From Chthoniobacterales bacterium (GTDB taxonomy: Bacteria > Verrucomicrobiota > Verrucomicrobiia > Chthoniobacterales > JACTMZ01): a stretch of 64,000 bases of DNA. Below, piece after piece: positions 1 through 64,000 of this stretch. The stretch covers positions 140,386 to 204,385 of the forward strand of contig JAGYIO010000003.1 in NCBI GenBank assembly GCA_018402585.1, read 5' to 3'. The notes under the pieces are model-generated. The model was not told where the DNA came from and did not search any database. It saw only the letters and a list, made by a program, of their open reading frames with translations. How positions within the stretch are numbered: the first letter of the stretch is position 1; each line of letters begins with the position of its first letter. The translations under genes were made by a program, and so were the position numbers.

Positions 1-2360
1 TCAACTGCCTGGCCAGCGCCACCTTCCCTCCCGGCTATCAGGATCTCCTCAATTACCTCGGCGGCTCCAATCCCAATCTGAGTGCCGGAGCGGCTCGCAA
101 CACCCTGACCCAACTGGCTGAAAGTGTCCGCCTGGCCAACACCGAACCCCGCACTGAAGTCCTGCGCGCCATCTTTACCCAACCGGGCAACCGCGACACC
201 GCCCCTTTTGGATCCGTGCCGACCATCCCGGGAACGATCTATGCCTCCGACTACGATCAGGGCATGAATGGCCACGCCTACGCGGATGCCGGGTGGGAAA
301 ACGTGCTTTACACCACGGGTGATTACACGGCTTGGAACGAGCGCTGGACCTACCGCAACGGCGGGGTGGACATCGAAACCTGCTCGGACCCTGACTCCAA
401 TGGCTACAACGTCTGTTTTTTCAAACCGAACGAGTGGATGAAATACACCGTCGAGGTCGCTTCCCCCGGGACCTACCGCATCGACCTGCGCGTGGCCAAT
501 GGCTCCGGGCAAACCGCCACCCTCGAGATCCAAAGCGGTGACGGAACCAAAACCTTGGCTACCGCCTCGGTGCGCCCTCGAGGTTGGTCGGACTGGGTGA
601 CGGTTTCCGTCAACGGCGGCTTTTCCACCGCCGGCCGCCAGTCGGTCCGCATCGCCAACACGGGCGCGTCCGACTGCAACATCAACTCCCTGCGCTTCAC
701 CAAGACCAGCGACACCGTGGCAGGGACCACTTCGGTCCCGGTGACCGTGACCACCGTTTCCCTCAAAGCGAACAACGGCGGATACCTCACGTGGAAAAGC
801 TCAAGTCCCCACGTTCTGACCTGCGAGGCCACCTCGGAGACGGACAACACGCGGTTCACCTTGGTCGACGCGGGGGACGGACGCACCGCGTTGCTCGCCG
901 GCAATGGCCAATACGTCCGCTACTCGGCCTCCGACAACAAGCTTTATGCCGATGCGACCAGCCTGGGGGCAGACGAGCAATTCACCCTGAACCGGCTCAA
1001 CCGGTCGGTCGCCATCCAGGCGCCCAACTCTCTCTTTGTCTCGCAAAATGCCAATGACCCTGTCCTCTGCGTCAAAAGTGTCCTCGCGGGCTGGGAATAT
1101 TTTCTCATGACCTCCCCTGTCACGACCCGAGGCGCTCCCGCACTCCCCTTGGGCGTCAGCATGAACAACGGGACGATCAGCTGGAGAACCATGCTCGGAG
1201 CCACCCACTACTCCGTGCAACGCCGCACCTCCTCAAGTGACTCGTTCCAAACCATTGCGACTGATCTTACCGGCACCTCCTTCATCGACCCCTCCCCCGC
1301 GAACGGAGCGACGAACACCTATCGCGTTTTGTCCCATGCCGGGACTTATGACAGTCCTCCTTCCGCCGAGGTCGGTTTCCTCGCCGCCGCCCTCCCCGCA
1401 GATTGGCGCGGGCAGGATGTCGGAAGCGTGGGCATTCCGGGCAGCGCCACCTTTCTCGATGGCACCTTCACCCTAAAAGGATCGGGTGCGGATATTTGGG
1501 AGACGGCCGATGGATGCCATTTTATCTCCCAGAGCTTGAGCGGCGATTTTGTCATCACCGCCCGTCTGGCCAGCATGGCCAACACGGACTACTGGGCCAA
1601 AGCCGGACTGATGGTCCGCGAGTCTCATGCCCCGGGCTCCCGGAATGTCTCCCTGCTCGTCACCCCGCAGGGTGGAGGCACCCGCCTGCAGTGGCGCACT
1701 TCCCCGGGCGGCCGCACCTCCGATCAGCAACTCAGCAGAAGCAACGCGCCTTTGTGGCTGCGCATCGTGCGCAGCGGCAACACCTTCACCGGCTGGCAGT
1801 CGGACGATGGACTGACTTGGACCAATACCCATGCGGTGACCCTCGGCCTGACCTCCGCGGTTTTGCTTGGACTGACCGTGACCTCGCACCAGAACAATGC
1901 GCTCAACCCGGCGGTGTTCGACCAGGTCAACGTGACCAGCCTGCCGCCCGGAACTTCCAGTTGGAGCTCCTTTCAAAACCTATGGTTCGCCGCCGGAGAG
2001 CCCAACAGCGCGCCCGAAGCCGATGCCAACAAGGATGACCTGCCCAATCTTCTGGCCTACAGCGCGGGGTTGAGTCCATGGATCCGGGCCACGCCCGACA
2101 ACGGCGGGTCCCCCTTCTTCGGGATCCACGATGGCTTCCTGGCCATGACCTACACCCGCTTGCGCCACCGTTTCGATTTCGACTGCGTGGTCGAGGTCTC
2201 CGGCGACCTCGTCACTTGGAATTCCGGTCCGGGCTTCACCGCGGAAAGCGGAATCGTGCCGCTCGATGACATCCGGGAACAAGTCACGGTGCGCGATGCC
2301 ATGCCGGCTGGCGGCTCCACTCAGCGCTTCATTCGCCTGCGGGGCATCTACCCGCGATGA
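1..2360 (+). CDS. Secreted carbohydrate-binding multidomain protein, 5'-partial (CBM6/35-like, beta-trefoil/fascin-like, FN3-like and DUF1349/LamG-like domains, plus a C-terminal tail module ending FIRLRGIYPR)
   Basis: The track ORF 216..2360 starts at a GTG. Hand translation of the same frame from nt 3 to 215 has no stop (NCLASATFPPGYQDLLNYLGG...), so the gene enters from upstream and the first full codon is at nt 3. Motifs seen: IYASDYDQG...EWMKYTVEV (CBM6-like) and FTLKGSGADIWETADGCHFISQSLSGDFVITARL...AKAGLMVRES (DUF1349/LamG-like). Confidence 0.8.
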   Translation, partial: NCLASATFPPGYQDLLNYLGGSNPNLSAGAARNTLTQLAESVRLANTEPRTEVLRAIFTQPGNRDTAPFGSVPTIPGTIYASDYDQGMNGHAYADAGWENVLYTTGDYTAWNERWTYRNGGVDIETCSDPDSNGYNVCFFKPNEWMKYTVEVASPGTYRIDLRVANGSGQTATLEIQSGDGTKTLATASVRPRGWSDWVTVSVNGGFSTAGRQSVRIANTGASDCNINSLRFTKTSDTVAGTTSVPVTVTTVSLKANNGGYLTWKSSSPHVLTCEATSETDNTRFTLVDAGDGRTALLAGNGQYVRYSASDNKLYADATSLGADEQFTLNRLNRSVAIQAPNSLFVSQNANDPVLCVKSVLAGWEYFLMTSPVTTRGAPALPLGVSMNNGTISWRTMLGATHYSVQRRTSSSDSFQTIATDLTGTSFIDPSPANGATNTYRVLSHAGTYDSPPSAEVGFLAAALPADWRGQDVGSVGIPGSATFLDGTFTLKGSGADIWETADGCHFISQSLSGDFVITARLASMANTDYWAKAGLMVRESHAPGSRNVSLLVTPQGGGTRLQWRTSPGGRTSDQQLSRSNAPLWLRIVRSGNTFTGWQSDDGLTWTNTHAVTLGLTSAVLLGLTVTSHQNNALNPAVFDQVNVTSLPPGTSSWSSFQNLWFAAGEPNSAPEADANKDDLPNLLAYSAGLSPWIRATPDNGGSPFFGIHDGFLAMTYTRLRHRFDFDCVVEVSGDLVTWNSGPGFTAESGIVPLDDIREQVTVRDAMPAGGSTQRFIRLRGIYPR

Positions 2361-2408
2361 ATGGCTCGCGAACCAAGTCGGGCGGGGCGCCGCGACCGTC
2401 CGTGATCG

Positions 2409-3008
2409 TTACGGGCGGAGAACAGACAAGGCATATTGCAGACAAAGTTTGACCGTGGCTGGCTTGACGCCGAGGGCGCGCTGGGAGGCGGCGAGGCCGA
2501 TCTGGGCGTGCAAATATTGAGCCGCGAAATGAGGCTTGATGCGGCCCATCCATTCTTCCTTCCTCCGGCTGCTCCGAAAAAAACGCGTGAAAATCTCCAC
2601 CGTCGCGGCCTCGATCTCCGCCACTTTGGCCCGGGTCTTCGGGCCGAGGTCGAGCTGCGCGCCACGCATTTTCACGAAGAGGCAGCCGTGCTCGTAACGG
2701 GGATCTTCGCTCATGAAGACGATGAGCGCCTCCAACTTCGCGGCAAAGCTCAGCTTGCTCGAAAGCAGCCCCTTCACCTGGCTCTGGACCAAGCCGGCGT
2801 AGTGGTCGAGCGCGGCCAAAGTTAGTCCGTCCTCGCTGCCGAACTCGCGGTAAAGTGACGGCTTGGCCACCCCGGCCCGCTGGCAGATGGCATTGAGGGA
2901 CACCCCGGGGCCCTCGTGCCAATACGCCTCGGTCGCGACTTGGAGCACGGCCTCCGGACGCATCGTCCGGGGCCGGCCTCGGGGCAGTTTGGTTTGGGTC
3001 GCGGGCAT
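2409..3008 (-). CDS. TetR/AcrR family transcriptional regulator
   Basis: 199-aa ORF with an N-terminal HTH (VSLNAICQRAGVAKPSLYREFGSEDGL) typical of TetR. It is divergent from the SDR gene. Confidence 0.85.
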   Translation of the reverse strand: MPATQTKLPRGRPRTMRPEAVLQVATEAYWHEGPGVSLNAICQRAGVAKPSLYREFGSEDGLTLAALDHYAGLVQSQVKGLLSSKLSFAAKLEALIVFMSEDPRYEHGCLFVKMRGAQLDLGPKTRAKVAEIEAATVEIFTRFFRSSRRKEEWMGRIKPHFAAQYLHAQIGLAASQRALGVKPATVKLCLQYALSVLRP

Positions 3009-3060
3009 TTCTATACTGAGCGGTAGTTTTTGTTTGATGGCGCGGGCTGATGAATGTTAC

Positions 3061-3070
3061 TGACTAGTCA
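3061..3070. promoter_or_regulatory. Perfect 10-bp palindrome TGACTAGTCA in the TetR/SDR divergent intergenic region (candidate TetR operator)
   Basis: The sequence tgactagtca reads the same on both strands. It lies 52 nt upstream of the SDR ATG and 53 nt upstream of the TetR ATG. Confidence 0.4.
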
Positions 3071-3121
3071 CTTAATCGAAACCCTAACCCTAAATCAACC
3101 CAGCACTAACCAATTCACACC

Positions 3122-4000
3122 ATGGAAGACCAACCGAAAACAGTCGTCATCACCGGGGCCAGCAGCGGATTCGGCGAGGGCGCGGTCAAATGTTTCGCGG
3201 ACCAAGGCTATCGTGTCTGGGGCACGATGCGGGACACCGCAGGGCGCAACGCCGCGAAGAAAGCCGCGCTGGAAGCCCATTCTCCCGGTATTTCCATCCT
3301 CGAGATGGATGTGGCCCACGACGACTCCGTGGCCGCAGGTTTTGCCCGGATTCTGGCCGCCGGCCCCGTCGACATCCTGATCAACAACGCGGGCATCATG
3401 TATCTCGGCCTCACCGAAGCGTTCAGCGTGGCCCAGGCCCACGAGCAGATGAACACGAACTACTATGGCGTCATCCGCACCACGCAGGCCGTTCTTCCCG
3501 CCATGCGCAAAGCGGGCCGTGGGTTGATCATCAACTGCAGTTCTCTTGTCGGCCGCATCTCGCCGCCTTTTTTCGGGACCTACACCGCGACCAAGCACGC
3601 TTTGGAGGGCTACTCGCAAGCCTTGCGTTACGAGGTGGCCAAGTTCGGGATCGATGTCGCCATCGTCCAGCCGGGCCCTTTCGGTACCGGGCTTCTCGGA
3701 TCCGGCAAGCCTCCCGCCCACAGCGAGGTGCTTGCCTCCTACGGCGAACTCGCCGGCGTCCCGGCCGCCATGGGTGCCAACTTTGCCCAAATGCTGCAGA
3801 GCGAAGGTGCTCCGGACCCGCAATGGGTGGTCGATGCCTATTTGAAGCTGGCGGAAATGCCCGATGGCGAGCGCCCCGTGCGGACGGTTGTCGGGATCGC
3901 CTGGGGCGTCGACGAAATGAACCGCCTGACTCAGCCCATCCAGGACAAGATTCTCCACGAAATGCAACTGAACGGCGTTTTGGGCGGGGTCTCGACCTGA
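3122..4000 (+). CDS. Short-chain dehydrogenase/reductase (classical SDR) family oxidoreductase
   Basis: It has the TGASSGFG cofactor motif near the N-terminus, NNAG, and the YTATKHALEGY catalytic Y-x3-K. Confidence 0.85.
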   Translation: MEDQPKTVVITGASSGFGEGAVKCFADQGYRVWGTMRDTAGRNAAKKAALEAHSPGISILEMDVAHDDSVAAGFARILAAGPVDILINNAGIMYLGLTEAFSVAQAHEQMNTNYYGVIRTTQAVLPAMRKAGRGLIINCSSLVGRISPPFFGTYTATKHALEGYSQALRYEVAKFGIDVAIVQPGPFGTGLLGSGKPPAHSEVLASYGELAGVPAAMGANFAQMLQSEGAPDPQWVVDAYLKLAEMPDGERPVRTVVGIAWGVDEMNRLTQPIQDKILHEMQLNGVLGGVST

Positions 4001-4032
4001 GGACGGCCGAGGTCAAGCCCCACTACAGACCC

Positions 4033-4259
4033 CTTAGCCGTAACCATGCAAAACATTCTGCCACTTCTGGCACGGCCACAGAGGCGCGTCTGGGCGAGAG
4101 TTGACTAACTATTTGGTGAGCGAGTTGGCACGTGGCCAAGGGGGCACGGGCGTCCCGCCCGTCACGACCCGACAACACGGCCGGGACGGCCGTGCCCCCT
4201 GGACAGACCGAGCCAAGCCGCGCTTTTATTGCGTCTTCAACTGCATGGTTACGGCTTAG
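4033..4259 (+). mobile_element. 227-bp MITE-like non-coding element, copy 1
   Basis: Terminal inverted repeats are CCGTAACCATGCA (4038-4050) and TGCATGGTTACGG (4242-4254). CTTAG flanks the element on both sides. A ~23-bp GC hairpin lies inside. Copies of the same length sit at 26144-26370 and 42185-42411. Confidence 0.6.
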
Positions 4260-4344
4260 TCCCTGAACCCGCGCGTTGGCGGGTGTGTGCTGGGAGTATC
4301 CGGGTTTGCGAAGGCTATGAACTTTGGCAGGCCAGAGGTCAGAA

Positions 4345-4562
4345 GGCCACAGCCGAGTCTGAGAGACGGCCCATAGGCAAATGGAAGAGGATGACAGAAG
4401 ATGGTGTTCGCGCCGCTGACACGGCGCAAACACAGTCTCCGGACCGAAGCTTTGAGCGGGGCGCGTGTCAGCGCGCCCCGCTCTGTCCTCTGCTATCTTC
4501 TTCCATTTGACCGCTTCGCTCAGCTCTCCGAGCTGCCTGTCTCGTTGCCCTCGGCTGTGGCC
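4345..4562 (+). repeat. Long composite hairpin element X, related to 10009-10111
   Basis: The outer stem is GGCCACAGCCGAG (4345-4357) with CTCGGCTGTGGCC (4550-4562). The purine arm 4378-4400 pairs with the pyrimidine arm 4487-4509. The inner hairpins are 4404-4433 (loop CTGACA) and 4454-4483 (12-bp perfect stem, loop TGTCAG). Confidence 0.6.
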
Positions 4563-4666
4563 TGTTCTTCTTCGTTTTCAACAGAGTAACTCCCGCAAGT
4601 TAGTCGGGAGTCCCTGAACCCGCGCATTGGCGGGCGTGGTTGGGGAGTAACTGGGGCGGCAAAGCC

Positions 4667-4802
4667 CAGGGGGAACGGGCGTCTCGCCCGTTTTCCGAAA
4701 GACCACCCGGGCGGGACGCCCGCAACCCAAATCATTGGGGTGTGGCATCGGCATCCTGCCGATGGGTTTGGATCGTGACGGGCGGGACGCCCGTGCCCCC
4801 TG
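4667..4802. repeat. Inverted pair of the GGGG(C/A)ACGGGCGTC(C/T)CGCCCGT motif enclosing a CATCGGCATCCTGCCGATG hairpin
   Basis: 4667-4691 (cagggggaacgggcgtctcgcccgt) and 4778-4802 (acgggcgggacgcccgtgccccctg) are near reverse complements. The hairpin CATCGGC-atcct-GCCGATG lies at 4746-4764. The same two modules recur at 49126-49223. Confidence 0.6.
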
Positions 4803-5005
4803 TCCAAAGCAGTAATTGGCGGGTCCGCCATAACCCAAGTTACTCGGGAGCCAATGGCGCGTCGCTAACCACGGGTCTGGAGATCGGCAAAATGGGGGGT
4901 CTCAGCCTCGAAAGGGACCTGTGAGTTTAAGGTTGGGAAGTTGAAAACCGACGACTGTTCAGATCGGCCACTCCACCCTCACGACTTTCCACCACGATTT
5001 CCAAC

Positions 5006-5446
5006 TTAGCGCGCTGCGAAAGCCGCCGGCGCGTCTTGACCGGCACACGGGTCGTCGGCCAGCCACCGCCGGATTTCTTCGAGGGTTTTGTCCCCGCAAT
5101 TGCGTCCGCCTTTGAGCAACTCGAGCACACCGGCTTCGATTGCTGCGGCGCGTGACCGGATGCCGTGGCGGCCGAGGGCATTGACCGCCCGCGGCGAGAG
5201 ACCGGCCAATTCGACCGAACCGCGCAAGGTTTTCAAGACGCGGCGGTGGCGCGAGAGCATGAGCGAGATGGCCTGAGGCGTGACCTGGAATTGCTCGGAA
5301 ATCTCGCGGAAGGTGTAGCCAAGGCCGCGCAGGGTGGCGATATCGCGGACTCGTTGCGGCAGTTTCTCAAGGGTTGCCGCGGCCGGCGGATCGGTCGGGG
5401 TGCTGACCGAACAGTTGTATAGGGTCACGATGTCACTCATAGCCAA
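5006..5446 (-). CDS. Small DNA-binding protein with a sigma-70 region-4-like HTH and an RNA polymerase alpha-CTD-like helix-hairpin-helix
   Basis: LPQRVRDIATLRGLGYTFREISEQFQVTPQAISLMLSRHRRVL resembles sigma region 4. LAGLSPRAVNALGRHGIRSRAAAIEAGVLELLKGGRNCGDKTLEEIRRWL follows the alpha-CTD pattern (L-S-x-R-x-x-N-x-L...N-x-G-x-K-[ST]-L-x-E-I). The start overlaps the GH3 stop by 14 nt. Confidence 0.6.
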   Translation of the reverse strand: MAMSDIVTLYNCSVSTPTDPPAAATLEKLPQRVRDIATLRGLGYTFREISEQFQVTPQAISLMLSRHRRVLKTLRGSVELAGLSPRAVNALGRHGIRSRAAAIEAGVLELLKGGRNCGDKTLEEIRRWLADDPCAGQDAPAAFAAR

Positions 5447-7346
5447 GTCCGAATCCCAAGGGGTAGAGCGGATTTTCGATGGTCTCCCGTTGGTGTCCGA
5501 GGGGGACTTGATCCATCGAACGCGGCCAGGCGAAGGACAACTTTCCGGTGGCCGGCGCGGCTCCGGTCAGCACATCGACCACCCCGGCTCCTTCCGTCCC
5601 GGGAAGCCAGGCGGCCAGGATGGCATACGCCTGATCGGCCACGTCGCCCAGAATCATGGGGCGACCGGACAAGACAACGACCACCACCGGCAGGCCTGCG
5701 GCTTTGAGCGCCGCGACTGCTGCGGTATCCTCCGGAGAAAGGGCCAAGTCATAGCGGTCGCCTTTCATTTCGGCATACGGACCCTCACCCACCACCACGA
5801 TGCCCAAGTCGGCGCCTTCGCACTTCGATCCGTCGGCCGTAAAGTTGACCTCGGTCGTGTTGCCGGCCACTGCTTTGAGCGCGTCAAGAATAGTGGTTCC
5901 GCCCGGCGTGAGGTCGCCGCGATCACCTTGCCAACCGATGGTCCATCCCCCGCACTGCATACCGAGGTCGTCCGCACCGCTGCCCGCCACGTGGATCCGG
6001 CGTGGCAGCTTCTTGACCGGCAGGAGTGCATTGTCGTTCTTCAGCAAGACCACCGACTCGGCCACAGCCTGACGGGCCACTTTGCGGTGGGCCTCGGAGC
6101 CGAACTCCGGTTGCAATTCTTTGTTCGGCCAAAGATCCGGCTCCGCCTCCATCATGCCCATGGCAAATTTGACCCGCAGAATCCGGGTGACCGCATCATC
6201 AATCCGCGCCATGGGAACTTTCCCCTCCTCCACCAATTCCTGCAGCATGGTGATGAACTCCTTGTAGCGGTCGGTCAGCATCACCATGTCCATGCCGGCA
6301 TTGATCGAAATCTCGATGCACTTCTTGTAATCCGCGCTGCGCACCTGCCCCGCCGCATTGTTGCTCTCCGGCGCGGAGTCGTCGGCCTCCGGACTGACCA
6401 ACTGGTCGATGGCATTGTAATCGGAAATGACAAAACCCTCGAAACCCAGTTCCTTCTTCAGGATGTCGGTCAAGAGCTCCTTGCTGCCGGAGCATTTGAC
6501 CCCGTTCCAACTGCTGTAAGACGGCATGATGGTGGCCACGCCGGCCTTGATCGCGTCGGGATAGGCGCCCAAATGAATGGCCCTCAAGGTCTCTTCGTCG
6601 ACCCGCACATCGCCTTGGTCGAGCATGCCCTCTCCCCCACCCGGTTTGAATCCCGTTCCTCCATCACCGATGAAATGCTTGGCGCAGGCCGCGACCGACT
6701 CCCGCCCCGAGAGGTCCGTCCCTTGCAAGCCGCGCACCACCGCGGGGCCGAGCCGGGCCACCACGGCAGGATCCTCCGAGAATCCCTCGTAAGCCCGTCC
6801 CCAGCGGATGTCCCGCGGCACAGCGACCGACGGGGCGAAGGTCCATTGGATCCCCGAAGCCCGCACTTCCCGCGCGGTGATCCGCGCGATTTCCTCGACC
6901 AACTGCGGATTCCGGGCGCACCCCAGGCCGATGTTGTGCGGAAAGATGACCGCCCCGAGGAGATTGTTGTGGCCGTGGACTGCATCCACGCCGTAGATCA
7001 AGGGAATCCCGAGCCGCGATTTGAGCGCACGCTTCTGGCGCTCGGTGTAAAAATCCGCCCAGTCCGAAAGCTTGTTGCCGCTCTCCGGATCCGAACTGCC
7101 CCCGCTGAGCATCGACCCCAGGGCAAGGGTGGTGATGTCCTCGAGGTCCTTGACCGATCCGCTGTCCGGTTGGGTCATCTGCCCGACCTTCTCGGCCAGG
7201 GTCATTTTTTCCACGATGGCTTTGATCTTATCGTCGTTCGCCGTGAGCCATGGCGGGGAGGCGGCCAGCGCACTCTGACAGAGAACAGCGAACGCAGCGC
7301 TCAAGGTGGCCGGGCGGGCAAAGGGGGCAAGTGGCGGTAAAGTCAT
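5433..7346 (-). CDS. bglX: Glycoside hydrolase family 3 beta-glucosidase, secreted
   Basis: GH3 motifs are present: KVGQMTQP, GIPLIYGVDAVHGHNN, and GFEGFVISDYNAIDQ with the nucleophile Asp in context. An N-terminal signal peptide is present. Confidence 0.9.
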   Translation of the reverse strand: MTLPPLAPFARPATLSAAFAVLCQSALAASPPWLTANDDKIKAIVEKMTLAEKVGQMTQPDSGSVKDLEDITTLALGSMLSGGSSDPESGNKLSDWADFYTERQKRALKSRLGIPLIYGVDAVHGHNNLLGAVIFPHNIGLGCARNPQLVEEIARITAREVRASGIQWTFAPSVAVPRDIRWGRAYEGFSEDPAVVARLGPAVVRGLQGTDLSGRESVAACAKHFIGDGGTGFKPGGGEGMLDQGDVRVDEETLRAIHLGAYPDAIKAGVATIMPSYSSWNGVKCSGSKELLTDILKKELGFEGFVISDYNAIDQLVSPEADDSAPESNNAAGQVRSADYKKCIEISINAGMDMVMLTDRYKEFITMLQELVEEGKVPMARIDDAVTRILRVKFAMGMMEAEPDLWPNKELQPEFGSEAHRKVARQAVAESVVLLKNDNALLPVKKLPRRIHVAGSGADDLGMQCGGWTIGWQGDRGDLTPGGTTILDALKAVAGNTTEVNFTADGSKCEGADLGIVVVGEGPYAEMKGDRYDLALSPEDTAAVAALKAAGLPVVVVVLSGRPMILGDVADQAYAILAAWLPGTEGAGVVDVLTGAAPATGKLSFAWPRSMDQVPLGHQRETIENPLYPLGFGLGYE

Positions 7347-7439
7347 GGGTAGAGAGGTTTTGGGAGTTGCGGAGGAAGCCAGCCGAGCATCTAGCCACGC
7401 AGCAGCCCAACTTCACAAGCTCTAGCTCCGATTAGCGCC

Positions 7440-7460
7440 TAGTCACTTCGGACTATAGCG
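7440..7460. promoter_or_regulatory. Conserved 21-nt box TAGTCACTTCGGACTATAGCG (TAGTC-N6-GACTA palindrome), copy 1
   Basis: 19 of 21 nt match 10132-10152. The box lies in the divergent region between GH3 (-) and the beta-helix gene (+), 98 nt before the 7558 ATG. Confidence 0.45.
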
Positions 7461-7557
7461 GCGGTGGATAAACCGGCGTAGTTTCCTCTCGTTCTTTGCG
7501 TCGCGTCCACGCAGCAACAAACAAATCCAAACAACCTCCACAACACCCAGTCCTCCC

Positions 7558-9849
7558 ATGAAGCTCAAAACCAAAACCCCCAAGTTACGTCGCGCCCGCC
7601 TCGGAACTTCCCTCGTCACCGCGGCCCTCGCAGCGATCAGCCTTTCGGCCGCCAGTGCCCAAGACAATTCCTGGACCGGCGGCACGAGCACGGATTGGAA
7701 CACCCCGGGAAATTGGAGTCTCGGAAATGTACCAAGCGGGCAGAACGCCATTGTGGACAACGCGTCGGGAAACATCGCAACCATCTCCGCGGATATTGCC
7801 GCCACGCCCAATGATATCGTCGTGCGCGGGGGAGGCCGCCTCGATCATCTTGCCGGAACCGCCGGCACAGGCGGAGGCAGTTGGATGTTTGTCGGCCAGA
7901 ACGGCACGGCGGGCACCTACAATTTGGCGGACACCGCCACGGCCGCTGCCGGCCTGACCGGTTTTGCCCAGGGAACCGGTTCACTCAACGCCACGGGGAA
8001 TCTAAACGTAGGTGCTGCTGGTGACAATCGGACCGGAACCGTGCGGGTCAACACGGCGGGAACGCTTGCCGTCTCCGGCGAATTCTTCATCGGTGACTCG
8101 CTCAACAGCACGGGCACTTTCAGCCTCGAAAACGGCAGCATGACGGTGAACAACAAGATCTATGTCGGCAACAACCGGGGCACCGGGACGCTGACCATGT
8201 CCGGCGGCACGCTGACCAAGACCGGCGGCGACCAAACTTTTGTCGGCCGCGACAGCGGCACCGGGACCCTCACCCAGAGTGGCGGGACCATCACGCTGAA
8301 CCATGATTTCTACGTGGGACAAGGCGGCGGTGGCAACGGCACTCTCAATCTTAGCGGCAACTCGGTGCTCAACACCGGGCGTGATTTTGTCATCGGCCGC
8401 GAGAGTGGCACGGGCACGCTCAACATGACCGGCGGCACGATCACCAAGACCGGGGATGAGAAGATGATCGTCGGCCACAACAATGGCACAGGCACCGTGG
8501 TGCAGAGCGGCGGAACGATCAACGTGAATCAAAACCAGTTGTATATCGGCAACGAAAATGCCGGGGCTCAGGGAACCTATACCCTCAGCGGGACCGGAGC
8601 GCTCAACGTGGCGGACGAATTGGTCGTCGGCCGCGAGAGCGGCACAGGTATCTTGAACGTCAACGGCGGCACGATCACCACCTCGGGCAACGGCAACATG
8701 TATATCGGGCGCCGTAACGGCACAGGCACCCTCAACCAGACGGACGGGGTAATCAGCGTGATTTACGAATTCGGCGTGGGTACGCGCGATGACAACAAGA
8801 TTGGCACCGGCACCTACAATCTGAGTGGAGGCACCTTGTCGGCGGGTCGTAACATCTTCATCGGCAAAGAACTCGGATCGTCCGGAACGATGGTCATGAC
8901 CGGCGGGGCGATGAGCACGAGCGACAAGTTGCAGATCGGGCACAACCAAGCGACGGGCGTTCTCACCCAGAGCGGCGGCACGGTGAACGTGCAAAACGAA
9001 GTCTTCATCGGCAATGAAAACAATGCCTCATCGGTGGGAACCTACACCCTGAGCGGGACCGGCGTCCTCAACGTGGGCAACGAGGTCATTGTCGGCCGCG
9101 ACAACGGCACGGGAACCTTCAACCTCGACGGAGGCACGGTCAACGCCACCAAGATTTCCGGCGGCAACGGCAGCGCGACGGTGAACTTCAACGGCGGCGT
9201 GCTCAAAGCCAAACGGGACGAGGCCAACCTGATCGAAAACCTGGACACCGCCAACGTCGAAAACGGCGGGATCAAGATCGACAGCAACGGGTTTGCTGTT
9301 GCCACCAGCCAGGCTCTGACCGGCACGGGCGGCTTGGAGAAGCTGGGCGCGGGCAGCCTGACCCTCAACGCAGCCAGCACTTACACCGGGCCGACGCTGG
9401 TCAGTGCCGGCACCTTGACCTTGGCCCTCAACAGCAGCATCACCAGCGCGGTCACTGTGGCCGACGGCGCCGCCCTCGGCGGAGCGGGCGCCATTGCCGG
9501 CGACCTCTCCTTCAACTCCGGCGCCAAGTTTGCCTTTAGTCTCACCCAGACACTTCTCGCCAACGGCGCCACGGTGAGCTTTGCCGACTTCGGCATTGAC
9601 GATCTTGTCGGATTGTCCAGTGCGACCACGGTCGGTCTTTACAACCTCATCGGCGGCACCGCTATCATCAACACGAACGGACTGAGTAATCTGGGTGCCG
9701 CCAACGCCGCCGATCTCGGCGATGGAAAGTCCGCCTACTTCACCGAAGGTAGTTTGCAAGTCAACGTCGTTCCGGAACCCAGCACCTACGCTTTACTCGT
9801 CCTCGCCGGTCTGGGGCTGGCCGGCCACGTCATCCGCCGGCGGCGCTAA
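7558..9849 (+). CDS. Autotransporter-associated beta-strand-repeat surface protein with a C-terminal PEP-CTERM anchor
   Basis: It has a signal peptide and the NSWTGGTSTDWNTPGNWS motif. It carries about 20 repeats of the G-T-G-T-L-x-x-S-G-G-T-I type and GGLEKLGAGSLTLNAASTYTGPTLVSAGTLTL. The C-terminus is VPEPSTYALLVLAGLGLAGHVIRRRR. Confidence 0.9.
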   Translation: MKLKTKTPKLRRARLGTSLVTAALAAISLSAASAQDNSWTGGTSTDWNTPGNWSLGNVPSGQNAIVDNASGNIATISADIAATPNDIVVRGGGRLDHLAGTAGTGGGSWMFVGQNGTAGTYNLADTATAAAGLTGFAQGTGSLNATGNLNVGAAGDNRTGTVRVNTAGTLAVSGEFFIGDSLNSTGTFSLENGSMTVNNKIYVGNNRGTGTLTMSGGTLTKTGGDQTFVGRDSGTGTLTQSGGTITLNHDFYVGQGGGGNGTLNLSGNSVLNTGRDFVIGRESGTGTLNMTGGTITKTGDEKMIVGHNNGTGTVVQSGGTINVNQNQLYIGNENAGAQGTYTLSGTGALNVADELVVGRESGTGILNVNGGTITTSGNGNMYIGRRNGTGTLNQTDGVISVIYEFGVGTRDDNKIGTGTYNLSGGTLSAGRNIFIGKELGSSGTMVMTGGAMSTSDKLQIGHNQATGVLTQSGGTVNVQNEVFIGNENNASSVGTYTLSGTGVLNVGNEVIVGRDNGTGTFNLDGGTVNATKISGGNGSATVNFNGGVLKAKRDEANLIENLDTANVENGGIKIDSNGFAVATSQALTGTGGLEKLGAGSLTLNAASTYTGPTLVSAGTLTLALNSSITSAVTVADGAALGGAGAIAGDLSFNSGAKFAFSLTQTLLANGATVSFADFGIDDLVGLSSATTVGLYNLIGGTAIINTNGLSNLGAANAADLGDGKSAYFTEGSLQVNVVPEPSTYALLVLAGLGLAGHVIRRRR

Positions 9850-9870
9850 AGGAACATAGGCTCTCAAGCA

Positions 9871-9903
9871 GAACGCCCGCCAACCGGCGGGCGTTCTTTT
9901 TTT
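9871..9903 (+). terminator. Rho-independent terminator after the PEP-CTERM protein gene
   Basis: GAACGCCCGCC-aacc-GGCGGGCGTTC is followed by TTTTTTT, 22 nt after the stop codon. Confidence 0.8.
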
Positions 9904-10008
9904 CACCCGGAAGCGGTACGTGCAGGCGGACGGATCCACCGAGCGGACGCAGCCGAGTCAAGGGGCTGAAGCGTCGTCGCCGCCGACTAAACGGTTTCGG
10001 AACAGTCG

Positions 10009-10111
10009 TAGCCACGGATAGAGGAAGATGGAGGAGGATGATTTTGCGCCGGTGTCAGCCGGCACAACTTTCTTCGGCTCATCTTCCCTTATCCTCCCCA
10101 ATCAGTGGCTA
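10009..10111 (+). repeat. Long hairpin element Y, a smaller relative of 4345-4562
   Basis: The outer stem is TAGCCAC (10009-10015) with GTGGCTA (10105-10111). A purine arm (gaggaagatggaggaggatga) faces a pyrimidine arm (tcatcttcccttatcctcccc). The apical hairpin is GCCGG-TGTCAG-CCGGC at 10048-10063. Confidence 0.55.
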
Positions 10112-10131
10112 AATATTTTTTGAAACCGCAC

Positions 10132-10152
10132 TAGTCATTCCGGACTATAGCG
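10132..10152. promoter_or_regulatory. Conserved 21-nt box TAGTCATTCCGGACTATAGCG, copy 2
   Basis: 19 of 21 nt match 7440-7460. The box lies 81 nt upstream of the GH30 ATG. A possible -35 TTGAAA lies at 10120-10125, 17 nt before GACTAT. Confidence 0.45.
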
Positions 10153-10232
10153 AGTTTGCAACTTGGTGGTATCTTAAGGGTGCTCTCTGTCTTGACCTCC
10201 CCGTAAATCTCCCCCCGCAAGCCATCCTGCCC

Positions 10233-11684
10233 ATGTCTCTCCCCACGAGTCCCCGCCGCCTCCTCACCACCCTCCTGCTCGGTGGCTTGTCTCTGACCAT
10301 ACATTCCGCCGATGCCGCCGAGCCGCCCGTTCGTGCCTGGTCGGTGGTCGAAACCGCCAAGGATACCGGACACCGGCTCAGCGCCGTGACGGCTCCGTCC
10401 AAAACCGCAGCCCCTGCCCCCAGCGCCATTGTCTGCCATCCGTCGAAGTCATTTCAGGAAATCGTCGGCTTCGGCGGTGCCCTCAGCGAGTCCTCCGCTT
10501 GGGTTTTGGCCCAGCTTCCACCGGACAAGCGGATGGAAATACTTCGCCGCTACTACGACCCCAAGGAGGGCATCGGCTACACTCTGGCCCGCACGCACCT
10601 CAACTCCTGCGACTTTTCCCTCAGCATGTGGTCGCTTACCCCCACCCCGGGCGACTACGACCTGCATGATTTCACCCTCGAGCCGATGCGCCGCTGGATG
10701 ATGCCGCTCATCCACGATGCCCGCAAGGTGGCCGGGCCCGACCGCTTCAAATTGATGGCCTCACCCTGGAGCCCGCCGGCCTGGATGAAGAACAACAACC
10801 GCATGGACGATGGTGGTTCGCTCCGCTGGGAATACCGTCCGGCCTGGGCGGGTGTTTTTGTCAAATTCGTTCAGGCCATGGCCAAGGAGGAGGGCATTCC
10901 GATCTGGGCCCTTTCCGTGCAAAACGAACCCGGCGCCCATCAGCGGTGGGAATCCTGCACCTACACGCCGGAGCACGAGGCGGAGTTCATCCGCGACTTC
11001 CTCGGGCCCGCCTTGCACGCCGCGGGGCTGGAGGATGTGAAGCTGCTCGGCCATGACCACAACCGGGACTCGATCGAGAAATTCGCCGAGGCCGAACTCG
11101 GAGACCCCGCCACCGCCAAGTATCTTTGGGGCCTCGGGCTGCACTGGTATATGAGCGAGGACTACGCCGCCTCGTCGCGGGTGCACGAGAAATTCCCGGA
11201 CAAACACATTCTCTTCACCGAAGGGTGCGTCGAAGGCGCTCCCGAGTGCATCGGCAAATGGGAGAACGGCGAACGCTACGCGCGCAATATCATCGGCGAC
11301 TTCAGCAACTGGGTCTGCGGCTTCATTGACTGGAATATCGTCCTCGACCAACGCGGCGGTCCGAACCACGTCGGCAATTTCTGTGACGCCCCGGTCATCG
11401 TCGACACCAACACCAAGGAAGTCACCTACGGCCCCTCCTTCTACTACCTCGCCCACTTCAGCAAATTCGTCCAACCCGGCGCCCGCCGCATCCACTCGGA
11501 AGGCGGCCCGCAAGGAATCCAGTCCATTGCGTTCCGCAACCCGGACGGAACCCTCGCCGTCGTCGTCTTCAACCCGACCGAACAGCCCGCCGAGTTCGCC
11601 CTCGGGGTGGCCGAAGAAGCGAACCTGACCTGCCAGATTCCGGCCCGCGGCATCCAGACCTATTTCGAGTCCCCGCAGTCCTAA
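10233..11684 (+). CDS. Glycoside hydrolase family 30 (glucosylceramidase / beta-1,6-glucanase-like), secreted
   Basis: GH30 motifs are present: IVGFGGALSESSA, ASPWSPPAWMKNNN, LSVQNEPG and LFTEGC. A signal peptide is present. Confidence 0.88.
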   Translation: MSLPTSPRRLLTTLLLGGLSLTIHSADAAEPPVRAWSVVETAKDTGHRLSAVTAPSKTAAPAPSAIVCHPSKSFQEIVGFGGALSESSAWVLAQLPPDKRMEILRRYYDPKEGIGYTLARTHLNSCDFSLSMWSLTPTPGDYDLHDFTLEPMRRWMMPLIHDARKVAGPDRFKLMASPWSPPAWMKNNNRMDDGGSLRWEYRPAWAGVFVKFVQAMAKEEGIPIWALSVQNEPGAHQRWESCTYTPEHEAEFIRDFLGPALHAAGLEDVKLLGHDHNRDSIEKFAEAELGDPATAKYLWGLGLHWYMSEDYAASSRVHEKFPDKHILFTEGCVEGAPECIGKWENGERYARNIIGDFSNWVCGFIDWNIVLDQRGGPNHVGNFCDAPVIVDTNTKEVTYGPSFYYLAHFSKFVQPGARRIHSEGGPQGIQSIAFRNPDGTLAVVVFNPTEQPAEFALGVAEEANLTCQIPARGIQTYFESPQS

Positions 11685-11726
11685 ACCACCGAATTCCAAC
11701 CAACCCTCATCCAACCCCCGAAACCC

Positions 11727-14700
11727 ATGAAATCCACCCCCACCCCCCCTATCACCGGAAACTTCCTTCGGGCTACACCCGTTGTCGCCGCCCTTCTCCT
11801 CGGCTTGAGCGCCCCGCTCGGTCACGCCGTCGACAACTTTTGGAGCGGAGCCGTGAGCTCGGATTGGAATGACGGGGCCAACTGGTCGGAAGGCGGGGTG
11901 CCCGATACTCTATTTGACGACAACGCCGTTGTGGCCACAACCACCCCCAACATCGCAACGATCACCGCGGATATTTCCGCGACCCCCAATGACATCATCG
12001 TGAATGGGGGCGGTCGCATCGACCATCTGGCCGGCGTGGCCGGAACCTTCGGGGGTGCCTGGATGAAGGTGGAAGACGGCGTCTACAACCTGGCCGACAC
12101 GTCGATCCCAGAAGTTGGTATCACCGGCTACGCACAAGGCACGGGTTCGCTCGACGCCACGGGAAATCTCCTTGTGGCCGCCTTCGGCGACAATCGGGAG
12201 GGCACGATCAACGTCAACACCGACGGGACCCTCACCGTTTCCAGCGAGCTGTTTGTCGGCGACTCCACGGGCAGTCAAGGCGCCCTCAACCTCGAAGCGG
12301 GCACCATGACGTTGAACAACACGAGCTACATCGGCAACAACCGGGGCACCGGCACGGTAACCATGACCGGCGGCACGATAATCAAAACGGGTGGGGGGCA
12401 GCTTCTCGTCGGGCAAAACAATGGTATTGGCCGCGTGTTGCACAGCGGCGGCACCATAAGCGCGAACAACGAAGCGTACATCGGCAATGCCAATGCCGGT
12501 TCGGGAAGCTACACGCTGAACGGGACCGGATCGCTTAGCATTTCCAACGAGCTCGTCGTGGGGCGCGAACTCGGCACGGGCGTTCTGAACGTCGACGGCG
12601 GTACGATTACGACCGAGGGCAATGGCAACATGTATGTCGGCCGCCGCAACGGCGTGGGAACACTCAACCAAACGGCCGGCACGCTCAACGTGAACCGCGA
12701 GTTCGGCGTGGGAACACGCGACGGCGACCAGGGCGGCATCGGTGCCTACAATCTGAGCGGAGGCGCGCTGGCGGCGACCAACAACATCTTTGTCGGCAAG
12801 GACGAATCCTCCTCGGTCAACGCCACCTCCTTGGTTCGTGGCGTGGCCTACGTCATCACGACGCCGGGCGATACAATTTGGACCGCATTCGGCGCAGCCG
12901 ATAACAACGTGGGAACGGTCTTCACCGCCTCGGCCAGCGGAACCGCGGACAGCGGCACCGGTGTCGCGGTCAAGGTCACCGATGTGTCCGGCAAGTCGTC
13001 CGGCACCATGACGATGACCGGCGGAACCGTGACGGGCAGCGACAAGCTGATCATCGGGGAGAATGGCGCGACAGGCTTCCTTGCGCAAAGCGCCGGCACC
13101 ATGAATGTGCAGAACGAAATCTATGTTGGCAACGGTCTTCCGCCCGCCCAAGGAACAAGGATTCTTTCCAATGCTAATGACGGACAACTCGAGAAGCGTT
13201 CCGAGTGGTCACCTGAAACCGTCATCATTCAAAATATCGACAACTGGAATGTGAGCATCGGCGAATGGTATGGATCCGGCCTGACGACCGCCGTCATCCC
13301 TTTCCAGTTGCCCGACTTCGGCGCGGTGGCTGATCCGTTCACCAGCGCCACCTTCGGGGTGAATCTTTACAACAAAGGAGATGCCACGGTCACCGACCTC
13401 GACCTCTACGCAGTGAGGGTCAGCCCTGCCCCCCAGATTGCCACAACCGACTGGTACAACGGTTCCGCCCCCGACCCGAACGCCACGCTGATCCAAGCGA
13501 GCTTCCTCACCCCCGCCAGCACGACGACGAGCGCAGGTCCCGAGAGTGGGCCCAACAACCTGACGGATGACGCGGGAAGCGCGGCACTCCTCGCCTACCT
13601 CAATGCCGCCTACGACAGCGGGAACGGGGCCGGACAGTTCGTTTTTCTCCGGGTGAGCTACGCCTCGGACACCTTCCCCTCAGGTTGGGATGCTTACAAT
13701 TTTACAACCCGCAACGCCGCTCTCGAGGGCGATGCTCCGGTGATCAGCTTTACTTCTTCCGTCGCAGCGATCCCGCCCGACGCCACCTACACGGTCAGCG
13801 GTTCGGCGGTGGTCAACGTGGGCAACGAAATCATCGTGGGCCGCGAAAACGGCACCGGCACCCTCAATCTTGACGGCGGCACGGTCAACGCGACCAAGAT
13901 CTCGGGTGGCACCGGCAACGCCACGCTGAACTTCAACGGTGGCGTCCTCACCGCGAAACGGGACGAGAGCAACCTGATCGAAAACTTGGATGTGGCCAAT
14001 CTGGCGGGTGGCGGACTCAAAATCGACAGCAACGGGTTCAACGTGACCACCAGCCAGTTCTTCACGGGTACAGGCGGCTTGGAGAAATCGGGTGCAGGCC
14101 AGCTCACCTTGCGCGCACCCAGCACCTACGCAGGCACTACAACGGTGACGGCCGGCGTTCTCCGGGTCGAAAAAACCGGACTTAATGCCATTGTCGACGC
14201 CACCGCCGACACTTTGGTCGCCGAGTTCGCGGCCCCGACGGCTCCCGGGGCTTACCGCATCTTGCCCGGGCCTCTGGCCGGGTCCCAGACCTTCACCGCC
14301 ACCGGTTTGGGCTCGCTCCAGCAGGCGACTTTCGACGCACAGACCAGCACCGTGACGGTCACGGGAGAGCCGGACGGCGACCCTTACGTGGCCTGGATCG
14401 AGAGCTTCACTCCGAATCCCCTGCTCCCGGATGACGCCTCCAAATTACCCACCGCCGACCCGGATGGCGACGGCATCGCCAATCTGATGGAATACGTGCT
14501 GGCCGGCGGCAACCCGGTCGTGCCGTCTCTCTCCATTCTCCCGACCGTGGCCAGCGTGGGTGACGATCTGGTGCTGAGCTACACCCGCAATGACGAATCG
14601 GAAGCGGACACCACCCAAGTGGGCCAGTGGACCACAGACCTGACCGTCTGGAATGACGTCGTGCCTGTGGTGGTCAACGAAAACGGGGCTTTGGCGGATG

Positions 14701-14777
14701 ATATGACAGTCACCGTGCCCAAGAGCAATGCGGTCAACGGAAAACTGTTTCTCCGCTTGAAGGTGACCATGCCGTAA
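11727..14777 (+). CDS. Autotransporter-associated beta-strand-repeat surface protein, paralog of 7558..9849, with insert domains and a non-PEP-CTERM C-terminal module
   Basis: The N-terminal ~430 aa and the [30 protein letters not shown] region are collinear with the 7558 protein. Extra segments lie at ~12796-13000 and ~13159-13785. The C-terminus is [21 protein letters not shown]...[12 protein letters not shown]. Confidence 0.9.
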
Positions 14778-14859
14778 CAGCCACGGCCCAGCGTCTCCCG
14801 GATCCAGATGGGCGGAACACCCCGCCGGGGGTCTCCGGCGACGGGTCCGGAATGCCATC

Positions 14860-15609
14860 GTGAAAAAAAGCCCCGCCACTTCCCACGGCCGCAGCAAAGT
14901 CGCAGGCTTCCCGTCCTTGGTCCCCGCCCCGCCACCGCGGCATTCTTGCCATGGCACGGGCTTCACTTTGATCGAACTTCTCGTCGTGATTGCCATCATC
15001 GGGGTTCTGGCCACCTTGGCCATCCCGGCCTTCTCCTCGGTGAGAGAGAGTGCGGACAAGGCGAAATGTGTCAGCAATCTCAAACAGATGGTGACCCTGA
15101 CCACCACCATGGCCGCGGAAAACAACGGCAAGATACCAAATTGGACGGAAATTACCGGCCCCTGGCACTGGGACGAAATACGTCGCTTCACCGGGACTCC
15201 GACCAACACTCCCCTCAAAAACAGCATCTTCCAGTGCCCGGCGACCTGTCGCAATCCTGTCCTCGCCAAAGAGCTCGATGTGACCGGCGGGGAGTTTCCC
15301 GTTGGTCGCGGTCACTACAGGTTCAATAACTTTTATGCGGCGGGCCAGCGGCCCAAATTCAAAGCAAGCGACGCCCTCTTGTTCTGGGATTTCGCCTACA
15401 CGACCACTCCAAATGCTTCATGGTCCCATTACCGCGGCAGCTCCAACCCGGTCCTCAACCTGGCCTACGCCGACGGGCATGTGGCCACTGTCAGTGCGAC
15501 CGACTTGCGCGCGGGAAGCCGGTCCCAAGGCATTGCCCCGCTTTATCCGCCGGGCGGAAGCGATTACACCGCCCGGCTCTACCGGTTGGGCTGGGTGCTG
15601 GAAAAGTAA
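14860..15609 (+). CDS. Prepilin-type N-terminal cleavage/methylation domain protein (type II secretion pseudopilin-like, H-X9-DG/DUF1559-like)
   Basis: It has the [25 protein letters not shown] motif, and [12 protein letters not shown] near the C-terminus. The start is uncertain. GTG 14860 gives a 33-aa leader. An in-frame TTG at 14917 gives a 14-aa leader. Confidence 0.8.
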
Positions 15610-15688
15610 TCTTTTGCTCATGGCCGCCCTCTCGGATTAAGTCGCATCTCGTGGCACATTTGGTAGAATAACTTACCATAATCCACCC

Positions 15689-17110
15689 GTGACCGCTTCC
15701 CACGTTATGACCACCACCGCCCCCTCCCACCTGCTCCGGGTCTCACTGCTCTCCGCGGTCGCCGCGCTCGGAGGTTTTCTCTTTGGCTATGATAGCGGGG
15801 TGATCAACGGCACGGTCGGGGCGCTGCAAAAGGCTTTCAATGCGGACAACCTTGGCAGCGGCTTCAACGTGGCCTCTATGCTGCTGGGTTGTGCGGCCGG
15901 CGCGTTTCTCGCCGGGCGACTCGCCGACCGCTTCGGCCGCCGCGCCGCGCTTTTTGCCGCAGCGATTTTTTTCGGCATCAGCTCCTGGGGCTCCGGCATC
16001 GCCACCGGATCGTTGGAATTTGTCGTCTACCGGCTGATCGGCGGCTTCGCGGTCGGAGGGGCCAGCGTGATTTGCCCGGCTTACATCAGCGAAATCGCCC
16101 CCGCCGCTTACCGCGGACGCCTCGCCACCCTGCAGCAAATGGCCATCGTGCTCGGACTCTTTTTCGCCTTTCTCATGAACTACCTCATCGCCCTGGGTGC
16201 GGGCGGAGCCTCGGAGCCGTTCTGGTTCGGCTTTCAGGCTTGGCAGTGGATGTTCTGGATGGAACTGGTCCCGGTAACCTTGTTTCTCGTGGGCGTGATT
16301 TTCATCCCCGAATCGCCGCGCTATCTCGTTGCCATCGGCCGCACGGCGCAAGCCGAGGCCGTCTTGGCCGGGCTTTCCCATCCGGCCGATGCCGCGGCCA
16401 AGGTGCAGGAAATCCGGGCCACCCTCGACGAGAATCATCGTCCGAGCATGCAGGATCTTTTCAATCATGCCACCAAACGCCTCCATCCCATCGTCTGGGT
16501 GGGCATTGCCATCGCCGCCCTGCAGCAATTGGTCGGGATCAATGTGGTTTTTTATTACGGCGAAGTGCTCTGGCGGGCGGCCGGCTTCTCCGAGGCCAAC
16601 GCGCTGCTCATCAATGTCATCGGGGGCATCATCAACGTGAGCGCCACCGTGGCGGCCATTCTCCTCATCGACAAAGTCGGACGCAAACCCCTCCTCCTCA
16701 CCGGTTCGCTCGGCATGGCGCTTTTCCTCGGCATCCTTGCCGTGGTCTTCGGCACGGCCGAAGTCGGTGCCGATGGCAACCTTGTCCTCGGGGACGCCGC
16801 CGGGCGCATTGCCTTGGTCAGCGCGAACCTCTACATCGTCTGCTTCGGCATTTCTTGGGGGCCGGTCATGTGGGTACTGCTTGGCGAGATGTTCCCCAAC
16901 CGGATCCGCGGTGCCGCGCTCTCTCTGGCCGGACTCTCCCAGTGGGGCACCAATTTTTTGGTCACCATGACCTTCCCCATCCTGCTTGGCACCATCGGCC
17001 TGGGCGGAGCTTACAGCCTTTACGCCATCTTCGCCGCCATCTCGGGTTTCTGCGCGTGGAAATTTGTCCGCGAAACCAAAGGCCGCAGTCTCGAACAAAT
17101 GGAGCTCTGA
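15689..17110 (+). CDS. Sugar porter family MFS transporter
   Basis: Motifs present: GYDSGVINGT, GRLADRFGRR, PESPRYL and VRETKGRSLEQME. The track start is GTG 15689. An in-frame ATG at 15707 is an equally good start. Confidence 0.9.
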   Translation: MTASHVMTTTAPSHLLRVSLLSAVAALGGFLFGYDSGVINGTVGALQKAFNADNLGSGFNVASMLLGCAAGAFLAGRLADRFGRRAALFAAAIFFGISSWGSGIATGSLEFVVYRLIGGFAVGGASVICPAYISEIAPAAYRGRLATLQQMAIVLGLFFAFLMNYLIALGAGGASEPFWFGFQAWQWMFWMELVPVTLFLVGVIFIPESPRYLVAIGRTAQAEAVLAGLSHPADAAAKVQEIRATLDENHRPSMQDLFNHATKRLHPIVWVGIAIAALQQLVGINVVFYYGEVLWRAAGFSEANALLINVIGGIINVSATVAAILLIDKVGRKPLLLTGSLGMALFLGILAVVFGTAEVGADGNLVLGDAAGRIALVSANLYIVCFGISWGPVMWVLLGEMFPNRIRGAALSLAGLSQWGTNFLVTMTFPILLGTIGLGGAYSLYAIFAAISGFCAWKFVRETKGRSLEQMEL

Positions 17111-17143
17111 ACCAGCTGGCGCCGGCCCGCTGACCTCCGCGGG

Positions 17144-17928
17144 ATGAAGCAGTCCGATACAACTCCTGCCGCGCGACTGCGCCGCACCGCAGTGGTGCGC
17201 ACCGACTACCAGAATTTCGAAATCTGGAAGTCGGCCCTCGCCACCGAGTTCCGGGTGTCCGGCGCCACGCATGCCTTTCATCACCGGCACCGCTTCCTCA
17301 CCGGATTGGCCTGGGATATGTTGGCCGCCGCCGCGCTCCTCGGAAAAAAGGAGGAACCACGTTCCTTGCTCATGCTCGGGCTGGCCGGTGGAACCACCTT
17401 GCGCCTTCTGCGCCACCTGCTACCCGCCTGCCGCTTCACCGCGCTCGACATTGATGCGCAGATGGTCCGTCTGGCCCGCCGGCACATGGCACTCGACGCG
17501 ACCGGGGTCGAAGTCATCGTCGGCGACGCTTATGCTTGGTTGCGCGCGAATCGCCGCACCTTTGACGTGGTCATCGACGACATCTATCTGGCCGGACAGA
17601 CCGACGTCTTTCGGGCAAAGACCATGAACCGGCCGCTCTTGGCCAACCTGCGGCGAGCCATAGCCCCGGGAGGGGCGTGCTCGCGGTGAATCTCGTCACC
17701 GGCCCGGGCCACCGCACCATGCAATCGGCAACTCGCCGCATTCTACTCGCGTCCTTCGCCGAAGTGCGGACGGTCAAGTCGCCCGCGGCCATGAACGAGG
17801 TCCTCGTTGCCGGACAAATCGCGGCCCCGGCTTCCCGCTTGCGGCGCTGCAGGACGCTCTTTGCCGAGGCCGCCGACCGTGCCCACTGGGGTAAAATCAT
17901 GGTGCGCCGCCTCCCCTCGGCGGCCTAA
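17144..17928 (+). pseudogene. Spermidine-synthase-like SAM-dependent methyltransferase split by a +1 frameshift near 17670-17680
   Basis: ORF 17144..17689 (LMLGLAGGTTLRLL...ALDIDAQMVRLARRHM...FDVVIDDIY...LRRAIAPGG) ends ACSR*. ORF 17677..17928, in another frame, continues VLAVNLVTGPG...FAEVRTV...NEVLVAG. Removing one base from ggaggggcgtgctc restores the family-typical PGGVLAVNL. Confidence 0.65.
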
Positions 17929-18109
17929 CTTTGAAGGCTCGAGTCAACAGACTGGGAACCGTCGGGCAGACCCCTCCTGGTTGGCCCGAGGAGCTCACGC
18001 AGCCTCATCACCGTGCGGGGACCTCCCTCTGACCAACGCCGGCCAGCGAAGGCCCGAGATCCGCTCACACCACACTCCCGCACGCCTCCCGCACGCGCTG
18101 AATTCGAGA

Positions 18110-19951
18110 TTACCGCAGGACCACACCGGTGAGCGGCGGCAAGGTGAGCAAGCGGGCACTGCCCTCATCTGCACGCAAAACCGCCCCCATCTCACTACTC
18201 GTGGAAAAAAGAATCTCCCCCTCGCCCTCCGTAAGCTGGACGGTCTGCTCCCGATTCGAACGGTTCAGAGCCACCAGGCGCAGGGCATCACCTGCCCCAC
18301 GGCTGTAGACAAAGACGTTCTTCTCATCCTCGGCCGCCAAAACGGAGAATTCCGGCGTCTTGAAGGCTGCATGATCCGCATGCAGCGCTATGGCCTTGCG
18401 GTAGAAACCATGCACTTCTTGGTCGAAGTTCGGATCGTCTTCCTCGCGTGCGCGTCCGATGGGATCGGTTTTCTCGATTTCCATTTGCAGATCAGGCCAT
18501 GGCATCGGCTTGCGGCAGTCCGGGTCATCCCCACCCCAAATGCCTGCTTCGACGCCATAGTAAAACATCGGCGCGCCGACGTAGGTGAGCTGGAACAGCG
18601 TGATCAAGCGCTGGATGGCACGCTCGTCCTCGGCAGGTGCGCGAACCTGGTACCCGGAATTGCTCCGCGCTGAATTACCCGGTTCGTCATAGTCGAACTT
18701 TTCCACGTTTTTGTATTCGCCGGCAGAGTTGCGGTTGATGATCATTTGCGACAGACGGTCGGTGTCATGCGAATCGGTCAAATTCCACAGCGCCAGCTGC
18801 ACATCATCCGAAAATTGAACACGGCGCTCGTTGAGGAGTGCTCCGAAAGCGGATGGCTTGATGCTGTTGTCGATGAGGAAAGCTTTTACCGGCATGGCAA
18901 AGGCATAGTAGTTCATGGCCGCGGAAAATCCGGTCCGCTTGAGGTAGTCCGCCGCATTGGTCCAGACCTCGGGGATGGTGATGGCCTGGGGGTTGATTTG
19001 GAAAACCAGCGCATTCCACTCGCGCCAGAATTTGTCCGGCACCTCTTCCGACACATCGAGCCGCCAGCCGTCGATGCCGTCGCCCGGATCGCCATCACCA
19101 TCCGGGTCCATCCAACGCTTGGTTGCGTTGAAAATGTACTGCTTCGGCCCGGCATGGAGATCGCTGCCGTCCGCATTATTGCGGAATTCGGGCAAGGTGA
19201 AAAATCCGGCCCAACCCGTGACGCGCAATTCATTGCGGCGCGTCTCCGGATCGTCGAAAGATTGGATCGTGAACCAGTCGGCGTAGCGCGACTTCGCGCC
19301 GTTGATCCGGATATCGCGAAACGCAAAAAAGTCGCGCCCCGTATGGTTGAAAACCCCATCGATCACCACCTTGATCCCGCGGTCGTGCGCTTTTCTGATC
19401 AGCTCGAGGAACAGCTTGTCCGCAGCCGTCCACTTCCAAGTCGCCGGATCATCCGTTTCCCCGCCGTGGCGGATGATCTCCAAGTCACCTTCCGGGTCGG
19501 GGCCAAAATTCGGATCAATATGGTGGAACGAGTTACCATCGTATTTGTGCTGCGAACGCCCGTAAAAAACCGGATTGAGCTTGATCGCCGTGACCCCCAG
19601 ATTTTGCAGATAGTCGAGCTTGTCGATCACACCCTGCAGGTCACCGCCGTAACGCCGGTGGAAGACGCCGTTCTCGTAAAAGCTGTCCCCGATCGCCTTT
19701 TCCCACTCGTCACGGACGAAGTAATCGGCTGTCCACGGGGTGACCCGCCATCCACCCACATTCGGGAAATGCATTTCCAGAGTCTCGCGCGTGGGGTCGT
19801 TGGAGGGATCACCATTGCGGAAACGCTCGGGGAAGATTTGATACCATACAGCCGACTTGCCCCAATCGGGGACATTATTCAGCGAGGGCTTTGCCTCCTC
19901 CACCCGGGCCAGAAGAACAAAAATAAGCAAAGGTAAAAAAGGTATTTTCAT
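18110..19951 (-). CDS. Glycoside hydrolase family 13 alpha-amylase-type enzyme (neopullulanase/cyclomaltodextrinase-like), secreted
   Basis: Motifs present: VWYQIFPERFRNGD, GVTAIKLNPVF, VVIDGVFNHTG, GIDGWRLDVSEEV and LTDSHDTDR. The start is moved to ATG 19951 (MKIPFLPLLIFVLLA signal peptide) from the upstream track start at 20011. Confidence 0.88.
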   Translation of the reverse strand: MKIPFLPLLIFVLLARVEEAKPSLNNVPDWGKSAVWYQIFPERFRNGDPSNDPTRETLEMHFPNVGGWRVTPWTADYFVRDEWEKAIGDSFYENGVFHRRYGGDLQGVIDKLDYLQNLGVTAIKLNPVFYGRSQHKYDGNSFHHIDPNFGPDPEGDLEIIRHGGETDDPATWKWTAADKLFLELIRKAHDRGIKVVIDGVFNHTGRDFFAFRDIRINGAKSRYADWFTIQSFDDPETRRNELRVTGWAGFFTLPEFRNNADGSDLHAGPKQYIFNATKRWMDPDGDGDPGDGIDGWRLDVSEEVPDKFWREWNALVFQINPQAITIPEVWTNAADYLKRTGFSAAMNYYAFAMPVKAFLIDNSIKPSAFGALLNERRVQFSDDVQLALWNLTDSHDTDRLSQMIINRNSAGEYKNVEKFDYDEPGNSARSNSGYQVRAPAEDERAIQRLITLFQLTYVGAPMFYYGVEAGIWGGDDPDCRKPMPWPDLQMEIEKTDPIGRAREEDDPNFDQEVHGFYRKAIALHADHAAFKTPEFSVLAAEDEKNVFVYSRGAGDALRLVALNRSNREQTVQLTEGEGEILFSTSSEMGAVLRADEGSARLLTLPPLTGVVLR

Positions 19952-20056
19952 CAAGAAAACGCTCAGGAGATGCCAAGCAGTCCCTGTCTCCCCGTCCGAG
20001 TCAAGGCACAAACCATTGCGACCCCTGCCAGCCTACCCTAAGATGGGGGATATCCG

Positions 20057-21109
20057 ATGACTGCTCTTGCCTTCGCCGTGGCCTTCACGCTCGGTGTGTC
20101 GTTTTTCTGTTCTCTTCTTGAGGCCATGTTCCTCAGCACGACGACGGCCGAAGTCGAGGCCCTGAAAGAACGTAACCCGCGCCGTGGAAAACTCTTCGAG
20201 GATTCGAGGAATCACATGGAGGAAACCATTTCCTCCATTCTCACCCTCAACACCATCGCGAACACGCTTGGCGCGGTCGTGGTCGGGGGCATCGCCACCC
20301 GCCTCTTCGGCGATGCCTCGCTCGGCCTGATCTCCGCTTTGATGACCCTCGGTATTTTGGTCATCTCGGAGGTCATTCCCAAAAACCTTGGTGTGGTCTA
20401 CCGGACCACTCTGCAAAAACACGCCGCCTTCCCGCTCTACTGGATGCGCCGTACCCTCCGGCCCCTCACCCACCTGTGCAATCTCATCGTCCGCGCCATC
20501 ATCCGGCGGAGACCAGACAAAGGTGCCTCCGACCGCGAAATCGTGCTCCTGGCCGAAAAAGGCGCCCGCGAAGGCACCCTGACCGGTGGCGAGCGTGACC
20601 TCATCCACAACGCGCTAAGCCTCTCGAGCACACGCGTCGTTGACATCCTTACTCCCCGCAATGTGGTCGTTACCCTGGAGGATGACCAGACCGCCTCCGA
20701 CGTCCTCGCCGAGCACCCCTCCATTCGCTTCAGCCGGATGCCCGTCCATTCGGGCACTCTCGACGAAATCACCGGCCTGGCCCGGCGCCGCGACATCCTC
20801 CACAGCATCGCGACCGGGCACGGTGAGCGCAAAATCAAAGACCTCCAACAACCCGTCTCCTTTGTCCCCGAGATGGCCACCGCGGCCAGTGCCCTGCAGA
20901 CCCTCCTCGCCGCCAACCAGCAAATGGCCACCGTGGTCGACGAATACGGCGGCTTCGTCGGCGTTGTCTCGATTGAGGACATCATCGAGCACTTGATCGG
21001 ACGCGAGATTTACGAGAAAGACGATGTGGCTGTCGACATGCGCGCCTTGGCCCGACGCCGCGGACGCCAGCGACACCGCACCCCTGACTTCCCCGCCACC
21101 AAGCCATGA
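20057..21109 (+). CDS. CNNM/DUF21 transmembrane plus CBS-pair protein (HlyC/CorC family)
   Basis: The N-terminal TM region has LTLNTIANTLGAVVVG. It is followed by EKGAREGTLTGGERDLIHNALSLSSTRVVDILTPR and a CBS pair. Confidence 0.8.
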   Translation: MTALAFAVAFTLGVSFFCSLLEAMFLSTTTAEVEALKERNPRRGKLFEDSRNHMEETISSILTLNTIANTLGAVVVGGIATRLFGDASLGLISALMTLGILVISEVIPKNLGVVYRTTLQKHAAFPLYWMRRTLRPLTHLCNLIVRAIIRRRPDKGASDREIVLLAEKGAREGTLTGGERDLIHNALSLSSTRVVDILTPRNVVVTLEDDQTASDVLAEHPSIRFSRMPVHSGTLDEITGLARRRDILHSIATGHGERKIKDLQQPVSFVPEMATAASALQTLLAANQQMATVVDEYGGFVGVVSIEDIIEHLIGREIYEKDDVAVDMRALARRRGRQRHRTPDFPATKP

Positions 21110-21849
21110 AACACACCCGCCTTCTGCCTCTTCTTCTCGCCGCCGCGGCTCCACTCCAGGCGCAAATGCTGCCTCGTCCTGCCACCTCCGAGCCACCCCT
21201 CCTCACCGTGCAAGGCCGCGGCGAGGTCCGTGTCGCGAACACCATCGCCGTCCTCCAACTCGGCTTCGAAGCCGCCGGGCCCGAGGAAGCTCCGGTCCGC
21301 GAGGAAGTCACCCGCCGTTCCCAAGCCGTCCTCACCGCCCTGCAATCGGAGGAAAAAGTCCAACGCCTCGAGACCACCGCGGTCAACATCCGCCCGCAAT
21401 TCACCCAGTCCCAGCCCGAGGCCGGCAAACGCCCGCAACCGCCCAAAATCACCGGCTACATCGGACAAGTCGCGGTCAGCTTCGAGTCTCCGGTCGAGGA
21501 AGCCGGTCGCCTCATTTCGTCCACGATGGAGGCCGGCGCCAACTCCGTCTCGAACATGTTCACCCGCCCGACCGACGCGGCCAGCCGCAGCGCGGAGAAT
21601 GAAGCTCTGACCCTCGCCGCCCAAGATGGCGAAGCTCAAGCCCGCGCCTTGCTCGAAGCGCTCAAGCTCAAATGGAGCGGGGTCCGCACCGTCGACGCAA
21701 CCGGTGGACGCTTCGACCCGCGCCCCATGCCGCGAGCCGCCATGATGATGAGCGCCGACGCGGCCCCTTTGCCCGAGCTTGATATCCAAGGGGGAGAAAC
21801 TGTCATCGCCCGCGAAGTCACTCTCCAAGTCGAGTTCGCCCCGCAGTAG
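21106..21849 (+). CDS. SIMPL (DUF541) domain periplasmic protein
   Basis: It has a signal peptide, and LLTVQGRGEVRVANTIAVLQLGF opens the domain in the SIMPL pattern. ATGA overlap with the upstream gene. Confidence 0.7.
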   Translation: MKHTRLLPLLLAAAAPLQAQMLPRPATSEPPLLTVQGRGEVRVANTIAVLQLGFEAAGPEEAPVREEVTRRSQAVLTALQSEEKVQRLETTAVNIRPQFTQSQPEAGKRPQPPKITGYIGQVAVSFESPVEEAGRLISSTMEAGANSVSNMFTRPTDAASRSAENEALTLAAQDGEAQARALLEALKLKWSGVRTVDATGGRFDPRPMPRAAMMMSADAAPLPELDIQGGETVIAREVTLQVEFAPQ

Positions 21850-22041
21850 CGGCCCGCAACCCCGATGACGCGCGCTGTCCCCATCGCGGCGTAGTCCTAT
21901 CACGACGGCGCAGCCTCGCTCTCCGCCGAAAACACGCCCCTGTAGCGGTGCCGTCCCCGGCTCGGGCCGTTCCCTCCGGCCGGGTCGGTCGCCGGGCGAC
22001 CGGCCACACCACTCTCCACTCAGTCCTCAAGTTTCTCACCC

Positions 22042-23526
22042 TCATCCAAATACCCACGCCGCCACCGTGAGCACCGCCACCGGAATCAAGACCGCAAAAA
22101 GCAGATTCACCAAAATCCCCACCCGCGCCATCCGCGGCACGGGCACTAAGCCGCTGGCGTAAACAATCGCATTCGGCGGCGTCGCCACCGGCAGCATGAA
22201 TGCGCAACTCGCCGCCATGACCGCCGGGAGCACGAGCAACAACGGAACCTGACCCATCCCGACCGCCACCGCCGCCACCACCGGTAAAAACGTGGCGGTC
22301 GTCGCCGTGTTGCTCGTCAACTCGGTCAAAAACAAAATCCCCACCGTCACGAGCACCACCACCAGCACGATCGGCAAGCCCTGCCACGCGGCAGTCAATG
22401 TCCCCAACCACGCCGCCAGCCCCGTCTGGTCCACCATCTCCGCCATACTCAATCCGCCCCCGAGCAAAATAAGCACCCCATAAGGCAGGTCACGTAAATC
22501 CCGCCCCGACAAAACAAACTCCCCGCGCCGCCAGTTCACCGGAATCAAAAACAGCGCGACTGCCGCCGTCATGGCAATCCCCGCGTCGGACACCCCCGGC
22601 AGCCACGGCTTGAGCCAAGGCTGCACCATCCACAGCACCGCAGTGGAGCAAAACACCACCGCCACCAAGATCTCCCCGCGCGACCAACTACCCAGCTTCG
22701 CCAGCTCCCCCAGCACCTCCTCACGCAAGCCGGCTAACTCCATCTTCCGATCCGTCAAACAAACACGCGCCAAAATGGCGTGGGTCAGAAAAATGCCCAC
22801 CACCACCAACGGAACCCCGACCAGCATCCACTGACCGAACCCGATCTGCAGCCCGTAAGTCTCCCGCAGAAATCCCGCCATGAACGCATTCGGCGCCGTC
22901 CCGATCAAAGTCCCGACGCCCCCGATACTCGCCGCATAAGCCACCCCGAGCATCAACGCCAACCCCACCCCCTCCTGCCCCTTTTCATCGCCGCCCATCC
23001 GCGCGCGAAAGAGCGCCGCCACCGAAATCGCCATGGGCAACATCATCACCGTCGTCGCGCTGTTGTTGATCCACATACTTACAAATGCCGTCGCCACCAT
23101 AAACCCCGCCAGAACACGACTGGCCCGCGACCCGGTCCGCCCGACAATCCAAAACGCCACCCGCTCATGCAGTCGCCACCGCTGCAAACCCAGCGCGAGC
23201 ACGAAGCCGCCGAGAAAAAGATAAATCACCGGATTGGCAAAGGGCGCCGCCGCATCCTTGAACGGCGCCACATCAAGCAGCGGAAACAAAACGAGCGGCA
23301 GCAACGCCGTGACCGGAATCGGAATCGCCTCCGTCATCCAAAGAACCGCCATCATCCCGACCACCCCCGCCGTCCGCCATCCGGCCACACTCAACCCTTC
23401 CGGCGGTTCAGTCAGCAGAACAAAAGCCAGCAACACCGGCGCCGCCATCAACCCCACTCTCCCCGCCACACTGATGCCATGTTCCTGCACCCCCACACCC
23501 TGCCAAATCAGGAACCCCAAGTCCAT
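22042..23526 (-). CDS. DASS/SLC13 family anion:sodium symporter
   Basis: It is polytopic and has the duplicated hairpin motifs NNSATTVMMLPM and SNTATTATFLPV. Confidence 0.85.
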   Translation of the reverse strand: MDLGFLIWQGVGVQEHGISVAGRVGLMAAPVLLAFVLLTEPPEGLSVAGWRTAGVVGMMAVLWMTEAIPIPVTALLPLVLFPLLDVAPFKDAAAPFANPVIYLFLGGFVLALGLQRWRLHERVAFWIVGRTGSRASRVLAGFMVATAFVSMWINNSATTVMMLPMAISVAALFRARMGGDEKGQEGVGLALMLGVAYAASIGGVGTLIGTAPNAFMAGFLRETYGLQIGFGQWMLVGVPLVVVGIFLTHAILARVCLTDRKMELAGLREEVLGELAKLGSWSRGEILVAVVFCSTAVLWMVQPWLKPWLPGVSDAGIAMTAAVALFLIPVNWRRGEFVLSGRDLRDLPYGVLILLGGGLSMAEMVDQTGLAAWLGTLTAAWQGLPIVLVVVLVTVGILFLTELTSNTATTATFLPVVAAVAVGMGQVPLLLVLPAVMAASCAFMLPVATPPNAIVYASGLVPVPRMARVGILVNLLFAVLIPVAVLTVAAWVFG

Positions 23527-23676
23527 GCGGTGCCGAGGGCCTTGTGCTCGCGGACCGCACCAGGCCGCTGCCTGTCGTGGCGTTGCCGCCCCGACGAAGG
23601 CCGTTAATCCCCGGTCACCCCCTCACTCAGCTTTCCGGTTTCCGCTTTTCGCCTTCCGGTCTTATAAGAACAACCG

Positions 23677-26148
23677 ATGTCCGCCCCCAAGCTCACTCCC
23701 ATGATGCGCCAATACCAGGACATCCGCCGCGAGCTTCCCCCCAACACCCTCCTCTTCTTCCGCCTCGGGGACTTTTACGAAATGTTTTTCGACGACGCCC
23801 GCGAAGCGTCTGCCCTCCTCAATGTCGCCCTGACCAAACGCGGCGACACCCCCATGTGCGGCGTCCCCTACCACAGCGCCCGCGCCTACGTGGCCAAACT
23901 GGTCGAAGCCGGCAAACGCGTCGCGATCTGCGACCAAGTCGGCGAAGTCACTCCCGGCCAACTCGTCCGTCGCCAAATCGCCCGCATCCTCAGTGCCGGC
24001 ACGCTCGACGACTTCGGCCTCGAGGAAAACCGCCACAACTACCTCGCCGCGGTCTGCCCGGAGAAAAAATCCTCCGGCCTCGCCTGGCTCGATCTCAGCA
24101 CCGGCGAATTCCGCCTCGCCGAAATCGAATCGCCCGCCCAACTCGCCGACCAACTCGCCCGCCTCCAACCAAGCGAACTCCTCATCCCCGACCACCTCGA
24201 GACCACCCCCGACCTCCCGCTGCCCCCCACCCCGCACGACGCCTTCGCCTTCGACCTGACCCAGGCCACCGACCTCCTCTGCGACCACTTCCGCGTGCAA
24301 TCCCTCGACGGCCTGGGCTGCACCGATCTCCCGCACGGCACCCGTGCCGCCGGCGCCCTCCTCCATTACATCACCCGCAGCCTCCGCCGCGACGCACAAC
24401 ACCTCGCGCCCCCGAAACCCTGGCACGCCACATCCTACCTCCTCCTCGACGCCGTCACCCAAACCAACCTCGAACTCGTCGAATCCCGCAGCCCCGAAGG
24501 CACCAGCCTTCGCGGCGCCATCGACCGCACCCTCACTCCGATGGGCGCCCGCCTGCTCCGCGAATGGATCCTCCACCCGCTCCGCGATCTCGCCGCCATC
24601 ACCCACCGCCAAGACCTCGTCGCCGCTTTCCATGATGACCCCACCCGCCTCGCCGCGATACGCGACATCCTCCGCGACATCCGCGACATGGAACGCGCCG
24701 TCTCCCGCCTCAGCCTCGCCTCCGGCAACGCCCGCGATCTCGTCGCGCTGAAAACCTCCCTTGCCCTCCTCCCGTCCCTCCGCGCCACCCTCGCCGAAAA
24801 CGACACCTCCCCGCTCCTCGCCCTCGCCGCCGACCTCCGCACCTTCGACCCGCTCGTCGTCCTCCTCGAATCCGCCGTGGTCGACGAACCCCCGCCGACC
24901 CTCCGCGACGGCGGCATGATCCGCGAGGGCTACAACCCCGACCTCGACGAACTCCGCCGCGCCGGCACCGAAGGACGCCGCTGGATCGCCGAACTGCAAG
25001 ACCGCGAAATCGCCCGCACCGGCATCAAGTCGCTCAAAATCCGCTACAACTCCGTCTTCGGCTACTACCTCGAAGTGACCAAATCCAATCTCGCCTCCGT
25101 CCCCCACGACTACACCCGCAAACAAACCACCGCCAACTCGGAGCGCTTCATCACCCAGGAGCTGAAAGAAATGGAAGGCCGCATCCTCGGCGGCGAAGAA
25201 CGCGCCCGCGCCCTCGAGTCGGAAATCTTCGGCCAACTCCGCACCGCCGTCCTCGCCGAATTGGCCTCGCTCCAACACACCGCCCGCGCCGTGGCCCAGA
25301 TCGACACCCTTGCCGGACTCGCCGAAACCGCCCGCACCTTCCGCTACATCCGCCCGAAACTCACCGCCACCGGCGCGATCAAAATCACCGACGGACGCCA
25401 CCCCGTCCTCGACCAAACCATGCCCGCCGGGCGCTTCGTGCCCAACGACACCGCGCTCGACACCGACGCCCCCCGCCTCGTCATCCTCACCGGCCCCAAC
25501 ATGGCCGGCAAAAGCACCTACATCCGCCAGGTCGCCCTCCTCGTCCTCCTCGCCCAGACCGGCAGTTTCATTCCCGCGGCCGAAGCCGAGATCGGACTGG
25601 TCGACCGCATCTTCACCCGCGTCGGCGCGAGCGACGACCTGGCGCGCGGACAATCCACCTTCATGGTCGAGATGAACGAAACCGCCGCCATCCTCAACAA
25701 CGCCACCGACCGCAGCCTCGTCATCCTCGACGAAATCGGCCGCGGCACCTCCACCTTCGACGGCCTCTCCATCGCCTGGAGCGTGGCCGAGCACCTCCAC
25801 GACGTCACCGCCTGCCGCACCCTTTTCGCCACGCATTACCACGAACTCACCGACCTGGCCCGCACCCGCCGCGGCGTGACCAACTGCAACATCGCGGTCC
25901 GCGAATGGAACGACGACATCATCTTCCTCCGCAAAATCATCCCCGGCCCCGCCGACCAAAGCTACGGCATCCAAGTTGCCCGCCTCGCCGGCCTGCCCGA
26001 ACCGATCCTCAAACGCGCCCGCGAAATCCTGACCAACCTGGAAAACTCCGAACTCACCGCCGAAGGCAAACCGGCGCTAGCCGAAAAACGCCCCCGCGCC
26101 CACAAACTCCGCGCCTTCACCGACCAACTCGACCTCTTCGAGTCCTAG
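23677..26148 (+). CDS. mutS: DNA mismatch repair protein MutS
   Basis: Motifs present: TPMMRQYQDIRRELPPNTLLFFRLGDFYEMFFDDA, GPNMAGKSTY Walker A, and DEIGRGTSTFDG. The stop TAG (26146-26148) lies inside the terminal CCTAG of the MITE-like element. Confidence 0.97.
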   Translation: MSAPKLTPMMRQYQDIRRELPPNTLLFFRLGDFYEMFFDDAREASALLNVALTKRGDTPMCGVPYHSARAYVAKLVEAGKRVAICDQVGEVTPGQLVRRQIARILSAGTLDDFGLEENRHNYLAAVCPEKKSSGLAWLDLSTGEFRLAEIESPAQLADQLARLQPSELLIPDHLETTPDLPLPPTPHDAFAFDLTQATDLLCDHFRVQSLDGLGCTDLPHGTRAAGALLHYITRSLRRDAQHLAPPKPWHATSYLLLDAVTQTNLELVESRSPEGTSLRGAIDRTLTPMGARLLREWILHPLRDLAAITHRQDLVAAFHDDPTRLAAIRDILRDIRDMERAVSRLSLASGNARDLVALKTSLALLPSLRATLAENDTSPLLALAADLRTFDPLVVLLESAVVDEPPPTLRDGGMIREGYNPDLDELRRAGTEGRRWIAELQDREIARTGIKSLKIRYNSVFGYYLEVTKSNLASVPHDYTRKQTTANSERFITQELKEMEGRILGGEERARALESEIFGQLRTAVLAELASLQHTARAVAQIDTLAGLAETARTFRYIRPKLTATGAIKITDGRHPVLDQTMPAGRFVPNDTALDTDAPRLVILTGPNMAGKSTYIRQVALLVLLAQTGSFIPAAEAEIGLVDRIFTRVGASDDLARGQSTFMVEMNETAAILNNATDRSLVILDEIGRGTSTFDGLSIAWSVAEHLHDVTACRTLFATHYHELTDLARTRRGVTNCNIAVREWNDDIIFLRKIIPGPADQSYGIQVARLAGLPEPILKRAREILTNLENSELTAEGKPALAEKRPRAHKLRAFTDQLDLFES

Positions 26149-26370
26149 CCGTAACAATGCAAAACAATCTGCCTTTTCCGGCGCTGCCACAGAGGCGCGC
26201 CTGGGCGAGAGTTGACTAACTGTTTGGCGAGCGAGTTGGTACGTAGCCAAGGGGCACGGGCGTCCCGCCCGTCACGATCAGACAGCACGGCCGGGGACGG
26301 CCGTGCCCCCTGGAAAAACCGAGCCAAGCCGCGCTTTTATTGCGTCTCCGACTGCATGGATACGGCTTAG
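26144..26370 (+). mobile_element. 227-bp MITE-like element, copy 2 (the most diverged copy)
   Basis: The TIRs are CCGTAACAATGCA (26149-26161) and TGCATGGATACGG (26353-26365). The flanks are CCTAG and CTTAG. The core GGGGCACGGGCGTCCCGCCCGTCACG...CCGTGCCCCC is conserved. Confidence 0.6.
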
Positions 26371-26384
26371 CGTCTTAAACATCT

Positions 26385-26448
26385 GTAGCGGCGCCGTCCC
26401 CGGCGCCGGCCGTTAACCTAAGCTTGTAGCGGCGGTCTACGACCGCCG
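26385..26448. repeat. Two tandem TGTAGCGGCG-type hairpins (REP-like)
   Basis: The first is tgtag-CGGCGCCG-tccc-CGGCGCCG at 26385-26408. The second is tgtag-CGGCGGTC-tac-GACCGCCG at 26426-26448. Related GTAGCG/GTAGGG-led hairpins lie at 21941, 29734 and 54608. Confidence 0.6.
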
Positions 26449-26452
26449 GAAC

Positions 26453-26836
26453 CTATCCCTCCAACCCAGAGCAAAACTCCCGAAAAGCCCTCTCCTCTTC
26501 CGCCGTCGCTACCCCCGCCACAATGTGCCCCGCGAGACTCCTCACAACCAGTTTCCGCGCCGCCGGCAAGTCCAACTGATTGATCACGTCACGGATGATC
26601 GCCGCAAAAGTGTTTCCATTGTAAAAACAGAAAGCAGCGCCGCGATGACAACGCCTGCACAATTCGACAGCTTCATTGAGCGTTGTCTCTTGAAGGTAAT
26701 GACTCTCCCAGAGCTGCCGCGTGACTTCGTGCCCGTCCGATGTCGGCTTATGCAGAGCACTCTTTGCCGAGCATAGCATCGCATTTTGCGCGGTCACAAA
26801 CTCCCAAGAGTAGTCGCGCAGCCACACCCGCTTCAT
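26453..26836 (-). CDS. Hypothetical protein (127 aa), second gene of a low-GC orphan pair
   Basis: It is the only long ORF here, and no family was recognised. Its start lies 3 nt after the stop of the 62-aa ORF. A hand count gives ~48% G+C for 26581-26700, against visibly GC-richer flanks. Confidence 0.55.
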   Translation of the reverse strand: MKRVWLRDYSWEFVTAQNAMLCSAKSALHKPTSDGHEVTRQLWESHYLQETTLNEAVELCRRCHRGAAFCFYNGNTFAAIIRDVINQLDLPAARKLVVRSLAGHIVAGVATAEEERAFREFCSGLEG

Positions 26837-26839
26837 GGC

Positions 26840-27028
26840 TCAGCTTTTGTACGGTTGCTTCTTCTTGATTTCCTGCAACTCCGCAACGCCGCGGCTCTTC
26901 AAATAGCCTTTGCCCGTCTTGGCGTAAACGGGCTCCGCGCTGAATTGATCCTGAATCGCCAAACCCTCGCGCAGGACCCGCTGAAATACCGGATTCTCCA
27001 ACATCTCCGGATTGATCACCGGCTTCAT
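26840..27028 (-). CDS. Hypothetical small protein (62 aa), first gene of the orphan pair
   Basis: MKPVINPEMLENPVFQRVLREGLAIQDQFSAEPVYAKTGKGYLKSRGVAELQEIKKKQPYKS. It is tightly coupled to the downstream ORF, and no family was recognised. Confidence 0.45.
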   Translation of the reverse strand: MKPVINPEMLENPVFQRVLREGLAIQDQFSAEPVYAKTGKGYLKSRGVAELQEIKKKQPYKS

Positions 27029-27158
27029 GGCTGAACTATACCATCACTCCATCCTCCACGCAAAGCCCCCATCCGTCTCCTCTCCGCGCCATCCGCAGTT
27101 CCCCTCCCAACCCCACCCGCGATTGACACCCCTCTCACTCCTCAAAGACACTCCCCCG

Positions 27159-27971
27159 ATGCCCATCCTGCATTTCCAAAAGATGAACGGCGCCGGCAAT
27201 GACTTCGTCCTGCTCGACAACCGCGACGGTTCACTCTCCCTCACCGACACTCAAATCGCCCGCCTTTGCCACCGCCACCGCGGCGTCGGGGCCGACGGAC
27301 TCCTCCTCGTGGAAAAGCCCGAAGCCCAAGCCGACTTCCGCATGCGTTATTACAACGCCGACGGCCGCGAAGCCGAGATGTGCGGCAACGGCGCCCGCTG
27401 CTTTGCCCGATTCGTCCACCAACTCGCGCCCGCCAAGAACGGCACCGTCACCTTTGAAACCCCGGCCGGCCTCATCTCCGCCACCCTGCGCGGCGACCAA
27501 GTCTCCCTCGGCATGAGTCAACCCGGTCCCTGCGCCCCTGGCGTGGAACTCGACGCTGCCGGAAAAGCACTCACCGTCTACTCGATCCATACCGGCGTCC
27601 CGCACGCCGTGGTCCTGGTCGACGACCTGGACGGCACCGACGTCCATCCGCTCGGCGCCGCCCTCCGCCATCACCATCACTTCCAACCCCGCGGGACCAA
27701 CGTCAATTTTGTCCGCCAGCTCGGACCCCAAGACCTCGCCATCCGCACCTACGAGCGCGGCGTCGAAGCCGAAACCCTGGCCTGCGGCACCGGCGTGGTC
27801 GCCGCCGCCCTGACCATCGCCACCCTCACCGGCGCCGAGTCCCCCCTCCGCGTGCTGGTCAAAGGCGGCGACACCCTGAGCGTTGATTTCCTCCCCGCCA
27901 AGGAAGGCTTCTCCCACGTCATCCTGACCGGCCCCGCCGATTTCGTCTTCAAAGGCGAGATACCAGTCTGA
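27159..27971 (+). CDS. dapF: Diaminopimelate epimerase
   Basis: MPILHFQKMNGAGNDFVLLDNR, EMCGNGARC and ETLACGTG provide the two catalytic Cys contexts. The start is moved to ATG 27159, because the track extension from 27012 is P/S-rich and unlike DapF. Confidence 0.93.
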   Translation: MPILHFQKMNGAGNDFVLLDNRDGSLSLTDTQIARLCHRHRGVGADGLLLVEKPEAQADFRMRYYNADGREAEMCGNGARCFARFVHQLAPAKNGTVTFETPAGLISATLRGDQVSLGMSQPGPCAPGVELDAAGKALTVYSIHTGVPHAVVLVDDLDGTDVHPLGAALRHHHHFQPRGTNVNFVRQLGPQDLAIRTYERGVEAETLACGTGVVAAALTIATLTGAESPLRVLVKGGDTLSVDFLPAKEGFSHVILTGPADFVFKGEIPV

Positions 27972-28111
27972 GCCTGAAGTGGCCTCGGCATCCTGCCGAT
28001 CATCCCCAAAACCACACACCTCCCCCTCCCCGAGGACACGGGCAAACTCCCCAAACCCGAACCTTGCCGCTTGTCATCAACTCCATGGTTAAGGTTTAGT
28101 TTCCTTCCACC

Positions 28112-28990
28112 ATGTTCGCCGGAACCTACACCGCCCTCGTTACCCCCTTCCGCCACGGCCAAGTCGATTACCACGGCTTCCGCCAACTGATCGAAGCCCA
28201 AATCGCCGGCGGGGTGGACGGCATCGTTCCGGTCGGCACGACCGGCGAATCCCCCACCCTTTCCCACGACGAACACCGCGAGGTGATCAAAGCCGCCGTG
28301 GAGATCGCCGCCGGACGGATCAAAGTCGTCGGCGGCACCGGCTCCAACGCCACGGACGAAGCCATCGCCCTGACCCAAGACGCCGAAAATGCCGGTGCGG
28401 ACGGCGCCCTCGTCGTTGCCCCCTATTACAACAAACCCACGCCCGAAGGCCTTTACCGCCACTTCTGCGCCATCGCCGAAGCCACCAAACTCCCGATCAT
28501 TCTCTACAGCATTCCCGGCCGCTGCGGCGTGGAGATCGGCGTGCCCGTGGTGGCCCGCCTTGCCCAAGATTGCCCGAACATCGTGGCGATCAAAGAAGCC
28601 GGCGGCACGGTCGAACGCGTCAGCCAGCTCCGCCAGGCCGTCCCCGACGTTTTCGAAATCATCTCCGGTGACGACTCGCTCACCCTCCCCTTTATCTCGG
28701 TCGGTGCGGTCGGCGTGATCAGCGTGGCCTCCAATCTCGCCCCCGCCCAAGTCAGCGAACTCGTCCGCGCCGCGCGTGACGGACAAATGACCCGCGCCGA
28801 ACAACTCCACCGCCGCCTCTACCCGCTCTTCAAAAACCTTTTTATCGAAAGCAATCCCTCCCCCAGCAAATACGCCCTCTCCCTCACCCTGGGCCTCTCG
28901 CCCGAAGTGCGTCTCCCGCTGGTCGAAATGACCGAAGAAAACCGCCAACTCATCCGCGCCACCCTCGCCGATCTCGACCTCCTGCCATGA
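28112..28990 (+). CDS. dapA: 4-hydroxy-tetrahydrodipicolinate synthase
   Basis: Motifs present: GTYTALVTPF, VPVGTTGESPTLSHDEH, YNKPTPEGLYRHF and AIKEAGG (with the Schiff-base Lys). Confidence 0.95.
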   Translation: MFAGTYTALVTPFRHGQVDYHGFRQLIEAQIAGGVDGIVPVGTTGESPTLSHDEHREVIKAAVEIAAGRIKVVGGTGSNATDEAIALTQDAENAGADGALVVAPYYNKPTPEGLYRHFCAIAEATKLPIILYSIPGRCGVEIGVPVVARLAQDCPNIVAIKEAGGTVERVSQLRQAVPDVFEIISGDDSLTLPFISVGAVGVISVASNLAPAQVSELVRAARDGQMTRAEQLHRRLYPLFKNLFIESNPSPSKYALSLTLGLSPEVRLPLVEMTEENRQLIRATLADLDLLP

Positions 28991-29730
28991 GCACCCCTCT
29001 TCGCCTCTGCATCCACGGCGCCCAAGGCCGCATGGGCCAAGCCCTCATCCGCTGCGCGGCCGAAGATCCGGAACTTGAAGTGACCGCCACGGTCGACACG
29101 GACGATAATTTCTCCGCCGCGCTCACGGAGTGCGATGCGGTGATCGACTTCTCCGCCATCCAGATCACCAGTCAGGTGGCCAAAGCCTGCGCCGAGGCCG
29201 GCAAAGTCCTCGTCATCGGCACGACCGGACACGAACTCGCCGAGCGTGAGCTGATCAAGCAAGCCGCAGCCAAGATCCCGCTCGTCTTTTCCCCGAACTA
29301 CAGCGTCGGCGTGAACACCCTTTTCTGGCTCACCCGCAAAGCCGCCGAAATCCTTGGCTCCGACTTCGACCTTGAAGTGGTCGAAATGCATCACCGCCTG
29401 AAAAAAGATGCCCCCTCCGGCACCGCCCGCCACCTCGCCGAGATCCTCGCCGAAGTCCGCCAACTCGACTACGCCGAGTCCGCCCGCCACGGCCGCGCCG
29501 GCCTGGTCGGCGAACGCGCGAACGACGAAATCGGCGTCCACGCCATCCGCGGCGGCGACGTGGTCGGAGACCACACCGTGATCTACGCCGCCCCCGGCGA
29601 ACGCCTCGAACTCACCCACAAAGCCTCCAGCCGCGACACCTTCGCCCGCGGCGCCCTCCGCGCGGCCAAGTGGGCCAGCAAGCAACCGGCCGGTCTTTAT
29701 GACATGCAGGATGTGCTCGGCCTCAAGTAA
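28987..29730 (+). CDS. dapB: 4-hydroxy-tetrahydrodipicolinate reductase
   Basis: Motifs present: GAQGRMGQAL, VIGTTG, FSPNYSVGVN, EMHHRLKKDAPSGTA and IRGGDVVGDHTV. ATGA overlap with dapA. Confidence 0.93.
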   Translation: MSTPLRLCIHGAQGRMGQALIRCAAEDPELEVTATVDTDDNFSAALTECDAVIDFSAIQITSQVAKACAEAGKVLVIGTTGHELAERELIKQAAAKIPLVFSPNYSVGVNTLFWLTRKAAEILGSDFDLEVVEMHHRLKKDAPSGTARHLAEILAEVRQLDYAESARHGRAGLVGERANDEIGVHAIRGGDVVGDHTVIYAAPGERLELTHKASSRDTFARGALRAAKWASKQPAGLYDMQDVLGLK

Positions 29731-29751
29731 CCCGTAGCGTCGCCTTCCCCA

Positions 29752-29923
29752 GCGACAACCACTTCAGATCAGACTTGGTGGATCGCGATGTCCCACTCGC
29801 GATTTTCTTCACTTCACCTCGCGCCGGGGACGGCGCGATCCACCTTCCGCAACTACTCCTCCCGAACTTCCAAGCGCAGGAACTTCTGCGCTTCTCCCGG
29901 CAAGACCGGCACTGTCGCGCGGC
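29752..29923. repeat. ~171-bp direct repeat, copy A, containing a relic protein C-terminus
   Basis: It aligns by eye at roughly 80% with 31132-31302. The minus strand of 29853-29918 encodes ATVPVLPGEAQKFLRLEVREE*. The S8 protease C-terminus is ATAPVLPGERQKFLRLEVGEN*. Confidence 0.7.
29782..29810 (+). terminator. Candidate intrinsic terminator downstream of dapB
   Basis: ATCGCGA-tgtcccac-TCGCGAT is followed by TTTTCTTC. The same hairpin with a T-run occurs in repeat copy B at 31163-31188. Confidence 0.4.
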
Positions 29924-29936
29924 CGCAGATCGCGGA

Positions 29937-30926
29937 CTACCCTTTCTCCGGTTCTTTGCGTTTGAGAAAATCGAGGGCCGCGCGGAAACGCTCTTCGTTC
30001 TCCGGCGACGAAGCAGCCAAGGCTTCGTGCGCCTCGACCATGGTGCCTCGCTTGTATTCTTTGGTGGCGGCGAGAGCCAAGTTCTCCATTTCGTCCCGGG
30101 CCGGCGGAGCCGCTTCGAAGCCTTGGAAAGCCAGCACCCGGTCCAAGCCGTAGCGACTGAAAAGCGCTTCGACCTTGGCGTTGACCCGCGTGAAACCGAT
30201 GCGACCGCGCGGATCCTCACGCAGACGCAGGGCCAAACCGGTCAGGATGCCGAGGAAGGTCGAGTCCATCATCTCGCACCCCTGCAGATCGAAAGCAAAC
30301 GACCGGTGGCCGGCCTCGAACATCTGTTCGGTATGGGCGCGCAGGGTCGCACCGTTCTGAAAGGTGCCGTGACCGTCGACCCGCAGCCAAACCGTGCCAC
30401 GAGTGACCAGTGTCCGCGTTTCGGCGGCCCGCAGCGCAGGACGGAATGTGGCCAGCGCTTGCTGACGCAGGACTTCACGGTCGTATTCCTTCCTCGGCTC
30501 AACCCGGAGCACCGGCAAGTCCGCCTTGGCCAGTGCCATATCGAAAAACTCGGCATCCACATGGTGACGCGGTTCGCCACGGTCAAACTCAATCACGCCG
30601 ACGATTTGTCCGTTGTCCGGCGTGCAGACCACGAAGTCGGCATGCTCCAAGCGGAGGCGGGCCAGTGCGCCGTGACGCCAGGCCGCGAAGGCGGCAGGGG
30701 AAGGGCGGACCACGTCAGCCAGACTGACCTTGGCAAATATTTCAAACTCGGGAGAGAGTGCGCGCCGCGCCGTGGCCACAAAACGCTTCTCCTCCTCATC
30801 CAAAAGCGCAGCAGCCTTGCTGTAAGACACCGACTTTGTCCCGCGCCGCCGCCATCCACGCAGCCCCCAGATCAACCCTGCGGTGATGGCCGCGCCGAGC
30901 AGGAGACCTAAAGCAAAAAACGTCAC
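29937..30926 (-). CDS. Membrane-anchored DUF2726 (PD-(D/E)xK/NERD-like) plus STAS domain fusion protein
   Basis: There is an N-terminal TM (FFALGLLLGAAITAGLIWGL). The DUF2726-like pattern is LLDEEEKRFVATARRAL...FAKVSLADVV...ADFVVCTPDNGQIVGVIEFD...ADLPVLRV. The STAS-like part is FAFDLQGCEMMDSTFLGILTGLALRL...VNAKVEALFSRYGLDRVL. Confidence 0.7.
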   Translation of the reverse strand: MTFFALGLLLGAAITAGLIWGLRGWRRRGTKSVSYSKAAALLDEEEKRFVATARRALSPEFEIFAKVSLADVVRPSPAAFAAWRHGALARLRLEHADFVVCTPDNGQIVGVIEFDRGEPRHHVDAEFFDMALAKADLPVLRVEPRKEYDREVLRQQALATFRPALRAAETRTLVTRGTVWLRVDGHGTFQNGATLRAHTEQMFEAGHRSFAFDLQGCEMMDSTFLGILTGLALRLREDPRGRIGFTRVNAKVEALFSRYGLDRVLAFQGFEAAPPARDEMENLALAATKEYKRGTMVEAHEALAASSPENEERFRAALDFLKRKEPEKG

Positions 30927-31131
30927 AACAGTTTGCTAACTCCCCGTATAACCCCTTATCAAGGCCCGAATACGCCCCTGCGGCGGGAGTGCCTTTCCCC
31001 TTCCCTGCCTCTCCGCGCAGCAGACCTGCCCTCGGGCACCACCCCCGTAATCTCCGGGCCCCCCGGCGGCTCGCCTCGAACGCCCCGACAAAGCATCGAG
31101 CCGCGACACCTCCGCGCAAGACACCCTCCTC

Positions 31132-31302
31132 GGCAACAACCGTTTCAGATCAGACCTGATGGATCGCGATGTCCCGCTCGCGATTTTTCCACTTTACTCC
31201 CGCGGGGGACAGCATGATCCACCTTCAGCAACTAGTTTTCCCCAACTTCCAAACGCAGGAACTTTTGCCGCTCCCCAGGCAAGACCGGCGCAGTGGCGCG
31301 GC
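31132..31302. repeat. ~171-bp direct repeat, copy B (the 3' end of the S8 protease gene plus downstream sequence)
   Basis: See 29752-29923. This copy includes the last ~22 codons and the stop codon (31232-31234) of the 1872-aa gene. Confidence 0.7.
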
Positions 31303-34300
31303 GTATTTCATAGTCACCGTGATCGCTGACCAACTCATCGGTCACACCGTCGGCCGACCAATTGCTCGTGTTGAGATCATTCTTCCAGACTACACGTCCG
31401 CTCACGCCGTTGAGTGATTTGCTGCGACGATAATCCAGATGGAAGCTCGTTGCGGTCGGCGCACCAATGACCATGGCTCCCGCCGCATTGCCGCCCGGTT
31501 GCAGGCCAAAGAAATATTCCGCCAAATTCACCAGACCGTTGCCGTCCGGATCCGCACCCGGAGATGCGTCAGACAAGCCGGCCGACCAATCCCCGAAGCT
31601 GACTCCCTGCACGGTCAACGTCCCGGGGAAATAGAAAATCGAGTAATTCGCCGGATTGAACGCCCCGCCGGCGGCAGCTGATGGCGTGAGCGTGTAGACA
31701 CCCGCCGCATCATTGGCCGCCGTGCCGCCATTGGCGGCCAGAGTGACCGAACCAATCGTCTCCCCGTCGGCCAAACCCGAGGCGCTGAAGGCGGTCTGCC
31801 CGGGCCCAAGCGGTAATGACTCGCCGAACGGTTTACTTTGATCAAGAGCGGTGATGTTCAGCCCGCGCGGCCGCACTTCGCTTTCGGGCATGGCCATGAC
31901 CGCCGGAGCGGCTCCCGCCGTGGTACACGTGATGTCACCCGAGTAAAACCCGACTGGCATGCCTGCCGCCAAACGGATGAAAACCACGGTCGGCGCCAGT
32001 TCACCCGCCCCACCGAGTGCCGCAGTCGGCGCATAGCCCGTCGTGCCATCCTCGCTGAGCGACAACTCAAAGCCGGTGGGTGGGGTGATGGTGATGCTTT
32101 CTTGCAAATCACTGCCGGCCACGAGGAACGAGGTCTGCGTCAGCGAGGGAAGCCCATAGGTGGCAATCTGGACGGAGGGCTGGCCGGAAAGCGCAATTTC
32201 CGGAGCCGGTCCCGCGGCGGCATCGGTAATGAGCAGATTGTCGATGTTGGCGCGGCGGTTACTAGAACCGGAGCTACCCGCTCTGATACGCACGCGCGCT
32301 GGGCCAGAAATATTCACAGCGGCGGAGAAAGTGGCTACCTCGGCACCGGCCGTGAATCGTCCGGCTTCGGTCCATACCCCACCTGCATTGGTGCTGTATT
32401 CCACGATCCACGGGATCTGCGTGTCCGACCCATAGCGCCGATGCTGAAAACTGATAGTCCCGATACCTCCTAGTTTGTCGTTCAGCATGACCATCTCGGA
32501 GGTGCCATAGCCTCGCAGGCGGGCGGATCTCAGGCCGTTTTTGAATTCGGTCTGCTCCGTGCCGATCAGCACCTCCGTCATGCTCCACGTCAACCCGTTG
32601 AGCATATCGGTTCCAGCGGCATAACCAGCTTTGCTCCCATCCTCAAAATCGACGAGGTAGCTCGTCCCCCCGGATGCGTTAATCGTCAAATTCAGCACCG
32701 CTTGTCCACTGCCAGCGGCATTGGAAGCCGTGAGAGTGACCGCAAAGCCTCCCGTTTGCGCGGGCACGCCGGAGATCAATCCGGTCGCGGGCACAATGTT
32801 CAATCCCGATGGCAGCCCGGTGGCGGCAAAAGTGTTGGGGTTGTTGCTGGCCGTGATCTGGTAATTGAAGGACTGACCCACCACAGCAACTGCCGTCGAT
32901 GCGCTGTCAATGACGGGAGTTGCCGCCGAGCTGGCGGAATTGCGCGGCGCGGGCGGCCCGGCCGAAAAATCCGCACCGTTGTCTCCCGTGTCCATGGCTC
33001 CGCCTCCGGCACGGAAGATAGCAGTGGTCGCCGAAGGCGACGGAGCCGCCGCCGATCCTTCGTAAGCATTAGCCGCCCCGAAACCAACAAAGTCCTGCAG
33101 CCCGCTTTGTCCGACCGGCGAGGAACCCATGAAGAGCGCCGTGGTGTTGCGCAGGGCGACCTTGCCCTGCGTGGCACTCATCCTAATGGCACCAGTTAGG
33201 TCGGGTGTGGGCAACGCGGCACCCGTGGATCCGCCCGAGAGCCTGACGAGGAAATACCCACCGGGCGCGATCGTGCCGACCAGATCCACCTTCGTGCTCC
33301 AACTGGTTCCCGAAGCCGAGGAGTATTGCAGGCTCCAGCCCGCGAGATTGACGGCTGATCCGCTCCGGTTGTGCAGTTCGACATAGTCCGCATTGTAAAC
33401 CGCCCCGTTGTTGCCACCCGCGCCATAGATCTGGCTGATTAAAACCGGTGACTCCACGATCGTGAAACTCGTTGAACTGGTCGCCACACCGAGTGGAGTG
33501 ACGACACTTAGCGGACCGGAAGTGGTGCCCGCGGGCGCGACCGCGGTGATTTGCGTGGCGGAGTCCAAAGTGTAAGCAGTGGCATTCACACCGTTGAATC
33601 GCACGGCGGACACATTGGCGAAGTTGACTCCAGTAATGGTCACGCTCTCGCCCGCCGCCCCACTGGCGGGGCTGAACGCTGCAATCGATGGCGCACCATT
33701 CCCGACGAGCACGGCTACGGTCGACGGCACCGTGGTCGTCGAAAGATTGCCGTTGTCCCACGCCCGCGCGGCCAGCGCATAGGTCCCGGCCGCGGGCGGT
33801 GTCCACGTTGCGGTATAAGGCGAGACGCTGCCGGCGGCCACAATCTGTCCGTCGACGAGAAATTCCACGCGGTCGATGACCCGCGGCGATCCGTCCTCGA
33901 GTTCGCCAGAGGCGGTGGCGGTGGCGGACAAAGTCAGCGGCTGCCCGGAGGCGACCACGGTGCCGCCTGTTGGCGTATTGAGCGTGACCACAGGCGGTTG
34001 GCCGCCGTCGCCACAGCAACTCGACTGCACCGTGGTTATATCCAGCCGCCACCCGCCGGAGATCGAGCCAGCGTCTTGGGCGGCACGATCCACGACATAG
34101 AGCGCCCAGTTTCCGTTGGCTGAACCACCGTTGAAGGGGGAAAGAGCCGCGCCGTAGGGCACTGCAGGGGCCGGAGACGGCAAACTGCTGGACACACCTG
34201 TGGGCCGGAAAATGCCCGAAGTGATCGACGAACCGACAGACGCTGTCGCTTCGTCATCGAAGGTGATGGTGGCATTGACCGCATCCGTTCCTCCGCCAAC

Positions 34301-36850
34301 CCTGCCCAGCAAACCGACGCGCGCACCGTCTGGTCCGACAAGCAGGACATCCAAGTCACCCGGATAGGTGTGCGACAGACCGACGAGAGTCACCGCGACT
34401 TTGCTGACCACCCCGGACCGGCCTGCGACATTGATGATCGACGGATAAGGCGTCGACGCACCGCTGTCCGGTATGGTCATGCTCGCCGGATTGGACGCTT
34501 GGGCGGATTCCGTGGCCGCGATGCCGAGCACGAACTCGAAAGCCACCGTGCCGAGACTGGTCGCGCCGTCCTGCAGAGCCAGCACAGCGCTGACCGTTGC
34601 CCCGCACTCACCTTCGGTAACGAATTCGAAACTCCGCGCCACCGCCGCACCACCCGCCGGCAGCACGCCGTAGGATTGCGGACCGCTCGTCAACGCGGTT
34701 ACGCCGTTGCCATCGAGCAAGGTGGCGGTCAGATTGGTCGTGCTAGCCGTGCCGTTGTTCTTCAAGGCCAGGGCCATGGTGACAATCTCACCCGGATCCG
34801 GCACTCCATTGCCCGCACCGCAACTCTCGGCCACCAACGTGCCACCGTCCGCAACGACCACCGGCACCGAGGCGGTCGCCCCGCCGGTGACCACTAAGGA
34901 GTAGGCCTGCGCCGAGGTGGTCAACGAGCCATCCAAAGATACGGTCACCGTGTAGGAACCGGCCTGCACCGGCGACGCCAGCAGCACCTGCTCGGTGTTA
35001 TCAACGTTGTTTTTGCCGCGCGTGGCCGCCAGCGCCATAGAGGCGTCCGACCACGTGCCGACAAAGGGCATAACAAAAGGTTGGTAAACCGTCGTGCCGT
35101 CCGGCGCAGTGATCTTGAGATCGAGATTGTGGACCAGATTCGGCACGCGGCTGTTGTCGGCCTGCGCCGTGCCGGCGGGATCGGTCCAACTCAGCGTGGC
35201 ACGAATCGGACTGACCCCATCCCACTGGAAGACGTGGGATCGCGAGCGCACGGACGAAGTGAGGGTGTTTTCGATCAGCTTCGGGGTGCCGGGAAATTGC
35301 TTCTGCGACAGGATAACATCGGCCGCTGCCTTCACGTTGATCAGGCCCCAGCCGAATTTGTAATCCGGTCCCGGCGTGCCGAGGTCGTCGGCCGTGTGGA
35401 TGAGCAAGGCTTTGAGTAGACTGGCTGGCAGACGCCGGCCGCCGAACTCGCGCGCGTAAAGCTGGGACAACAGGGCGGCCGAGCCGGCAGCGGATGGCGT
35501 GGACATGCTCGTGCCGCCGTAGGACGAGTAAGCCGAGTCGCTCGTGTCGATCGGCGAATAGACGGTCACGCCATTGGCCACCACATCGGGCTTGATCCGG
35601 CCGTCGTCGCACGGGCCCCAACTCGAGAAGGTCGACATCGTGCCGGCCGCCGGTGAGCGCGCACCGCCGCTGACCGCATCGTTGACCGCGCCGACTGTCA
35701 TAATATTTTTGGCCAAGCCGTTGAAGGTGATCGACTGGTAGCCGTTCTTGGCCGTCAACTCATCCTGCTCGTTGCCCGCCGCCCAGAAGATCAGGAAATA
35801 AGGCATACTCACGGCGAGCGTGTCCGTCGTGCGCGACTCCGCATTGTAGCGGCCCATGTCCGAGATCGTCGCGTTGTAGCCGTAGGAGTGGTTGGAAATA
35901 GGAATTTTCGACGAGTCACCGGTAGCGGTAGCCGCTCCGGAGGAGGTCATTTCCGCGTAGTCGCTGTTCCAATCCCACGAATCGATCGCCACGTTCGGCG
36001 CCATGCCCTTGGCCAGATTGGTGAAGCCGAGTGCACCGACCGTGCCGGCCACGTGGGTGGCGTGATCGTCGAGGGCTACGTTGTTGCGCTTGATGACCCG
36101 CGTGGTGTTGAACTCGCGGTGGGTGTTGCGCACCGCGCCGGCATCCCACACCCCGACCTTCACTCCCGTGCCGTCGAGATTGTAGGGCGCCGGATAAAGC
36201 AGATTGGCCGCGCTGGAGATGGCCGCGTTGCGATTCTGGGTCACCCGATAAAGCGGCTCGGTGCCCCGGATGTCGTGCAAGATAGCCACCCGTTGGCCCG
36301 GACCCTCGACCCGCACCGGAATATCAAGTTCTTGCGCCTTGGCCAACACGGCCTCGTAGCGCACTTCCTCGGCCTCCGCCATTTCCCCCACGGCCAGCGC
36401 CCGCTGGGCCGGATCCGCCAAATCCTTGCCAGCCAAAATTTCCGCCGGCGTGCGGTAAACCGTGAATCCGTCCGGCCAAGCCGGCCCACGCACCGGATCC
36501 GGCACCACCCCCTCGCCCGCGGAGGCCGCCGCACTGACCACGCGGGCTTGCTTGGGCTCCGATCGCTGGACAGGCGAAGCTGGCGGAGAGGTCTGCGCCG
36601 GGGCATTGGTTGCCGCGGGCATCGCTGGGGCCGTGCTGCTCTGGTCAACGGCGGCGGCCATCGCGGGAGACGATGATACCATATCGGCAAGGGCCAAGTC
36701 CGGAGCCGACGGCGCAGAAAGCGGAGCGTCATTGCCGACTTCATCGACCAGGGGGACCGGCAGAAAACCCGGGCCAAAGAAAACTCCTACCCCGAGCAAC
36801 GCGGCCCCCAGAATGATGGTGGCCAGAAACAGGCGTGGACGGGTGTTCAT
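31232..36850 (-). CDS. Giant secreted subtilisin-like (S8) serine protease with P-domain, IPT/TIG, lamin-tail (LTD), Ig-like and C-terminal DPDG...FLRLEV modules
   Basis: The catalytic triad contexts are VGVWDAG, DDHATHVAGTV and GGTSMSTPSAAGSAALL. SHTYPGDLDVLLVGPDG marks a proprotein-convertase P-domain. LISQIYGAGGNNGAVYNADYVELHN marks an LTD. PVIDSAS...FNYQITASNNP...GLPSGL is a putative Ig domain. The tail is ADPDGNGLVNLAEYFFG. Confidence 0.9.
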   Translation of the reverse strand: MNTRPRLFLATIILGAALLGVGVFFGPGFLPVPLVDEVGNDAPLSAPSAPDLALADMVSSSPAMAAAVDQSSTAPAMPAATNAPAQTSPPASPVQRSEPKQARVVSAAASAGEGVVPDPVRGPAWPDGFTVYRTPAEILAGKDLADPAQRALAVGEMAEAEEVRYEAVLAKAQELDIPVRVEGPGQRVAILHDIRGTEPLYRVTQNRNAAISSAANLLYPAPYNLDGTGVKVGVWDAGAVRNTHREFNTTRVIKRNNVALDDHATHVAGTVGALGFTNLAKGMAPNVAIDSWDWNSDYAEMTSSGAATATGDSSKIPISNHSYGYNATISDMGRYNAESRTTDTLAVSMPYFLIFWAAGNEQDELTAKNGYQSITFNGLAKNIMTVGAVNDAVSGGARSPAAGTMSTFSSWGPCDDGRIKPDVVANGVTVYSPIDTSDSAYSSYGGTSMSTPSAAGSAALLSQLYAREFGGRRLPASLLKALLIHTADDLGTPGPDYKFGWGLINVKAAADVILSQKQFPGTPKLIENTLTSSVRSRSHVFQWDGVSPIRATLSWTDPAGTAQADNSRVPNLVHNLDLKITAPDGTTVYQPFVMPFVGTWSDASMALAATRGKNNVDNTEQVLLASPVQAGSYTVTVSLDGSLTTSAQAYSLVVTGGATASVPVVVADGGTLVAESCGAGNGVPDPGEIVTMALALKNNGTASTTNLTATLLDGNGVTALTSGPQSYGVLPAGGAAVARSFEFVTEGECGATVSAVLALQDGATSLGTVAFEFVLGIAATESAQASNPASMTIPDSGASTPYPSIINVAGRSGVVSKVAVTLVGLSHTYPGDLDVLLVGPDGARVGLLGRVGGGTDAVNATITFDDEATASVGSSITSGIFRPTGVSSSLPSPAPAVPYGAALSPFNGGSANGNWALYVVDRAAQDAGSISGGWRLDITTVQSSCCGDGGQPPVVTLNTPTGGTVVASGQPLTLSATATASGELEDGSPRVIDRVEFLVDGQIVAAGSVSPYTATWTPPAAGTYALAARAWDNGNLSTTTVPSTVAVLVGNGAPSIAAFSPASGAAGESVTITGVNFANVSAVRFNGVNATAYTLDSATQITAVAPAGTTSGPLSVVTPLGVATSSTSFTIVESPVLISQIYGAGGNNGAVYNADYVELHNRSGSAVNLAGWSLQYSSASGTSWSTKVDLVGTIAPGGYFLVRLSGGSTGAALPTPDLTGAIRMSATQGKVALRNTTALFMGSSPVGQSGLQDFVGFGAANAYEGSAAAPSPSATTAIFRAGGGAMDTGDNGADFSAGPPAPRNSASSAATPVIDSASTAVAVVGQSFNYQITASNNPNTFAATGLPSGLNIVPATGLISGVPAQTGGFAVTLTASNAAGSGQAVLNLTINASGGTSYLVDFEDGSKAGYAAGTDMLNGLTWSMTEVLIGTEQTEFKNGLRSARLRGYGTSEMVMLNDKLGGIGTISFQHRRYGSDTQIPWIVEYSTNAGGVWTEAGRFTAGAEVATFSAAVNISGPARVRIRAGSSGSSNRRANIDNLLITDAAAGPAPEIALSGQPSVQIATYGLPSLTQTSFLVAGSDLQESITITPPTGFELSLSEDGTTGYAPTAALGGAGELAPTVVFIRLAAGMPVGFYSGDITCTTAGAAPAVMAMPESEVRPRGLNITALDQSKPFGESLPLGPGQTAFSASGLADGETIGSVTLAANGGTAANDAAGVYTLTPSAAAGGAFNPANYSIFYFPGTLTVQGVSFGDWSAGLSDASPGADPDGNGLVNLAEYFFGLQPGGNAAGAMVIGAPTATSFHLDYRRSKSLNGVSGRVVWKNDLNTSNWSADGVTDELVSDHGDYEIRRATAPVLPGERQKFLRLEVGEN

Positions 36851-36942
36851 GCAGGCCCGGCCGTTGATGCCAAGCTGGGTAAATCAACACCCGAAGGGCA
36901 GAATCCGCAACCAGTATTTTGCCTCGAAAAGGACTCGGGGGC

Positions 36943-38523
36943 TCAGTCGATCAACTCGTAGGCCGGCAGGGTCAAAAATTCCTCGAATTCGTCGCTCTTC
37001 GACATCTTGGTGAAGAGGTCCGCGGCTTCGCGGTAATGACCGCCGGCAAAACGCTCGTTCCCGACTTCCTCTTCGATTTTGGCCATCACTTGCGGCAGAA
37101 GTTCATCATAAACCGCCGGAGTGACCACGCGACCGTTATCGAGCTTCGCCCCGTAGCGCATCCACTGCCATAATTGCGTGCGCGAAATCTCCGCCGTGGC
37201 CGCATCTTCCATCAGGTTGTAGAGGGGCACGCAGCCGTTGCCGCCCAACCACGCCGCCAAGTATTGGATGCCGACACTCATATTGCCGCGCAACCCCGTC
37301 TCGGTGATCGTTCCTTCCGGCACCGCGACCAGTTGGCCCGCGGTGACCTTGACCTCGTCGCGCTGACGATAAATCTGGTTCGGGGCCGGCATGTGCCGGT
37401 CGAAGGCCTGCAGCGCGACCGGCACGAGGCCCGGGTGCGCCACCCAGGTGCCATCGTGGCCATCGGAGGCTTCGCGCTCCTTGTCGGCCAGCACCTTGGC
37501 CATCGCCGCCTCATTGGCCGCCGGATCGTTCTTGATCGGAATCTGTGCGGCCATTCCGCCCATGGCGTGTGCCCCGCGACGGTGGCAGTTCTTGATCACT
37601 TCGAGAGAATAGGCCCGCATGAACGGCACGGTCATGGTGATCTGCGCGCGCTCGGGCATGACAAATCCCGGGCGGTTGCGGAACTTTTTGATGAAGCTGA
37701 AAATATAGTCCCACCGGCCGCAGTTGAGTCCCGCCGAGTGGTCCTTCAACTCATAAAGAATTTCATCCGTCTCGAATGCCGCCAAAATTGTCTCGATCAG
37801 CACGGTAGCCTTGATCGTCCCGCGGGGTATCCCGAGCGCATCCTGCGCGTGCTCGAACACCCGGTTCCACAACCGCGCCTCGAGGTGGCTTTCCATTTTC
37901 GGGAGGTAGAAATACGGACCCGTCCCGTGCCCGAGCGCCGCTTGGGCATTGTGAAAGAAATGCAGACCGAAATCGAAGAGGCCGCCGCTCATACGCTCGC
38001 CGTCGACCAGGAAATGCTTCTCGTCGAGATGCCAGCCGCGCGGACGCACCATGAGCGTGGCCGTCTTGTCCTTGAGCCGGTAGCTCTTGCCCCCGCCCTC
38101 AAAGGTGATCGTGCGGCGCACCGCATCCTGCATGTTGACCTGACCGGCCATGAGGTTGGCCCAGATTGGCGCAGTCGCGTCCTCGAAATCCGCCATGAAA
38201 ACCTTGGCGCCGGAATTGAGCGCATTGATCACCATCTTGCGGTCGACCGGACCGGTGATTTCCGTCCGCCGGTCCTGCAAGTCCTCCGGCAGGGGCGCCA
38301 CCTTCCACGAATGATCCGACCGGACGTGCGCCGTCTCGCTCAGAAAATCCGGCATCTCACCACCATCGATCCGCTTTTGCCGCTCGACCCGCGCGGCGAG
38401 CAGACGCTGGCGCTCGCCATTGAATTCACGGTGCAGTCCCGCGAGGAATTCGACCGCTTCCGGTGTGAGCACACGTTCCTGCCCGGGTTGCGGTTGACCT
38501 CTGACTTCGATGACTTTGCTCAT
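36943..38523 (-). CDS. aceB: Malate synthase A
   Basis: The 526-aa ORF has [29 protein letters not shown], and [12 protein letters not shown] and the rest are collinear with malate synthase A. Confidence 0.93.
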
Positions 38524-38619
38524 GCTGAATTATTTAAGCGCAGAGAGCGCCGCGGACACAGAGAAATCCGGAAAGTTTCTTACCGTCTGTGCTCTCTGCG
38601 TCCTTTGCGGTTTTCTTGA

Positions 38620-39879
38620 TTACAACGGTTCATGAGAGAGCCGCGCCAGCGTCCCGGCCAGCACGCGCGCGCCGGCCGCGATGTGCGCCGGATCGCTGTG
38701 CTCTTCCGGCCGGTGGCTGTAGCCATTCCGGCACGGAATAAAAATCATCGTCGTCGGACACACCCGCGCCATGAACAACGAATCGTGATAAGCGCGGCTG
38801 ACCATCCGTTTGGTGGCCAAGTCGAGTTGGAGCGCGACATTCTCGGTGATGGTAATGGTACGAGGATCGCCGTCGGCCGGCGGATCGCAATTGATTTCCT
38901 CCCACTTGATTTCAACCCCGCGGCGCGCCGCAATTTCCACGGAGGCTTCACGCATGAGCATCAAGGCGCGCTCTCTTGTTTCCAAGCAGGTGTCGCGCAA
39001 GTCGATCTCCAGCATCGCATCGCACGGAACGCTGTTGATCGCGTTGGGGAAAATTTCCCATTTGCCCGTAGTCGCCACGGTGTCCGGACTGCCCGAGGCC
39101 AGTGCGGCCTTCTCGACGGCCAGGGCTAACTCCGCGGCGGCGAGCGACGCGTCCTGCCGTCCGGGCATGAGCAGGGCTCCGGCGTGTCCGCCCTCTCCGG
39201 CGATCTTCACCCGGTAGGCGCTCGGACCGGCGATGGCCTGCACGATACCGATGGGAATGTTCTCCTTTTCCAACAGCGGCCCCTGCTCGATGTGCAGCTC
39301 GACAAAGGCCGAGTAAAAATTCTCCGGCAACGCCACCGTCTCCAGCGGCTCGGTCAAATCGGCACGGCGGCGCAGGTCCTCGAGCGATTGTCCCTCCGGA
39401 TCCCGCAAGGCGCGTGCTTCGTCCAAGGACAACGCCCCGGCCAGCATCCGCGAGCCGAGGCAACCGATGCCGAAGCGCGTCGGTTCTTCGGCCGTGAAGA
39501 CGACAACTTCGATCGAGCGCCTCGGCTTGAAGCCCGCCTTCTGCAGCGCTTCGATCGCGCTGATTCCGCCCAGCACCCCGACCACGCCGTCGAATTTTCC
39601 CGCATTGGGGATGGCGTCGATGTGCGATCCCGTCGCCACGGCGGGAGCCTCCGGCGCGCTGCCCACCCAGCGGGCGAACATATTGCCGACCGCATCGACC
39701 CGCAGGGAAAGACCGGCCCTCTGACACAATCCCGCCACATAATCGCGCCCGCGCAAATCGGCATCCGAAAAAAGCACGCGGGTCACCGCCGGCGGCTCCG
39801 CCTCAGTGATCAAAGACAACTCGTCAATCCGCTTCTGCAAAAGCGCGCCGTCGATTTCCGGAAGCCCCGCCGACATCAC
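38620..39879 (-). CDS. allC: M20-family Zn-dependent amidase, probable allantoate amidohydrolase
   Basis: It belongs to the hydantoinase/carbamoylase-type amidase family (GSHIDAIPNAGKFDGVVGV, EEPTRFG, IAGEGGHAG). The assignment to allantoate is inferred from the 4-nt overlap with the ureidoglycine aminohydrolase gene. Confidence 0.75.
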   Translation of the reverse strand: MMSAGLPEIDGALLQKRIDELSLITEAEPPAVTRVLFSDADLRGRDYVAGLCQRAGLSLRVDAVGNMFARWVGSAPEAPAVATGSHIDAIPNAGKFDGVVGVLGGISAIEALQKAGFKPRRSIEVVVFTAEEPTRFGIGCLGSRMLAGALSLDEARALRDPEGQSLEDLRRRADLTEPLETVALPENFYSAFVELHIEQGPLLEKENIPIGIVQAIAGPSAYRVKIAGEGGHAGALLMPGRQDASLAAAELALAVEKAALASGSPDTVATTGKWEIFPNAINSVPCDAMLEIDLRDTCLETRERALMLMREASVEIAARRGVEIKWEEINCDPPADGDPRTITITENVALQLDLATKRMVSRAYHDSLFMARVCPTTMIFIPCRNGYSHRPEEHSDPAHIAAGARVLAGTLARLSHEPL

Positions 39880-40613
39880 CCCAAGCGCGGTGCGCGGTTC
39901 ACGTCCTTGTAGTAAATGTAGCGCGCCCGCGTTTTACCCATGGCAACAAACCACTGCGGACAATACGGCGCCAACCACAGCGCGTCGCCCTTCGCCACCG
40001 GATGCCAGTCCTCGCCGAGTTTGTAAACTCCGGCTCCCTCGAGGATGAACATGCCGTGCTCCATGATGTGACACTCGACGAAGGGAAGCGTCCCACCCGG
40101 ATCATAGGTAAATAGATTCACCGCCAGATCGAACTCCGGCCGGTCCGGCAGCAAGGCTTGCAACTGCGCCGCCGGATCGCCGAGGAATGGCTCGGACTTC
40201 ACCTGCTTCTCGTCCCCGAAAATCACCTCCGGCGCCGCCGCGCCGGGCAGCACTTCGTATTTCTTGGCAAAAAGCAAAACCCGCGCCCCGGCCTTGCTCG
40301 TCAGCTCGACAGTCCCGCCCGCCGGGATGTAAGCAAAGCCCCCGGCCTTCAACTCGTGGCCGTTCACCGCGCACGCCCCCTCGACCACATAATAGAAATG
40401 CTCGTCGTCCTGCGTGTGACCCGCCCCGCGCCCGCCGGGCTCCATGACATAAAGCGTCTGAGTCAACCGCGCCCCCAGTCCCGCGGACACCAGAACGTAA
40501 GCCGCGGTCTGCGTCCAGGCAGGCTCCACGCTGGGGACATGGCTGTCCGGCGCGATGAGCGCGTAAAGCGGGCGCACCACCGTGCGCGACGTGCCGAGAG
40601 GAGTGGGTATCAT
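39876..40613 (-). CDS. allE: (S)-ureidoglycine aminohydrolase (bicupin)
   Basis: ECHIMEHGMFILEGAGVYKLGEDWHPVAKGDALWLAPYCPQWF...YIYYKDVNR matches the AllE/YlbA C-terminal cupin pattern. ATG 40613 is preferred. The track start at 40658 would add 15 aa. Confidence 0.8.
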   Translation of the reverse strand: MIPTPLGTSRTVVRPLYALIAPDSHVPSVEPAWTQTAAYVLVSAGLGARLTQTLYVMEPGGRGAGHTQDDEHFYYVVEGACAVNGHELKAGGFAYIPAGGTVELTSKAGARVLLFAKKYEVLPGAAAPEVIFGDEKQVKSEPFLGDPAAQLQALLPDRPEFDLAVNLFTYDPGGTLPFVECHIMEHGMFILEGAGVYKLGEDWHPVAKGDALWLAPYCPQWFVAMGKTRARYIYYKDVNRAPRLG

Positions 40614-40665
40614 GGAGCTGTAAAAACTGCCTCCTCGCCCTGTCTCTGACGAGCACAAAGCTGCA

Positions 40666-41445
40666 TCAACCCAGCATCCGCCGGAACTCCTTCGGCTTGG
40701 GCCCGAGCAAGACCGGAGCCAAGCGCAAGGCCCCGCGCCGCAAGGCTTCTTTGCTCCGCGGCAAATCCGGCGGAACCTTGCACACCCGCTGTTTTTTCAG
40801 CCATGCCTCGGCCATGCACACGTCTTGGATGTCGCCCAGCGTCTCACCGAGCCGATCCACCCGCCGCGTGAAACGCACCAGCCTGGCCCGGCCGCCGAGA
40901 TACTCGCATTGGTAAAGCAACCGTTTCACCCTCCGCCGCCAATTGTGAAACAACTCATCCGGCGCATTGCGGCGTTGGGCTTCTTGCCAAGCTCCCCGCG
41001 CTGCTCGGTAAGTGCCGACCGCACGGTCCGCGATGTCCCCCCACTCGATCGCGCCCCAGTCTGGATAGTCCGCGAGCAAACCATCGGCAAAATCCACCAG
41101 ATGCCTCGCCCTGCTCAGATCCGGGGGCCTCGCCACGCGCAAATGATGCGCCTCCCCCGGCGCATACTTGTCAGCCAAACCCTGCACGATCGTCGCATCA
41201 CGCGTCTCGGCAAAAAGATCCTTCAGGTCCCCGCACGGAGGCAAAAACATCTCCCGCCATGCCGCCCCGCGCGGAACCAGACGACTGAGCGACTGCAGAC
41301 GCTTGACGCGGGTGCGGAGAAAATGCGCCTGCTCCGCCGGATCGTCCGGAAACTTTCCCAGCGCCCCACCCGCCTCGCGCAGCAACTTCCGCAACGCCGC
41401 CCGCAAAGCCGGGCCCGGGGCCAACTTGCGGGGGGCAGAAAGCAT
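40666..41445 (-). CDS. CHAD domain-containing protein
   Basis: It has repeated H-x2-R-x3-KR-L motifs (AHFLRTRVKRLQSL, FHNWRRRVKRLLYQCEYL) plus LGETLGDIQDV. An in-frame stop at 41470-41472 prevents any upstream extension. Confidence 0.75.
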   Translation of the reverse strand: MLSAPRKLAPGPALRAALRKLLREAGGALGKFPDDPAEQAHFLRTRVKRLQSLSRLVPRGAAWREMFLPPCGDLKDLFAETRDATIVQGLADKYAPGEAHHLRVARPPDLSRARHLVDFADGLLADYPDWGAIEWGDIADRAVGTYRAARGAWQEAQRRNAPDELFHNWRRRVKRLLYQCEYLGGRARLVRFTRRVDRLGETLGDIQDVCMAEAWLKKQRVCKVPPDLPRSKEALRRGALRLAPVLLGPKPKEFRRMLG

Positions 41446-41774
41446 GATGGGAAGTCTCGCCCCCGCCGCTCAGGCCAGCAAGCGAATGCAGGGGACAGCT
41501 CAAACTCTTCCCACACCGCCTGCACCGCCAGGGGAAACTCCCGACCAACGTCAGCACTCCCCGCATGCTGCGGGAGCAGATTCTCCAGTCGGCACCACTG
41601 CCCCCGCCGCGGGTCGACCAAGACCAGATCGGCATCCAGGGCCGTGGCAATAGACTCTTTCTCAGCCAAGACCCCAAAACGCGCCACCGCTTGCCGCGGC
41701 GTCAGGCGGGCGATTTCACGGGCTGAAAGTCCGACCGACCGCCAGACCGGCAAAAACTGCTCCGCCCTCCTCAT
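41223..41774 (-). CDS. Hypothetical protein with an unreliable 3' end
   Basis: The N-terminal ~105 aa look protein-like (MRRAEQFLPVWRSVGLSAREIARLTPRQAV...). The last 223 nt overlap the CHAD gene in another frame and translate as R/C/S-rich junk. The start forms an ATGA overlap with the upstream ORF. Confidence 0.3.
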   Translation of the reverse strand: MRRAEQFLPVWRSVGLSAREIARLTPRQAVARFGVLAEKESIATALDADLVLVDPRRGQWCRLENLLPQHAGSADVGREFPLAVQAVWEEFELSPAFACWPERRGRDFPSCFLPPASWPRARLCGRRCGSCCARRVGRWESFRTIRRSRRIFSAPASSVCSRSVVWFRAGRHGGRCFCLRAGT

Positions 41775-42208
41775 CCCGCCCCAACATCGAAAAAATCCCC
41801 GCCTCTCCGCTGCCCCGGCGGACCAGATTCATGGTCCGTGCCGAGCGTGTCGACGGACTCGACCCGCACCCACCGCACCATTTCCACCCAGGTCGCCTCG
41901 CCGCGCAACGGCGGCGCACACTCGGCCGTTGCCCGGATGCGCACCGCGTCATTTCGGTTGAAGACCACATAACGCGGGCAGATTTCCGCCGAGACATCGG
42001 CCCCACCTTCGCTCAAACCGGCAATTTCACTCCACTCTTCGGCACGGTTCACAGGCACCACCTGCAGACGACACCGGGTCTCGCCCGCCAACCCGCAGCG
42101 CCGCATGATTTCAGGAGCGGAAAAGGAACCCGCAAACGGCGCGGAGGGCCCGGAGAAATTTTTCTGAAGCACCAACTTTATGGTCTTAGCCGTAACCAGG
42201 CAAAACAT
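41771..42208 (-). CDS. Hypothetical protein with an uncertain start
   Basis: It is a 145-aa ORF. The first 8 codons lie inside the MITE-like element (42185-42411). Alternative starts are GTG 42172, TTG 42175 and ATG 42106. No family was recognised. Confidence 0.4.
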   Translation of the reverse strand: MFCLVTAKTIKLVLQKNFSGPSAPFAGSFSAPEIMRRCGLAGETRCRLQVVPVNRAEEWSEIAGLSEGGADVSAEICPRYVVFNRNDAVRIRATAECAPPLRGEATWVEMVRWVRVESVDTLGTDHESGPPGQRRGGDFFDVGAG

Positions 42209-42411
42209 TCTGCCATTTCTGGCACGGCCACAGAGTCGCGTCTGGGCGAGAGTTGACTAACTATTTGGTGAGCGAGGTGGCACGTCGCCAAGGGGGCACG
42301 GGCGTCCCGCCCGTCACGACCCGACAACACGGCCGGGACGGCCGTGCCCCCTGGACAAACCGAACCAAGCCGCGCTTTTATTGCGTCTTCAATTGCATGG
42401 TTACGGCTTAG
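42185..42411 (+). mobile_element. 227-bp MITE-like element, copy 3
   Basis: The TIRs are CCGTAACCAGGCA (42190-42202) and TGCATGGTTACGG (42394-42406). CTTAG lies on both flanks. A hand alignment finds 8 mismatches against copy 1. Confidence 0.6.
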
Positions 42412-42485
42412 CGGTGGGGACAGCTTGGTCCAGCCGTCCCGACCAATCCTTTTCGCCAATATTCCCGCTCTTAAACCTCAGCGAC

Positions 42486-42812
42486 TCAGCTCCCCCGGTA
42501 AGTCGCATAACTCCAAGGCGTGCAAAGCAGCGGCACATGATACCCCTGCGCCACATCGCTGATCCGGAACCGCACCGGCACCACATCAAGGAATTTGCTC
42601 TCCCCAAAATACGCGCCGAGATGAAAACTCAACTCATACTCCCCTTCGCGCATCTCCTCCGGGCCGAGCATCAACTCGTCCGTGCGCCCGTCGGCATTGG
42701 TCGCCAACGTCTTGACCAGCTCGTGGCCCGGCACCCGCCGCAACTCGATTTTCATTCCGGCAGCCGGACGCCCCCGCATCGTGTCCAGAACGTGTGTGCT
42801 TAGTTTGCCCAT
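42486..42812 (-). CDS. uraH: 5-hydroxyisourate hydrolase (transthyretin-like)
   Basis: It is 108 aa, begins MGKLSTHVLDTMRGRPAAGM, and ends with the family signature YRGS. Confidence 0.93.
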   Translation of the reverse strand: MGKLSTHVLDTMRGRPAAGMKIELRRVPGHELVKTLATNADGRTDELMLGPEEMREGEYELSFHLGAYFGESKFLDVVPVRFRISDVAQGYHVPLLCTPWSYATYRGS

Positions 42813-43303
42813 AAGATATCATGCAGCCGCAGCGCGGCGATTTTGTGGATCTCGGCCAACGCGGCTTTTTTCTCCGACGCCGCGTCATTCTGCAAGCGCT
42901 GCGGGAAGGCCTCCAGAATTGTCTCCTTTCTGTTCATCCGCGCACAAATGATGAGGGGAAAGCCGAACTTCTCGCGGTAAGCCGCATTGTGACGACGAAA
43001 GGCGTCGACTTCGTCCGCCGAGAGATCGGTCAATCCCGCCGACGCCTGCTCGCCCTGCGACTCGGCCGTGAGCACCGCGCGCCCGACCAGATCGGGGTGC
43101 GCCTCGATCAGTGCGATTTTTTCCTCCTCGGGCGCATGGTTCACTTCCTGCTGCAGCGCATGACGCAAGTGGTCGACGTCCGCGAACGGACGCTTCCCCG
43201 CCGCGCGACGCGCAAAATGCGGCGAGTGTTCATAGACCGGACCAAGGGCCGCCACGAACTCCTCTTCCGTCCCGGCGTTCAGCTTTGCCAGTTTGGGACT
43301 CAT
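42800..43303 (-). CDS. uraD: 2-oxo-4-hydroxy-4-carboxy-5-ureidoimidazoline (OHCU) decarboxylase
   Basis: FVAALGPVYEHSPHFA and IEAHPDLVGRA...SQGEQASAGL are typical of the family. It overlaps uraH by 13 nt. Confidence 0.88.
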   Translation of the reverse strand: MSPKLAKLNAGTEEEFVAALGPVYEHSPHFARRAAGKRPFADVDHLRHALQQEVNHAPEEEKIALIEAHPDLVGRAVLTAESQGEQASAGLTDLSADEVDAFRRHNAAYREKFGFPLIICARMNRKETILEAFPQRLQNDAASEKKAALAEIHKIAALRLHDILWAN

Positions 43304-44550
43304 GACTTCGCCTCAATCCAGGCCATCGTTTTGCCAGCCAGCCTGTCCAGAGCCTCGACGCTCATCGCGAGGTGTTCCTCTTTGGTGTCCTCGATTTTGT
43401 TGTGACTGATCCCGTGCAGGCTTTGCGTGAACATCATCACGGTCGGAATGCCGGCCATGCAGACCTCGGCCGCGTCATGCAACGGACCGGACGGCAAACG
43501 GTGCGACACGCCGCAAGTTTCCTTGATCGCATCATCGCAGAAATTCACCAGGTCCGGATCAAACGGCGCCGGCGCGATGTGCCACAAGCGCTCCCACGAA
43601 ACGGTGCAGCCCGCCTCCTTGGCGAATCGCTCACTGGCCGCCTTCGCCTCCGCATGCATCGTGGCCAACTTCGTCGCATCAAGATGCCGCTGGTCGAGCG
43701 TGATGCGGCAATCGGCCACCACACTCGTCACGATCCCCGGCTTCGTCGTGCAGGAACCGATCGTGCAAACCCCCATCCCGCTGCGCTTGGCGATCTCGTA
43801 AATCTCCGGACTCATCCGTGCCGCGGCGAAGAAAGCGTCCTTGCGCCGGTCCATCGGCGTGCTGCCCGAGTGCGCGGCCTGACCATGAAACGTGATGGCA
43901 TGACGCTCCACGCCGAACGTCCCGAGCACCGCCCCGAGCGCAAGGCCCTTGTCCAACAACACCGGCCCTTGCTCAATGTGCAGTTCAAGGTAAGCCGCCG
44001 CATTTTGCAGCTCTTTCCCGCAATCCTTGACCCTCTCGAAATCGATCCCCACCTCCCGCAAGGCCTCCGGCAACGTGATGCCGTCCTTGTCGACCAACCC
44101 CCGCGCTTCGTCCATGTCGAGGTTCCCGGAGCAAGCCGACGAGCCGAACAAACTCTTGCCGAAACGCGCCCCCTCTTCGTCCGCCCAATCAACCACCCGC
44201 ACGGTCACCGGCGGCCTGCCGTCGTATTGCGCGCTGATGCGGCGCAGCACCTCGACGCCCGCCAATGTGTTGAGACAGCCATCGAGCCATCCGCCGTGCG
44301 GTACCGAGTCGATATGGCCGCCGATGAGCAATTCTTTTGCGCTCTCGCCCGGCAACGTCGCCCAGAAATTCCCCGCCGCATCGTCATGCATCTCGACCGG
44401 CAACCCCTCGAAACGCTTGCGCAGATAATCCCGCGCCGCCACCCACTCTGGCGTGAACGCCACCCGCTGTGCGCCGTCCGCATTGCCGGTCAACGCGCGC
44501 AACCCTTTGAGTTCATCAATTGTTCGTTGGGGGGAAAGCACCTTGCTCAT
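43300..44550 (-). CDS. M20-family Zn-dependent amidase (hydantoinase/carbamoylase type), candidate beta-ureidopropionase
   Basis: It is a paralog of 38620..39879 (GGHIDSVPHGGWLDGCLN, EEGARFG, FHGQAAHSG). Its position next to preT/preA suggests the N-carbamoyl-beta-alanine step, which is an inference. ATG 44550 is preferred over the TTG at 44565. Confidence 0.75.
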   Translation of the reverse strand: MSKVLSPQRTIDELKGLRALTGNADGAQRVAFTPEWVAARDYLRKRFEGLPVEMHDDAAGNFWATLPGESAKELLIGGHIDSVPHGGWLDGCLNTLAGVEVLRRISAQYDGRPPVTVRVVDWADEEGARFGKSLFGSSACSGNLDMDEARGLVDKDGITLPEALREVGIDFERVKDCGKELQNAAAYLELHIEQGPVLLDKGLALGAVLGTFGVERHAITFHGQAAHSGSTPMDRRKDAFFAAARMSPEIYEIAKRSGMGVCTIGSCTTKPGIVTSVVADCRITLDQRHLDATKLATMHAEAKAASERFAKEAGCTVSWERLWHIAPAPFDPDLVNFCDDAIKETCGVSHRLPSGPLHDAAEVCMAGIPTVMMFTQSLHGISHNKIEDTKEEHLAMSVEALDRLAGKTMAWIEAKS

Positions 44551-44583
44551 GCCGCAATTGTGCAAGGAAAGTCTTTACCGAAC

Positions 44584-44608
44584 CACTGAAAACTGAACAC
44601 TGGAAAAT
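44584..44608 (+). promoter_or_regulatory. AT-rich box CACTGAAAACTGAACACTG(GAAAAT), copy 1, upstream of preT
   Basis: 19 of 19 nt match 49473-49491. It ends 7 nt before the preT ATG and lies in the 64-nt divergent spacer shared with the M20 amidase gene. Confidence 0.5.
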
Positions 44609-44614
44609 CCCCTT

Positions 44615-46060
44615 ATGCCTATTCAGCCGCTCCTCGATGCCGAGACCGCCGCCCGCAACATGGCGGAGAAACAACCCCGCTACAGCCCGCAGGAGGCGCT
44701 GATCGAAGCCAACCGCTGCCTCTTCTGCTTCGACGCCCCCTGCATCATGGCCTGCCCCACCGGCATCGACATCCCGTCGTTCATCAAAAAAATCGCCAAC
44801 GAAAATCCGACCGGCTCCGCCCGCACCATCCTCACCGCCAATGTCCTCGGCGCCAGTTGCGCCCGCGTCTGCCCGACCGAGGTCCTTTGCGAAGGTGCGT
44901 GCGTTGTCCTCGATCTGGAAGGCGATCCCGTCAAAATCGGACGCCTCCAGCGCTACGCCACCGACTACGTTTTCGACCACCACATCGACGTCCTCCACGC
45001 CCCCGCGAAAAAGAACGGCAAACGCGTCGCCATCCTCGGCGCCGGCCCGGCCGGGCTCGGCTGCGCCGCCGAACTGGCCCAACTCGGCTACGAAGTCACC
45101 GTCTTCGACAAAAAGAAGGAAGGCGGCGGCCTCAATACCTACGGCATTGCCTACTACAAAATGCCACCCCAGATCAGTCTCGACGAAGTCAAAATGATCG
45201 AGCGCCTCGGTGTGAAATTTCACTACGGCGTGGAGATCGGCCAGGACCTCACCATGGCCGAACTCGAAAAAAACTACGACGCCATCTTCCTCGCCCTCGG
45301 ACTCGGCGGGGCCAACCGCCTCGGCATTCCCGGCGAAGATCTCCTCGAGGTGGTCGACGCCCTCGAATTCATCGAGTGGATCCACACCAAACCGCTCCAC
45401 GAAGTCCCCGTCGGCCGCCGCGTCGCCGTCCTCGGCTGCGGCAACACCGCCATCGACGCGGTCAGCCAAGCCAAACGCCTCGGGGCCGATCTCGCCACCA
45501 TCATCTACCGCCGCGGCGCGGACGACATGCCCGCCTACGGCTTCGAATACGAACTGGCCAAAAACGACGGAGCCACTTTCCACTTCCACACCATCCCGAC
45601 CGAAGTCCTCGCCGAAAACGGACACGTCAAAGCCCTCCGCCTGGCCAAGACCGAAACCCGCGAGGGCAAAGTGCAAATCATCCCCGGCAGCGAATGGACC
45701 GAGGAATTTGACCTCGTGCTCAAAGCCGTCGGACAAGAAAAGCAATCCCGCGCCTTCGAAAAACTCTTCCCCGGCCTCAAACTCGACCGCAAAGGACGGG
45801 TCGAACACAATCCCGAGACCATGGCGACCAGCGTGCCGAAACTTTTCGTCGGCGGCGACTGCGCCAATGGCGGACGCGAAGTCGTCAACGCCGTGGCCGA
45901 AGGCAAAAAAGCCGCCCGCGGGATCAACGCCCTGCTCACCAAGCAAAAAGTCACCGGCCCCGTCCAACCCTCCCGCCACGGCACCAAAGACGGCGCCCTC
46001 GGCTCCGGCTTCAACCACCCCATCCGCGTCCCCGAACTTCTCGCCGCGATGAATTCCTAA
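44615..46060 (+). CDS. preT: NAD-dependent dihydropyrimidine dehydrogenase subunit PreT (glutamate synthase small-subunit-like)
   Basis: The N-terminal Fe-S Cys clusters are CLFCFDAPCIMACP and CARVCPTEVLCEGAC. The dinucleotide folds are VAILGAGPAGLGCA and VAVLGCGNTAID. Confidence 0.88.
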   Translation: MPIQPLLDAETAARNMAEKQPRYSPQEALIEANRCLFCFDAPCIMACPTGIDIPSFIKKIANENPTGSARTILTANVLGASCARVCPTEVLCEGACVVLDLEGDPVKIGRLQRYATDYVFDHHIDVLHAPAKKNGKRVAILGAGPAGLGCAAELAQLGYEVTVFDKKKEGGGLNTYGIAYYKMPPQISLDEVKMIERLGVKFHYGVEIGQDLTMAELEKNYDAIFLALGLGGANRLGIPGEDLLEVVDALEFIEWIHTKPLHEVPVGRRVAVLGCGNTAIDAVSQAKRLGADLATIIYRRGADDMPAYGFEYELAKNDGATFHFHTIPTEVLAENGHVKALRLAKTETREGKVQIIPGSEWTEEFDLVLKAVGQEKQSRAFEKLFPGLKLDRKGRVEHNPETMATSVPKLFVGGDCANGGREVVNAVAEGKKAARGINALLTKQKVTGPVQPSRHGTKDGALGSGFNHPIRVPELLAAMNS

Positions 46061-46098
46061 TCGCGTCACACGTCACAAGTCACACCTCACTTCCTCCC

Positions 46099-47409
46099 AT
46101 GGCCGATCTCTCCATCAACTTCGCCGGAATCAAATCCCCCAACCCGTTCTGGATCGCGAGCGGCCCTCCCTCCAACACCGCCTACCAATCCCACCGCGCC
46201 TTTGAAGCCGGTTGGGGCGGCATCGTCTGGAAAACCATCGGTGACCCCATTGTCAACGTCTCCTCCCGCTACTCCGCGCTCAACCTCGGCGGACAGCGCA
46301 TGGTCGGCTTCAACAACATCGAACTGATCAGCGACCGCTCGCCCGAAACCAACTTCCGCGAAATCAAGGAAGTCAAAGACCGCTGGCCGAATCACGCGGT
46401 CATCGCCTCCCTCATGGTCGACACCCGCGAGCGCTGGCACGAATTCGTCAAACGCTCCGCCGACTGCGGCGCCGACGGTATCGAACTCAACTTCGGCTGC
46501 CCGCACGGCATGTGCGAACGCGGCATGGGTTCCGCCGTCGGACAAAACCCCGACGTGGCCGAAACCATTGTCGGGTGGGTCATGGAAGCCACCGAAATTC
46601 CGGTCATCGTCAAACTCACCCCGAACATCACCAACGTCGTCTACGCCGCCCGCGCGGCCAAACGCGCCGGGGCCGACGCCATCTCGCTGATCAACACGAT
46701 CAACAGCATCACCAACGTCAACCTCGACACCCTCACCCCCGAGCCCGCCGTGCGCGGACTCAGCTCGCACGGCGGCTATTGCGGCCCCGCGGTCAAACCG
46801 ATCGCCCTCAACATGGTGCAAAGCTGTGCCGCCGACCCCGAGGTTAATCTTCCCATCTCCGGCATCGGCGGCATCGGCAACTGGCGGGACGCCGCCGAGT
46901 TCCTCGCCCTCGGTTCCCTCAGCCTCCAAGTCTGCACCGCCGTGATGCACTACGGCTTCCGCATCGTCGAGGACATGAACGAGGGCCTCTCGGATTACCT
47001 CGACTCAAAAGGCTACAAAAGCGTCGCCGACTTCTCCGGCGCCGCCGTCAAAAGCCTCTCCGACTGGCAATACCTCGACCTTAATTACAAACGCGTCGCC
47101 CGCATCGACTATGACAAATGCATCGGGTGCAATCTCTGCTACATCGCCTGCGAGGACGGCGCCCACCAATGCATCGACCTGGTCGACAGCGCCCCCTACG
47201 GACTCGGCCCCGGCCGGGTCCCCGGCAAGCCCGTCCCCAAAGTCCGCGAAGAAGACTGCGTCGGTTGCAATCTCTGCTCCATCGTCTGTCCCGTCGACGA
47301 CTGCATCACCATGGTCGAAATCGAAACCGGCCGCGAAAGGTTCAGCTGGAACGACTACCAGACCCGCCTGGCCAAAGGCGAAATGGAACCCCTCCCGGCC
47401 CACCCGTAG
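46099..47409 (+). CDS. preA: NAD-dependent dihydropyrimidine dehydrogenase subunit PreA (DHOD-like TIM barrel plus 2x[4Fe-4S])
   Basis: Motifs present: FAGIKSPNPFWIASGPP and ELNFGCPHGM. The C-terminal ferredoxin motifs are CIGCNLCYIAC and CVGCNLCSIVCP. Confidence 0.9.
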   Translation: MADLSINFAGIKSPNPFWIASGPPSNTAYQSHRAFEAGWGGIVWKTIGDPIVNVSSRYSALNLGGQRMVGFNNIELISDRSPETNFREIKEVKDRWPNHAVIASLMVDTRERWHEFVKRSADCGADGIELNFGCPHGMCERGMGSAVGQNPDVAETIVGWVMEATEIPVIVKLTPNITNVVYAARAAKRAGADAISLINTINSITNVNLDTLTPEPAVRGLSSHGGYCGPAVKPIALNMVQSCAADPEVNLPISGIGGIGNWRDAAEFLALGSLSLQVCTAVMHYGFRIVEDMNEGLSDYLDSKGYKSVADFSGAAVKSLSDWQYLDLNYKRVARIDYDKCIGCNLCYIACEDGAHQCIDLVDSAPYGLGPGRVPGKPVPKVREEDCVGCNLCSIVCPVDDCITMVEIETGRERFSWNDYQTRLAKGEMEPLPAHP

Positions 47410-47615
47410 GAGTTCGGTCACGGCGGCACCCTAATCGAACAGCCGTGTCGTGGGCAGTAACGCCACCTCCGCCTTCCACCTTCCACTGCAGAGTTGCCGC
47501 AGAGCACCCGTCCCGCCCGCCGGTCAGCAGCACCCGCCCGCCAATTGCTTTGCCCTTGATCCAGATCAACATCGGACGGACAAACCAGATCACCCGAAAC
47601 TACGAACTAACCAAC

Positions 47616-49109
47616 ATGAGTAAACTTCTCCCCTGCCCGCTCTTCATCGGCGGCGAATGGACCAACGTCTCCGGCGTCGCCACCACCCCCGTGCACAACC
47701 CCTCGGTCGGCGAAGTCATCGCCGAAACCCCGCTCTGCGGCGCCGCAGTGGTCGACCAAGCTGCCCGTGCCGCCGCCGACGCCTTCCCCGCTTGGATGGA
47801 AACCCCGCCGGTCGAGCGCGCCCGCGTTCTCATGAGGCTCAAGGTCCTCCTCGAGGAACATTTCGAGGAGTTGGCCCAAGGCGTGACCCGCGAGCACGGC
47901 AAAACCCTCGCCGAAGCGCGGGGCGACGTCCGCCGCGGACTGGAAAACATCGAGTTCGCCTGCGGTGCCCCGACCCTCCTCATGGGCGAGTCGCTCGAAA
48001 ACGTGGCCCGCGGCATCGACTGCGATTCCATCCGCCAGCCCCTCGGTGTTGTGGCCGGCATCACCCCCTTCAACTTCCCCGCCATGGTCCCTCTCTGGAT
48101 GTGGCCCATGGCCATCGCCTGCGGCAACACTTTCATCCTCAAACCGAGCGAAAAAGTCCCGCTCACCTCGGTCCGCATCGCGCAACTCGCGCAAAAAGCC
48201 GGACTCCCCGACGGCGTGCTCAACCTCGTGCACGGCGGACGCGAAGCCGTCGACGCCATCCTGCGGCACCCGACGATCAAAGCGATTTCCTTCGTCGGCT
48301 CCACGCCCATCGCGAAATACATCTTCGAAACCGGCACCGCCCACGGCAAACGCGTGCAAGCCGCCGGCGGGGCGAAAAATTTCGTCCTCATCATGCCCGA
48401 TGCCGACGTGGCCAACTCCGCCACCGGCCTGGTCGAATCCGCCTTTGGGTGCGCCGGCGAACGCTGCATGGCCAGTTCCACCGCCATCGCCATCGGTGAC
48501 GCCGCGCACACCGTGCTTCCCGCGCTGGTCAATGTCGTCTCGAAAATCCGTGTCGGCCCGACCGACCGCGACCCGCAAGCCCAGATGGGCGCCGTCATTT
48601 CCCGCGAACACGCCGACCGCGTCTGCAACCTCATCACCCAAGCGGCCGACGAGGGCGCCAAGCCGCTGACCGACGGACGCCAGACTAAAGTCGCCGCCGC
48701 CCCGAAAGGCTTCTACGTCGGTCCCACCGTCCTCGACCACGTCCTCCCCGACATGATCACCATGCGGGAAGAAGTTTTCGGTCCCGTGCTCAACGTCGTC
48801 CGTATGGAAGACCTCGACAGCGCGATCAACCTGGCCAATGCCTCGATCTACGGCAACGGTGCCGCCATCTTCACCCGCAGCGGCAAAGCAGCCCGCGAGT
48901 TCCGCCACCGCATCCAAGCCGGCATGGTCGGCGTCAACATCGGCGTCCCCGCTCCCATGGCCTTCTTCCCCTTCAGCGGATGGAACCAATCCTTCTTCGG
49001 CGACCTCCACATCCAAGGCCGCGAAAGCGTCGCCTTCTACACCCAACACAAAGTCACCACCACCCGCTGGTTCAGCTACGGGGAAGGTTCTATTTGGAGT
49101 GACAAGTGA
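47616..49109 (+). CDS. mmsA: CoA-acylating methylmalonate/malonate-semialdehyde dehydrogenase
   Basis: Motifs present: FIGGEWT, FNFPAMVPLWMWPMAIACGNTFILKPSE and FGCAGERCMA (the catalytic Cys). The start is moved to ATG 47616, because the track extension from 47118 is R/P-rich shadow sequence overlapping preA. Confidence 0.9.
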   Translation: MSKLLPCPLFIGGEWTNVSGVATTPVHNPSVGEVIAETPLCGAAVVDQAARAAADAFPAWMETPPVERARVLMRLKVLLEEHFEELAQGVTREHGKTLAEARGDVRRGLENIEFACGAPTLLMGESLENVARGIDCDSIRQPLGVVAGITPFNFPAMVPLWMWPMAIACGNTFILKPSEKVPLTSVRIAQLAQKAGLPDGVLNLVHGGREAVDAILRHPTIKAISFVGSTPIAKYIFETGTAHGKRVQAAGGAKNFVLIMPDADVANSATGLVESAFGCAGERCMASSTAIAIGDAAHTVLPALVNVVSKIRVGPTDRDPQAQMGAVISREHADRVCNLITQAADEGAKPLTDGRQTKVAAAPKGFYVGPTVLDHVLPDMITMREEVFGPVLNVVRMEDLDSAINLANASIYGNGAAIFTRSGKAAREFRHRIQAGMVGVNIGVPAPMAFFPFSGWNQSFFGDLHIQGRESVAFYTQHKVTTTRWFSYGEGSIWSDK

Positions 49110-49125
49110 CGCAGGCATTCGGGCC

Positions 49126-49223
49126 CAGGGGGCACGGGCGTCCCGCCCGTCACGAAATTCACCAACGTGGCATCGGCTTCCAGCCGATGGTCTTCCTTCA
49201 ACATCGGCTGGAAGCCGATGCCA
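49126..49223. repeat. GGGGCACGGGCGTCCCGCCCGTCACG motif followed by a perfect 22-bp inverted repeat of CATCGGC-type hairpins
   Basis: 49126-49154 is cagggggcacgggcgtcccgcccgtcacg. 49168-49189 (tggcatcggcttccagccgatg) and 49202-49223 (catcggctggaagccgatgcca) are exact reverse complements separated by 12 nt. Each arm is also self-complementary. Confidence 0.7.
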
Positions 49224-49472
49224 CTAAACGGCGAAGCCCAGCGTGCTCATTCATTGAAAGCCATGTTGTCACTCTTTCGGACAATTTTCATCAGGCCGCT
49301 GGCAATCTCCGCACGAGCTCTTGCAACCGCCTCAATCACTTCCTCGCACACCAAAAGCTCGTCTTCAACTTTACCATCAGGTAACGCGTCAGCATGGGTT
49401 TGCCTCAGGTTATTCCAGCACTGCAGCTTCGTGCGGATTCCTCTCCAAGTAAACATCTGAGCAAACTCCCTT

Positions 49473-49498
49473 CACTGAAAACTGAACACTGAAAACTG
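49473..49498 (+). promoter_or_regulatory. AT-rich box CACTGAAAACTGAACACTG(AAAACTG), copy 2, upstream of the dihydropyrimidinase gene
   Basis: 19 of 19 nt match 44584-44602. It ends 9 nt before the ATG at 49507. Confidence 0.5.
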
Positions 49499-49506
49499 TC
49501 CCCGCT

Positions 49507-50889
49507 ATGCCCCTTCTCATCAAATCCGCCGACATCATCAACGCCGACACCCGCTACACCGCCGACATCCTCTGCCAAGGCGAAACCATCACGCGGATCG
49601 ACCGGAACATCACCCCGCCCGCCGGCGCCGAAGTGATCGACGCAACCGGCAAATACGTTTTCCCCGGCTTCATCGACCCGCACACCCACATCTACCTGCC
49701 GTTTATGGGCACGGTTTCGAAAGACAACTACGAAACCGGCAGCAAAGCCGCCCTGGTCGGGGGCACCACCACGATTTTTGAAATGGTCTGTCCGTCGCGC
49801 GACATGTCGCCCGCCGACGGCTTCGCCACCTGGCAGGCCCAAGCCGAAGCGAAAGCCTGCTGCGATTACACCTTCCACATGGGAGTGACCCGCTTCGATG
49901 CGGACTCCGCCCGGCAGTTGCGCGAGATCGTCCAACAAGGCGTGGGCAGCTTCAAAATCTTTCTCGCTTACCAAGGCGCCTTCGGAGTCGATGACACCGA
50001 ACTCTGGCACACCCTCAAACTGGCCAAAGAACTCGGCGTCATCGTCACCGCGCACTGCGAAAACGAATCCCTCGTCGCCCAACTGCAGGCCGAGTTGCTC
50101 GCCGCCGGACGCACCGGACCCGAGGCCCACCATGACAGCCGCCCGCCCCGGGTCGAAGCCGAAGGCGTGCACCACTTGATGTCCTTCGCCGCCCTGACCG
50201 GCGCGCACACCTACATCGTCCATCTCAGCTGCCAGGAAGCCCTCCACGCAGCCATCGCCGCCCGCGAGCGCGGCGTCCATGTCTTCATCGAAACGCTCAT
50301 CCAATACCTCGTGCTCGACAAAACCTACGCCGAAAAACCCGACTTCGAAGGCGCCAAGTTCGTTATGTCCCCGCCCCTGCGCGACATCTCGAACCAAAAC
50401 ATCATGTGGGACGGCTTGGCCAACGGACTGATCAACACCGTGGGCACCGACCACGCCCCTTTCGATTTCAAGGACCAGAAACCGATGGGCAAGGACGACT
50501 TCACCAAAATCCCCAACGGCATCCCCTCGATCGAAGACCGCATCAACCTCCTCTACACCCACGGGGTGAAAAAGGGACGTCTCACCCTCCAACAACTGGT
50601 CGCCGTGGCCAGCACCAACGCCGCGAAAATTTTCGACCTTTACCCGCGCAAAGGCGTGATCCAACCCGGCGCCGACGCCGACCTCGTCATCTACGACCCG
50701 TCCTACCGCGGCAAACTCTCTGTGAAAACCCAGACTCAAAACGTCGACTACAACGCGTTCGAAGGCTGGGAAATCGAAGGCCGCCCGTCCCTCGTCACGG
50801 TCCGCGGCGAAGTCGCCGTGCGCGACGGCAAATTCGTCGGCACGGTCGGCCGCGGACGCTTCCTCCAGCGGACCCCGACTCACTTCTGA
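49507..50889 (+). CDS. hydA: Dihydropyrimidinase / D-hydantoinase (cyclic amidohydrolase)
   Basis: GFIDPHTHIYLPFMGT provides the HxH metal site, and GVGSFKIFLAY provides the carboxylated Lys context. The full length is collinear with the family. Confidence 0.9.
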   Translation: MPLLIKSADIINADTRYTADILCQGETITRIDRNITPPAGAEVIDATGKYVFPGFIDPHTHIYLPFMGTVSKDNYETGSKAALVGGTTTIFEMVCPSRDMSPADGFATWQAQAEAKACCDYTFHMGVTRFDADSARQLREIVQQGVGSFKIFLAYQGAFGVDDTELWHTLKLAKELGVIVTAHCENESLVAQLQAELLAAGRTGPEAHHDSRPPRVEAEGVHHLMSFAALTGAHTYIVHLSCQEALHAAIAARERGVHVFIETLIQYLVLDKTYAEKPDFEGAKFVMSPPLRDISNQNIMWDGLANGLINTVGTDHAPFDFKDQKPMGKDDFTKIPNGIPSIEDRINLLYTHGVKKGRLTLQQLVAVASTNAAKIFDLYPRKGVIQPGADADLVIYDPSYRGKLSVKTQTQNVDYNAFEGWEIEGRPSLVTVRGEVAVRDGKFVGTVGRGRFLQRTPTHF

Positions 50890-50941
50890 ACGCGCACGCT
50901 TGCCCGTCGCGTAGCAGAGGTCCATGACATAATTTTCCGAC

Positions 50942-52399
50942 ATGCACCCCGCCCCCGAATCCCACGATCCGCGCCTCTGGAACGAGGACCTCGCACCCGT
51001 CCCGCCGGAGCGGCGCACTTGGACCACGTGGAACGTGGCCGCCTTGTGGGTCGGCATGGCTGTCTGCATTCCCACCTACATGCTCGCTGCCGGCCTGATC
51101 CAGCAGGGTATGAACTGGAGCCAGGCCATCTTGGTCATTCTGCTCGGCAACCTCATCGTTTTGGTGCCCATGACCCTCAACGCGCACCCGGGCACCAAAT
51201 ACGGCATCCCGTTTCCCGTGCTCTTGCGCGCCTCCTTCGGCCCGTGGGGCTCGAATATCCCCGCCCTCATGCGCGGCACCGTGGCCTGCGGATGGTTCGG
51301 CATCCAAACATGGGTCGGCGGCACCGCGATCTACGCCACCTCTGCCGTCATGCTCGGCTTCGATCCTGCGCAGCGCGTCCCCCTGCCGGTCCTCGGTATC
51401 GCCGCCGGCGAGTTCGCCTGCTTCCTGATTTTCTGGGCCGTCAATGTCTACTTCATCTTCCGCGGGATGGATTCGATCAAATGGCTCGAGGCTTTGAGCG
51501 CGCCGTTCCTCCTCCTGGTCGGACTCCTCCTCGTCTGGTGGGCCTGGACCGCGGCGGATGGTTTCGGTCCGATCTTTTCGCAACCGAGCCGCCTCGGCAC
51601 CGATGCCGCCTTCTGGCCGGTCTTCGGTGCCGGACTCACCGCCATGGTCGGCTACTGGGCCACGCTCTCGCTCAATATCCCCGACTTCTCCCGCTACGCT
51701 CGCTCGCAGCGGGACCAGGTCGTCGGACAAGCCGTCGGACTGCCGGCCACCATGACCCTCTACTCGTTCGTCGGCATCATCGTGACCAGCGCGACGGTGG
51801 TCATTTTCGGCGAAGCCCTCTGGGATCCGGTCAAGCTTATCGCCCGCTTCGGCAATCCGTTCATCTCCGCCCTCGCCCTCCTCACCCTTGCCGTGGCCAC
51901 GCTCTCGACCAACATCGCGGCCAATGTCGTCTCTCCGGCCAACGATTTCTCGAACCTCAACCCCGGCCGCATCAGCTTCCGCACCGGTGGACTCATCACC
52001 GCCTTCATCGGCATCCTCATGTTCCCGTGGAAACTCTACGAGGATCCGAGCGGCTACATTTTCGTCTGGCTCATCGGCTACAGTGCGTTGCTCGGACCAA
52101 TCGCCGGCATCATGATCTCCGATTATTTTCTCATCCGGCGCAGGACTCTCGACGTGCCACAACTCTACCAGCCGCAGGGTGCCTACCATTATACCCGCGG
52201 CTTCAGCCTGGTCGGCTTCGCCGCACTCTTCCTCTCGATTCTCCCCAACCTCCCCGGCTTCCTCGTCCAAGTGAACCTGGCGCCGGCGGAAAACTTCCCC
52301 GCATGGCTGGTTGCCGGCTATCATTATGCGTGGTTTGTAGGCTTCGCCTTGGCTTTTCTCTTGTATAGTGTTCTGCGGAAATTGTTCCCAAACCGATGA
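50942..52399 (+). CDS. NCS1 family nucleobase/allantoin/hydantoin:cation symporter
   Basis: [36 protein letters not shown] is a typical NCS1 N-terminus, and the protein has 12 predicted TM-like segments. Confidence 0.88.
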
Positions 52400-53736
52400 A
52401 AACGCCCAACCTGCCCCCCACCGACCATCAACCGCTGCCCTACAGCGGGCCGTCTGCCGACGACGTGCTCGCCCTGCGCAAGCAGTTCATGAACCCGGGC
52501 ATTTTCCTCTATTACAAAAAGCCCCTCATGGTGGTGGAAGGCCACCGGCAATACGTGTGGGATGAACAGGGCAAACGCTACCTCGACGGCCTCGGCGGCA
52601 TTGTCACGATCAGCGTCGGTCACTGCCACCCGCACGTCATTTCCGCGGGCAACAAACAGAGCGAACTCTACCAGCACTCCACCACGATCTACCTGCATCC
52701 CAACGTGGCGCAATACGCGGAGAAACTCATTTCGAAAATGCCCCGCAATTTGCAGATGTGCTACTTCGTCAATTCCGGTTCCGAGGCCAATGACCTCGCC
52801 CTCATGATGGCGCGGGCCTACACCGGCAACTTTGACATCATCGCCCTGCGCAACGCCTACCACGGCGGCAACCAGTCGACCATGGGCATCACCGCCCACA
52901 GCACCTGGAAATACAACGTGCCCCACAGCTTCGGTTTCCACCACGCCCTCGCACCCTATCCCTACCGCGGAACCTTCGGCTACGACGATCCCGAGGCCGG
53001 TCCGAAATACGCCAACGACGTCAAAGAACTGATCGAATACGCCACCCCGGGGAAAATCGCCGGGTTCATCGCCGAGTCGATCCAAGGAGTGGGCGGGTTC
53101 GTCGAATTCCCGCCGGGCTACCTCAAAGACGTCTACGGCTATGTTCGCGCCGCCGGCGGGGTCTGCATCGCCGACGAAGTGCAAACCGGCTTCGGCCGCA
53201 CCGGCACGCACTTCTGGGGCTTCGACACGCAGGACGTCATCCCGGACATCGTGACCATGGCCAAGGGCATCGGCAACGGCTGCCCGCTCGCCGCCGTCGT
53301 CACCACCCCGGAAATCGCCCATGCCCTGGTCGGCAAAGTCCACTTCAACACCTTCGGGGGCAACCCCGTGGTCAGCGCCATGGGCAAAGCCGTGCTCGAG
53401 GTCATCGAAAAAGAAAACCTCCAGGAGAACTGCCGCAAAATGGGCGATTACATCCTGGCCGGACTGAACAAGCTGAAGGAGAAGCACCCGGTCATTGGCG
53501 ACGTTCGCGGCAAAGGCCTCATGCTCGGCATCGAACTGGTCAAAGACCGCAAAACCAAAGAGCCCGCCACGGCCGAATGCGCCCAAGTGCTCGAGACCGC
53601 CCGCGACCTCGGTCTCCTCCTTGGCAAAGGCGGACTGCGCGGACAAGTCATCCGCTTCGCCCCGCCCATGTGCATCAACCAAGCCGACGCCGACTTCCTC
53701 CTCGAAGTCCTCGACGAAAGTTTCAGCCGCCTGTGA
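52396..53736 (+). CDS. Class-III (AGXT2-like) aminotransferase, candidate beta-alanine/3-aminoisobutyrate:pyruvate aminotransferase
   Basis: Motifs present: [26 protein letters not shown] and [12 protein letters not shown] (the PLP Lys). The substrate is inferred from the pathway context. Confidence 0.85.
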
Positions 53737-53806
53737 AACACCATGGACACGCGCCCCGCGTGTCCCTGCCTGCGGGAGGGACGAGCGGCCCGCTCGTCCG
53801 CCAACC

Positions 53807-54598
53807 ATGAGCGACATCCTTCAGGAATTGCTCGAAGCCCGCCGCGCCGGCCACCCCTGCGCCCTCGCCACCGTCGCCGCCACCACCGGCTCCGTCCCGC
53901 GCCACCCCGGCGCGAAAATGATCGTCTACGCGGACGGCTCTATCGCCGGCACCATCGGCGGTGGAAAATTCGAGTCCCTCGTCATCGCCGAAGCCCTCGA
54001 CTGCCTCGGCAAAAACGAAACCACCTTGAAAACCTGGCCCCTCCGCGAGGACCAACCCGATTCCTTCGGCGCGATCTGCGGCGGCGAAGTCACCGTGCTC
54101 ATCGAGCCCCAAGTCCCCGCCCACACCATGCTCCTCATTGGTGGCGGACACTGCGCGCAATCCATCGCCAAGCTTGCCGCTGAATGTGGTTTCCACGTCA
54201 CCGTGGTCGAAGACCGTGCCGACATCCTCGCGCAGTGCACCGCCGCCCATCAGCGATTCACCGACTCCGCCCCGACCTACATCGCCTCGCGCGATTGGAA
54301 CAAAAACGAAGCCATCGTCATCGTCAGCCGCCACTACGACATCGACCGCGCCGCCCTCGCCGCCGCCCTGGCCCAAGGCGGCATGGGCTACCTCGGCATG
54401 ATCGGCAGCCGCCGCAAAGTCCTGCAAGTTTACGACCAGATGAAAGCCGACGGCTTCACCAGCGAGCAACTCGCCGCGGTCTACGCCCCCCTCGGCCTCG
54501 ACATCGGCGCCGACTCCCCCGCCGAAATCGCGGTGAGCATCGTGGCCGAAATCCTCATGGTCCTGCGCGAAAAATCCGGCCGCCCGCTGAAACTCTGA
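53807..54598 (+). CDS. xdhC: XdhC/CoxI family molybdoenzyme maturation (accessory) protein
   Basis: ALATVAATTGSVPRHPGAKMIVYADGSIAGTIGGG is the N-terminal XdhC_CoxI part, and LLIGGGHCAQSIAKLAAECGFHVTVVEDR is the Rossmann part. The start is moved to ATG 53807 (MSDILQELL). Confidence 0.85.
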   Translation: MSDILQELLEARRAGHPCALATVAATTGSVPRHPGAKMIVYADGSIAGTIGGGKFESLVIAEALDCLGKNETTLKTWPLREDQPDSFGAICGGEVTVLIEPQVPAHTMLLIGGGHCAQSIAKLAAECGFHVTVVEDRADILAQCTAAHQRFTDSAPTYIASRDWNKNEAIVIVSRHYDIDRAALAAALAQGGMGYLGMIGSRRKVLQVYDQMKADGFTSEQLAAVYAPLGLDIGADSPAEIAVSIVAEILMVLREKSGRPLKL

Positions 54599-54683
54599 CA
54601 GGACAAAGTAGGGCGCGGCGTCCCCGACGCGCCGGGCCCGCGCTCCGGCGGGTCCAGAAGCCCCGTCCCACCTTTCCCGGCAT

Positions 54684-54712
54684 TTGCCAACGCCGGGACA
54701 CCACGCTAATAT
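54684..54712 (+). promoter_or_regulatory. Near-consensus sigma-70-type promoter TTGCCA-N17-TAATAT
   Basis: The -35 element is at 54684-54689 and the -10 element at 54707-54712, with a 17-nt spacer. The -10 ends 4 and 7 nt before the tandem ATGs at 54717 and 54720. This implies a leaderless or near-leaderless mRNA. Confidence 0.4.
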
Positions 54713-54716
54713 CCTT

Positions 54717-54860
54717 ATGATGAGACTGGCTTTTATCCTCCTCGGCCTTCTGACGCTTGCCATCTCTCCCGCCCAAGCCCAATGCAAGGACTGCGGCTGC
54801 AAAGAAAAATGCTCGCCCAAGTGCACCTGCCAGCACGATGAGAAGCCGCAACCCCGATGA
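54717..54860 (+). CDS. Secreted 47-aa Cys-rich (metallothionein-like) mini-protein, absent from the ORF track
   Basis: Hand translation gives MMRLAFILLGLLTLAISPAQA|QCKDCGCKEKCSPKCTCQHDEKPQPR*. It has a Sec-type signal peptide with an AQA cleavage motif. The ~26-aa mature part has 6 Cys arranged C-x2-C-x-C-x3-C-x3-C-x-C. Third codon positions are GC-rich. The TGA stop overlaps the next ATG as ATGA. Confidence 0.55.
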   Translation: MMRLAFILLGLLTLAISPAQAQCKDCGCKEKCSPKCTCQHDEKPQPR

Positions 54861-55087
54861 ACTCCCTCGACCCGCGCACCAAACGCTTCCGCGCGGCCGA
54901 CAAATCCCTCCAGCAGGCCAAGGCCTCCCTCCAGGGTGCGCAACTCGCCCTGGCCGACCTGCCCCGCTCCAACCTCTCGCCGGTCACCGCCGCCCTCGAC
55001 TCGATCGACCACGCCCTTTCGCACATTGCGGCTGCCGGCGCGCAGATTGACGAAGCCCGCTTGGACGACAGCGAGCAGTTGGCTTGA
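54857..55087 (+). CDS. Hypothetical 76-aa helical protein, translationally coupled to the Cys-rich peptide gene
   Basis: MNSLDPRTKRFRAADKSLQQAKASLQGAQLALADL... has strongly GC-biased third positions and no signal peptide. No family was recognised. Confidence 0.5.
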   Translation: MNSLDPRTKRFRAADKSLQQAKASLQGAQLALADLPRSNLSPVTAALDSIDHALSHIAAAGAQIDEARLDDSEQLA

Positions 55088-55144
55088 CCCAGACCGGCGT
55101 TGCCTTTTGCCGGCGGCCGGAGAAAATGCAGGTTTCCCGACGGC

Positions 55145-56266
55145 ATGCTTTTCCTCACTCCGCGTTACCGCAAAGAAGCCAAGGTCGTCCTGCGCGCCGC
55201 GCGTAAACTCCTGCGCTACCGCCGCGACATCCTTCCCGACAAGCAGATCGTCGGACTCCGCGAAGCGAGCACCCGCCTCGAGGTGGCCCTCCGTAAAAAC
55301 AACCGCGAGGACATCATCATGGCCACGGAGAAACTCCACGGCCTCTTCGACCAAGCCGCCCCCGCACCGCCTCTCGCCGGGCTCCGCGAAAACACGGAGG
55401 TCATCCTCGTCGCTCTGGTCATCGCCCTCGGCGTGCGCGCCTACTTCCTTCAGCCTTTCAAAATCCCCACCGGCTCGATGCAGCCTACGCTCTACGGCGT
55501 GACCGGCACCCAGACCGTCGAGCCCCTGCCCTCGTGGCCGGTCCGTGCGGCCGAATTCGTGCTGCGCGGACGCACCTACTTCGATGTCACGGCTGATAAT
55601 GATGATTCCGTCATCGGCCTCCGCGAGGTCACCCGCTTCCACTTCTTCACCTCAACCGAAATCATCACCCGCACCCGCACCTACGACGTGCCCGCGCCGC
55701 TCAACGTGGTCCGCACCGATTTTAAAATCTACCCCGGCCGCCCGCTCCGCGCCGGACAACCCATCGTCCGCGGTTATGCCGAGAGCGGCGATCAACTCTT
55801 TGTCGACAAGGTCTCCTACAACTTCGTCCGGCCGAAACCGGGCGATGTCTTCGTCTTCCGCACCACCGGAATCCGCCGGATCGAAGCAGGCATCGCCCCC
55901 GGCATGGGCTCGCAATATTACATCAAACGTCTCGCCGCCGTCGGCGGGCAAACCTTGCAAATCCGGCCACCCGACCTGCTCGTGAACGGTACCGTCTCTT
56001 CGCTCCCCGCCTTCCGGCGGGTCATGTCCAACCAAGACGGCTATGCCGGGTATTCCAACACCAGCGCAGGCGGAGGCACCTTTCCCATCCTCGGCTCACC
56101 CGAGGCGGAATACACTGTGCCGCGCAGGTCCTATTTCGCCCTGGGCGACAACAGCTATCACAGCAGCGACAGCCGCTACTTCGGTCCGATTCCCGAACGA
56201 AACGTGGTCGGACGCGCTCTGGTCGTTTACTGGCCGTTCGTCGGGCGCTGGGGACTGATCAACTGA
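55145..56266 (+). CDS. lepB: Signal peptidase I
   Basis: PTGSMQPTL carries the catalytic Ser, and GDQLFVDKVSY, YIKRLAAVGGQTL and GDNSYHSSDSRYFGPIPERNVVGRA are also present. ATG 55145 is preferred over the TTG at 55100. Confidence 0.9.
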   Translation: MLFLTPRYRKEAKVVLRAARKLLRYRRDILPDKQIVGLREASTRLEVALRKNNREDIIMATEKLHGLFDQAAPAPPLAGLRENTEVILVALVIALGVRAYFLQPFKIPTGSMQPTLYGVTGTQTVEPLPSWPVRAAEFVLRGRTYFDVTADNDDSVIGLREVTRFHFFTSTEIITRTRTYDVPAPLNVVRTDFKIYPGRPLRAGQPIVRGYAESGDQLFVDKVSYNFVRPKPGDVFVFRTTGIRRIEAGIAPGMGSQYYIKRLAAVGGQTLQIRPPDLLVNGTVSSLPAFRRVMSNQDGYAGYSNTSAGGGTFPILGSPEAEYTVPRRSYFALGDNSYHSSDSRYFGPIPERNVVGRALVVYWPFVGRWGLIN

Positions 56267-57032
56267 CCGCGGAGAAATGACGGATGGCGTCCGCCACGCC
56301 CTCGCCCCAAGGGTGCGGAGAAATGTATCCGCCCTCGCGCCGGACCAGTTCCTGCACCTCACGCACCGCGTTCGCAGGACAGGCGACCATGGCGGCGGAT
56401 GAACCGTCGAGCATCGGAATGTCATTATGGTGGTCGCCGATCGCGAGCACGTCTGCGCGCGGGATACCGGTCAAGCGGGACAACTCGGCCAGCGAAGATC
56501 CTTTGTGGATCGCGCGATGCGCAAAGCGCATCCATACGTGGTTGCGGTTGAAGGAAAACTCGGGGACCGCAACGGCCAATTCCCGCACCGCATCCGCCAC
56601 TTGGTCCATCGTCCCAGGGTCGGCGGTCATCAATCCGGCCAGACGGCCATTTTCATACAGCAGCTCGATGCCATCGCGCGTCGCGACCATCTTCTCGATC
56701 GCCGTGAAGACCTGAGCCGCCCGGTCAAACAGCTCGAGCGTCTGGCGCTCGGTTTGCGCATTCCAGTCGCCAAATGCCTCCCAACTCCCTTCTTCAATAC
56801 GGCGGTAAATATCTTTTTCGCTGGTCAGGACAAACTCGGGATCATGCGGTAGAGCCGCCTGCTCGAGCCCCTCAAGGGCAAACCACAATTGCCTGCCCGT
56901 ATTGACCGCCCAGACCGCACCTTGCCGCCGCAACCCGGTGAGCGCTCCGGACAATGACCTTACGGTGTGCGCGTCGGGGTGGTGGCCGATCAGGGTCCCG
57001 TCGAAATCGGTGCTCAACAAACGGATAGGCAT
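56259..57032 (-). CDS. HAD-IIB (Cof-type) family phosphatase
   Basis: LLSTDFDGTLIGH is HAD motif I, and AIGDHHNDIPMLDGS is motif IV. Confidence 0.8.
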   Translation of the reverse strand: MPIRLLSTDFDGTLIGHHPDAHTVRSLSGALTGLRRQGAVWAVNTGRQLWFALEGLEQAALPHDPEFVLTSEKDIYRRIEEGSWEAFGDWNAQTERQTLELFDRAAQVFTAIEKMVATRDGIELLYENGRLAGLMTADPGTMDQVADAVRELAVAVPEFSFNRNHVWMRFAHRAIHKGSSLAELSRLTGIPRADVLAIGDHHNDIPMLDGSSAAMVACPANAVREVQELVRREGGYISPHPWGEGVADAIRHFSAVS

Positions 57033-57075
57033 CGGTTAGAAATAAGCCGAATCTTTCTTCAAATCCAGCCGACTG

Positions 57076-57366
57076 ATGAAATCCGCCTACGAACTTGCCA
57101 TGGAACGGCTCGCCGCCAAGGAGCCGGTCGTGCAGCTCAGCGCCGACCAAAAACAACGCATCTCGGCCATCGAGGCGAAGTGCAAAGCGGACATCGCGGC
57201 GAAGGAACTTCTCCTGCAAAGCGAATTGGCCAAGACCCTCGCGACCGGGGCCAGAGACGAAGCGGCAAAAATCCAAGGCCAGTTGACCGACGAGATCCGG
57301 CGTTTCGAGGAGAAGCGCGAGCGCGCCAAGGACGCGGTGCGGGGCGAAACTTCATCGGAGAGATGA
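57076..57366 (+). CDS. Hypothetical 96-aa coiled-coil protein
   Basis: MKSAYELAMERLAAKEPVVQLSADQKQRISAIEAKCKADIAAKELL... has charged heptad-like composition. ATGA overlap with the deaminase gene. Confidence 0.6.
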   Translation: MKSAYELAMERLAAKEPVVQLSADQKQRISAIEAKCKADIAAKELLLQSELAKTLATGARDEAAKIQGQLTDEIRRFEEKRERAKDAVRGETSSER

Positions 57367-57860
57367 ACCCTCGCCTGTCTACGGCCGAGGATGAGCTCTT
57401 TATGCGCGCGGCCATCAAGTTGGGCGAAAAGGCCGCACTGGTTGAGGGCACCGGCGGCCCTTTCGGCTGCGTGGTCGTCATGGACGGAAAAATCATTGCC
57501 GAGGGCGCAAATCACGTGGTCAGCGAGAACGACCCCACTTGGCACGGCGAAATGGAGGCCATCCGCGCCGCGGCGAAGAAACTCGGTAATTTTGATTTGT
57601 CCGGCGCCACGCTTTATACCACGGGCGAACCTTGCCCGATGTGCGCCGGCGCCATCTCTTGGGCCCGCATCGACCGCGTGGTCTACGCGTCGACCCTGGC
57701 CGACGCCCTGCGTTACGGTCAGTTCGACGACCAGCCTTTTTACGAGGATCTGGCCAAGCCGATCGCCGAGCGACGGATTCCCGCCACGCAGTGTTTGCGA
57801 CCCGAGATGCTCGAGCTCTGGCGGCGTTACGAGGCGAGGCCGGACCGCATCCGCTATTGA
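57363..57860 (+). CDS. CDA-fold nucleoside/guanine deaminase (TadA/GuaD-like)
   Basis: WHGEMEAIRAA is the H-A-E zinc motif and TTGEPCPMCAGAISWARI is the PC-x2-C motif. The start is moved to ATG 57363 (MNPRLS). The length of 165 aa and the terminal Y fit the guanine-deaminase type, which is an inference. Confidence 0.85.
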   Translation: MNPRLSTAEDELFMRAAIKLGEKAALVEGTGGPFGCVVVMDGKIIAEGANHVVSENDPTWHGEMEAIRAAAKKLGNFDLSGATLYTTGEPCPMCAGAISWARIDRVVYASTLADALRYGQFDDQPFYEDLAKPIAERRIPATQCLRPEMLELWRRYEARPDRIRY

Positions 57861-59764
57861 GCGCCGGCCAGTCCGGCCTCCATCTCGTGGAACTCGCGCG
57901 CGAGGATGCTGCCGGCCTCGAATTTCATGACCCGTCCGGCCAGGTCGAGGGCGCGCCGTGCATCCTTCTCCCGCCCGGCCGCTTTCATTTGCTGGACGAA
58001 GGGCCGGACCACTTCGTAGAAAAAATTACCCCCGCCGGTCGGGCCGAGTTTTCCGCTCAACGAGCGGTACTCCCGCATGGCCCCGGCATAATTTCCCTCC
58101 TGCACCAGCCTTGAGAGCACTTCGGCCCCGGTTGCCGCGCTCAGATCGGTGCGCAGGCGGCGGTTTTCCCGGATCATGCGCGCTTCAATTTTGCGCGCCA
58201 CGAATCCATCGCCCCCCGCCCGCTCCAACTCGGCCAACCGCGCTTGAAAGCGCACGCGCAGATCTTCCTCCCGGCGGAATTGGTCGATACCCGCCACGTA
58301 GTGCGCGCGCAACGCTGCCGTGTCCTTTGACGCGGCGAGCACATTCTCCTTGGCCTCCCATGCCGCAAAAAAGTCAGGCGAATAAAAGCGGGCGCTATCC
58401 GCCGCCGCCCCGGCCGAGGCCAAATCGCCGCGCCGCTGGTAAACTTCCGCCATGGCCAAGTCACCCAGTGCCCCGTCATGTCGGGTCAAACGCGTGGCCC
58501 GACTCGAAAGAGAGAGCAGTTCATGATCCGTGATGGGCATCCAGGTTTGCGGATCAAGCGCCTGCCCGACCGTATATCGCTGGTCAAGGAATCGGCCGGC
58601 ATCCAACTCCCACTGGCCGTCACCGCGCAAATAGCCGAACCAAGCATGGCCCCCATCTTGTCCTTGGCCGGCAAAGTAAAGGGTCGGGATACCCTTGGCT
58701 TTGCCCGCCAGGCAGGCGAAATAAGCCTGATCGGTGCAAATTCCGCCCGTCATCTTGATTTTACCCAGCCGGTAATCGCCGTGTGGCCATTTGAAAATAC
58801 CGCGGTCGGCCCGTTGTTGATCGTAGCGGACCAAATCAAGCACCCGGCCAAAGGTGTCCGCTCCCATCCGGACGTTCTGCGTCGCCCACTCCAGTTCCGA
58901 GTGCTCGACCGGGGCATCAACCAGAAATTTCATCTCCGCCGCCGAGAGTCGGCGCAAATCGTATTGGAGTTTTCGCGCTTCGTTGGCGCGGTAAAAATAC
59001 TCAAACCGACCGGCCACATCTTGCCTCGACCGGGGCACCGCTTCCGGCGGCACCTGATGATGCGGCCAGAAGCGCGGCTCCCGTTGGTCATAGACCAAAG
59101 CAAAGGCCAGCATGAGACTGCGGTAAGCGGGCCATGCGGCCGGGTGGGCGCGCCGCAACTGCTCGAGACGCGTCAAAACCACCGGAGTAAAATCATCCGG
59201 CTTCAATTCGCGGAAAAACTCTTGGAGGAACTCTTGGTCATTGGCCAGGCCGGCGAGAAAGTCCTCGTTGGCCCGCGCCGCGACTGGTCCGTTGCTCGGC
59301 GTGTAGTCATCAGGCAGAAGCTCCTGCAGAATTTCCGCCGGCACCTGAACCGCTTCAAATGCCTCCAATGCGGTTGGCAAGGGCCGTCCGGATGAATCGC
59401 TCGGCAAGGGCGCACCGGACGGAACGACCAGCAGTGCATCCTCTTTCTCCGGATTGCGCAGCACGCGACGTCCGAGCCAAGCCTGCAAAGCTTCCGGTTC
59501 CGGCCTGCCGAGGAGGCGGCACCATTGGTATAGACGCTGCCACTGACGAAAGATGCCATTCCCGGCACTCCCGGCCTGTGCGGAGTGCGAGGGTATCCAT
59601 TGATCCACCAATTGGACTTCCAGCGCATCGGCGGCGGCCGACCAGCCCATGGCGCGAACGGCGACCACATCTTGTGCGGTCGGCACATGCTGCAGATCAA
59701 ATTCGGCACGCACCAAAGCGACAGAGAGAAACCCGAGAACTGAAGCCGACCAAGCACGACGCAT
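57854..59764 (-). CDS. Secreted transglutaminase-like cysteine-protease-core protein with helical-repeat regions
   Basis: It has a signal peptide. GGICTDQAYFACLAGKAKGIPTLYFAGQGQDGGHAWFGYL matches the transglutaminase-like Cys...His core pattern. Confidence 0.7.
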   Translation of the reverse strand: MRRAWSASVLGFLSVALVRAEFDLQHVPTAQDVVAVRAMGWSAAADALEVQLVDQWIPSHSAQAGSAGNGIFRQWQRLYQWCRLLGRPEPEALQAWLGRRVLRNPEKEDALLVVPSGAPLPSDSSGRPLPTALEAFEAVQVPAEILQELLPDDYTPSNGPVAARANEDFLAGLANDQEFLQEFFRELKPDDFTPVVLTRLEQLRRAHPAAWPAYRSLMLAFALVYDQREPRFWPHHQVPPEAVPRSRQDVAGRFEYFYRANEARKLQYDLRRLSAAEMKFLVDAPVEHSELEWATQNVRMGADTFGRVLDLVRYDQQRADRGIFKWPHGDYRLGKIKMTGGICTDQAYFACLAGKAKGIPTLYFAGQGQDGGHAWFGYLRGDGQWELDAGRFLDQRYTVGQALDPQTWMPITDHELLSLSSRATRLTRHDGALGDLAMAEVYQRRGDLASAGAAADSARFYSPDFFAAWEAKENVLAASKDTAALRAHYVAGIDQFRREEDLRVRFQARLAELERAGGDGFVARKIEARMIRENRRLRTDLSAATGAEVLSRLVQEGNYAGAMREYRSLSGKLGPTGGGNFFYEVVRPFVQQMKAAGREKDARRALDLAGRVMKFEAGSILAREFHEMEAGLAGAQ

Positions 59765-59853
59765 ACCCTAGCATATCCACCCCGGCCCCCTTGCCAAGGG
59801 GCACAATCCGCCTTTATGCAACGAGACAACCGCTCTAAACTTCTCCGTTACGC

Positions 59854-62757
59854 ATGTTGCCTTCCTCCGAACCCAGCGCCATCCGCGTCAAAGGTGCCCG
59901 CCAGCACAACCTGAAAAATATCGACGTGGTCATACCGCGCAACCGGTTTGTCGTCCTCACCGGCCCGAGCGGCTCGGGAAAATCCTCCCTCGCCTTCGAC
60001 ACCCTCTATGCCGAGGGGCAGCGGAAATATGTCGAAAGCCTCTCGGCCTACGCGCGCCAATTTCTCGACCGCCTCGAGCGTCCCGACGTGGATTTTGTCG
60101 AAGGACTTTCCCCTGCCATCGCGATCGAACAACGCACCGCCTCGGCCGGCCCGCGTTCGACCATCGCGACGACCACGGAAATCTACGACTACCTCCGCAT
60201 CCTCTACTCCGCCCTCGGTGTGCCGCACGATCCGGAAACAGGGGAGTTGGTCCGCCGCCAGACTCCGCAGGAAATCACCGATGCCATCCTCGCCTTTCCC
60301 CCCGAAAGTAAACTCGTCCTCCTTGCCCCCGTGGTACGCAACCAAACCGGAGAGTTCCGCGACATCATCGAAAAACTCCGCCGCGAGGGTTTCGTCCGCG
60401 CCCGCATCGACGGTGAGATCACCGACCTCGGCGGGGAGACCCGCATCCGCCTGGAAAAAAAACGCCGGCATCGAATCGAAGCCGTGGTCGACCGGCTCAT
60501 ACTCAAACCCGGTCTCCGCCAACGCCTCGCCGATTCGGTCGAAACCGCTTTGCGCTGGGGCGAAGGACAGCTCGTGGCCTCAGTCCAATCTCCGGGTGTC
60601 AAGAAATTCAGCGACCACCCTTTTTCCACCGCCTTTTGCAATCCCCGCACCGGGTTCACTTTGCCGCGCCTGACCCCGCAGCATTTCTCCTTCAACAGCC
60701 ACCTCGGGGCCTGCCCGGGATGCCAGGGGCTCGGGACCGAACCTTACTTTGATCCGGACCTCATCCTTGATCTGGACAAATCCCTTGAGGACGGCGCCAT
60801 CGTGGCTTGGCGCAAGGGCACCCCGAAAATGGAGTCCTACTACGCGGCCTTGACCGCTGCCCTCGCGGCCGATGCCGGCGTGCGCACCGACTTGCCCTTG
60901 GGCAAACTGCCGCCAGCTTTCCGCGAACTTCTCCTCCACGGTTCCGGCGACCGCGCCCTTGGCCTCCAGTTCGGCACCGGGGCGGCGGGCCAAAAGATGG
61001 CCAAGCCCTTTGAAGGCCTGCTCGCGCAGCTCGCACATTTGCTCGCCCGGGCCAAAGGCGAATCGCTCAAGCAGCGCCTCAAAGCCCTGCAGAACCGCCG
61101 GCCCTGCGCCCGCTGCCACGGAGCCCGTCTCCGCCCCGAAATTCTCGGCGTCACCTTGATCACTTCGACCGGGGAGGAATATGCCATTGATACCCTTTGC
61201 AACCTGACCATCGCCCGCGCGTCCCAGGTCATCGGACAGCTCCGCTTGGCGGGTCAGGATGAAGCGATCGCGGGCGAAGTCGTGACCGAAATCGCCCGCC
61301 GCCTCGCCTTTCTCCAAGAAGTCGGCCTTGACTACCTCACCCTGACGCGCGAAAGCGGCACCCTCTCCGGCGGCGAAGCCCAGCGCATCCGCCTCGCCAC
61401 CCAAATCGGCAGCGGCTTGGCCGGCGTCCTCTACGTTCTGGACGAACCCAGCATCGGGCTGCACCAACGCGACAACGAACGCCTCATCGCCACCCTCAAA
61501 CGCCTCCGCGACCTCGGCAACTCGGTCCTTGTGGTCGAGCACGACCACGACACCATCGCGGCGGCGGACCACATCATCGACATCGGTCCGGGGGCCGGAC
61601 CGCTCGGCGGACGGATTGTGGCCCAAGGCACTCTGGCCGAAGTGACCGCCTCGCCGCAGTCCCTGACCGGACGCTATTTGGGGGGAGAACTCCGCATCCG
61701 CGTGCCGACCAAGCGCAACCAGCCCCTTACCCCCCGCGCGCTGGTCGCCGGCACATCCGACGGCTGGCTCAGCGTGACCGGGGCGCGCGAGAACAACCTG
61801 CAGAATGTGGACGCCCATTTTCCGCTCGGCACCTTTGTCTGCGTCACCGGCGTCTCCGGGAGCGGCAAATCGACCTTGGTCAATGACATCCTCCGCGCCG
61901 CCCTGGCCCGCGATCTTTACCGGGCCAAGGACACCCCCGGCGCCCACGACGCCATGCTCGGCGCCGGGCAAGTCCACCGCTTGGTGGTCGTGGACCAGTC
62001 GCCGATCGGCCGCACCCCGCGCTCCAATCCCGCGACCTACACCGGCGCTTTCGGCCCGATCCGCGAACTCTTCGCCCAAGTCCCCTCCGCCCGCGTGCGC
62101 GGCTACAGTGCGGGACGATTCAGCTTCAACGTCAAAGGTGGACGCTGCGAGCACTGTCAGGGGGACGGCTCGCTCAAGATTGAAATGCATTTTCTGGCCG
62201 ATGTCTTTGTTACCTGCGACGTCTGCCGCGGACGCCGCTACAACCGCGAAACCCTTGAAATCACTTACAAGGGAAAAAATATCGCCGACGTGCTCGCCCT
62301 CACCGTCGACCAAGCGCTCTCCTTTTTTCGCGCTGTCCCCAAGGTGGCCGACAAGCTAGCCACCATGCAGGAGGTCGGCCTCGGTTACCTTACCCTCGGA
62401 CAATCGGCCAGTACCCTCTCCGGCGGGGAGGCCCAGCGGATCAAACTTTCCACGGAGCTGAGCAAACGCGGGGGGTCCAAGACCCTCTACATTCTTGACG
62501 AACCGACCACCGGCCTCCATGTCTCGGACGTCGACACCTTAATGCAAGTGCTCATGAAACTGCGGAATGCAGGCAACACTCTCATCGTGATCGAGCACAA
62601 CATGGACGTGATCAAATGCGCCGACTGGATCCTCGACCTCGGGCCGGGCGGAGGCGAACATGGGGGTCTGCTCGTTGCCGAGGGAACACCCGAAGCAGTG
62701 GCCAAAGTAAAAGCCAGCCACACCGGCTACTACCTCGGTAAAGTTCTCGGAAGATGA
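59854..62757 (+). CDS. uvrA: Excinuclease ABC subunit A
   Basis: Motifs present: IRVKGARQHNLKNIDV, GPSGSGKSSLAFDTLYAEGQRKYVESLSAYARQF, two ABC modules and zinc-finger Cys motifs. Confidence 0.97.
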   Translation: MLPSSEPSAIRVKGARQHNLKNIDVVIPRNRFVVLTGPSGSGKSSLAFDTLYAEGQRKYVESLSAYARQFLDRLERPDVDFVEGLSPAIAIEQRTASAGPRSTIATTTEIYDYLRILYSALGVPHDPETGELVRRQTPQEITDAILAFPPESKLVLLAPVVRNQTGEFRDIIEKLRREGFVRARIDGEITDLGGETRIRLEKKRRHRIEAVVDRLILKPGLRQRLADSVETALRWGEGQLVASVQSPGVKKFSDHPFSTAFCNPRTGFTLPRLTPQHFSFNSHLGACPGCQGLGTEPYFDPDLILDLDKSLEDGAIVAWRKGTPKMESYYAALTAALAADAGVRTDLPLGKLPPAFRELLLHGSGDRALGLQFGTGAAGQKMAKPFEGLLAQLAHLLARAKGESLKQRLKALQNRRPCARCHGARLRPEILGVTLITSTGEEYAIDTLCNLTIARASQVIGQLRLAGQDEAIAGEVVTEIARRLAFLQEVGLDYLTLTRESGTLSGGEAQRIRLATQIGSGLAGVLYVLDEPSIGLHQRDNERLIATLKRLRDLGNSVLVVEHDHDTIAAADHIIDIGPGAGPLGGRIVAQGTLAEVTASPQSLTGRYLGGELRIRVPTKRNQPLTPRALVAGTSDGWLSVTGARENNLQNVDAHFPLGTFVCVTGVSGSGKSTLVNDILRAALARDLYRAKDTPGAHDAMLGAGQVHRLVVVDQSPIGRTPRSNPATYTGAFGPIRELFAQVPSARVRGYSAGRFSFNVKGGRCEHCQGDGSLKIEMHFLADVFVTCDVCRGRRYNRETLEITYKGKNIADVLALTVDQALSFFRAVPKVADKLATMQEVGLGYLTLGQSASTLSGGEAQRIKLSTELSKRGGSKTLYILDEPTTGLHVSDVDTLMQVLMKLRNAGNTLIVIEHNMDVIKCADWILDLGPGGGEHGGLLVAEGTPEAVAKVKASHTGYYLGKVLGR

Positions 62758-64000
62758 AATCCGCCGTCTTACTCTGGCTCGCGCTCTCCGCCGCCTCGCT
62801 CGCAGCCGCTCCGTCTGCCGCGGACAAAGCCGGCGCCGCGCTCCGCGAGGGAATGCCGCAAGCTGCCCTGGCCCCGCTCGAAGAGGCACTGGGCAAAGCT
62901 CCCGCCGGGGAAAAAAATGCCCTCGGATTGCTCCTCGCGCGGGTGCAACTGGCCGCTGGCCGCCCAGAAGATGCGCTTAAGACACTCGACGGTCCCTGCG
63001 ACCGGGGTTCAGGCGAAGCAATTTTCCTCCGGGCTGCCGCTTTTGCGGCGCAAGGCAGCCTTGAAATGGCCGCCAAATTGGCCGCCCCGCAGGCCGCGGA
63101 GAACCCTGAGGCCGCCCTCCTCCTCGCCCGCATTCGCGCCGAACAGGGCAACACCGAGGCCGCTCGCGCCCTTCTGCCCCCGCCCGCGGAGCCCTTGCCC
63201 ACCGACCCCAATACCTTGCGTTTACTTCTCGACCTGCAACTTTCGGCCGGCGATCCCGCCACGGCCGAGTCCCTGATCAACTCCGCCCGCCAAGAGCAAC
63301 TCCTGCCCGCGCCCGAACTTGAGGTCGCCCTCGGCCGCGTCCGCCTGGCCGAAAACCGGCCCTCCGAAGCCTCAGAAATCTTCCGCAACATTCTCGCCAC
63401 GGGGCAGCCCCCAGCACCCGTCCGGGAGAATGCGCGGCTCGGATTAGCCCGGTCTCTGCTCGTGCTCGGCGTCGACGCCCGGGCCCGCGAGGTCCTGCGT
63501 GAAGGTCTCGGCGAGGCACCCGATGCTTTGACCACTCGCGAGAGCATGGAGCGATGGGTCGCCTTGGAAGGCCAGCTGGGCGCCGATCCCTCGGCGGACC
63601 TGAAGAGGTGGGCCGAAAACACCGGGAGCCGCCGCGCCTTGGAGGCCCGCCTGCAACTGGCCCGCCTCGACCTTGATCTCAAACGCCCCGACGCCGCCAT
63701 CAGTGTCTTGGCCGAAGTCGCCGCGGATCCGAACCTCGGACCCGACGAAGCCCTGCGCGCGCGTCTCCTTCTAGCCGAGGCTCGCATCGCCGCCGGTCAG
63801 ACTAAGGAAGCACTGGAACTGCTTGAGACCATCCCCCCGGTGGAAACCGGCCCGGCATCCGCTTACCGGCTGGCCGACCTGCGCGGGCGCGCCCTGGCCG
63901 CCACCGCAGCGCACCGCCGCGCTTACGATTCGTTCACCGCGGCGGTCCAAGCCGCCCGCTCACCGGAGGAAAAATCCGCCGCCGCGGCGAACTGCCTCGT
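62754..64000 (+). CDS. Secreted TPR-like helical-repeat protein, 3'-partial, absent from the ORF track
   Basis: ATG 62754 forms an ATGA overlap with the uvrA stop. Hand translation gives MKSAVLLWLALSAASLAAAPSAADKAGAALREGMPQAALAPLEEALGK..., which stays open to the window end. It has a signal peptide and A/L/R-rich helical repeats. The listed minus ORF 62612..63787 is its shadow. Confidence 0.7.
   Translation, partial: MKSAVLLWLALSAASLAAAPSAADKAGAALREGMPQAALAPLEEALGKAPAGEKNALGLLLARVQLAAGRPEDALKTLDGPCDRGSGEAIFLRAAAFAAQGSLEMAAKLAAPQAAENPEAALLLARIRAEQGNTEAARALLPPPAEPLPTDPNTLRLLLDLQLSAGDPATAESLINSARQEQLLPAPELEVALGRVRLAENRPSEASEIFRNILATGQPPAPVRENARLGLARSLLVLGVDARAREVLREGLGEAPDALTTRESMERWVALEGQLGADPSADLKRWAENTGSRRALEARLQLARLDLDLKRPDAAISVLAEVAADPNLGPDEALRARLLLAEARIAAGQTKEALELLETIPPVETGPASAYRLADLRGRALAATAAHRRAYDSFTAAVQAARSPEEKSAAAANCL

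Follow-up and report, generated by a model that had tools for sequence, protein, structure and literature searches.

The 64,000-nucleotide window analysed here (the whole stretch of DNA under study) contains three segments of 227 nt, all on the plus strand, that a repeat search of the window assigned to one family (Table 1). BLAST comparison of the copies within the window gave E-values from 1e-84 to 1e-117, which excludes chance similarity. Copies 1 and 3 differ at 8 of 227 bases and align without gaps, whereas between copies 1 and 2 there are 21 mismatches and a compensating indel pair (2 gap columns). When the three copies were aligned with MAFFT together with 20 nt of flanking sequence, mean column identity was 91%, and the similarity reached precisely to C(T/C)TAG (left) and CTTAG (right) and no further. 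An earlier interpretation made without database searches (hereafter the sequence-only reading) had described three 227-bp copies at these coordinates and in one orientation, with eight differences between the first and the third and a more diverged second, and our analysis confirmed this exactly.

The copies lie in three different gene settings. Copy 1 starts 33 nt past the stop codon of an SDR gene and opens a 1-kb nest of repeats without genes. The start of copy 2 falls within the stop codon of mutS: the final two bases of its left triplet supply the TA of this TAG, and the G with which the element begins completes it. Copy 3 is located 75 nt downstream of the gene for HIU hydrolase, the last gene of a ureide cluster in which it is preceded by genes for an OHCU decarboxylase and an M20 amidohydrolase; the copy is antisense to all of these, and lies within a 1.55-kb stretch that is missing from the closest MAG. 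The sequence-only reading had placed the insertions after the SDR gene, at the mutS stop and inside the ureide operon, of which the first two placements stand but the third does not, as copy 3 is outside the operon.

The MutS protein encoded beside copy 2 has relatives of 97-98% identity in lake metagenomes and in MAG JBIKLF01, a 'Chthoniobacterales bacterium' from Lake Mendota, and more distant MutS matches carry the name Terrimicrobiaceae. We assign the host to the order Chthoniobacterales (Verrucomicrobiota), as a freshwater lineage with Terrimicrobiaceae-like neighbours. Exact look-ups of the window's MutS and of P0121 and P0122 as gene products returned no record, and a look-up of clusters yielded no names.

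Table 1. Coordinates of the repeat copies, their parts and the surrounding features within the window.
Feature	Position	Strand	Remarks
SDR gene	3122-4000	+	upstream of copy 1
Repeat nest	4001-5007		opened by copy 1
Open minus-strand frame over copy 1	4023..4433	-	
Probable MITE, copy 1 (type A)	4033..4259	+	element proper 4037-4255, 219 bp
Left module, ~90 nt	4033..4122	+	84-90% identical to left part of type B/C elements
TTA triplets of copy 1 (putative duplication)	4034-4036 and 4256-4258		target flanks C4033, G4259
Left terminal inverted repeat, GCCGTAACCATGCA	4037..4050	+	copy 1
Central nested REP-like doublet	4141..4199	+	
Unit 1, GGGGCACGGGCGTCCCGCCCGTCACGA	4141-4167		27-mer
Unit 2, ACGGCCGGGACGGCCGTGCCCCC	4177-4199		inverted variant
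Right terminal inverted repeat, TGCATGGTTACGGC	4242..4255	+	copy 1
Degenerate 27-mer copy	4663-4696		
Solo 27-nt REP-like unit	4773..4799	-	outside any MITE
Probable MITE, copy 2	26144..26370	+	element proper 26148-26366
Triplets of copy 2	26145-26147 and 26367-26369		left CTA, right TTA
Stretch missing from closest MAG	41485-43035		contains copy 3
Open minus-strand frame over copy 3	42178..42459	-	
Probable MITE, copy 3	42185..42411	+	element proper 42189-42407; TTA both sides
HIU hydrolase gene	42486-42812	-	last gene of ureide cluster
Solo 27-nt REP-like unit	49129..49155	+	beside second hairpin-repeat type GGCATCGGCTTCCAGCCGATG

The mobile unit measures 219 bp, reads GCCGTAAC...GTTACGGC and is bounded by terminal inverted repeats (TIRs) of 14 bp, or 15 bp with the adjoining A/T included. 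The repeats match at 14/14 positions in copy 1 and at 13/14 in copy 3, and are perfect in copy 1 only; in most copies elsewhere the right terminus reads GGATACGGC, so that the repeat is imperfect there. Together with its flanks the element conforms to C-TNA-[GCCG...CGGC]-TNA-G, in which N is T, A, G or C. The comparison covered 17 elements, taken from metagenomes, a related MAG and the window itself; in 14 of them N is identical on both sides, a level of agreement with a binomial probability of ~8e-6 if the chance match is taken as 0.29. The two triplets are TTA/TTA in copies 1 and 3 and at loci L004 and L018, TAA/TAA in L015 and L032, TGA/TGA in L001, L011 and L017, and TCA/TCA in L008 and L033. 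The middle base agrees and the first base differs in copy 2 (CTA/TTA), L013 (TTA/CTA) and the second element of L032 (AAA/TAA), and the middle base disagrees in L012, L014 and the composite element of L002. Outside the triplets, the 14 elements with both ends intact have C on the left in 12 cases and G on the right in 13; both bases recur in the empty site (see below) and therefore belong to the target. The flanking TNA behaves as a true target-site duplication: on insertion the triplet as a whole, or at a minimum its middle base, is duplicated. Sites of the form CTNAG are rarer in the window than expected (75, against 124 +/- 8.7 in shuffles). The sequence-only reading had proposed 13-bp inverted repeats bracketed by a short direct repeat that could be a target-site duplication or preference. 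The ends it described are present, although the repeats are one base longer, and the direct repeat does look like a target-site duplication, although CTTAG is not a 5-bp repeat but an instance of C-TNA-G with TNA duplicated.

The insertion has left its trace at mutS. Four independent sets of contigs from relatives (L020/L021/L022, L025, L026 and L027), whose mutS is 95.7-96.7% identical to that of the window in nucleotides and 97-98% in amino acids, have an empty site where copy 2 lies, and so do the more distant relatives L023 (91% nt) and L024 (88% nt). The junction of the empty site reads ...GAGTCCTAG|CGTCGTAAACATCTGTAGCGG..., with the core GAGTCCTAG|CG, and is continuous with both flanks in the window. 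In a longer reading, the relatives have ...CTCTTCGAGTCCTAG|CGTCGTAAACATCTGTAGCGGCGCC... and the filled site in the window is ...GAGTCCTA[GCCGTAAC...GGATACGGCTTA]GCGTCTTAAACATCTGTAGCGGCGCC.... Copy 2 is a base-exact insertion, younger than the ~4% nucleotide divergence of the host from its nearest sampled relatives. The filled/empty polymorphism that the sequence-only reading had suggested seeking is in this way present at the mutS stop codon, with boundaries exact to the base. Copy 2 is ~10% diverged from copy 1, and for this to hold despite such a young insertion several sub-lineages of the element must coexist.

The triplets of copy 2 deserve a separate comment. The empty site reads CCTAG, from which a 3-bp duplication predicts CTA twice, but the right triplet is TTA. 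A later substitution at one base may be responsible, the mismatched base being a synonymous site, the third of the last Ser codon of mutS, at which relatives have C, G or T. Alternatively, only the central base may have been duplicated, the element then extending from AGCC to GGCT (AGCC...GGCT) with a 15-bp TIR. A clean empty site for copies 1 and 3 was not present in the relatives examined, in which the gene content differs at these places; at the locus of the SDR orthologue (L031, 86% nt) a methyltransferase gene takes the place of the repeat nest. The MAG with 98% identical MutS offers two comparable sites, and neither is shared: that of copy 2 is empty and the region of copy 3 is absent. 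We also considered whether GCCGTAAC beside the empty site of L020 was a footprint of inverted-repeat targeting or of excision, and discarded this idea because L025, L026 and L027 read CGTCGTAAAC or CGTAGTAAC there, which is ordinary variation.

Further copies were sought with an internal 18-mer from the left module, GGGCGAGAGTTGACTAAC, scanned against one genome per species and against the JGI/ENA metagenomes; such scans reach only elements that share the left module. The genome scan returned four contigs of MAG JBIKLF01 and one chance match, and the metagenome scan 14 loci. BLAST comparison showed that L004, L015 (the same as L007) and L013 carry full-length copies of the type found in the window (type A) with 92-98% identity to copy 1, the copy at L004, which lies at a different locus of another strain in MAG JBIKLF01, being 97.8% identical. 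Only the first ~90 nt are shared, at 84-90% identity, by elements at L001, L002 (two), L005, L006, L008, L011, L012, L014, L016, L017 and L018. The type B elements are ~220-240 bp long, and 219 bp separate the TIR ends where these can be placed. They have the left end of type A, a centre composed of other GC hairpins, and a right end reading ...GTTTTGAATTTTCACGGC that matches the left end as an inverted repeat at 14/18 positions, the similarity spanning 18 bp, to ...AAAAC. A single mosaic element, type C, differs from type A in both its centre and its right end. Beyond the three copies of the window there are at least five type A loci and at least ten related type B/C elements. The check for further copies proposed by the sequence-only reading thus had a positive outcome, the copies lying at unrelated loci both in lake metagenomes and in a related MAG of the Chthoniobacterales. 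At L005, two elements abut across one shared TGA.

A protein search with the concatenated frames of copy 1 added to this picture by way of artefacts: it returned 11 ORFs, every one of them overlying an element copy. Two were traced to their loci, P0124 to L033-L039 and P0131 to L032. The former is a single locus, read here in seven of the thirteen contigs carrying it, where a toxin-like gene has the element in its 3' end. A complete type A copy is found at L032, together with an element that combines the right half of type A with a different left half (about 4170-4410 of that locus), as P0130 and P0131 do. Since some elements share only the right half of type A and others, types B and C, only its left half, halves have been exchanged both ways. 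The seemingly special conservation of the left module is in part a matter of ascertainment, the scans having used its 18-mer.

The 227-bp element is non-coding. The sequence-only reading had stated that no frame is open across it, which is incorrect: on the minus strand, copies 1 and 3 have one frame that is open over the full 227 bp (Table 1). This same frame carries stops in copy 2, however, and the only database entries related to it are spurious ORFs overlying other copies; there is no ORF common to the copies and no Pfam match for their frames.

The long GC hairpin that had been noticed at the centre of the element is real, and consists of two REP-like units in inverted orientation. Each unit has a perfect 7-bp inner hairpin of its own (ACGGGCG/CGCCCGT and ACGGCCG/CGGCCGT), and the long arm-to-arm hairpin has two mismatches, exactly at the G/C-swapped positions, so that the inner hairpins are kept perfect through the swap between the arms. 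The 27-mer of unit 1 has five exact occurrences in the window, three within MITEs and two solo, the latter embedded in mosaics with other hairpin types, and it is unchanged in six aligned copies in which 14% of columns vary overall. The solo and paired 27-mers show the pattern of REPs, REPINs and BIMEs, and the related MAG contains, at L002, a fragment of a Y1_Tnp gene (PF01797, IS200-like) that is interrupted by the type C element. These features favour a reading in which a RAYT (IS200-like Y1/HUH) mobilises an element of REP/REPIN type, the GC doublet being its active part and the rest hitch-hiking. The empty site tells against it, since what moved was the whole TIR-bounded unit and not a hairpin core. 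Single-strand transposition by HUH/RAYT enzymes is not known to yield TIRs or a duplicated target triplet, and the element has both; moreover, related elements with the same ends and the same TNA duplication have entirely different central hairpins. We consider mobilisation by a RAYT very improbable. Because type B has other hairpins in this position and the empty site shows that the TIR-bounded unit moved, the REP doublet is read here as a nested passenger.

A structured RNA would account for other aspects of the same hairpins, whether as a non-coding RNA gene or as a cis-regulatory terminator or attenuator, duplicated or itself mobile; a mobile structured-RNA gene had been named as the alternative in the sequence-only reading. 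The predicted fold is very stable (-114.9 kcal/mol for the whole element, z = -6.7 against shuffles), several copies lie directly past stop codons, and type B ends in a hairpin followed by GTTTTGAATTTT, as a terminator might. Yet the fold is strong on both strands (z about -6.5), and such two-strand stability is a property of any inverted-repeat DNA. Type A has no U-tract past its hairpin, and the copies have no consistent orientation towards the neighbouring gene, copy 3 being antisense to its upstream gene. Searching the whole window with Rfam cmscan at the gathering threshold gave no match, a permissive Rfam scan of positions 3950-5000 gave only hairpin noise resembling miRNA precursors far below threshold, and no sigma-70-like promoter was predicted in copy 1 and its surroundings. 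With RNAalifold, six distinct type A copies showed compensatory changes in 0/70 predicted pairs, whereas 12/70 were broken by single substitutions, six of these in the TIR stem, and the covariation term was unfavourable (+1.78); three small helices examined in 15 left modules did no better than shuffles, 95/500 of which reached the observed value. The RNA alternative is therefore unsupported and, like movement by a RAYT, carries a very small probability in our assessment. Somewhat more room is left for inert relics, that is, segmental duplicates or old insertions that have lost their mobility and been kept similar by gene conversion. Such decay would fit the failure to find a partner transposase in the window, the related loci or the protein search, as well as the decayed ends or mismatched triplets of L012, L014, L013 and copy 2. 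It fits poorly with the absence of copy 2 from relatives only about 4% diverged in nucleotides, with the closeness of copies 1 and 3 (8/227) and of copy 1 and the copy at L004 at a different locus of a different strain, and with a MAG of 98% MutS identity in which no insertion site is shared; we regard it as improbable.

The interpretation as a MITE, with which the sequence-only reading had begun, is supported by the further copies, the empty site and the TNA duplication, along with the lack of an Rfam match and of covariation. We put the probability that a non-autonomous DNA transposon (MITE) gave rise to the three segments at about 0.9. As far as comparison of the sequences can tell, the family has been recently active in a freshwater lineage of Verrucomicrobiota, and at least one of the copies in the window was inserted after ~4% divergence.

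A MITE of this kind would depend on an enzyme encoded elsewhere. A fuzzy TIR search for an autonomous IS with these termini, covering the window and about 356 kb of related loci, gave MITE ends only, and two IMG/VR scans for a partner gave nothing or chance matches in low-GC phage contigs. An IS5/DUF4096 motif scan of six-frame translations of the loci gave no IS5-like transposase, the 11 ORFs returned by the protein search with stitched element frames included no transposase, and the sequences examined contain no IS630-type transposase gene. Two candidates were rejected. The stitched peptide of the left module has a superficial likeness to an IS5 N-terminus (...RVD...LRT.G) and was dropped as it has no Pfam match. 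An IS110-family transposase in L032 was set aside because of the ends and target behaviour of that family, whose members are not known to have TIRs or to produce a TNA duplication. Published target preferences are more informative: IS1031 prefers a TNA target (PMC1676026, citing Mahillon and Chandler 1998), and Tc4 uses a CTNAG target of which TNA is duplicated (bioRxiv 10.1101/2023.11.06.565293). On this basis the candidate partners are an enzyme of the IS5/IS1031 group and a Tc4-like enzyme of the IS630/Tc1/mariner group. The IS5-like partner suggested by the sequence-only reading fits the TNA signature (PMC1676026), but no full-length IS with these termini was found. In our judgement, which is not a measurement, an IS5/IS1031-like partner is the leading candidate at somewhat below even odds, a partner of some other kind is rather unlikely, and an IS630/Tc4-like one is less likely again.

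According to the mechanism we propose, a DDE-type transposase encoded elsewhere in the genome would bind both inverted repeats and mobilise the element in trans. It would cut the target with a 3-nt stagger around N, after which the element would integrate. With G as the first base of the element and C as the last, CTNAG would be re-created at both junctions, and this regeneration of the target would explain abutting and nested copies such as the pair at L005. Such a target includes the stop codon TAA or TGA or gives rise to TAG, for which reason it would be rare inside genes, and insertions would come to lie at or just past stop codons; the TGA that abuts the element on the left in L012 and L017 may be the stop codon of the upstream gene. 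The centre of the element would travel as a passenger, a pair of REP-like hairpins, and exchange of halves among related elements would have produced the mosaic family. A more speculative version of this scheme, which we think unlikely, is that the partner is a bacterial Tc4-like transposase with CTNAG/TNA specificity, from a branch of IS630 so far unrecognised in bacteria, or that the elements form an orphan family borrowing a distantly related enzyme. If this were so, target regeneration would seed self-nesting clusters and the element would be a carrier that spreads REP doublets. Similarly, the ~90-nt module, with its 84-90% identity, might be a platform for transposase recruitment or a functional RNA rather than a sign of shared ancestry.

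Prokaryotic MITEs, for example Correia/NEMIS of Neisseria, RUP of Streptococcus pneumoniae and Nezha of cyanobacteria, have been reviewed (PMC10969869). The element described here resembles them in its length of ~220 bp, its lack of coding capacity, its TIRs and its short target-site duplication, and also in its many dispersed, mostly intergenic copies, its hairpin potential and its presence/absence variation among strains. It differs in having a C-TNA-G rather than a TA target, an uncultured verrucomicrobial host, a nested REP-like pair in its centre, shuffled halves and a partner IS that is only a candidate, and its sequence is, to our knowledge, unrelated to theirs. Tourist-like MITEs, which belong to PIF/Harbinger, the eukaryotic relatives of IS5, have a 3-bp T(A/T)A duplication and inverted repeats with G/C-rich starts. 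Both features recur in our element, but Tourist-like MITEs are eukaryotic and their duplication is limited to TWA, while the N of the present family takes any of the four bases. With REPINs and BIMEs the element shares an inverted pair of short GC-rich palindromes, the same intergenic regions also containing single palindromes and mosaics with other hairpin types; unlike a REPIN, it is a 219-bp unit bounded by TIRs and TNA, of which only the central 59 bp are REP-like.

The two candidate groups of enzymes can be compared with the element in their choice of target. Bacterial members of IS630 duplicate TA, often within CTAG. Tc4 and Tc5, of the IS630/Tc1/mariner group, use the interrupted palindrome CTNAG and duplicate its central TNA (bioRxiv 10.1101/2023.11.06.565293), as appears to happen here, but Tc4 is a eukaryotic element (of nematodes, arthropods and tardigrades) and the present host is a bacterium. 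The IS1031 subgroup of the IS5 family shares the TNA target and duplication (PMC1676026) and short TIRs, with the caveat of CTA/TTA against CCTAG at copy 2; our element has no transposase gene. We do not file it under either IS5/IS1031 or IS630. The features by which we assessed it as a prokaryotic MITE are all present, apart from a parent IS, none having turned up in the sequences searched.

The family seems to be undescribed so far and is an ordinary kind of selfish DNA, which leaves the general understanding of transposons unchanged. It documents a recently active MITE family in a little-studied phylum, here in the Chthoniobacterales, a group known almost only from MAGs and whose mobile elements are largely uncatalogued. 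Repeats of this sort disrupt short-read assemblies, and one relative's contig stops 46 bp past the mutS stop. Gene calling suffers too, through calls that are spurious or chimeric: the element accounts for eleven artefactual database 'proteins', some of them fused to real genes, and knowledge of the family is useful for annotation. The copies mark strain-level variation and could be tracked in lake time series. Finally, a C-TNA-G specificity that would regenerate itself and that overlaps stop codons offers a tidy example of how the choice of target may steer insertions to the ends of genes.

The roughly 1 kb beyond copy 1 of the MITE (window positions 4260-5007) carries no genes and is filled instead by other repeats, the first of which begins at the very base that follows the element's right junction (table). 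The 54-nt unit found there is also present, at 97.6% identity, in a related MAG locus (L005, 327-367). In the relative L031 (86% identical; the locus of the SDR orthologue), the position of this repeat nest is occupied by a gene for an RrnaAD-type methyltransferase.

Coordinates and properties of the repeats bordering MITE copy 1 and of two repeat-bearing ORFs
Feature	Position	Strand	Remarks
54-nt repeat unit	4260-4313		first base directly abuts right junction of MITE copy 1
Second occurrence of 54-nt unit	4611-4664		78%
Imperfect long palindrome	4344-4563		outer arms 14 nt, perfect; inner arms 46 nt
REP doublets	4663-4802		
Large ORF, 763 aa	7558-9849	+	internal repeats
Large ORF, 1016 aa	11727-14777	+	internal repeats

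Several further families of hairpin repeats are dispersed across the window. Positions 49126-49232 form a BIME-like mosaic: after the REP-like 27-mer, the unit of the central hairpin doublet of the MITE, comes a second type of hairpin, present as an inverted pair (GGCATCGGCTTCCAGCCGATG ... CATCGGCTGGAAGCCGATGCC). This second type recurs at 4744-4765 and also 3' of mutS in L020, the closest MAG. A third family (TGTAGCGGCGCCGTCCCCGGCGCCGGCCGTTA ... TTGTAGCGGCGG...) lies at 26384-26470, beyond the point where copy 2 inserted. Relatives retain this family 3' of mutS, some of them (L020, L026 and L027) with extra hairpin modules between its arms. Finally, the segments 29591-29923 and 31061-31302 are duplicates of 76-86% identity that contain the palindrome GGTGGATCGCGATGTCCCACTCGCGAT, a motif that also adjoins MITE copies in the related loci L012 and L016 and may represent a fourth REP-like family.

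Such repeats have consequences for public annotation and assembly. The contig of one relative (L025) stops 46 bp past the mutS stop codon (4852-4897), within the hairpin-repeat region, which suggests that hairpin repeats break short-read assemblies and that copy numbers counted in MAGs are therefore lower bounds. The database gene calls P0121-P0131, including those at 3886-4602 of L032 and 2489-2890 of L033, cross copies of the MITE and are artefactual 'hypothetical proteins', some of which are joined to apparently real gene ends: at its start P0131 overlaps the last part of a glycoside-hydrolase-2 gene, while P0124, whose first 58 residues lie outside the element, adjoins an Unstab_antitox antitoxin gene.

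Elements are also found abutting, interrupted or inside a gene. At 4860-4900 of L005 a type B element adjoins, on its right, an inverted type-A-like end, and the two share one TGA, as expected if the second element had entered the CTNAG regenerated at the junction of the first. In MAG JBIKLF01 (L002, 1583-1860, minus strand) a mosaic type C element truncates an IS200-like Y1_Tnp gene, possibly a RAYT, after ...FQSRYQSILI; 600 bp away, a second element (540-968) carries a foreign insert of about 210 bp between GTTGACT and TAACTG of its left module. On the metagenome contig L032, some 2.4 kb separate a type A copy from an IS110-family transposase gene (DEDD_Tnp_IS110 and Transposase_20; 12934-13851). 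Members of the IS110 family are not known to have terminal inverted repeats or a TNA signature, and this transposase gene was therefore rejected as a relative of the MITE.

Across the whole window the MITE target CTNAG is rarer than expected (75 occurrences, where shuffles that preserve dinucleotides give 124 +/- 8.7), and MITE junctions themselves account for several of the CTTAG sites.

Gene content at 41485-43035 and 29.7-40.6 kb differs from that of the closest MAG, whose MutS is 98% identical. In L020 the CHAD and OHCU-decarboxylase genes are separated by 4 bp, copy 3 is absent and no HIU hydrolase gene is annotated between them; dapB is followed directly by CHAD, without the window's block that includes a gene for a 1872-aa S8-peptidase-like protein and malate synthase, a block that is present in the more distant L023 and L024. 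Elsewhere in the window, the 763-aa and 1016-aa ORFs are internally repetitive, with unit lengths of about 228-234 bp and about 75-78 bp (GGCACGCTSAAC...GGCGGCACG...). Because the two also have blocks of 200-300 nt in common that are 70-78% identical, their sequences suggest that they encode paralogous repeat-rich surface proteins.

Follow-up and report, generated by a model that had tools for sequence, protein, structure and literature searches.

A mosaic family of palindromic, intergenic interspersed repeats in Chthoniobacterales (Verrucomicrobiota)

Known palindromic repeats and how the family compares

REPINs are doublets of REP sequences that form hairpins and are mobilised by RAYT (Y1 HUH) transposases, whose gene belongs to the same genome and mostly has the repeats on its flanks. 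MITEs, another class of short repeats, are 50-800 bp long and without coding capacity (PMC11602168), and bacterial small repeats commonly cluster, inserting beside or into one another (PMC10969869). In a 64-kb window (the whole stretch of 64,000 nt of Chthoniobacterales DNA analyzed here), we followed up two long hairpin elements, referred to as X and Y, both of which belong to a mosaic, intergenic interspersed repeat family of Chthoniobacterales (Verrucomicrobiota). In the literature searched for repeats of Verrucomicrobia or Chthoniobacter, we found no description of the family, which is apparently undescribed so far; Opitutus terrae has been noted as rich in GTAG repeats (PMC3733652). Elements of this kind are well known, and what is noteworthy in the family here is its hairpin-conserving, loop-flipping, and nested behavior. 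The analysis brings to light a palindromic, recombinogenic repeat family that is widespread among uncultured Chthoniobacterales of freshwater and soil. Repeats of this sort interrupt genome assemblies, give rise to spurious ORF and ncRNA calls, and cause local rearrangements. The result also does away with a tempting false lead, as a long hairpin whose stems seem "compensatory" and whose loop seems "fixed" resembles a new structured RNA but is here a member of a repeat family.

Similar to REPINs and BIMEs, members of the family have two short self-complementary hairpins (h1 and h2), inverted across a spacer and placed inside a longer hairpin unit. They too are non-coding and located in intergenic DNA, occur clustered with or nested among other repeats, and decay as individual copies, and no target-site duplication was seen in the copies read. 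The family differs in the length of its units (100-255 nt, vs. about 70-110 nt for REPINs/BIMEs) and in its long conserved terminal inverted repeats, and the window yielded no RAYT gene. Although h1/h2 form the inverted palindrome doublet, folding into a hairpin, that defines REP/REPIN, no GTAG/CGTC tag (the criterion of PMC3733652) stands next to either sub-hairpin or to the closing stem of X, Y, or the longer form of Y described below (Y-long). Because of the absent tag and the long terminal repeats, the family cannot be classed as REP/REPIN.

The 127-bp enterobacterial ERIC/IRU and the RU-type repeats are also long imperfect palindromes of intergenic DNA, often transcribed in the case of ERIC/IRU (PMC10969869, PMC2229807). 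As in the family here, ERIC/IRU size variants arise via internal deletions or insertions at defined sites, the repeats are conserved across related genera, their transposase is unknown, and they show no clear target-site duplication (PMC10969869, PMC2229807). However, the two share no sequence similarity and occur in different phyla, and the family here is set apart by its pair of internal sub-hairpins and its nested outer palindrome. The Correia elements, which are MITEs of Neisseria, resemble it in their 100-160 bp units with ~26-bp terminal inverted repeats and in their long and short forms that differ by an internal deletion, and transcribed Correia copies fold into hairpins cleaved by RNase III (PMC10969869). 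In contrast, the TA target duplication and the IHF site that characterize Correia elements were not seen here. Finally, the pneumococcal SPRITE is an interspersed hairpin followed by a T tract, bunched with other repeats with which it shows mutual insertion (PMC10969869), but it is much shorter and simpler, and a terminator role of X and Y is putative.

Anatomy of X and Y and their dispersed relatives

The sequence-only reading had assigned X (4345-4562) and Y (10009-10111) to one long-hairpin architecture, and the coordinates, folds, covariance-model matches, and intermediate forms all bear this out. Both hairpins lie where that reading had placed them (Table 1). X is closed by a 14-bp perfect inverted repeat (AGGCCACAGCCGAG / CTCGGCTGTGGCCT, 4344-4357 / 4550-4563) and, as RNA, has a predicted fold of about -128.3 kcal/mol (z = -9.2 relative to dinucleotide shuffles); for Y the corresponding values are -47.4 kcal/mol and z = -5.1. 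The elements also show the described closing motif (RGCCAC...GTGGCY), along with one arm rich in purines and one rich in pyrimidines. TGTCAG occurs six times in the 64-kb window, with two of the occurrences being the X and Y hairpin loops, and CTGACA occurs four times, once as the loop of X h1. Given the rarity of the loops and the stability of the folds, the initial description was accurate, and chance is excluded as its source.

Table 1. Coordinates of X, Y, and associated features in the window (position 1 is the first letter of the window).
Feature	Position	Strand	Basis
Element D1, 227 nt	4033-4259		Duplicated CTTAG on both sides in the window
~355-nt repeat unit carrying X: left frame 4259-4344, X, right frame 4563-4610	4259-4610	.	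Three-genome alignment
X, composite imperfect palindrome (outer plus inner base-type)	4344-4563	.	Closing stem, fold, copies elsewhere
Inner base-type palindrome of X, arms with GGAAGAGGATGACAGAAGATGG, two sub-hairpins	4373-4514	.	End-to-end match of covariance model R1
X hairpin h1, GTGTTCGCGCCG-CTGACA-CGGCGCAAACAC, loop 4416-4421	4404-4433	.	Sequence counterpart of the Y hairpin, loop inverted
X hairpin h2, GAGCGGGGCGCG-TGTCAG-CGCGCCCCGCTC, loop 4466-4471	4454-4483	.	Mirror partner of h1
Outer-palindrome 3' module of X, TTGACCGCTTCGCTCAGCTCTCCGAGCTG...CTCGGCTGTGGCC	4507-4562	.	5' partner 4345-4377
Cassette B, 241 nt	4611-4851		Bounded by repeated CAAGTTAsTCGGGAG
Canonical intrinsic terminator of the PEP-CTERM/PATR gene (context only)	9870-9903	+	12-bp GC-rich stem 9870-9897 plus T7
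Y, deletion derivative of Y-long, plus conserved tail AAATATTTTTTGAAACC	10009-10127	.	Y-long HMM; R1 on both strands
TTGCGCCGG, repeat where the 100-nt internal deletion of Y occurred	10044-10052	.	Overlap of two nhmmer segments

The simplest full member of the family is a 142-nt palindrome, referred to as the base type (L008:6337-6478, L052, L053, and L054), with perfect ends (GGCCACGGATGGAAGA...TCTTCCATCCGTGGCC) and a purine-rich arm carrying a doubled GGAAGAGGATG / CAGAAGATGG motif. Its order is end, purine-rich arm, h1 (CTGACA), spacer, h2 (TGTCAG), complementary arm, and end. Two self-complementary sub-hairpins mirrored across a spacer make up the family interior, and a terminal inverted repeat of ~30 nt (consensus RGCCAC-NGAT-GGAAGARGATG-NCAGARGATGG) is common to the subfamilies. 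X is such a 142-nt base palindrome nested within a second palindrome, the latter having AGCCGAGTCTGAGAGACGGCCCATAGGCAA as its 5' arm and TTGACCGCTTCGC...CTCGGCT as its 3' arm. The 3' module of the outer palindrome, which contains a small hairpin (4521-4535), is the best-conserved block, with 41 consecutive nt unchanged among three genomes, and the module is 86-100% identical across 15 or more contigs, where it stands beside differing upstream hairpins. Copies of X with 86-99% identity are present in L001, L002, L011, L013, and L021. The ~355-nt unit is conserved at 85-95% between the window and two MAG copies, beyond which the sequences are unrelated, and the left and right frames of X also border base-type copies.

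A direct BLAST comparison of X and Y was not significant (E = 0.7), which would be in keeping with two unrelated GC-rich hairpins that merely have a loop in common. However, a covariance model (R1) built solely from the four foreign base-type copies named above matched exactly two loci across the whole 64-kb window, X (E = 4e-27 on the plus and 2e-13 on the minus strand) and Y (E = 6e-5 and 2e-7, respectively), indicating that X and Y are homologous. A covariance-model scan of the genome and relatives had been proposed with the initial reading, and in addition to X and Y, R1 recovered Y-long end-to-end (E about 1e-8 to 1e-9). Further, an HMM of Y-long matches X-type 5' arms (E = 2.6e-5), the terminal sequence AGCCACGGATAGA is identical in Y and L008:6980, and intermediate forms bridge X and Y. 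Among these, L015 unites a complete Y-long copy in an unrelated context (E = 1e-59) with an X-type 3' module fused to one of its ends. Chance resemblance is refuted by the R1 and Y-long HMM matches, and we regard its probability as practically nil. The orientation of Y relative to X is ambiguous.

Y-long is a 213-nt two-hairpin element in the orthologous spacer of L040-L045 (GH30 93% identical). Its h1 (TTTTGCGCCGG-CACA-CCGGCGCAAAA) and h2 (GTTGCGCCGG-TGTCAG-CCGGCACAAC) are near reverse complements separated by a ~75-nt spacer, and the hairpin of Y consists of TTTTGCGCCGG-TGTCAG-CCGGCACAAC. When the Y-long HMM was compared with the window, HMM positions 1-44 were joined directly to 145-213, meaning that Y derives from a 100-nt deletion between two TTGCGCCGG repeats, a position judged also by comparison with L040 9672-9884. 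On these alignments, the Y hairpin is the fusion product of a deletion in a two-hairpin ancestor. The apical stems of X and Y had been read as homologous positions with compensatory changes, an equivalence that does not hold, as the Y hairpin corresponds to h1 of X and not to h2. The tail of Y is conserved in L015, L023 (which holds a further partial Y-long copy), and L040.

In the window, Y is located between a PEP-CTERM/PATR gene (7558-9849, plus strand) and a GH30 glycosidase gene (10233-11684, plus strand). The element is missing upstream of GH30 in L048 (90%), L049-51 (82%), and L046 (81%), while a downstream operator-like box (CTAGTCATTCCGGACTATAG) is conserved in GH30 relatives without the element; Y is thus a lineage-specific insertion, outside the GH30 control region.

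The initial reading had allowed for X and Y being the only two copies. Instead, the family was found in about 15 independent metagenome and MAG contigs, with every copy intergenic. A scan of 185,579 species genomes for the X termini returned two elements, one in a "Chthoniobacter flavus" MAG and one in a Chthoniobacterales MAG. When metagenomes were scanned for a 20-mer taken out of the longest invariant block, 35 loci were obtained, ~18 of them true copies (~13 distinct sequences), with about half of the loci discarded as chance matches within genes, and three further copies were found via spurious ORF peptides called over the element. Viral contigs scanned with the terminal-repeat pattern gave just two chance matches, inside coding DNA, and plasmid BLAST with the 352-nt unit gave no match. 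Copies from different metagenomes are 85-99% identical, and they adjoin housekeeping genes that are unrelated from site to site (including ZnuA/HisF, GH16, MeaB, epimerase, RecG/GH75, DJ-1/DUF4230, AbiEii/endonuclease I, PGA_cap, and DUF72/esterase). At the loci examined, no gene for a transposase, integrase, or reverse transcriptase is adjacent to the copies, and in the window there is likewise no transposase close to the repeats.

The family is also mosaic within these contigs. Hybrid copies combine the 5' end of the base type with the 3' end of the X type (L008:6980-7168, L012, and L020), an extra hairpin is inserted in the copies of L013, L020, and L021, and half copies (L021:3285-3367, L021:6342-6418, L014, L024, L025, and L030) have the conserved 3' module placed after quite different hairpins. 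Copies may be clustered, with four or five copies or fragments inside 5 kb of L021 and two inside 1 kb of L008.

Strand symmetry, covariation, and the question of RNA

The very stable folds of X and Y, the complementary loops in X, the retention of hairpins with different stems between subfamilies, and the high sequence conservation of the 3' module would all suit a pair of genes for a free-standing structured small RNA, whose hexaloops might kiss (CUGACA/UGUCAG) or bind a protein. We consider this very unlikely, since strand, loops, covariation, and genomic distribution argue against it, as does the loss of one hairpin from Y by deletion.

A transcribed plus-strand structure had been favored in the sequence-only reading because of an apparent excess of G opposite T on that strand. 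This asymmetry disappears on closer comparison, as the minus strand is predicted to fold better in both X (-135.9 vs. -128.2 for the plus strand) and Y (-51.3 vs. -46.1), and the counts of G-U pairs are nearly the same (5 vs. 6 in X, 3 vs. 4 in Y). Across the family, neither strand consistently folds better, and R1 matches each copy on both strands. Because the minus strand folds at least as well, the argument for a plus-strand RNA fails, and the two strands fold and score equally as far as a transcribed structure is concerned. Nor do the purine-rich 5' arm and pyrimidine-rich 3' arm carry strand information, since they look alike on both strands of a palindrome. The lack of a strand preference in energy, G-U content, and covariance-model score speaks against small-RNA genes.

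The loops lead to a similar view. The observation that the loop CTGACA of X is the reverse complement of TGTCAG is correct and follows from the position of h1 and h2 as mirror partners in a dyad-symmetric element, in which 4378-4423 and 4464-4509 form arms with 72% complementarity that runs on across the two loops; the complementarity that a kissing RNA would explain is accounted for by this symmetry. The TGTCAG loop is also not fixed, as had been supposed, with CGTCAG, CACA/TGTG, TGCA, GTCA, and TGTGACC found elsewhere in the family. One and the same stem carries its loop in either orientation when X h1, Y, and the L025 copy are compared, a flipping that is expected of DNA-level events at palindromes.

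The initial reading further held that pairing is kept while sequence is not, which stands between subfamilies but not inside the X subfamily. There, 10 X-type or hybrid copies gave no covariation: RNAalifold assigns it a term of -0.77 kcal/mol, five cells of the apical stem are broken and none compensated, and the covariation values were attained by 110-209 of 500 shuffles. The sole double changes mark a swap between base-type and X-type arms. Stem substitutions in the subfamily all disrupt pairs, those in h2 of other copies are uncompensated throughout, and the L053 copy adds one more uncompensated change in h1. Between Y-long and the base type, 32 of the 52 modeled pairs are the same, 4 are changed on one side, 14 are changed on both sides and still paired, and 2 are broken, a count that leans to pairing because the alignment was fitted to the model. 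Pairing kept with changed sequence between subfamilies is equally expected of a DNA element that needs hairpins to propagate, and it says nothing about the strand. Similarly, lineages that remain palindromic as their copies decay are expected of a mobile repeat in which master copies propagate under selection.

We also searched for signs of an RNA or protein gene. The whole window has no Rfam match at gathering thresholds, and in E-value mode, even at E = 10, only generic hairpin (miRNA-type) matches far below threshold were returned. No sigma-70-like promoter was predicted near X or Y. Coding capacity is not indicated, with frame-breaking indels between copies and with six weak, short matches in 5.8 billion proteins when the longest open frame over X was used as a peptide query. 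A small ORF "MEEDD" (ATG-GAR-GAG-GAT-GAY), present in X and Y, was rejected because its ATG is ATA in L001, L002, L013, and others, and because the frames diverge. Retron, transposon bridge/guide RNA, CRISPR repeat, and integron attC were rejected as well, given the lack of nearby genes for a reverse transcriptase, recombinase, Cas protein, or integrase and the different neighbors at every site. Nothing found marks X or Y as a dedicated RNA gene, and the multiple, mosaic, truncated, and clustered copies, as well as the orthologous sites without the element, speak further against a free-standing small RNA.

A domesticated cis-acting RNA is a different proposal, in which the hairpin with its T-rich tail would act as a terminator, 3'-end protector, or RNase III site, and the function would explain why copies are retained. 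In Y, a T6 tract begins 7 nt past the GTGGC closing stem and is conserved in the Y-type copies (window, L015, L023, and L040). The tail of X is T-rich yet interrupted, and a conserved T-rich right frame follows the X-type copies. However, a consensus terminator scan did not call the closing stems of X and Y, whereas it did call the PEP-CTERM/PATR terminator stem (9870-9897), which is kept in L040 and L048 and already ends the upstream gene ~100 nt before Y, giving no support to a transcribed position of Y. Many copies lie at convergent gene ends (window X, L015, L025, and L052), where such a role would be plausible, but others are flanked by divergent gene pairs (L012, L030, and L054). X-type copies are co-oriented with same-strand gene pairs in 4/4 usable cases (L001, L008, L020, and L021), which weakly hints at strand-dependent selection, in a sample too small to carry weight and with Y of ambiguous orientation relative to X. 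Precedents exist in SPRITE, REP, and Correia of other bacteria (PMC10969869, PMC2229807). Considering also that both strands fold equally well and that stem mutations within the subfamily are uncompensated, we regard domestication as the main explanation as quite unlikely, although it is compatible, as a secondary role, with the mobile-repeat explanation below.

Proposed mobilization of the family and turnover in the X spacer

X and Y are probably copies of a non-coding, non-autonomous, selfish palindromic interspersed DNA repeat of the MITE/REPIN/ERIC kind. Judged as MITEs, the copies are of the appropriate size (101-255 nt) and non-coding, their terminal inverted repeats reach the customary >=10-15 bp (14/14 in X, perfect ends in the base type), and they are dispersed and polymorphic (~15 contexts, and presence or absence of Y-long among relatives). 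MITE copies are flanked by a 2-10 bp target-site duplication; in the copies read, no such direct repeat was seen next to the RGCCAC...GTGGCY ends. As X-type copies are always inside the same conserved frames, what moves may be the ~355-nt unit or a larger one. In ~520 kb of fetched loci and in the window, we found no autonomous partner with matching ends, and in the ~520 kb of loci no terminal-repeat pairs at insertion-sequence spacing; the small ORFs beside the repeat clusters of the window gave no match to Y1_Tnp.

Copying of the family probably takes place on DNA, through an enzyme acting in trans, either a transposase binding the terminal repeats or an HUH/RAYT-type enzyme reading hairpins on single-stranded DNA. 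The observed variants result from DNA-level events, namely deletion between stem repeats (Y), nesting (X), arm swaps, loop inversion, and half copies, while individual copies gather uncompensated stem mutations and subfamilies keep the hairpin architecture with different stems. The copying step would need a hairpin or cruciform, so that master copies would stay palindromic while dispersed copies decay. An effect at the RNA level would be secondary; a read-through copy would be a long hairpin with a T-rich tract, which could serve as a terminator, RNase III target, or stabilizer. The 85-99% identity across metagenomes and the invariant 41-nt block could also reflect purifying selection on a function.

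The conservation of internal hairpins between subfamilies is not required by a classical terminal-repeat transposase. It is possible, though rather doubtful, that the family is a Verrucomicrobial analog of REPINs, with a hairpin doublet copied via single-stranded DNA by an HUH/RAYT-like or other enzyme that would read the sub-hairpins and their GTCA-containing loops. Such a mechanism is kept alive by the lack of target-site duplication, the hairpin doublet, and the weak 4/4 co-orientation, and would jointly explain the kept hairpins with different stems, the absent duplication, the flipped loops, and the co-orientation with genes. In a variant of this proposal, transcribed copies would act as structured 3'-end modules. 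If a REPIN-like mechanism is true, the family would be a handle to a mobilizing enzyme in a phylum without a characterized system of this kind.

The spacer that holds X illustrates how repeats turn over in these genomes. It is ~800 nt long and packed with repeats, between convergent gene ends of a short-chain dehydrogenase gene (3122-4000, plus strand) and a small gene (5006-5446, minus strand) encoding a sigma-70 region-4-like helix-turn-helix protein. L011, a contig of a strain with 98.5% identity to the window, has X but lacks D1 and cassette B (Table 1), so that in this spacer alone two to three different repeats vary between strains that are 98.5% identical. The MutS encoded in the window (23677-26148) is 86-90% identical to proteins labeled as from Chthoniobacterales or Terrimicrobiaceae MAGs, which places the host in the Chthoniobacterales. 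Elsewhere in the window there are GTAG-tagged REP-like hairpins (26383-26445) and other hairpin doublets.

Variable region and other repeats around X

When positions 216-5446 of the window were compared with positions 1245-5109 of L040 and L041, two metagenome loci whose GH30 glycosidase is 93% identical to that of the window, gene content was found to differ in the interval that runs from the CBM/fascin-domain glycosidase to the small sigma-like gene. Neither relative has the TetR-like gene (2409-3008) or the dehydrogenase (3122-4000), and the entire repeat cluster containing the palindromic repeat X is missing from both as well; the stretch is a variable region.

A MITE-like element in this region, D1, ends in 18-nt terminal inverted repeats (CTTAGCCGTAACCATGCA) and holds a GC-rich hairpin doublet in its interior; identity among its copies in the window is 79-96%. 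The copy at 4033 has a duplicated CTTAG on both sides and is missing from L011, a contig of a strain 98.5% identical to the window, which makes it a recent insertion.

Also absent from L011 is the cassette beside the X unit (the ~355-nt repeat containing X). It starts with the TCCCTGAACCCGCGC...GGGGAGTAACTGGGG frame common to the X unit, and its last part, CAAGTTACTCGGGAG, repeats the final 15 nt of that unit. In locus L015, an equivalent with 66% identity has the same tandem arrangement. The frames of the X unit and cassette may represent a separate repeat family carrying variable cargo.

Positions of repeats, hairpins and surface-protein genes
Feature	Window positions	Remarks
D1, MITE-like, 227 nt	4033-4259, 26144-26370, 42185-42411	3 copies
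Cassette, 241 nt	4611-4851	compare L015:2380-2590
REPIN-like GC-rich hairpin doublets, two types	4139-4200, 4663-4800, 26244-26303, 42291-42352, 49122-49224	
GTAG-tagged REP-like hairpins, two	26383-26445	directly after D1 copy downstream of mutS
Duplicated segment, ~300 nt (D12, D17, D19)	29591-29923, 31061-31302	
Palindromic box CTAGTCATTCCGGACTATAG	10131-10150	~85 nt upstream of GH30 start
Counterparts of the box		L040:9896-9915, L046:9884-9905, L048:101-121 and 561-581, L049:9907-9925
Paralogous PATR (autotransporter-repeat) surface proteins, two	7558-9849, 11727-14777	either side of GH30 gene

Hairpins and a duplicated segment

The REPIN-like doublets occur repeatedly, within D1, within the cassette, and standing alone. 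The first type reads GGGGGCACGGGCGTCCCGCCCGT ... ACGGCCGGGACGGCCGTGCCCCC, and the second GTGGCATCGGCTTCCAGCCGATG ... CATCGGCTGGAAGCCGATGCCAC, with 23-nt arms of 100% complementarity. The GTAG-tagged pair consists of GTAGCGGCGCCG-TCCC-CGGCGCCGGC and GTAGCGGCGGTC-TAC-GACCGCCGG; the small minus-strand ORFs adjoining it (26453-26836 and 26840-27028) have no Pfam matches and are not RAYT-like. Elsewhere, copies of the ~300-nt segment lie 1.4 kb apart with 76-86% identity, and a 26-nt inverted repeat is present inside it at 29777-29844.

Surroundings of the GH30 gene

Every relative keeps the palindromic box upstream of GH30, even at 81% protein identity, and L048 has it a second time, upstream of another gene. 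The box probably serves a regulator of this glycan-degradation cluster as its operator or promoter element.

The two PATR paralogues share long stretches whose identity at the nucleotide level is 63-78% (repeat families D2-D5, D10, and D11), and a PEP-CTERM motif is also present in the first of them, whose gene is disrupted or shortened in one relative (L043).

Follow-up and report, generated by a model that had tools for sequence, protein, structure and literature searches.

A sigma region 4-type and alpha-CTD-like two-domain protein embedded in sugar-degradation operons of Chthoniobacterales

An open reading frame overlapping a glycoside hydrolase gene of a Chthoniobacterales bacterium raises the question whether two modules of RNA polymerase, sigma region 4 and the C-terminal domain of the alpha subunit (alpha-CTD), occur joined in one small protein, and what such a protein would do within a glycan locus. 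The window, which is the whole stretch of 64,000 nucleotides analysed here, carries this gene near its beginning, and its product is called X in the following. A first-pass annotation had proposed the two-domain composition from the sequence alone; Pfam, hhalign, a family profile and structure models agree with it. X is a real, conserved protein that consists of a sigma region 4-type helix-turn-helix (HTH) and an alpha-CTD-like helix-hairpin-helix (HhH) domain. The gene and its two domains are located at:

5006..5446, minus strand: coding sequence of X (sigma4-HTH/alpha-CTD-like), 146 aa when read from the TTG at 5446 as in the list of open reading frames
5243..5377, minus strand: sigma region 4-type helix-turn-helix of X (aa 24-68), located by Sigma70_r4_2, hhalign, model helices and Foldseek
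5057..5236, minus strand: RNA-polymerase alpha-CTD-like (HhH)2 domain of X (aa 71-130), located by RNA_pol_A_CTD, the family profile, the model and Foldseek

Both domains were recognised by Pfam above the curated cut-offs, Sigma70_r4_2 with 26.6 bits (cut-off 25.7, E=4.6e-6, aa 24-68) and RNA_pol_A_CTD with 26.9 bits (cut-off 23.8, E=3.9e-6, aa 71-130). The two scores exceed their cut-offs by only 1-3 bits. For the N-terminal half, the proposed resemblance to sigma region 4 was recovered independently of Pfam in an hhalign comparison with sigma70 region 4.2 (E=1.4e-4), in which Y44-M63 aligned with Y571-I590. X displays the pattern LPxRxRxI..LR...GY(S/T)xxEI....V(T/S)...(I/V)S..L.R.R of sigma-70/ECF region 4 (PF08281/PF04545), and the alpha-CTD-like domain follows directly where sigma has its C-terminal tail. 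The recognition helix, VTPQAISLMLSRHRR, is essentially identical in all paralogue clades as VTPQA(V/I)SLMLSRHRR, and the HTH has a net charge of +5. In the hhalign alignment, the sigma70 residues R584, E585, R588 and Q589, which read the -35 element, correspond to P57, Q58, S61 and L62 of X; the first three of these are invariant across the X family and L62 is nearly so. Base-specific reading by the HTH of X is unproven, since the -35-reading residues of sigma70 are not kept. The first-pass annotation had also named LuxR-type HTHs as possible relatives of the N-terminal half, which holds for the local fold but not for the sequence family. Foldseek searches with the full-length model gave local matches to NarL/LuxR-type HTHs as well as to sigma-4 and to the Helicobacter pylori alpha-CTD, and X locally fits the DNA-binding domains of NarL, VraR, LiaR and DosR with an rmsd of 1.5-2.6 A over 45-50 residues, whereas Pfam GerE (PF00196) did not match X even at E<=10. 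X differs from the LuxR/GerE/NarL regulators in lacking a receiver or ligand domain and in the domain that accompanies its HTH on the C-terminal side.

The C-terminal half was identified by motif, profile and structure. The motif alignment proposed at the outset, LSPRAVNAL.../...RNCGDKTLEEI of X against LSVRS.NCL.../...N.G.KSL.EI of the alpha-CTD, was reproduced. A profile of 38 members of the X family retrieved solved alpha-CTD chains of the PDB with E=1.2e-5, whereas the single X sequence matched solved alpha-CTDs weakly (E>=0.026), and hhalign against the Escherichia coli alpha-CTD gave E=6.7e-5. X shares with the alpha-CTD (PF03118) the compact (HhH)2 fold of four helices and two hairpins together with the DNA-binding residues R265, N268, N294, G296, K298 and S299 (verified E. 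coli numbering). Their hhalign counterparts in X are R86, N89, N116, G118, K120 and T121, and all six positions are invariant in the 38 diverse family members. In the alpha-CTD, R265, N268, G296, K298 and S299 belong to the '265 determinant', the contact to UP-element DNA, and N294 is situated in the same hairpin as residues of this determinant. The acidic 261 determinant (D259/E261) is absent from X, which has L80 and G82 at these positions in the hhalign alignment, and the equivalent of the 287 determinant varies among the X paralogues. An invariant cysteine in hairpin 2 (NCG) is a feature of X in comparison with the alpha-CTD. The HhH domain carries a net charge of +3, and the conserved core of X (aa 25-131) has a pI of 11.0.

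The full-length AlphaFold2 model was of moderate quality (pLDDT 69.6, pTM 0.41) and left the relative orientation of the domains undefined. It contains a three- to four-helix HTH (aa 31-41, 46-53 and 57-66, followed by 68-73), a four-helix C-terminal domain (aa 85-93, 99-105, 107-111 and 119-130) and disordered ends; the first 24 residues of X are both disordered and variable. Since the Foldseek E-values obtained with the full-length model were weak, the C-terminal domain was modelled alone, which yielded a confident AlphaFold prediction (pLDDT 82.7, pTM 0.70). RNA-polymerase alpha subunits made up most of the 15 Foldseek matches of this model, including the top five, and the best four matches had query-normalised TM-scores of 0.61-0.66 and an rmsd of 2.3-2.6 A over 53-56 residues. 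The fold of the C-terminal half is in agreement with an alpha-CTD rather than with an unrelated fold. The poor Foldseek E-values are attributable to the tiny size of the domains, the C-terminal one comprising ~55 residues.

In RNA polymerase, the alpha-CTD and sigma region 4 are placed side by side on UP-proximal/-35 DNA (PDB 3N97); there, the modules reside on separate subunits and touch each other via D259/E261 of alpha and R603 of sigma. X differs from this ternary complex of alpha-CTD, sigma region 4 and DNA in that it has both modules in one chain, and the contact residues D259/E261 and R603 are not kept. Both protein chains of 3N97 were among the Foldseek matches of the X models. The linker of X, counted from the end of the recognition helix to the first alpha-CTD-like residue, spans only ~10 residues, which makes plausible a composite DNA site in which a major-groove segment adjoins a minor-groove segment.

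Two conventional assignments were considered and rejected. The name sigma-70 family sigma factor, which the database gives to the homologue P0116, does not suit X: Sigma70_r2 had no Pfam match at E<=10, and TIGR02937, with 23.4 bits, stayed far below its cut-off of 42.9. X lacks regions 2 and 3 of sigma factors and for this reason cannot be one. A truncated rpoA is equally inappropriate, as X has no alpha N-terminal domain, and with it no tether as in RpoA, and its length of ~140 aa is conserved. RNA_pol_L and RNA_pol_A_bac had no Pfam match on X, and the rpoA equivalog models reached 12-22 bits against cut-offs of 228-523. From these comparisons we infer an HTH regulator-like protein whose second domain is unusual, as is its deployment in multiple copies embedded in operons.

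The gene is closely connected with the upstream GH3 gene. Two codons inside the TTG-initiated frame lies an in-frame ATG at 5440 that would give a protein of 144 aa. This ATG is the likelier start, because all close homologues are 144 aa long and begin at this position in the alignment. The junction is described by two features:

5433..7346, minus strand: GH3 beta-glucosidase-type gene, upstream operon partner of X (Pfam Glyco_hydro_3 and Glyco_hydro_3_C)
5433..5440, minus strand: overlap of the X start and the GH3 stop, 8 nt (ATGAGTGA), a translational-coupling junction seen in the sequence and likewise in L001-L005

The stop codon of GH3 is the TGA at 5435-5433 on the minus strand. The overlap of the X start with this stop, noted in the first-pass annotation, was confirmed; it amounts to 8 nt from the ATG and would amount to 14 nt from the TTG. 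According to the called genes, the 8-nt overlap is kept in the orthologous loci L001, L002, L003, L004 and L005. The window is syntenic with L004, and the two GH3 proteins are 94% identical. Around this gene pair the window contains further genes of glycan utilisation:

3..2360: GH5 cellulase carrying CBM6, truncated at the window start (Pfam)
2409-3008, minus strand: TetR (Pfam)
3122-4000: short-chain dehydrogenase (Pfam)
7558-9849: PATR-repeat protein with a PEP-CTERM-like tail, divergent from GH3
10233..11684, plus strand: GH30
11727-14777: second PATR protein

The overlap conserved among orthologues and the GH30, GH5-CBM6 and PATR genes around X support the expectation that X is co-expressed with the glycan locus. 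Rfam and tRNA scans of the whole window were empty, a scan for sigma-70-type promoters around the X locus gave zero matches, and tblastn found no second copy of X in the window.

The family to which X belongs is narrow. A word-indexed search yielded ~335 clusters of homologues at 90% identity (E<=1e-3), typically 130-145 aa long and often with both Pfam domains. An exhaustive phmmer search of 1.84 billion 50%-identity representatives gave 120 clusters at E<=1e-3, of which 82 reached E<=1e-10; RpoA was not retrieved by X in this search at E<=1e-3. Among contigs of one genome per species, 39 X loci were found, nearly all in metagenome-assembled genomes (MAGs) labelled Chthoniobacterales, Chthoniobacter or Verrucomicrobia; the outliers were one Luteolibacter MAG and one Pirellulales MAG. 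Several MAGs carry 2-5 copies on different contigs, numbers that are lower bounds: five in bin-436, four in bin-1029 and three in each of two others. Database names of the homologues are generic or wrong and include 'hypothetical', 'alpha subunit C-terminal domain-containing', 'sigma-70 family sigma factor', 'NarL/FixJ' and 'YlxM'. No NCBIfam model matched X at its cut-off, the sub-threshold hits being partial ECF sigma and rpoA matches, and full-text searches of the literature found no description of the architecture. We found no curated family or paper that covers X, which accords with the suspicion of an undescribed class. X is not a single case, as the family counts several hundred proteins.

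The sequence of X is strongly conserved within this family. An alignment of 38 members, 52-90% identical to X, has 35 invariant columns, and the core motifs LRGLGY, VTPQA(V/I)SLMLSRH, LSxRAVNALGRHGI and RNCGxKT..E...W are all present in X. From clade to clade, hardly any difference is seen in hairpin 1 (LSxRAVNALGRHGI) or hairpin 2 (RNCGxKT). Variation is concentrated in HTH helix 2 (aa 50-54), the linker (aa 70-82), aa 100-112 and the N- and C-terminal tails; aa 100-112 cover the equivalent of alpha residues 285-290 in the hhalign alignment. Residues 285-290 of alpha are part of the '287 determinant', which is contacted by activators. In a neighbour-joining tree of the core, the clades follow the genomic context. 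One exception is L013, a GH3/GH5 locus whose X groups with the rhamnose-type copies. Given that the reading helix and the hairpins are essentially identical, operator preferences are not expected to differ between paralogues of different operons.

The genomic contexts were surveyed in a neighbourhood census of 43 of the first 46 loci and of the contigs L047 and L048; the flanking proteins were clustered, and representatives were annotated by Pfam or from precomputed annotations. Rhamnose catabolism is the largest context group. In one arrangement (RhaEW-X-RhaA), X is located between a bifunctional aldolase/dehydrogenase of 742 aa (Aldolase_II and adh_short) and RhaA; in another, a DeoR gene is divergent from X, which comes first and is followed by RhaA and a microcompartment (BMC) cluster. 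The group that includes the window has GH3 followed by X, convergent with GH5-CBM6. Further contexts are GH16-CBM6/X/GH99-like, N-methyl protein/X/GH17, PATR/X/GH42, GH65-HAD/X/PATR, CstA/X/PATR, and a LacI or AraC gene divergent from X with a 2-hydroxyacid dehydrogenase next. X is usually separated from its same-strand neighbours by gaps of a few nt or overlaps them, and classical regulators (a GerE-type response regulator, DeoR, LacI or AraC) are found beside it in several loci. The X paralogues are built into sugar-degradation operons. A survey of distribution and neighbours, which had been suggested together with the first description, delivered a family nearly restricted to Chthoniobacterales MAGs, sugar-operon contexts and the conserved overlap with GH3.

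A functional proposal can be built on what was observed, namely two recognisable domains, conserved DNA-binding residues, embedding in operons and a multi-copy, lineage-restricted family. With slightly better than even confidence, we consider X to be a small, basic, sensor-less DNA-binding transcription regulator. The sigma region 4-type HTH would bind the major groove, and the alpha-CTD-type HhH domain would bind the minor groove and the backbone in the manner of the alpha-CTD on UP elements. If X is translated together with GH3, its level would track the induction of the beta-glucan operon. Since the amount of X would follow the induction of the operon, X may serve as an operon-encoded feedback or coupling factor rather than as the primary sugar sensor. 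The essentially identical DNA-contacting residues predict the same type of site or the same partner for all paralogues. Several operons would then all contribute to a single activity, or else each copy would be coupled to the classical regulator of its locus by its variable surfaces (aa 50-54, 70-82, 100-112 and both tails); in the latter case, these surfaces may tune the contact with the GerE-type response regulator, DeoR, LacI or AraC. Co-translation with an abundant enzyme would entail a high copy number of X, which is unusual for a site-specific transcription factor. DNA binding by X is an inference, as are its part in regulation and the direction and target of that regulation.

A more specific version of this proposal is speculative, and we regard it as unlikely. 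The X paralogues may be free-standing, single-chain copies of the promoter-recognition unit made of sigma region 4 and alpha-CTD, one for each sugar operon. They would occupy -35/UP-type DNA or dock on RNA polymerase or on activators, and would couple the carbohydrate being eaten to promoter usage throughout the cell. If true, X would represent a class of regulators made from polymerase parts that has no described precedent.

A locus-specific role of X would require an operator, and a candidate was found. When the GH3 upstream regions of seven orthologous loci were aligned, a single block was invariant, CTATAGTCCG..A..GACTAG, which contains the perfect palindrome TAGTC-N6-GACTA. The window has two copies:

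7440..7455, no strand assigned: palindrome TAGTC-N6-GACTA in the promoter region between GH3 and the divergent PATR gene, the sole invariant alignment block
10132..10147, no strand assigned: the palindrome again, ~90 nt ahead of GH30

By chance, 0.22 matches would be expected in the window. In orthologous loci, the palindrome is located upstream of GH3, GH30 and GH5-CBM6, and the site upstream of GH5-CBM6 is shared with a divergent pair of genes for a HisKA_3 kinase and a GerE response regulator. It was present in 10 of the 46 X loci scanned, all of them of the GH3/GH5 context, and in none of the loci of other paralogues; L003, which was included in the scan, had no match. The palindrome adjoins or overlies the likely core promoter. 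On these grounds it is very likely the operator, as yet a candidate, of a beta-glucan regulon.

It is doubtful that X is the protein that reads this operator. If it were, a dimer of X would bind TAGTC-N6-GACTA upstream of GH3/PATR, GH30 and GH5/HK and act as a locus-specific, autoregulating regulator of beta-glucan utilisation. The palindrome as the sole invariant block upstream of GH3, far above chance, its restriction to the ten GH3/GH5-context loci and its position beside or over the likely core promoter are all compatible with such a role. The same applies to P0121, a protein in which the whole X unit is duplicated in tandem, which hints at two X units acting together. The paralogues at palindrome-free loci, however, have essentially the same recognition helix, so that the palindrome is probably read by a regulator other than X. 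The X of L013 groups with the rhamnose-type copies, yet its locus contains the same palindromes, and X has no recognised dimerisation element. The HisKA_3 kinase and GerE response regulator beside GH5 have the palindrome in their own divergent promoter and offer a more conventional reader. Given the essentially identical reading residues of X and the case of L013, this adjacent two-component response regulator is more likely to read the palindrome than X.

The other contexts did not provide a common element. In the rhamnose loci of the DeoR type, the conserved upstream block is a sigma-A-type promoter (TTGCNC, a 17-nt spacer and TA(C/A)A(A/C)A) with an A-tract directly upstream of the -35 element and a conserved AAACRCAGA in the spacer. 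The A-tract/TTGC element of the rhamnose clade and AAACRCAGA had no matches above chance in the window. A census of 7-9-mers in the intergenic DNA of 16 X contexts detected no shared motif beyond shuffled nulls, and none was visible by eye.

X might instead act chiefly through contacts with other proteins. By imitating the sigma-4/alpha-CTD surface as a free mimic or decoy, it would titrate activators whose usual contact is the alpha-CTD or sigma-4, or would take the place of sigma region 4 on the beta-flap, and would thereby reprogram or damp transcription while the sugar operons are on. The high conservation of the whole core, and not just of the DNA-facing residues, is compatible with a partner shared by all paralogues, such as RNA polymerase, and stoichiometric co-translation with enzymes would suit titration. 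In addition, variable residues fall in the equivalent of the 287 determinant, where activators touch the alpha-CTD, and classical regulators adjoin X in several loci. This alternative is nevertheless improbable in our estimation: the strict conservation of the DNA-binding determinant of the alpha-CTD indicates that DNA contact is under selection, and the acidic 261 determinant that touches sigma-4 is missing, with L80 and G82 in place of D259 and E261.

The architecture also occurs outside the X family. Remote proteins of the same layout, P0194-P0202, P0208 and P0228, share 27-41% identity with X, and P0228 passes both Pfam cut-offs. The existence of these relatives implies that the architecture is older and wider than the X family of the Chthoniobacterales. 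Three uncharacterised remote relatives with an HTH and alpha-CTD-like repeats in the same domain order are encoded on phage-like contigs: the gene of P0216 is directly upstream of those for a large-terminase ATPase (GpA_ATPase) and a portal protein, that of P0223 has a Terminase_6N gene and a putative portal gene in its vicinity, and that of P0228 heads a PDDEXK/RecT module. The genes of these proteins adjoin terminase/portal or RecT modules, whereas X is found in sugar operons. They suggest a reading of X as a phage-type DNA-binding protein that has been domesticated, comparable to a small terminase, a recombination-module protein or Xis and with a function outside transcription. We consider this highly improbable, because the similarity to the phage proteins is marginal (~27-39% identity, E 1e-5 to 1e-3), the close family had no match in IMG/VR or in annotated phage genomes (INPHARED), and every context examined is a chromosomal catabolic operon, with no terminase or portal genes found in the window and the examined X-family loci. 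The X family itself is chromosomal.

That the X frame is spurious or its domain likeness a product of chance might be argued from the narrow Pfam margins and from the G+C content of the window (63%), which has numerous long spurious open reading frames on both strands, but this reading is refuted by the 335 homologous clusters, the 35 columns invariant in 38 members, the conserved synteny and start/stop overlap, and the concurring independent profile and structure searches.

If X regulates transcription as we propose, it would constitute a lineage-specific way of controlling polysaccharide-use loci in the Verrucomicrobiota. Members of this phylum contribute greatly to glycan degradation in lakes and soils, and to our knowledge almost nothing is known of their regulatory biology. 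The logic would be unusual, with several near-identical paralogues of a DNA-binding type each wired to a different catabolic operon. X fuses two modules of RNA polymerase that are neighbours on promoter DNA and may thus be regarded as a natural experiment on DNA reading by an alpha-CTD and a sigma-4 detached from the enzyme.

A practical consequence concerns genome quality estimates. PF03118 serves phylogenomics as a single-copy marker (for example in PMC3663571). Since X proteins score above the cut-off of this marker, their two to five extra matches per genome can distort marker-based estimates of completeness and contamination of Chthoniobacterales MAGs.

The stretches upstream of GH3/PATR, GH30 and GH5-CBM6/HK share an invariant 20-nt block, which contains the perfect palindrome TAGTC-N6-GACTA. 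In the window it occurs twice:
7440-7455, TAGTC-N6-GACTA
10132-10147, TAGTC-N6-GACTA
Besides the window, the motif is present in loci L001, L002, L004, L005 and L008-L013, and loci of the beta-glucan type were the only ones to carry it. The palindrome probably serves as operator of a beta-glucan regulon, with the adjacent HisKA_3 kinase/GerE response-regulator system as its probable reader. The GH5 gene, which the window start truncates, was assigned as follows:
3-2360, + strand, GH5 cellulase/CBM6 gene with its 5' part lost at the window start
The ORF listed as 216..2360 belongs to a 1120-aa GH5 cellulase/CBM6 protein, of which the last ~785 residues (C-terminal part) fall inside the window; it is 85% identical to its counterpart in the syntenic locus L004.

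A different upstream element was conserved across the operons of the rhamnose clade, in which X, the small sigma4-HTH/alpha-CTD-like protein, is encoded with RhaA. The alignment of these upstream regions (A3: L006, L007, L014, L025, L027, L028 and L032) revealed a promoter-like block in the order CAAGC, A-tract, CAC, TTGCNC, a 17-nt spacer with AAACRCAGA, and TAcAAA. The block reads as a putative -35/-10 pair accompanied by a UP-like A-tract; its spacer holds a conserved element that may be a DeoR operator. In L006 and its NCBI counterpart GCA_041447075.1, an X paralogue heads a bacterial microcompartment cluster of the rhamnose/fucose type. The cluster comprises RhaA, PTAC, BMC shell genes, EutN, aldehyde dehydrogenase, acetate kinase and a class II aldolase, and genes for DeoR, an FGGY kinase and LUD-domain (LutB/C-type) proteins run divergently from it.

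Within X, the nearly invariant C117 is located in the second hairpin (RNCG), at a position occupied by Leu295 in alpha-CTD. The invariant H67 and the nearly invariant H94 adjoin DNA-binding elements. The metagenomic homologue P0121 (269 aa) contains the complete sigma4-HTH/alpha-CTD-like unit twice in tandem on a single polypeptide, which hints at a joint action of two X units. Remote relatives, with an HTH and one or two alpha-CTD-like repeats, were encoded on three phage-like contigs:
L049, 7001-7705
L051, 3862-4446
L050, 398-736
Large-terminase and portal genes follow them directly or lie close by, or else they head a PDDEXK/RecT module. These relatives may be DNA-binding proteins of a small-terminase-like or a phage regulatory kind.

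Proteins of the X family score past the gathering threshold of PF03118, which serves as a single-copy phylogenomic marker (PMC3663571). The 2-5 additional PF03118 matches per Chthoniobacterales genome could bias marker-based estimates of completeness and contamination.

No convincing gene was present in the 1-kb gap downstream of X (4001-5005); the equivalent position in L004 is occupied by an RrnaAD methyltransferase gene. The gap contains short palindromic units of ~30-60 nt and a dispersed ~227-nt repeat; the associated positions elsewhere in the window are:
26146-26370, copy of the ~227-nt repeat, 90-96% identical
42185-42411, copy of the ~227-nt repeat, 90-96% identical
49122-49155
These repeats resemble an intergenic element of the MITE/REP type.

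Follow-up and report, generated by a model that had tools for sequence, protein, structure and literature searches.

The window, the whole 64,000-nt stretch of DNA analysed here, carries a compact cassette of two minus-strand open reading frames that encode a 62-aa protein and, downstream of it, a 127-aa protein. An ORF check recovered both frames exactly where the sequence-only reading had placed them, wedged between mutS and dapF, and Pfam identified the flanking genes as MutS, DapF, DapA and DapB. The TGA stop codon of the small gene (26840–26842) and the ATG of the large gene (26834–26836) are, as had been described, 3 nt apart. The features of the cassette and its borders are collected in Table 1.

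Table 1. Features of the two-gene cassette and its surroundings, in window positions.
Feature	Position	Strand	Basis or remark
Gene for 62-aa small helical partner, first of operon	26840–27028	−	ORF and homologues
3-nt spacer, small-gene stop to large-gene ATG (translational coupling)	26837–26839	−	Sequence
Gene for 127-aa protein, predicted six-helix, Doc/Fic-like architecture, second gene	26453–26836	−	ORF, homologues, AF2, Foldseek
Conserved core of small protein, residues 23–48, LAIQDQFSAEPVYAKTGKGYLKSRGV	26885–26962	−	Invariant or near-invariant columns
Conserved loop and helix start of large protein, residues 67–78, AAFCFYNGNTFA (consensus APFxFxNGNTFA)	26603–26638	−	At predicted Fic/Doc motif position
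Promoter-like element	27035–27063	−	−35 TTGCGT (27058–27063), 17-nt spacer, −10 TATAGT (27035–27040)
~110-nt interspersed palindromic (REP/MITE-like) element	26225–26335		Bordering, outside conserved module
Two G+C-rich hairpins	26384–26448 (26384–26411, 26425–26448)		Directly past large-gene stop
Hyper-divergent block: cassette with the intergenic region on either side, between conserved mutS and dapF	26150–27120		Versus related locus L023

The cassette is more A+T-rich than its surroundings, with 55.7% G+C against 66–67% in mutS and dapF, which places it in the lowest 1% of 576-nt windows (mean for the whole window 62.8%, s.d. 2.7). Over 26581–26700, where a hand count had given about 48% G+C, the computed value is 47.5%. 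GC3 is 0.66 in the 127-aa gene and 0.75 in the 62-aa gene, compared with 0.78–0.86 in the neighbouring genes. The sequence-only reading had called this composition foreign. Its lowness relative to the flanks stands, but the same offset recurs across the family: G+C of the cassette is below that of the flanks in 80 of 85 loci, with a mean offset of −4.4 points, and cassette GC3 tracks host G+C (r = 0.51). With an offset shared by the whole family and a GC3 that goes with the host, low G+C is a family trait rather than a mark of recent arrival, and recent foreign DNA is ruled out as its cause.

Homology searches overturned the description of the pair as an orphan. At E ≤ 0.01, the 127-aa protein has 1336 homologues and the 62-aa protein 534, almost all of them from Verrucomicrobiota. 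The large-protein family comprises 365 representatives of 50%-identity clusters and is encoded in at least 163 species-representative genomes, a count that comes from a pattern-based scan and is a lower bound only. Neither the large nor the small protein falls into any family of Pfam, NCBIfam, PADLOC or PHROGs; DUF7792, Cas7a and phrog_22877 matches were rejected as far below threshold, the Cas7a match of the large protein in PADLOC-DB 2.0 being at chance level (E 0.021) and the small protein having none. The large protein has about 45 invariant columns, and both proteins are 55–83% identical across families, which is better conserved than typical antitoxins. With dN/dS of 0.09–0.32 for both ORFs, both genes are real and under purifying selection.

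The two genes travel together. A co-occurrence search, which the sequence-only reading had proposed, found the small gene immediately upstream of the large gene in 85 of 85 related loci, and distant members, at about 45% identity, still carry both. The genes are separated by 3 nt in 51 of these loci and by 2 nt in 5, and in 12 they overlap by 4 nt (ATGA type); a 3-nt gap or 4-nt overlap thus occurs in 63 of the 85. The pair is always found together, in the same order and translationally coupled, and, as in type II toxin–antitoxin modules, consists of two short, coupled genes that run in one direction and are passed on as a unit. Pairwise identities of the small and large proteins correlate (r = 0.53), and natural small-then-large fusions, confirmed on DNA, exist in P0270, P0257 and P0246. 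Because the two are never apart, co-diverge and are fused small-then-large in several lineages, we infer, with good support, that the 62-aa and 127-aa proteins form a specific complex.

The promoter-like element of the window ends 6 nt ahead of the small-gene ATG at 27028. This geometry is conserved: a TTGnnn-N15–19-TAnnnT pattern ends 5–7 nt before the start codon in 69 of 82 loci, and any other offset accounts for 1 of 82. A generic sigma-70 scan found no promoter because the −35 element is TTGCnn, and the element emerged only on cross-locus comparison. Such a conserved promoter, abutting the first ATG, implies that the pair is probably expressed from a leaderless bicistronic mRNA.

One border of the cassette is occupied by repeats, and the MITE-like element and two REP-like hairpins reported there were borne out by repeat copies and a shared hairpin arm. 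Near-identical copies of the ~110-nt element lie at 4115–4225 and 42267–42377, and the 22-mer at its core is present 8 times in the window where 0.02 occurrences are expected; the element is missing from the corresponding site in two related loci (L006 and L007). The hairpins stand between the convergent cassette and mutS and have the arm TGTAGCGGCG in common, a direct repeat at 26384 and 26425, and the interval 26150–26452 has a folding z of −4.05. We do not call the hairpins an intrinsic terminator, because they have no T-run.

These adjoining repeats, together with G+C and GC3 below those of the neighbours, are what would be seen if the two frames were chance or decayed stretches without function in a recently acquired, A+T-richer insert. 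Against this stand hundreds of full-length homologues at dN/dS of 0.1–0.3, the conserved promoter and coupling geometry, and a confident structure prediction; Rfam and tRNA scans of the cassette region gave no match, and no integrase was found there. The conservation data refute the chance-frame reading, to which we assign a negligible probability.

Comparison with a close relative shows how the cassette evolves. At locus L023, MutS is 97.7% identical to that of the window, and the cassette is only 61–69% identical; a further comparison with L023 put the flanks at 93–99% identity and the cassette at 57–77%. Nucleotide identity between the two is 90–100% in the flanks and 35–80% in the hyper-divergent block, and dS is 0.9–1.7 in the cassette against 0.13–0.22 in mutS, dapF and dapA. 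Cassette allele clades are, moreover, incongruent with MutS. Since the cassette diverges amid near-identical flanks, alleles have been swapped in place, which means that they are exchanged at a fixed chromosomal site between close relatives. Paralogues within one genome or contig are 65–74% identical.

The pair is chromosomal and confined to Verrucomicrobiota and a few other metagenomic lineages. No family member was found in PLSDB plasmids or INPHARED phages, and neither a recurrent third gene nor mobile-element genes (integrase, transposase) were found around 82 loci, many of which sit among housekeeping genes with lineage-level synteny. The mobility features of type II toxin–antitoxin systems are therefore mixed here, with allele swaps and divergent paralogues on one side and, on the other, no plasmid or phage copies, no mobile genes and lineage synteny. 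A JGI metagenome scan with DapF returned only distant relatives (≤62% identity), none with mutS or the cassette beside dapF. Among cultured bacteria, Brevifollis gellanilyticus NBRC 108608 (L081) carries the pair.

AF2 models the 127-aa protein as a six-helix bundle (pLDDT 93, pTM 0.87), with predicted helices at residues 11–24, 36–46, 53–66, 73–86, 92–107 and 112–126. A Foldseek search of this model, a follow-up that had also been suggested, gave the Doc toxin and Fic proteins as the best PDB matches, all of them weak. Doc chains (3dd7, 3k33) hold ranks 1, 3 and 4 at probabilities of 0.85, 0.80 and 0.66, with TM 0.50–0.56 over 118–122 columns, E 0.4–1.2 and rmsd 5–6 Å. The top 50 include about 17 Fic chains and about 20 Fido proteins in all (E 0.4–5, TM 0.3–0.56). 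A search of viral folds in BFVD with the large protein gave nothing meaningful.

In the Fido fold, the motif loop lies between two central helices, and the signature motif HPFx[D/E]GN[G/K]R, in Doc HxFx[D/N][A/G]NKR, supplies the catalytic His (PMC2686095). The conserved loop of the 127-aa model lies between helix 53–66 and helix 73–86. It reads AAFCFYNGNTF in the window and APFxFxNGNTF in the family consensus, and P68, F69, N73, T76 and F77 are near-invariant over the wide family. The loop has no His or Arg and only P, F, N and G in common with the signature motif, and the catalytic His is missing at the motif position in every family member. Degenerate Bep FIC motifs likewise keep PF and NG (PMC8401265).

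Profile comparisons did not reach significance. PF02661 gave no match to the window protein at E ≤ 10, nor, at E ≤ 1, to any of 67 diverse members, whereas P0244, a relative that served as positive control, matched with its C-terminal domain at 4e-10. When large-family alignments were compared with 35 Doc homologues by hhalign, probabilities were 0.1–0.5% and E 0.12–0.4. A permissive hhalign run was colinear with Doc over 119 columns, with the motifs 1–3 residues apart, and was non-significant. HMMER, also without significance, aligned the large-protein loop to HPFPDFNGR of the canonical Fic domain of P0244.

With moderate support, we regard the 127-aa protein as a probable, very divergent Fido-type (Fic/Doc-like) helical domain of Doc size. 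The loop xPFxFxNGNTF would, at the same strength, hold the place of HPFx[D/E]GNGRxxR, with the catalytic His and both Arg lost. As their loss makes canonical AMPylation or phosphorylation impossible, the protein would have to act via target binding or a different chemistry. Candidate sites are the invariant C22 and H104 and a clade-specific Cys/His cluster.

That cluster invites a different explanation, in which a Cys/His-rich 127-aa protein (C22, C60, C63, H64, C70, H29, H36, H104) binds Zn or forms disulfides and releases or captures the small protein under stress, on the model of anti-sigma or chaperone-holdase switches. In the Verrucomicrobiales clade, the CRRCH and HKPTSDGH motifs, C22, C70 and H104 are invariant or nearly so, and the profile weakly resembles the Cys-rich HNH part of McrA (E 0.56). 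Across the wide family, however, near-invariance among Cys and His residues is limited to C22 and H104, no sigma factor or stress gene recurs nearby, and the model has no beta-beta-alpha-Me element. We consider such a redox or metal switch quite improbable.

Two further identities were tried and rejected. The McrA match and the pattern HKPTSDGH...N...CRRCH had suggested an HNH nuclease, a class with a beta-beta-alpha-Me fold and H..N..H and CxxC motifs; the model is all-helical and has no beta-hairpin, and no HNH Pfam family matched the 127-aa protein or diverse members. Similarly, P0297, in which a GntR wHTH is fused to the large domain, prompted a comparison with the FCD domain of GntR/FadR; there was no FCD Pfam match and no GntR-family structure among the top Foldseek matches.

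The 62-aa protein is predicted by AF2 to be helical (pLDDT 77), and a PDB fold search with it gave no structural match. Its conserved core segment is retained in the fused proteins and in a C-terminal tail of Cas3g. In its upstream position, its length of ~62 aa and its predicted helical nature, the small protein resembles FicA/VbhA-type antitoxins. Class I Fic antitoxins carry an inhibitory helix motif, [S/T]xxxE[G/N] (PMC5033356), which is absent from the small-protein core LAIQDQFSAEPVYAKTGKG. Type II antitoxins use a DNA-binding domain to autoregulate their operon; no HTH, RHH, AbrB or Phd family was detected in the small protein or 24 homologues. The small-protein profile also hit the designed di-haem protein 4D2 (E 3e-5). 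This match is repetitive, and we dismissed it as a compositional coincidence because it contains no single significant stretch and the fold search was empty.

Within the conserved motif of the small protein, Y35, T38 and K40 are invariant. Tyr and Thr are modified by Fido enzymes (PMC2686095), and, as AvrB demonstrates, a Fido-fold protein that has no canonical His can nevertheless be an enzyme (PMC10866546). These observations would fit a large protein that modifies or processes the small one, for example at Y35 or T38, the small protein being the functional product. Yet no conserved export, protease or tailoring genes lie nearby, what is conserved in the small protein is its middle rather than a leader, and single-chain fusions and the Cas3g tail point to a binding partner more readily than to a product that is released. 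We regard this enzyme–substrate reading as very improbable.

Some relatives of the pair lie in CRISPR-Cas loci or defence islands. Two type I-G CRISPR-Cas loci have the small protein as the C-terminal tail of Cas3g, with the large domain encoded by the next gene. The tail lies past residue 849, where the Cas3g profile stops, matches the small-protein profile at an i-E of 3e-11 and, in tblastn, matches >50 small genes. In one of these loci (L166), the downstream gene encodes P0244, in which a canonical Fic domain (PF02661 4e-10, PADLOC PDC-S04 2e-18) is joined to a large domain that shares 58% identity with the window protein; the PDC-S04 and SoFic matches belong to that canonical domain and not to the domain of the pair family. 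The other I-G locus, which is distantly related, likewise has the Cas3g tail followed by the large domain. Elsewhere, the fusion P0257 adjoins an MmeI-type RM system and HipBA.

Conceivably, these arrangements reflect a portable "tag and receptor" addiction pair, an unlikely reading. The standalone pairs would then be a new toxin–antitoxin family built on a Fido-like pseudo-enzyme, and in some type I-G systems the antitoxin-like tag would be fused to the C-terminus of Cas3g and the receptor to an active Fic toxin. If so, a Cas3g that is lost, degraded or inhibited (by an anti-CRISPR, for instance) would free the Fic toxin and kill or arrest the cell, giving CRISPR-Cas a protein-based safeguard or abortive-infection back-up.

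The sequence-only reading had proposed a toxin–antitoxin or other accessory module. Neither outcome that it had named as fatal, frames without conservation or coding signal, or a pair that never recurs together elsewhere, was seen. In favour are the Doc and Fic matches, gene order and sizes, allele swaps, paralogues, and the CRISPR and defence contexts; its orphan status, a link to mobile elements, a Fic/Doc profile match with the catalytic His, and antitoxin motifs were not borne out. Our leading reading, held tentatively, is that the two proteins are a Fic/Doc-like binding pair of toxin–antitoxin type. With no Fic/Doc His, no profile support and a small protein that has neither a DNA-binding domain nor a Fic-inhibitory motif, toxicity is the inferred part of this reading. 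The pair would act like a class I Fic (FicA–FicT) or Phd–Doc module: translation of the leaderless message would yield the small protein first and in excess, and it would bind the larger effector and neutralise or gate it. The locus would be a conflict- or addiction-type accessory module whose divergent alleles recombine at a fixed chromosomal site and whose diverged paralogues coexist within one genome. Elsewhere, the same binding pair would tie Cas3g to a downstream gene able to carry an active Fic domain.

A rather less probable explanation is a non-toxic docking or regulatory pair, in which the 127-aa pseudo-enzyme does no more than recognise a tag, the small protein, and some other process is regulated or scaffolded by their complex. 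In I-G CRISPR-Cas, an accessory domain would be tethered to Cas3g, and the standalone Verrucomicrobiales pairs would have a lineage-specific physiological role, as proposed for vertically inherited EcFicTA. The catalytic residues are gone in all members, both partners are strongly conserved, and loci keep within-lineage synteny with housekeeping genes, with no mobile-element genes nearby and no copies found in plasmids or phages. The layout at Cas3g is that of a tag plus receptor, the GntR wHTH–large domain fusion suggests regulatory use, and EcFicTA offers a precedent of vertical transmission with a degenerate motif (PMC5033356). On the other hand, a purely housekeeping pair is not expected to show 5–13-fold excess synonymous divergence and flank-incongruent allele clades, nor divergent paralogues in the same genome and a family-wide compositional offset. 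Presence also looks patchy, at 163 species representatives in the pattern-based, lower-bound scan.

If the toxin–antitoxin-type reading holds, the cassette represents an unannotated two-protein family with >1300 large-subunit sequences and no Pfam, NCBIfam, PADLOC or PHROGs model. The Fic/Doc world would gain a Doc-sized domain that has no canonical catalytic residues but has a dedicated small partner, which raises the question of what such a pseudo-enzyme does. The Cas3g tail with a downstream large-domain gene, with or without Fic, would be an undescribed I-G accessory arrangement and might offer a way into Cas3 regulation or into how CRISPR is coupled to abortive infection. The mutS–dapF interval would be a clean natural example of fixed-site chromosomal allele replacement, and the cultured Brevifollis carrier makes experiments feasible.

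Among known systems, one of the closest is the Phd–Doc module of phage P1, whose Doc is a Fido-fold kinase of EF-Tu (PDB 3k33, 3dd7). Both have a small partner first and an all-helical protein of ~126 aa second, and no structure matches the 127-aa protein better than Doc (probability 0.85, TM 0.50–0.56, with weak E). Both also place a conserved loop between central helices, with a helix after it. Doc, too, depends on a partner, a helix of which completes the Doc fold (PMC2686095). In contrast to Doc, the window protein is without the HxFx[D/N][A/G]NKR motif and its catalytic His and shows no profile-level similarity; the small protein is all-helical and has no Phd/YefM Pfam match, and the family is chromosomal and mostly from Verrucomicrobiota, not found on plasmids or phages.

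Class I Fic modules (VbhA–VbhT, EcFicA–EcFicT) likewise encode a helical protein of ~60 aa directly upstream of a second protein, of Fido fold in these modules and probably so in the pair, and many of the top-50 structural matches of the large protein are Fic proteins. In some relatives of the pair, the small part is the N-terminal portion of a single chain with the large part, the arrangement of class II Fic proteins (PMC5033356, PMC3667792), and EcFicT provides a case of a degenerate motif with vertical inheritance (PMC5033356). However, the large protein is Doc-sized, at 127 aa, and lacks the beta-hairpin flap and extra helices of these Fic proteins; its motif keeps only PF..NG, PF02661 does not match it, and the small protein is without [S/T]xxxE[G/N].

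Non-canonical Fido proteins (Bartonella BepC and Bep8-type FIC domains; AvrB) keep the fold while the motif has decayed to PFxxGN-like remnants, as is probably so in the large protein. BepC acts by target binding, and AvrB by a different chemistry, rhamnosylation (PMC8401265, PMC10866546). BepC, Bep8 and AvrB are secreted, host-targeted effectors that profiles still recognise as Fic or AvrB, whereas members of the family described here are tiny cytoplasmic proteins, each with its own dedicated small partner.

For the I-G loci, the nearest parallel is of another kind. CreTA is an RNA addiction pair in type I-B whose control depends on Cascade; it safeguards CRISPR-Cas, since loss of a cas component unleashes the toxin. 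The two parts of the putative module at L166 are both protein and belong to subtype I-G, whereas CreTA is an RNA pair in I-B. What the two would have in common, as the arrangement of Cas3g tail and large domain–Fic protein at L166 suggests, is a toxin–antitoxin-like pair embedded in a type I cas operon.

The small (62-aa) and large (127-aa) genes between mutS and dapF are both present on the minus strand as a sequence-only reading had described them, with the proposed tight coupling: 3 nt separate the TGA of the first from the ATG of the second. The pairing also recurs elsewhere, with a small-gene homologue directly upstream of the large gene in 85 of the 85 loci first collected. The two reading frames lie 3 nt apart in 51 of these loci and 2 nt apart in 5, and overlap by 4 nt in 12; the arrangement is kept in distant members at ~45% identity. 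Between loci, the identity of one protein tends to rise with that of the other (pairwise r = 0.53), and single-polypeptide fusions, small-then-large, occur in at least three lineages (P0270, P0257 and P0246 among the homologue representatives of the large protein). Alignment of the upstream regions of 82 loci on the start codon revealed a promoter-like element, TTGnnn-N15-19-TAnnnT, that ends 5–7 nt before the ATG in 69 loci and at another offset in one. This promoter-to-ATG geometry has no space for a leader, so the operon mRNA is probably leaderless.

Coordinates of the cassette, its surroundings and related loci (L numbers denote loci of related genomes; other positions are in the window)
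Feature	Position	Strand	Detail
Small gene	26840-27028	-	62 aa
Large gene	26453-26836	-	127 aa
mutS	23677-26148	+	Pfam; flanks cassette
dapF	27159-27971	+	Pfam; flanks cassette
dapA, dapB			Pfam; after dapF
Promoter-like element	27063-27058 (TTGCGT), 27040-27035 (TATAGT)	-	17-nt spacer; 6 nt to ATG
REP/MITE-like element	26225-26335		~110 nt, interspersed, palindromic; near-identical copies at 4115-4225 and 42267-42377
389-aa ORF	18767-19933		GC3 0.59; no Pfam match
DUF2726 + STAS protein	29937-30926	-	329 aa; downstream of and convergent with dapB
Type I-G CRISPR-Cas locus with P0244	L166:794-9770
Second type I-G locus	L171:6100-13900		Cas3g with small-like tail, large domain, Cas8g
P0297	L167:1363-2049		GntR-type domain, then large domain

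Neither protein rises above chance level in any Pfam, NCBIfam, PADLOC or PHROGs model. The pair is nonetheless not the orphan it had been supposed to be: at E ≤ 0.01 we found 1336 homologues of the large protein and 534 of the small one, Verrucomicrobiota wherever the source gives an organism. When all 1.84 billion cluster representatives were scanned with HMMER, 365 matched the large protein at E ≤ 1e-3, and a scan with one genome per species returned 163 carriers. The 80 carriers fetched are nearly all labelled Verrucomicrobiota and include Prosthecobacter, Luteolibacter, Akkermansiaceae, some MAGs labelled Chthoniobacter and one cultured organism, Brevifollis gellanilyticus NBRC 108608. Across 18 relatives (66–86% identity), the large protein has ~45 invariant columns, with conserved blocks that include HKPTSDGH, CRRCHR, APFCFYNGNTFA and RSLAGHIVAGV; a Cys/His redox or metal switch is one of the less probable readings of the pair. 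The small protein has the invariant core LAIQD.F.AEPVYAKTGKG.LK, and dN/dS against relatives is 0.09–0.32 for both genes. Taken together, the operon is a conserved, selected unit, obligately paired and coupled, with a predicted promoter at a fixed place.

Two variants of the large protein stand out. The window allele carries Ala68 (AAFCFYNGNTF; codon at 26633-26635) in place of the Pro that at least 90% of the family have in the conserved APF, its other invariant positions being intact. A sub-family, comprising P0248, P0277, P0329, P0357 and P0379 (L176:5001-5537), bears a ~50-aa C-terminal extension resembling a small KOW/SH3-type beta domain, with weak DUF2642 and KOW6 matches, and retains the small gene upstream.

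The low G+C noted from sequence is real, at 47.5% over 26581-26700 and 55.7% over the cassette versus 66–67% in mutS and dapF, which places the cassette in the lowest 1% of equal-sized (576-nt) window segments. GC3 is 0.66 and 0.75 in its genes versus 0.78–0.86 in neighbouring genes. The "foreign" label given to this composition does not hold up: cassette G+C lies below that of the flanks in 80 of 85 loci and cassette GC3 follows host G+C, and the offset is therefore a family trait. Two more stretches, 18300-19950 (which contains the 389-aa ORF) and 48900-49300, are equally G+C-poor (0.545–0.57, 576-nt windows). The repeat border was also found, as a palindromic element and two hairpins; the hairpins, with a common arm TGTAGCGGCG, follow the stop codon of the large gene. 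The core 22-mer of the element, GGGGCACGGGCGTCCCGCCCGT, occurs 8 times in the window against 0.02 expected, and the element is missing from the mutS-cassette spacer in relatives L006 and L007. Partial copies lie near 4670-4799 and 49129.

Neighbour clustering of 82 loci gave several lineage-specific synteny groups, among them mutS/dapF in 7 loci (window included), DUF1501/PSD1 genes in ~15 and purH in 8, with no conserved third gene and no recurring integrase or transposase. PLSDB plasmids and INPHARED phages held no family member. At L023, another mutS-dapF locus, MutS, DapF and DapA are 97.7%, 93.3% and 94.2% identical to those of the window and the flanks 90–100% at the nucleotide level, whereas the cassette proteins are only 69% and 61% identical, a drop limited to ~26150-27120. 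Synonymous divergence is 0.9–1.7 in the cassette versus 0.13–0.22 in three flanking genes. The alleles at the seven mutS-dapF loci fall into two clades, {window, L006, L007} and {L023, L016, L017, L021}, that are incongruent with MutS relatedness. Alleles that separated well before the genomes split thus occupy the same site, either because recombination replaced one with another or because an old polymorphism has been maintained. The pair is present twice in each of two genomes, the copies being 65–74% identical (L010/L043 in one MAG; L071/L077 on one contig, ~45 kb apart). This behaviour fits conflict-type accessory modules, not housekeeping genes.

Layouts elsewhere link the family to Fic domains and type I-G CRISPR-Cas. 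P0244, found on 7 contigs, has a large domain (58% identity with the window protein) ahead of a canonical Fic domain (motif HPFPDFNGRVIR; PF02661 4e-10; PADLOC PDC-S04 2e-18, SoFic 1e-10) within an operon of Cas3g, P0244, Cas8g, Cas7g, Cas5/6g and Cas4-Cas1. The tail of this Cas3g, its last ~47 residues, lies past the profile end at residue 849; it shares homology with the small protein (i-E 3e-11) and matches more than 50 small genes by tblastn, that of the window included. Cas proteins of the second type I-G locus are 36–55% identical to those of the first. The fused member P0257 adjoins an MmeI-type restriction enzyme and HipBA. These layouts put the family in defence contexts. In P0297, a GntR-type winged helix-turn-helix (E 5e-15) precedes the large domain in one chain, with no small gene called upstream on its short contig. 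The Cas3g-tail, fusion and GntR layouts argue that the two proteins are a binding pair re-used by evolution as a connector. One type I-G effector paper does not mention a Cas3g accessory of this kind (PMC9638904), and a full-text literature search found no description of it.

The AlphaFold2 model of the large protein (117 sequences) has six helices (pLDDT 93, pTM 0.87). A structure search of the PDB placed P1 Doc toxin chains at ranks 1, 3 and 4 (probabilities 0.85, 0.80 and 0.66), with TM 0.50–0.56 over 118–122 columns, nearly the whole of Doc, at weak E-values (≥0.4) and rmsd 5–6 Å; ~17 more hits in the top 50 are to Fic proteins, including VbhT, Bep1, FICD and CdFic, with similarly weak E-values and rmsd 5–6 Å. 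The most conserved segment, xPFxFxNGNTF (residues 67–77), is the loop joining helices 53–66 and 73–86. The Fido motif HPFx[D/E]GN[G/K]R sits between the two central helices (PMC2686095), apparently the same place, and shares P, F, N and G with this loop, but its catalytic His and both Arg are missing from every large-protein member. PF02661 matched none of 67 diverse members, and hhalign against 35 Doc homologues gave a probability of at most 0.5%; permissive settings gave a colinear, non-significant alignment over 119 columns with motifs 1–3 residues apart. Sequence profiles thus miss the relationship, and therefore a Fido-like fold is moderately supported, and Fic/Doc membership is not established. 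A helical structure is predicted for the small protein (pLDDT 77), with no fold match in the PDB, and its sequence does not contain the Fic-inhibitory motif [S/T]xxxE[G/N].

We tentatively favour, at somewhat short of an even chance, a joint reading in which the two products would bind as a complex, the large protein would be a Fido-like domain about as big as Doc that lacks canonical catalysis, and the small protein would neutralise or gate it, as Phd does Doc and FicA does FicT. Addiction-like or frequency-dependent selection would retain the module, which would explain the allele swapping. The sequence-only reading thus holds for the most part, its orphan and foreign labels excepted; the toxin-antitoxin role it suggested is partly supported, by the structural matches to Doc and Fic, the pairing and the allele swapping, but unproven. 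The main alternative, a non-toxic docking or regulatory pair, we consider somewhat less likely than the favoured reading. The pair as enzyme and substrate is, like the redox switch, a lesser alternative. We view the cassette as a two-gene module of Fic/Doc type that does not pass the tests defining that family. A decayed motif on a retained Fido fold is known from EcFicT (PMC5033356) and from BepC and Bep8 (PMC8401265), and AvrB, a Fido domain with a decayed motif, proved to be a rhamnosyltransferase (PMC10866546).
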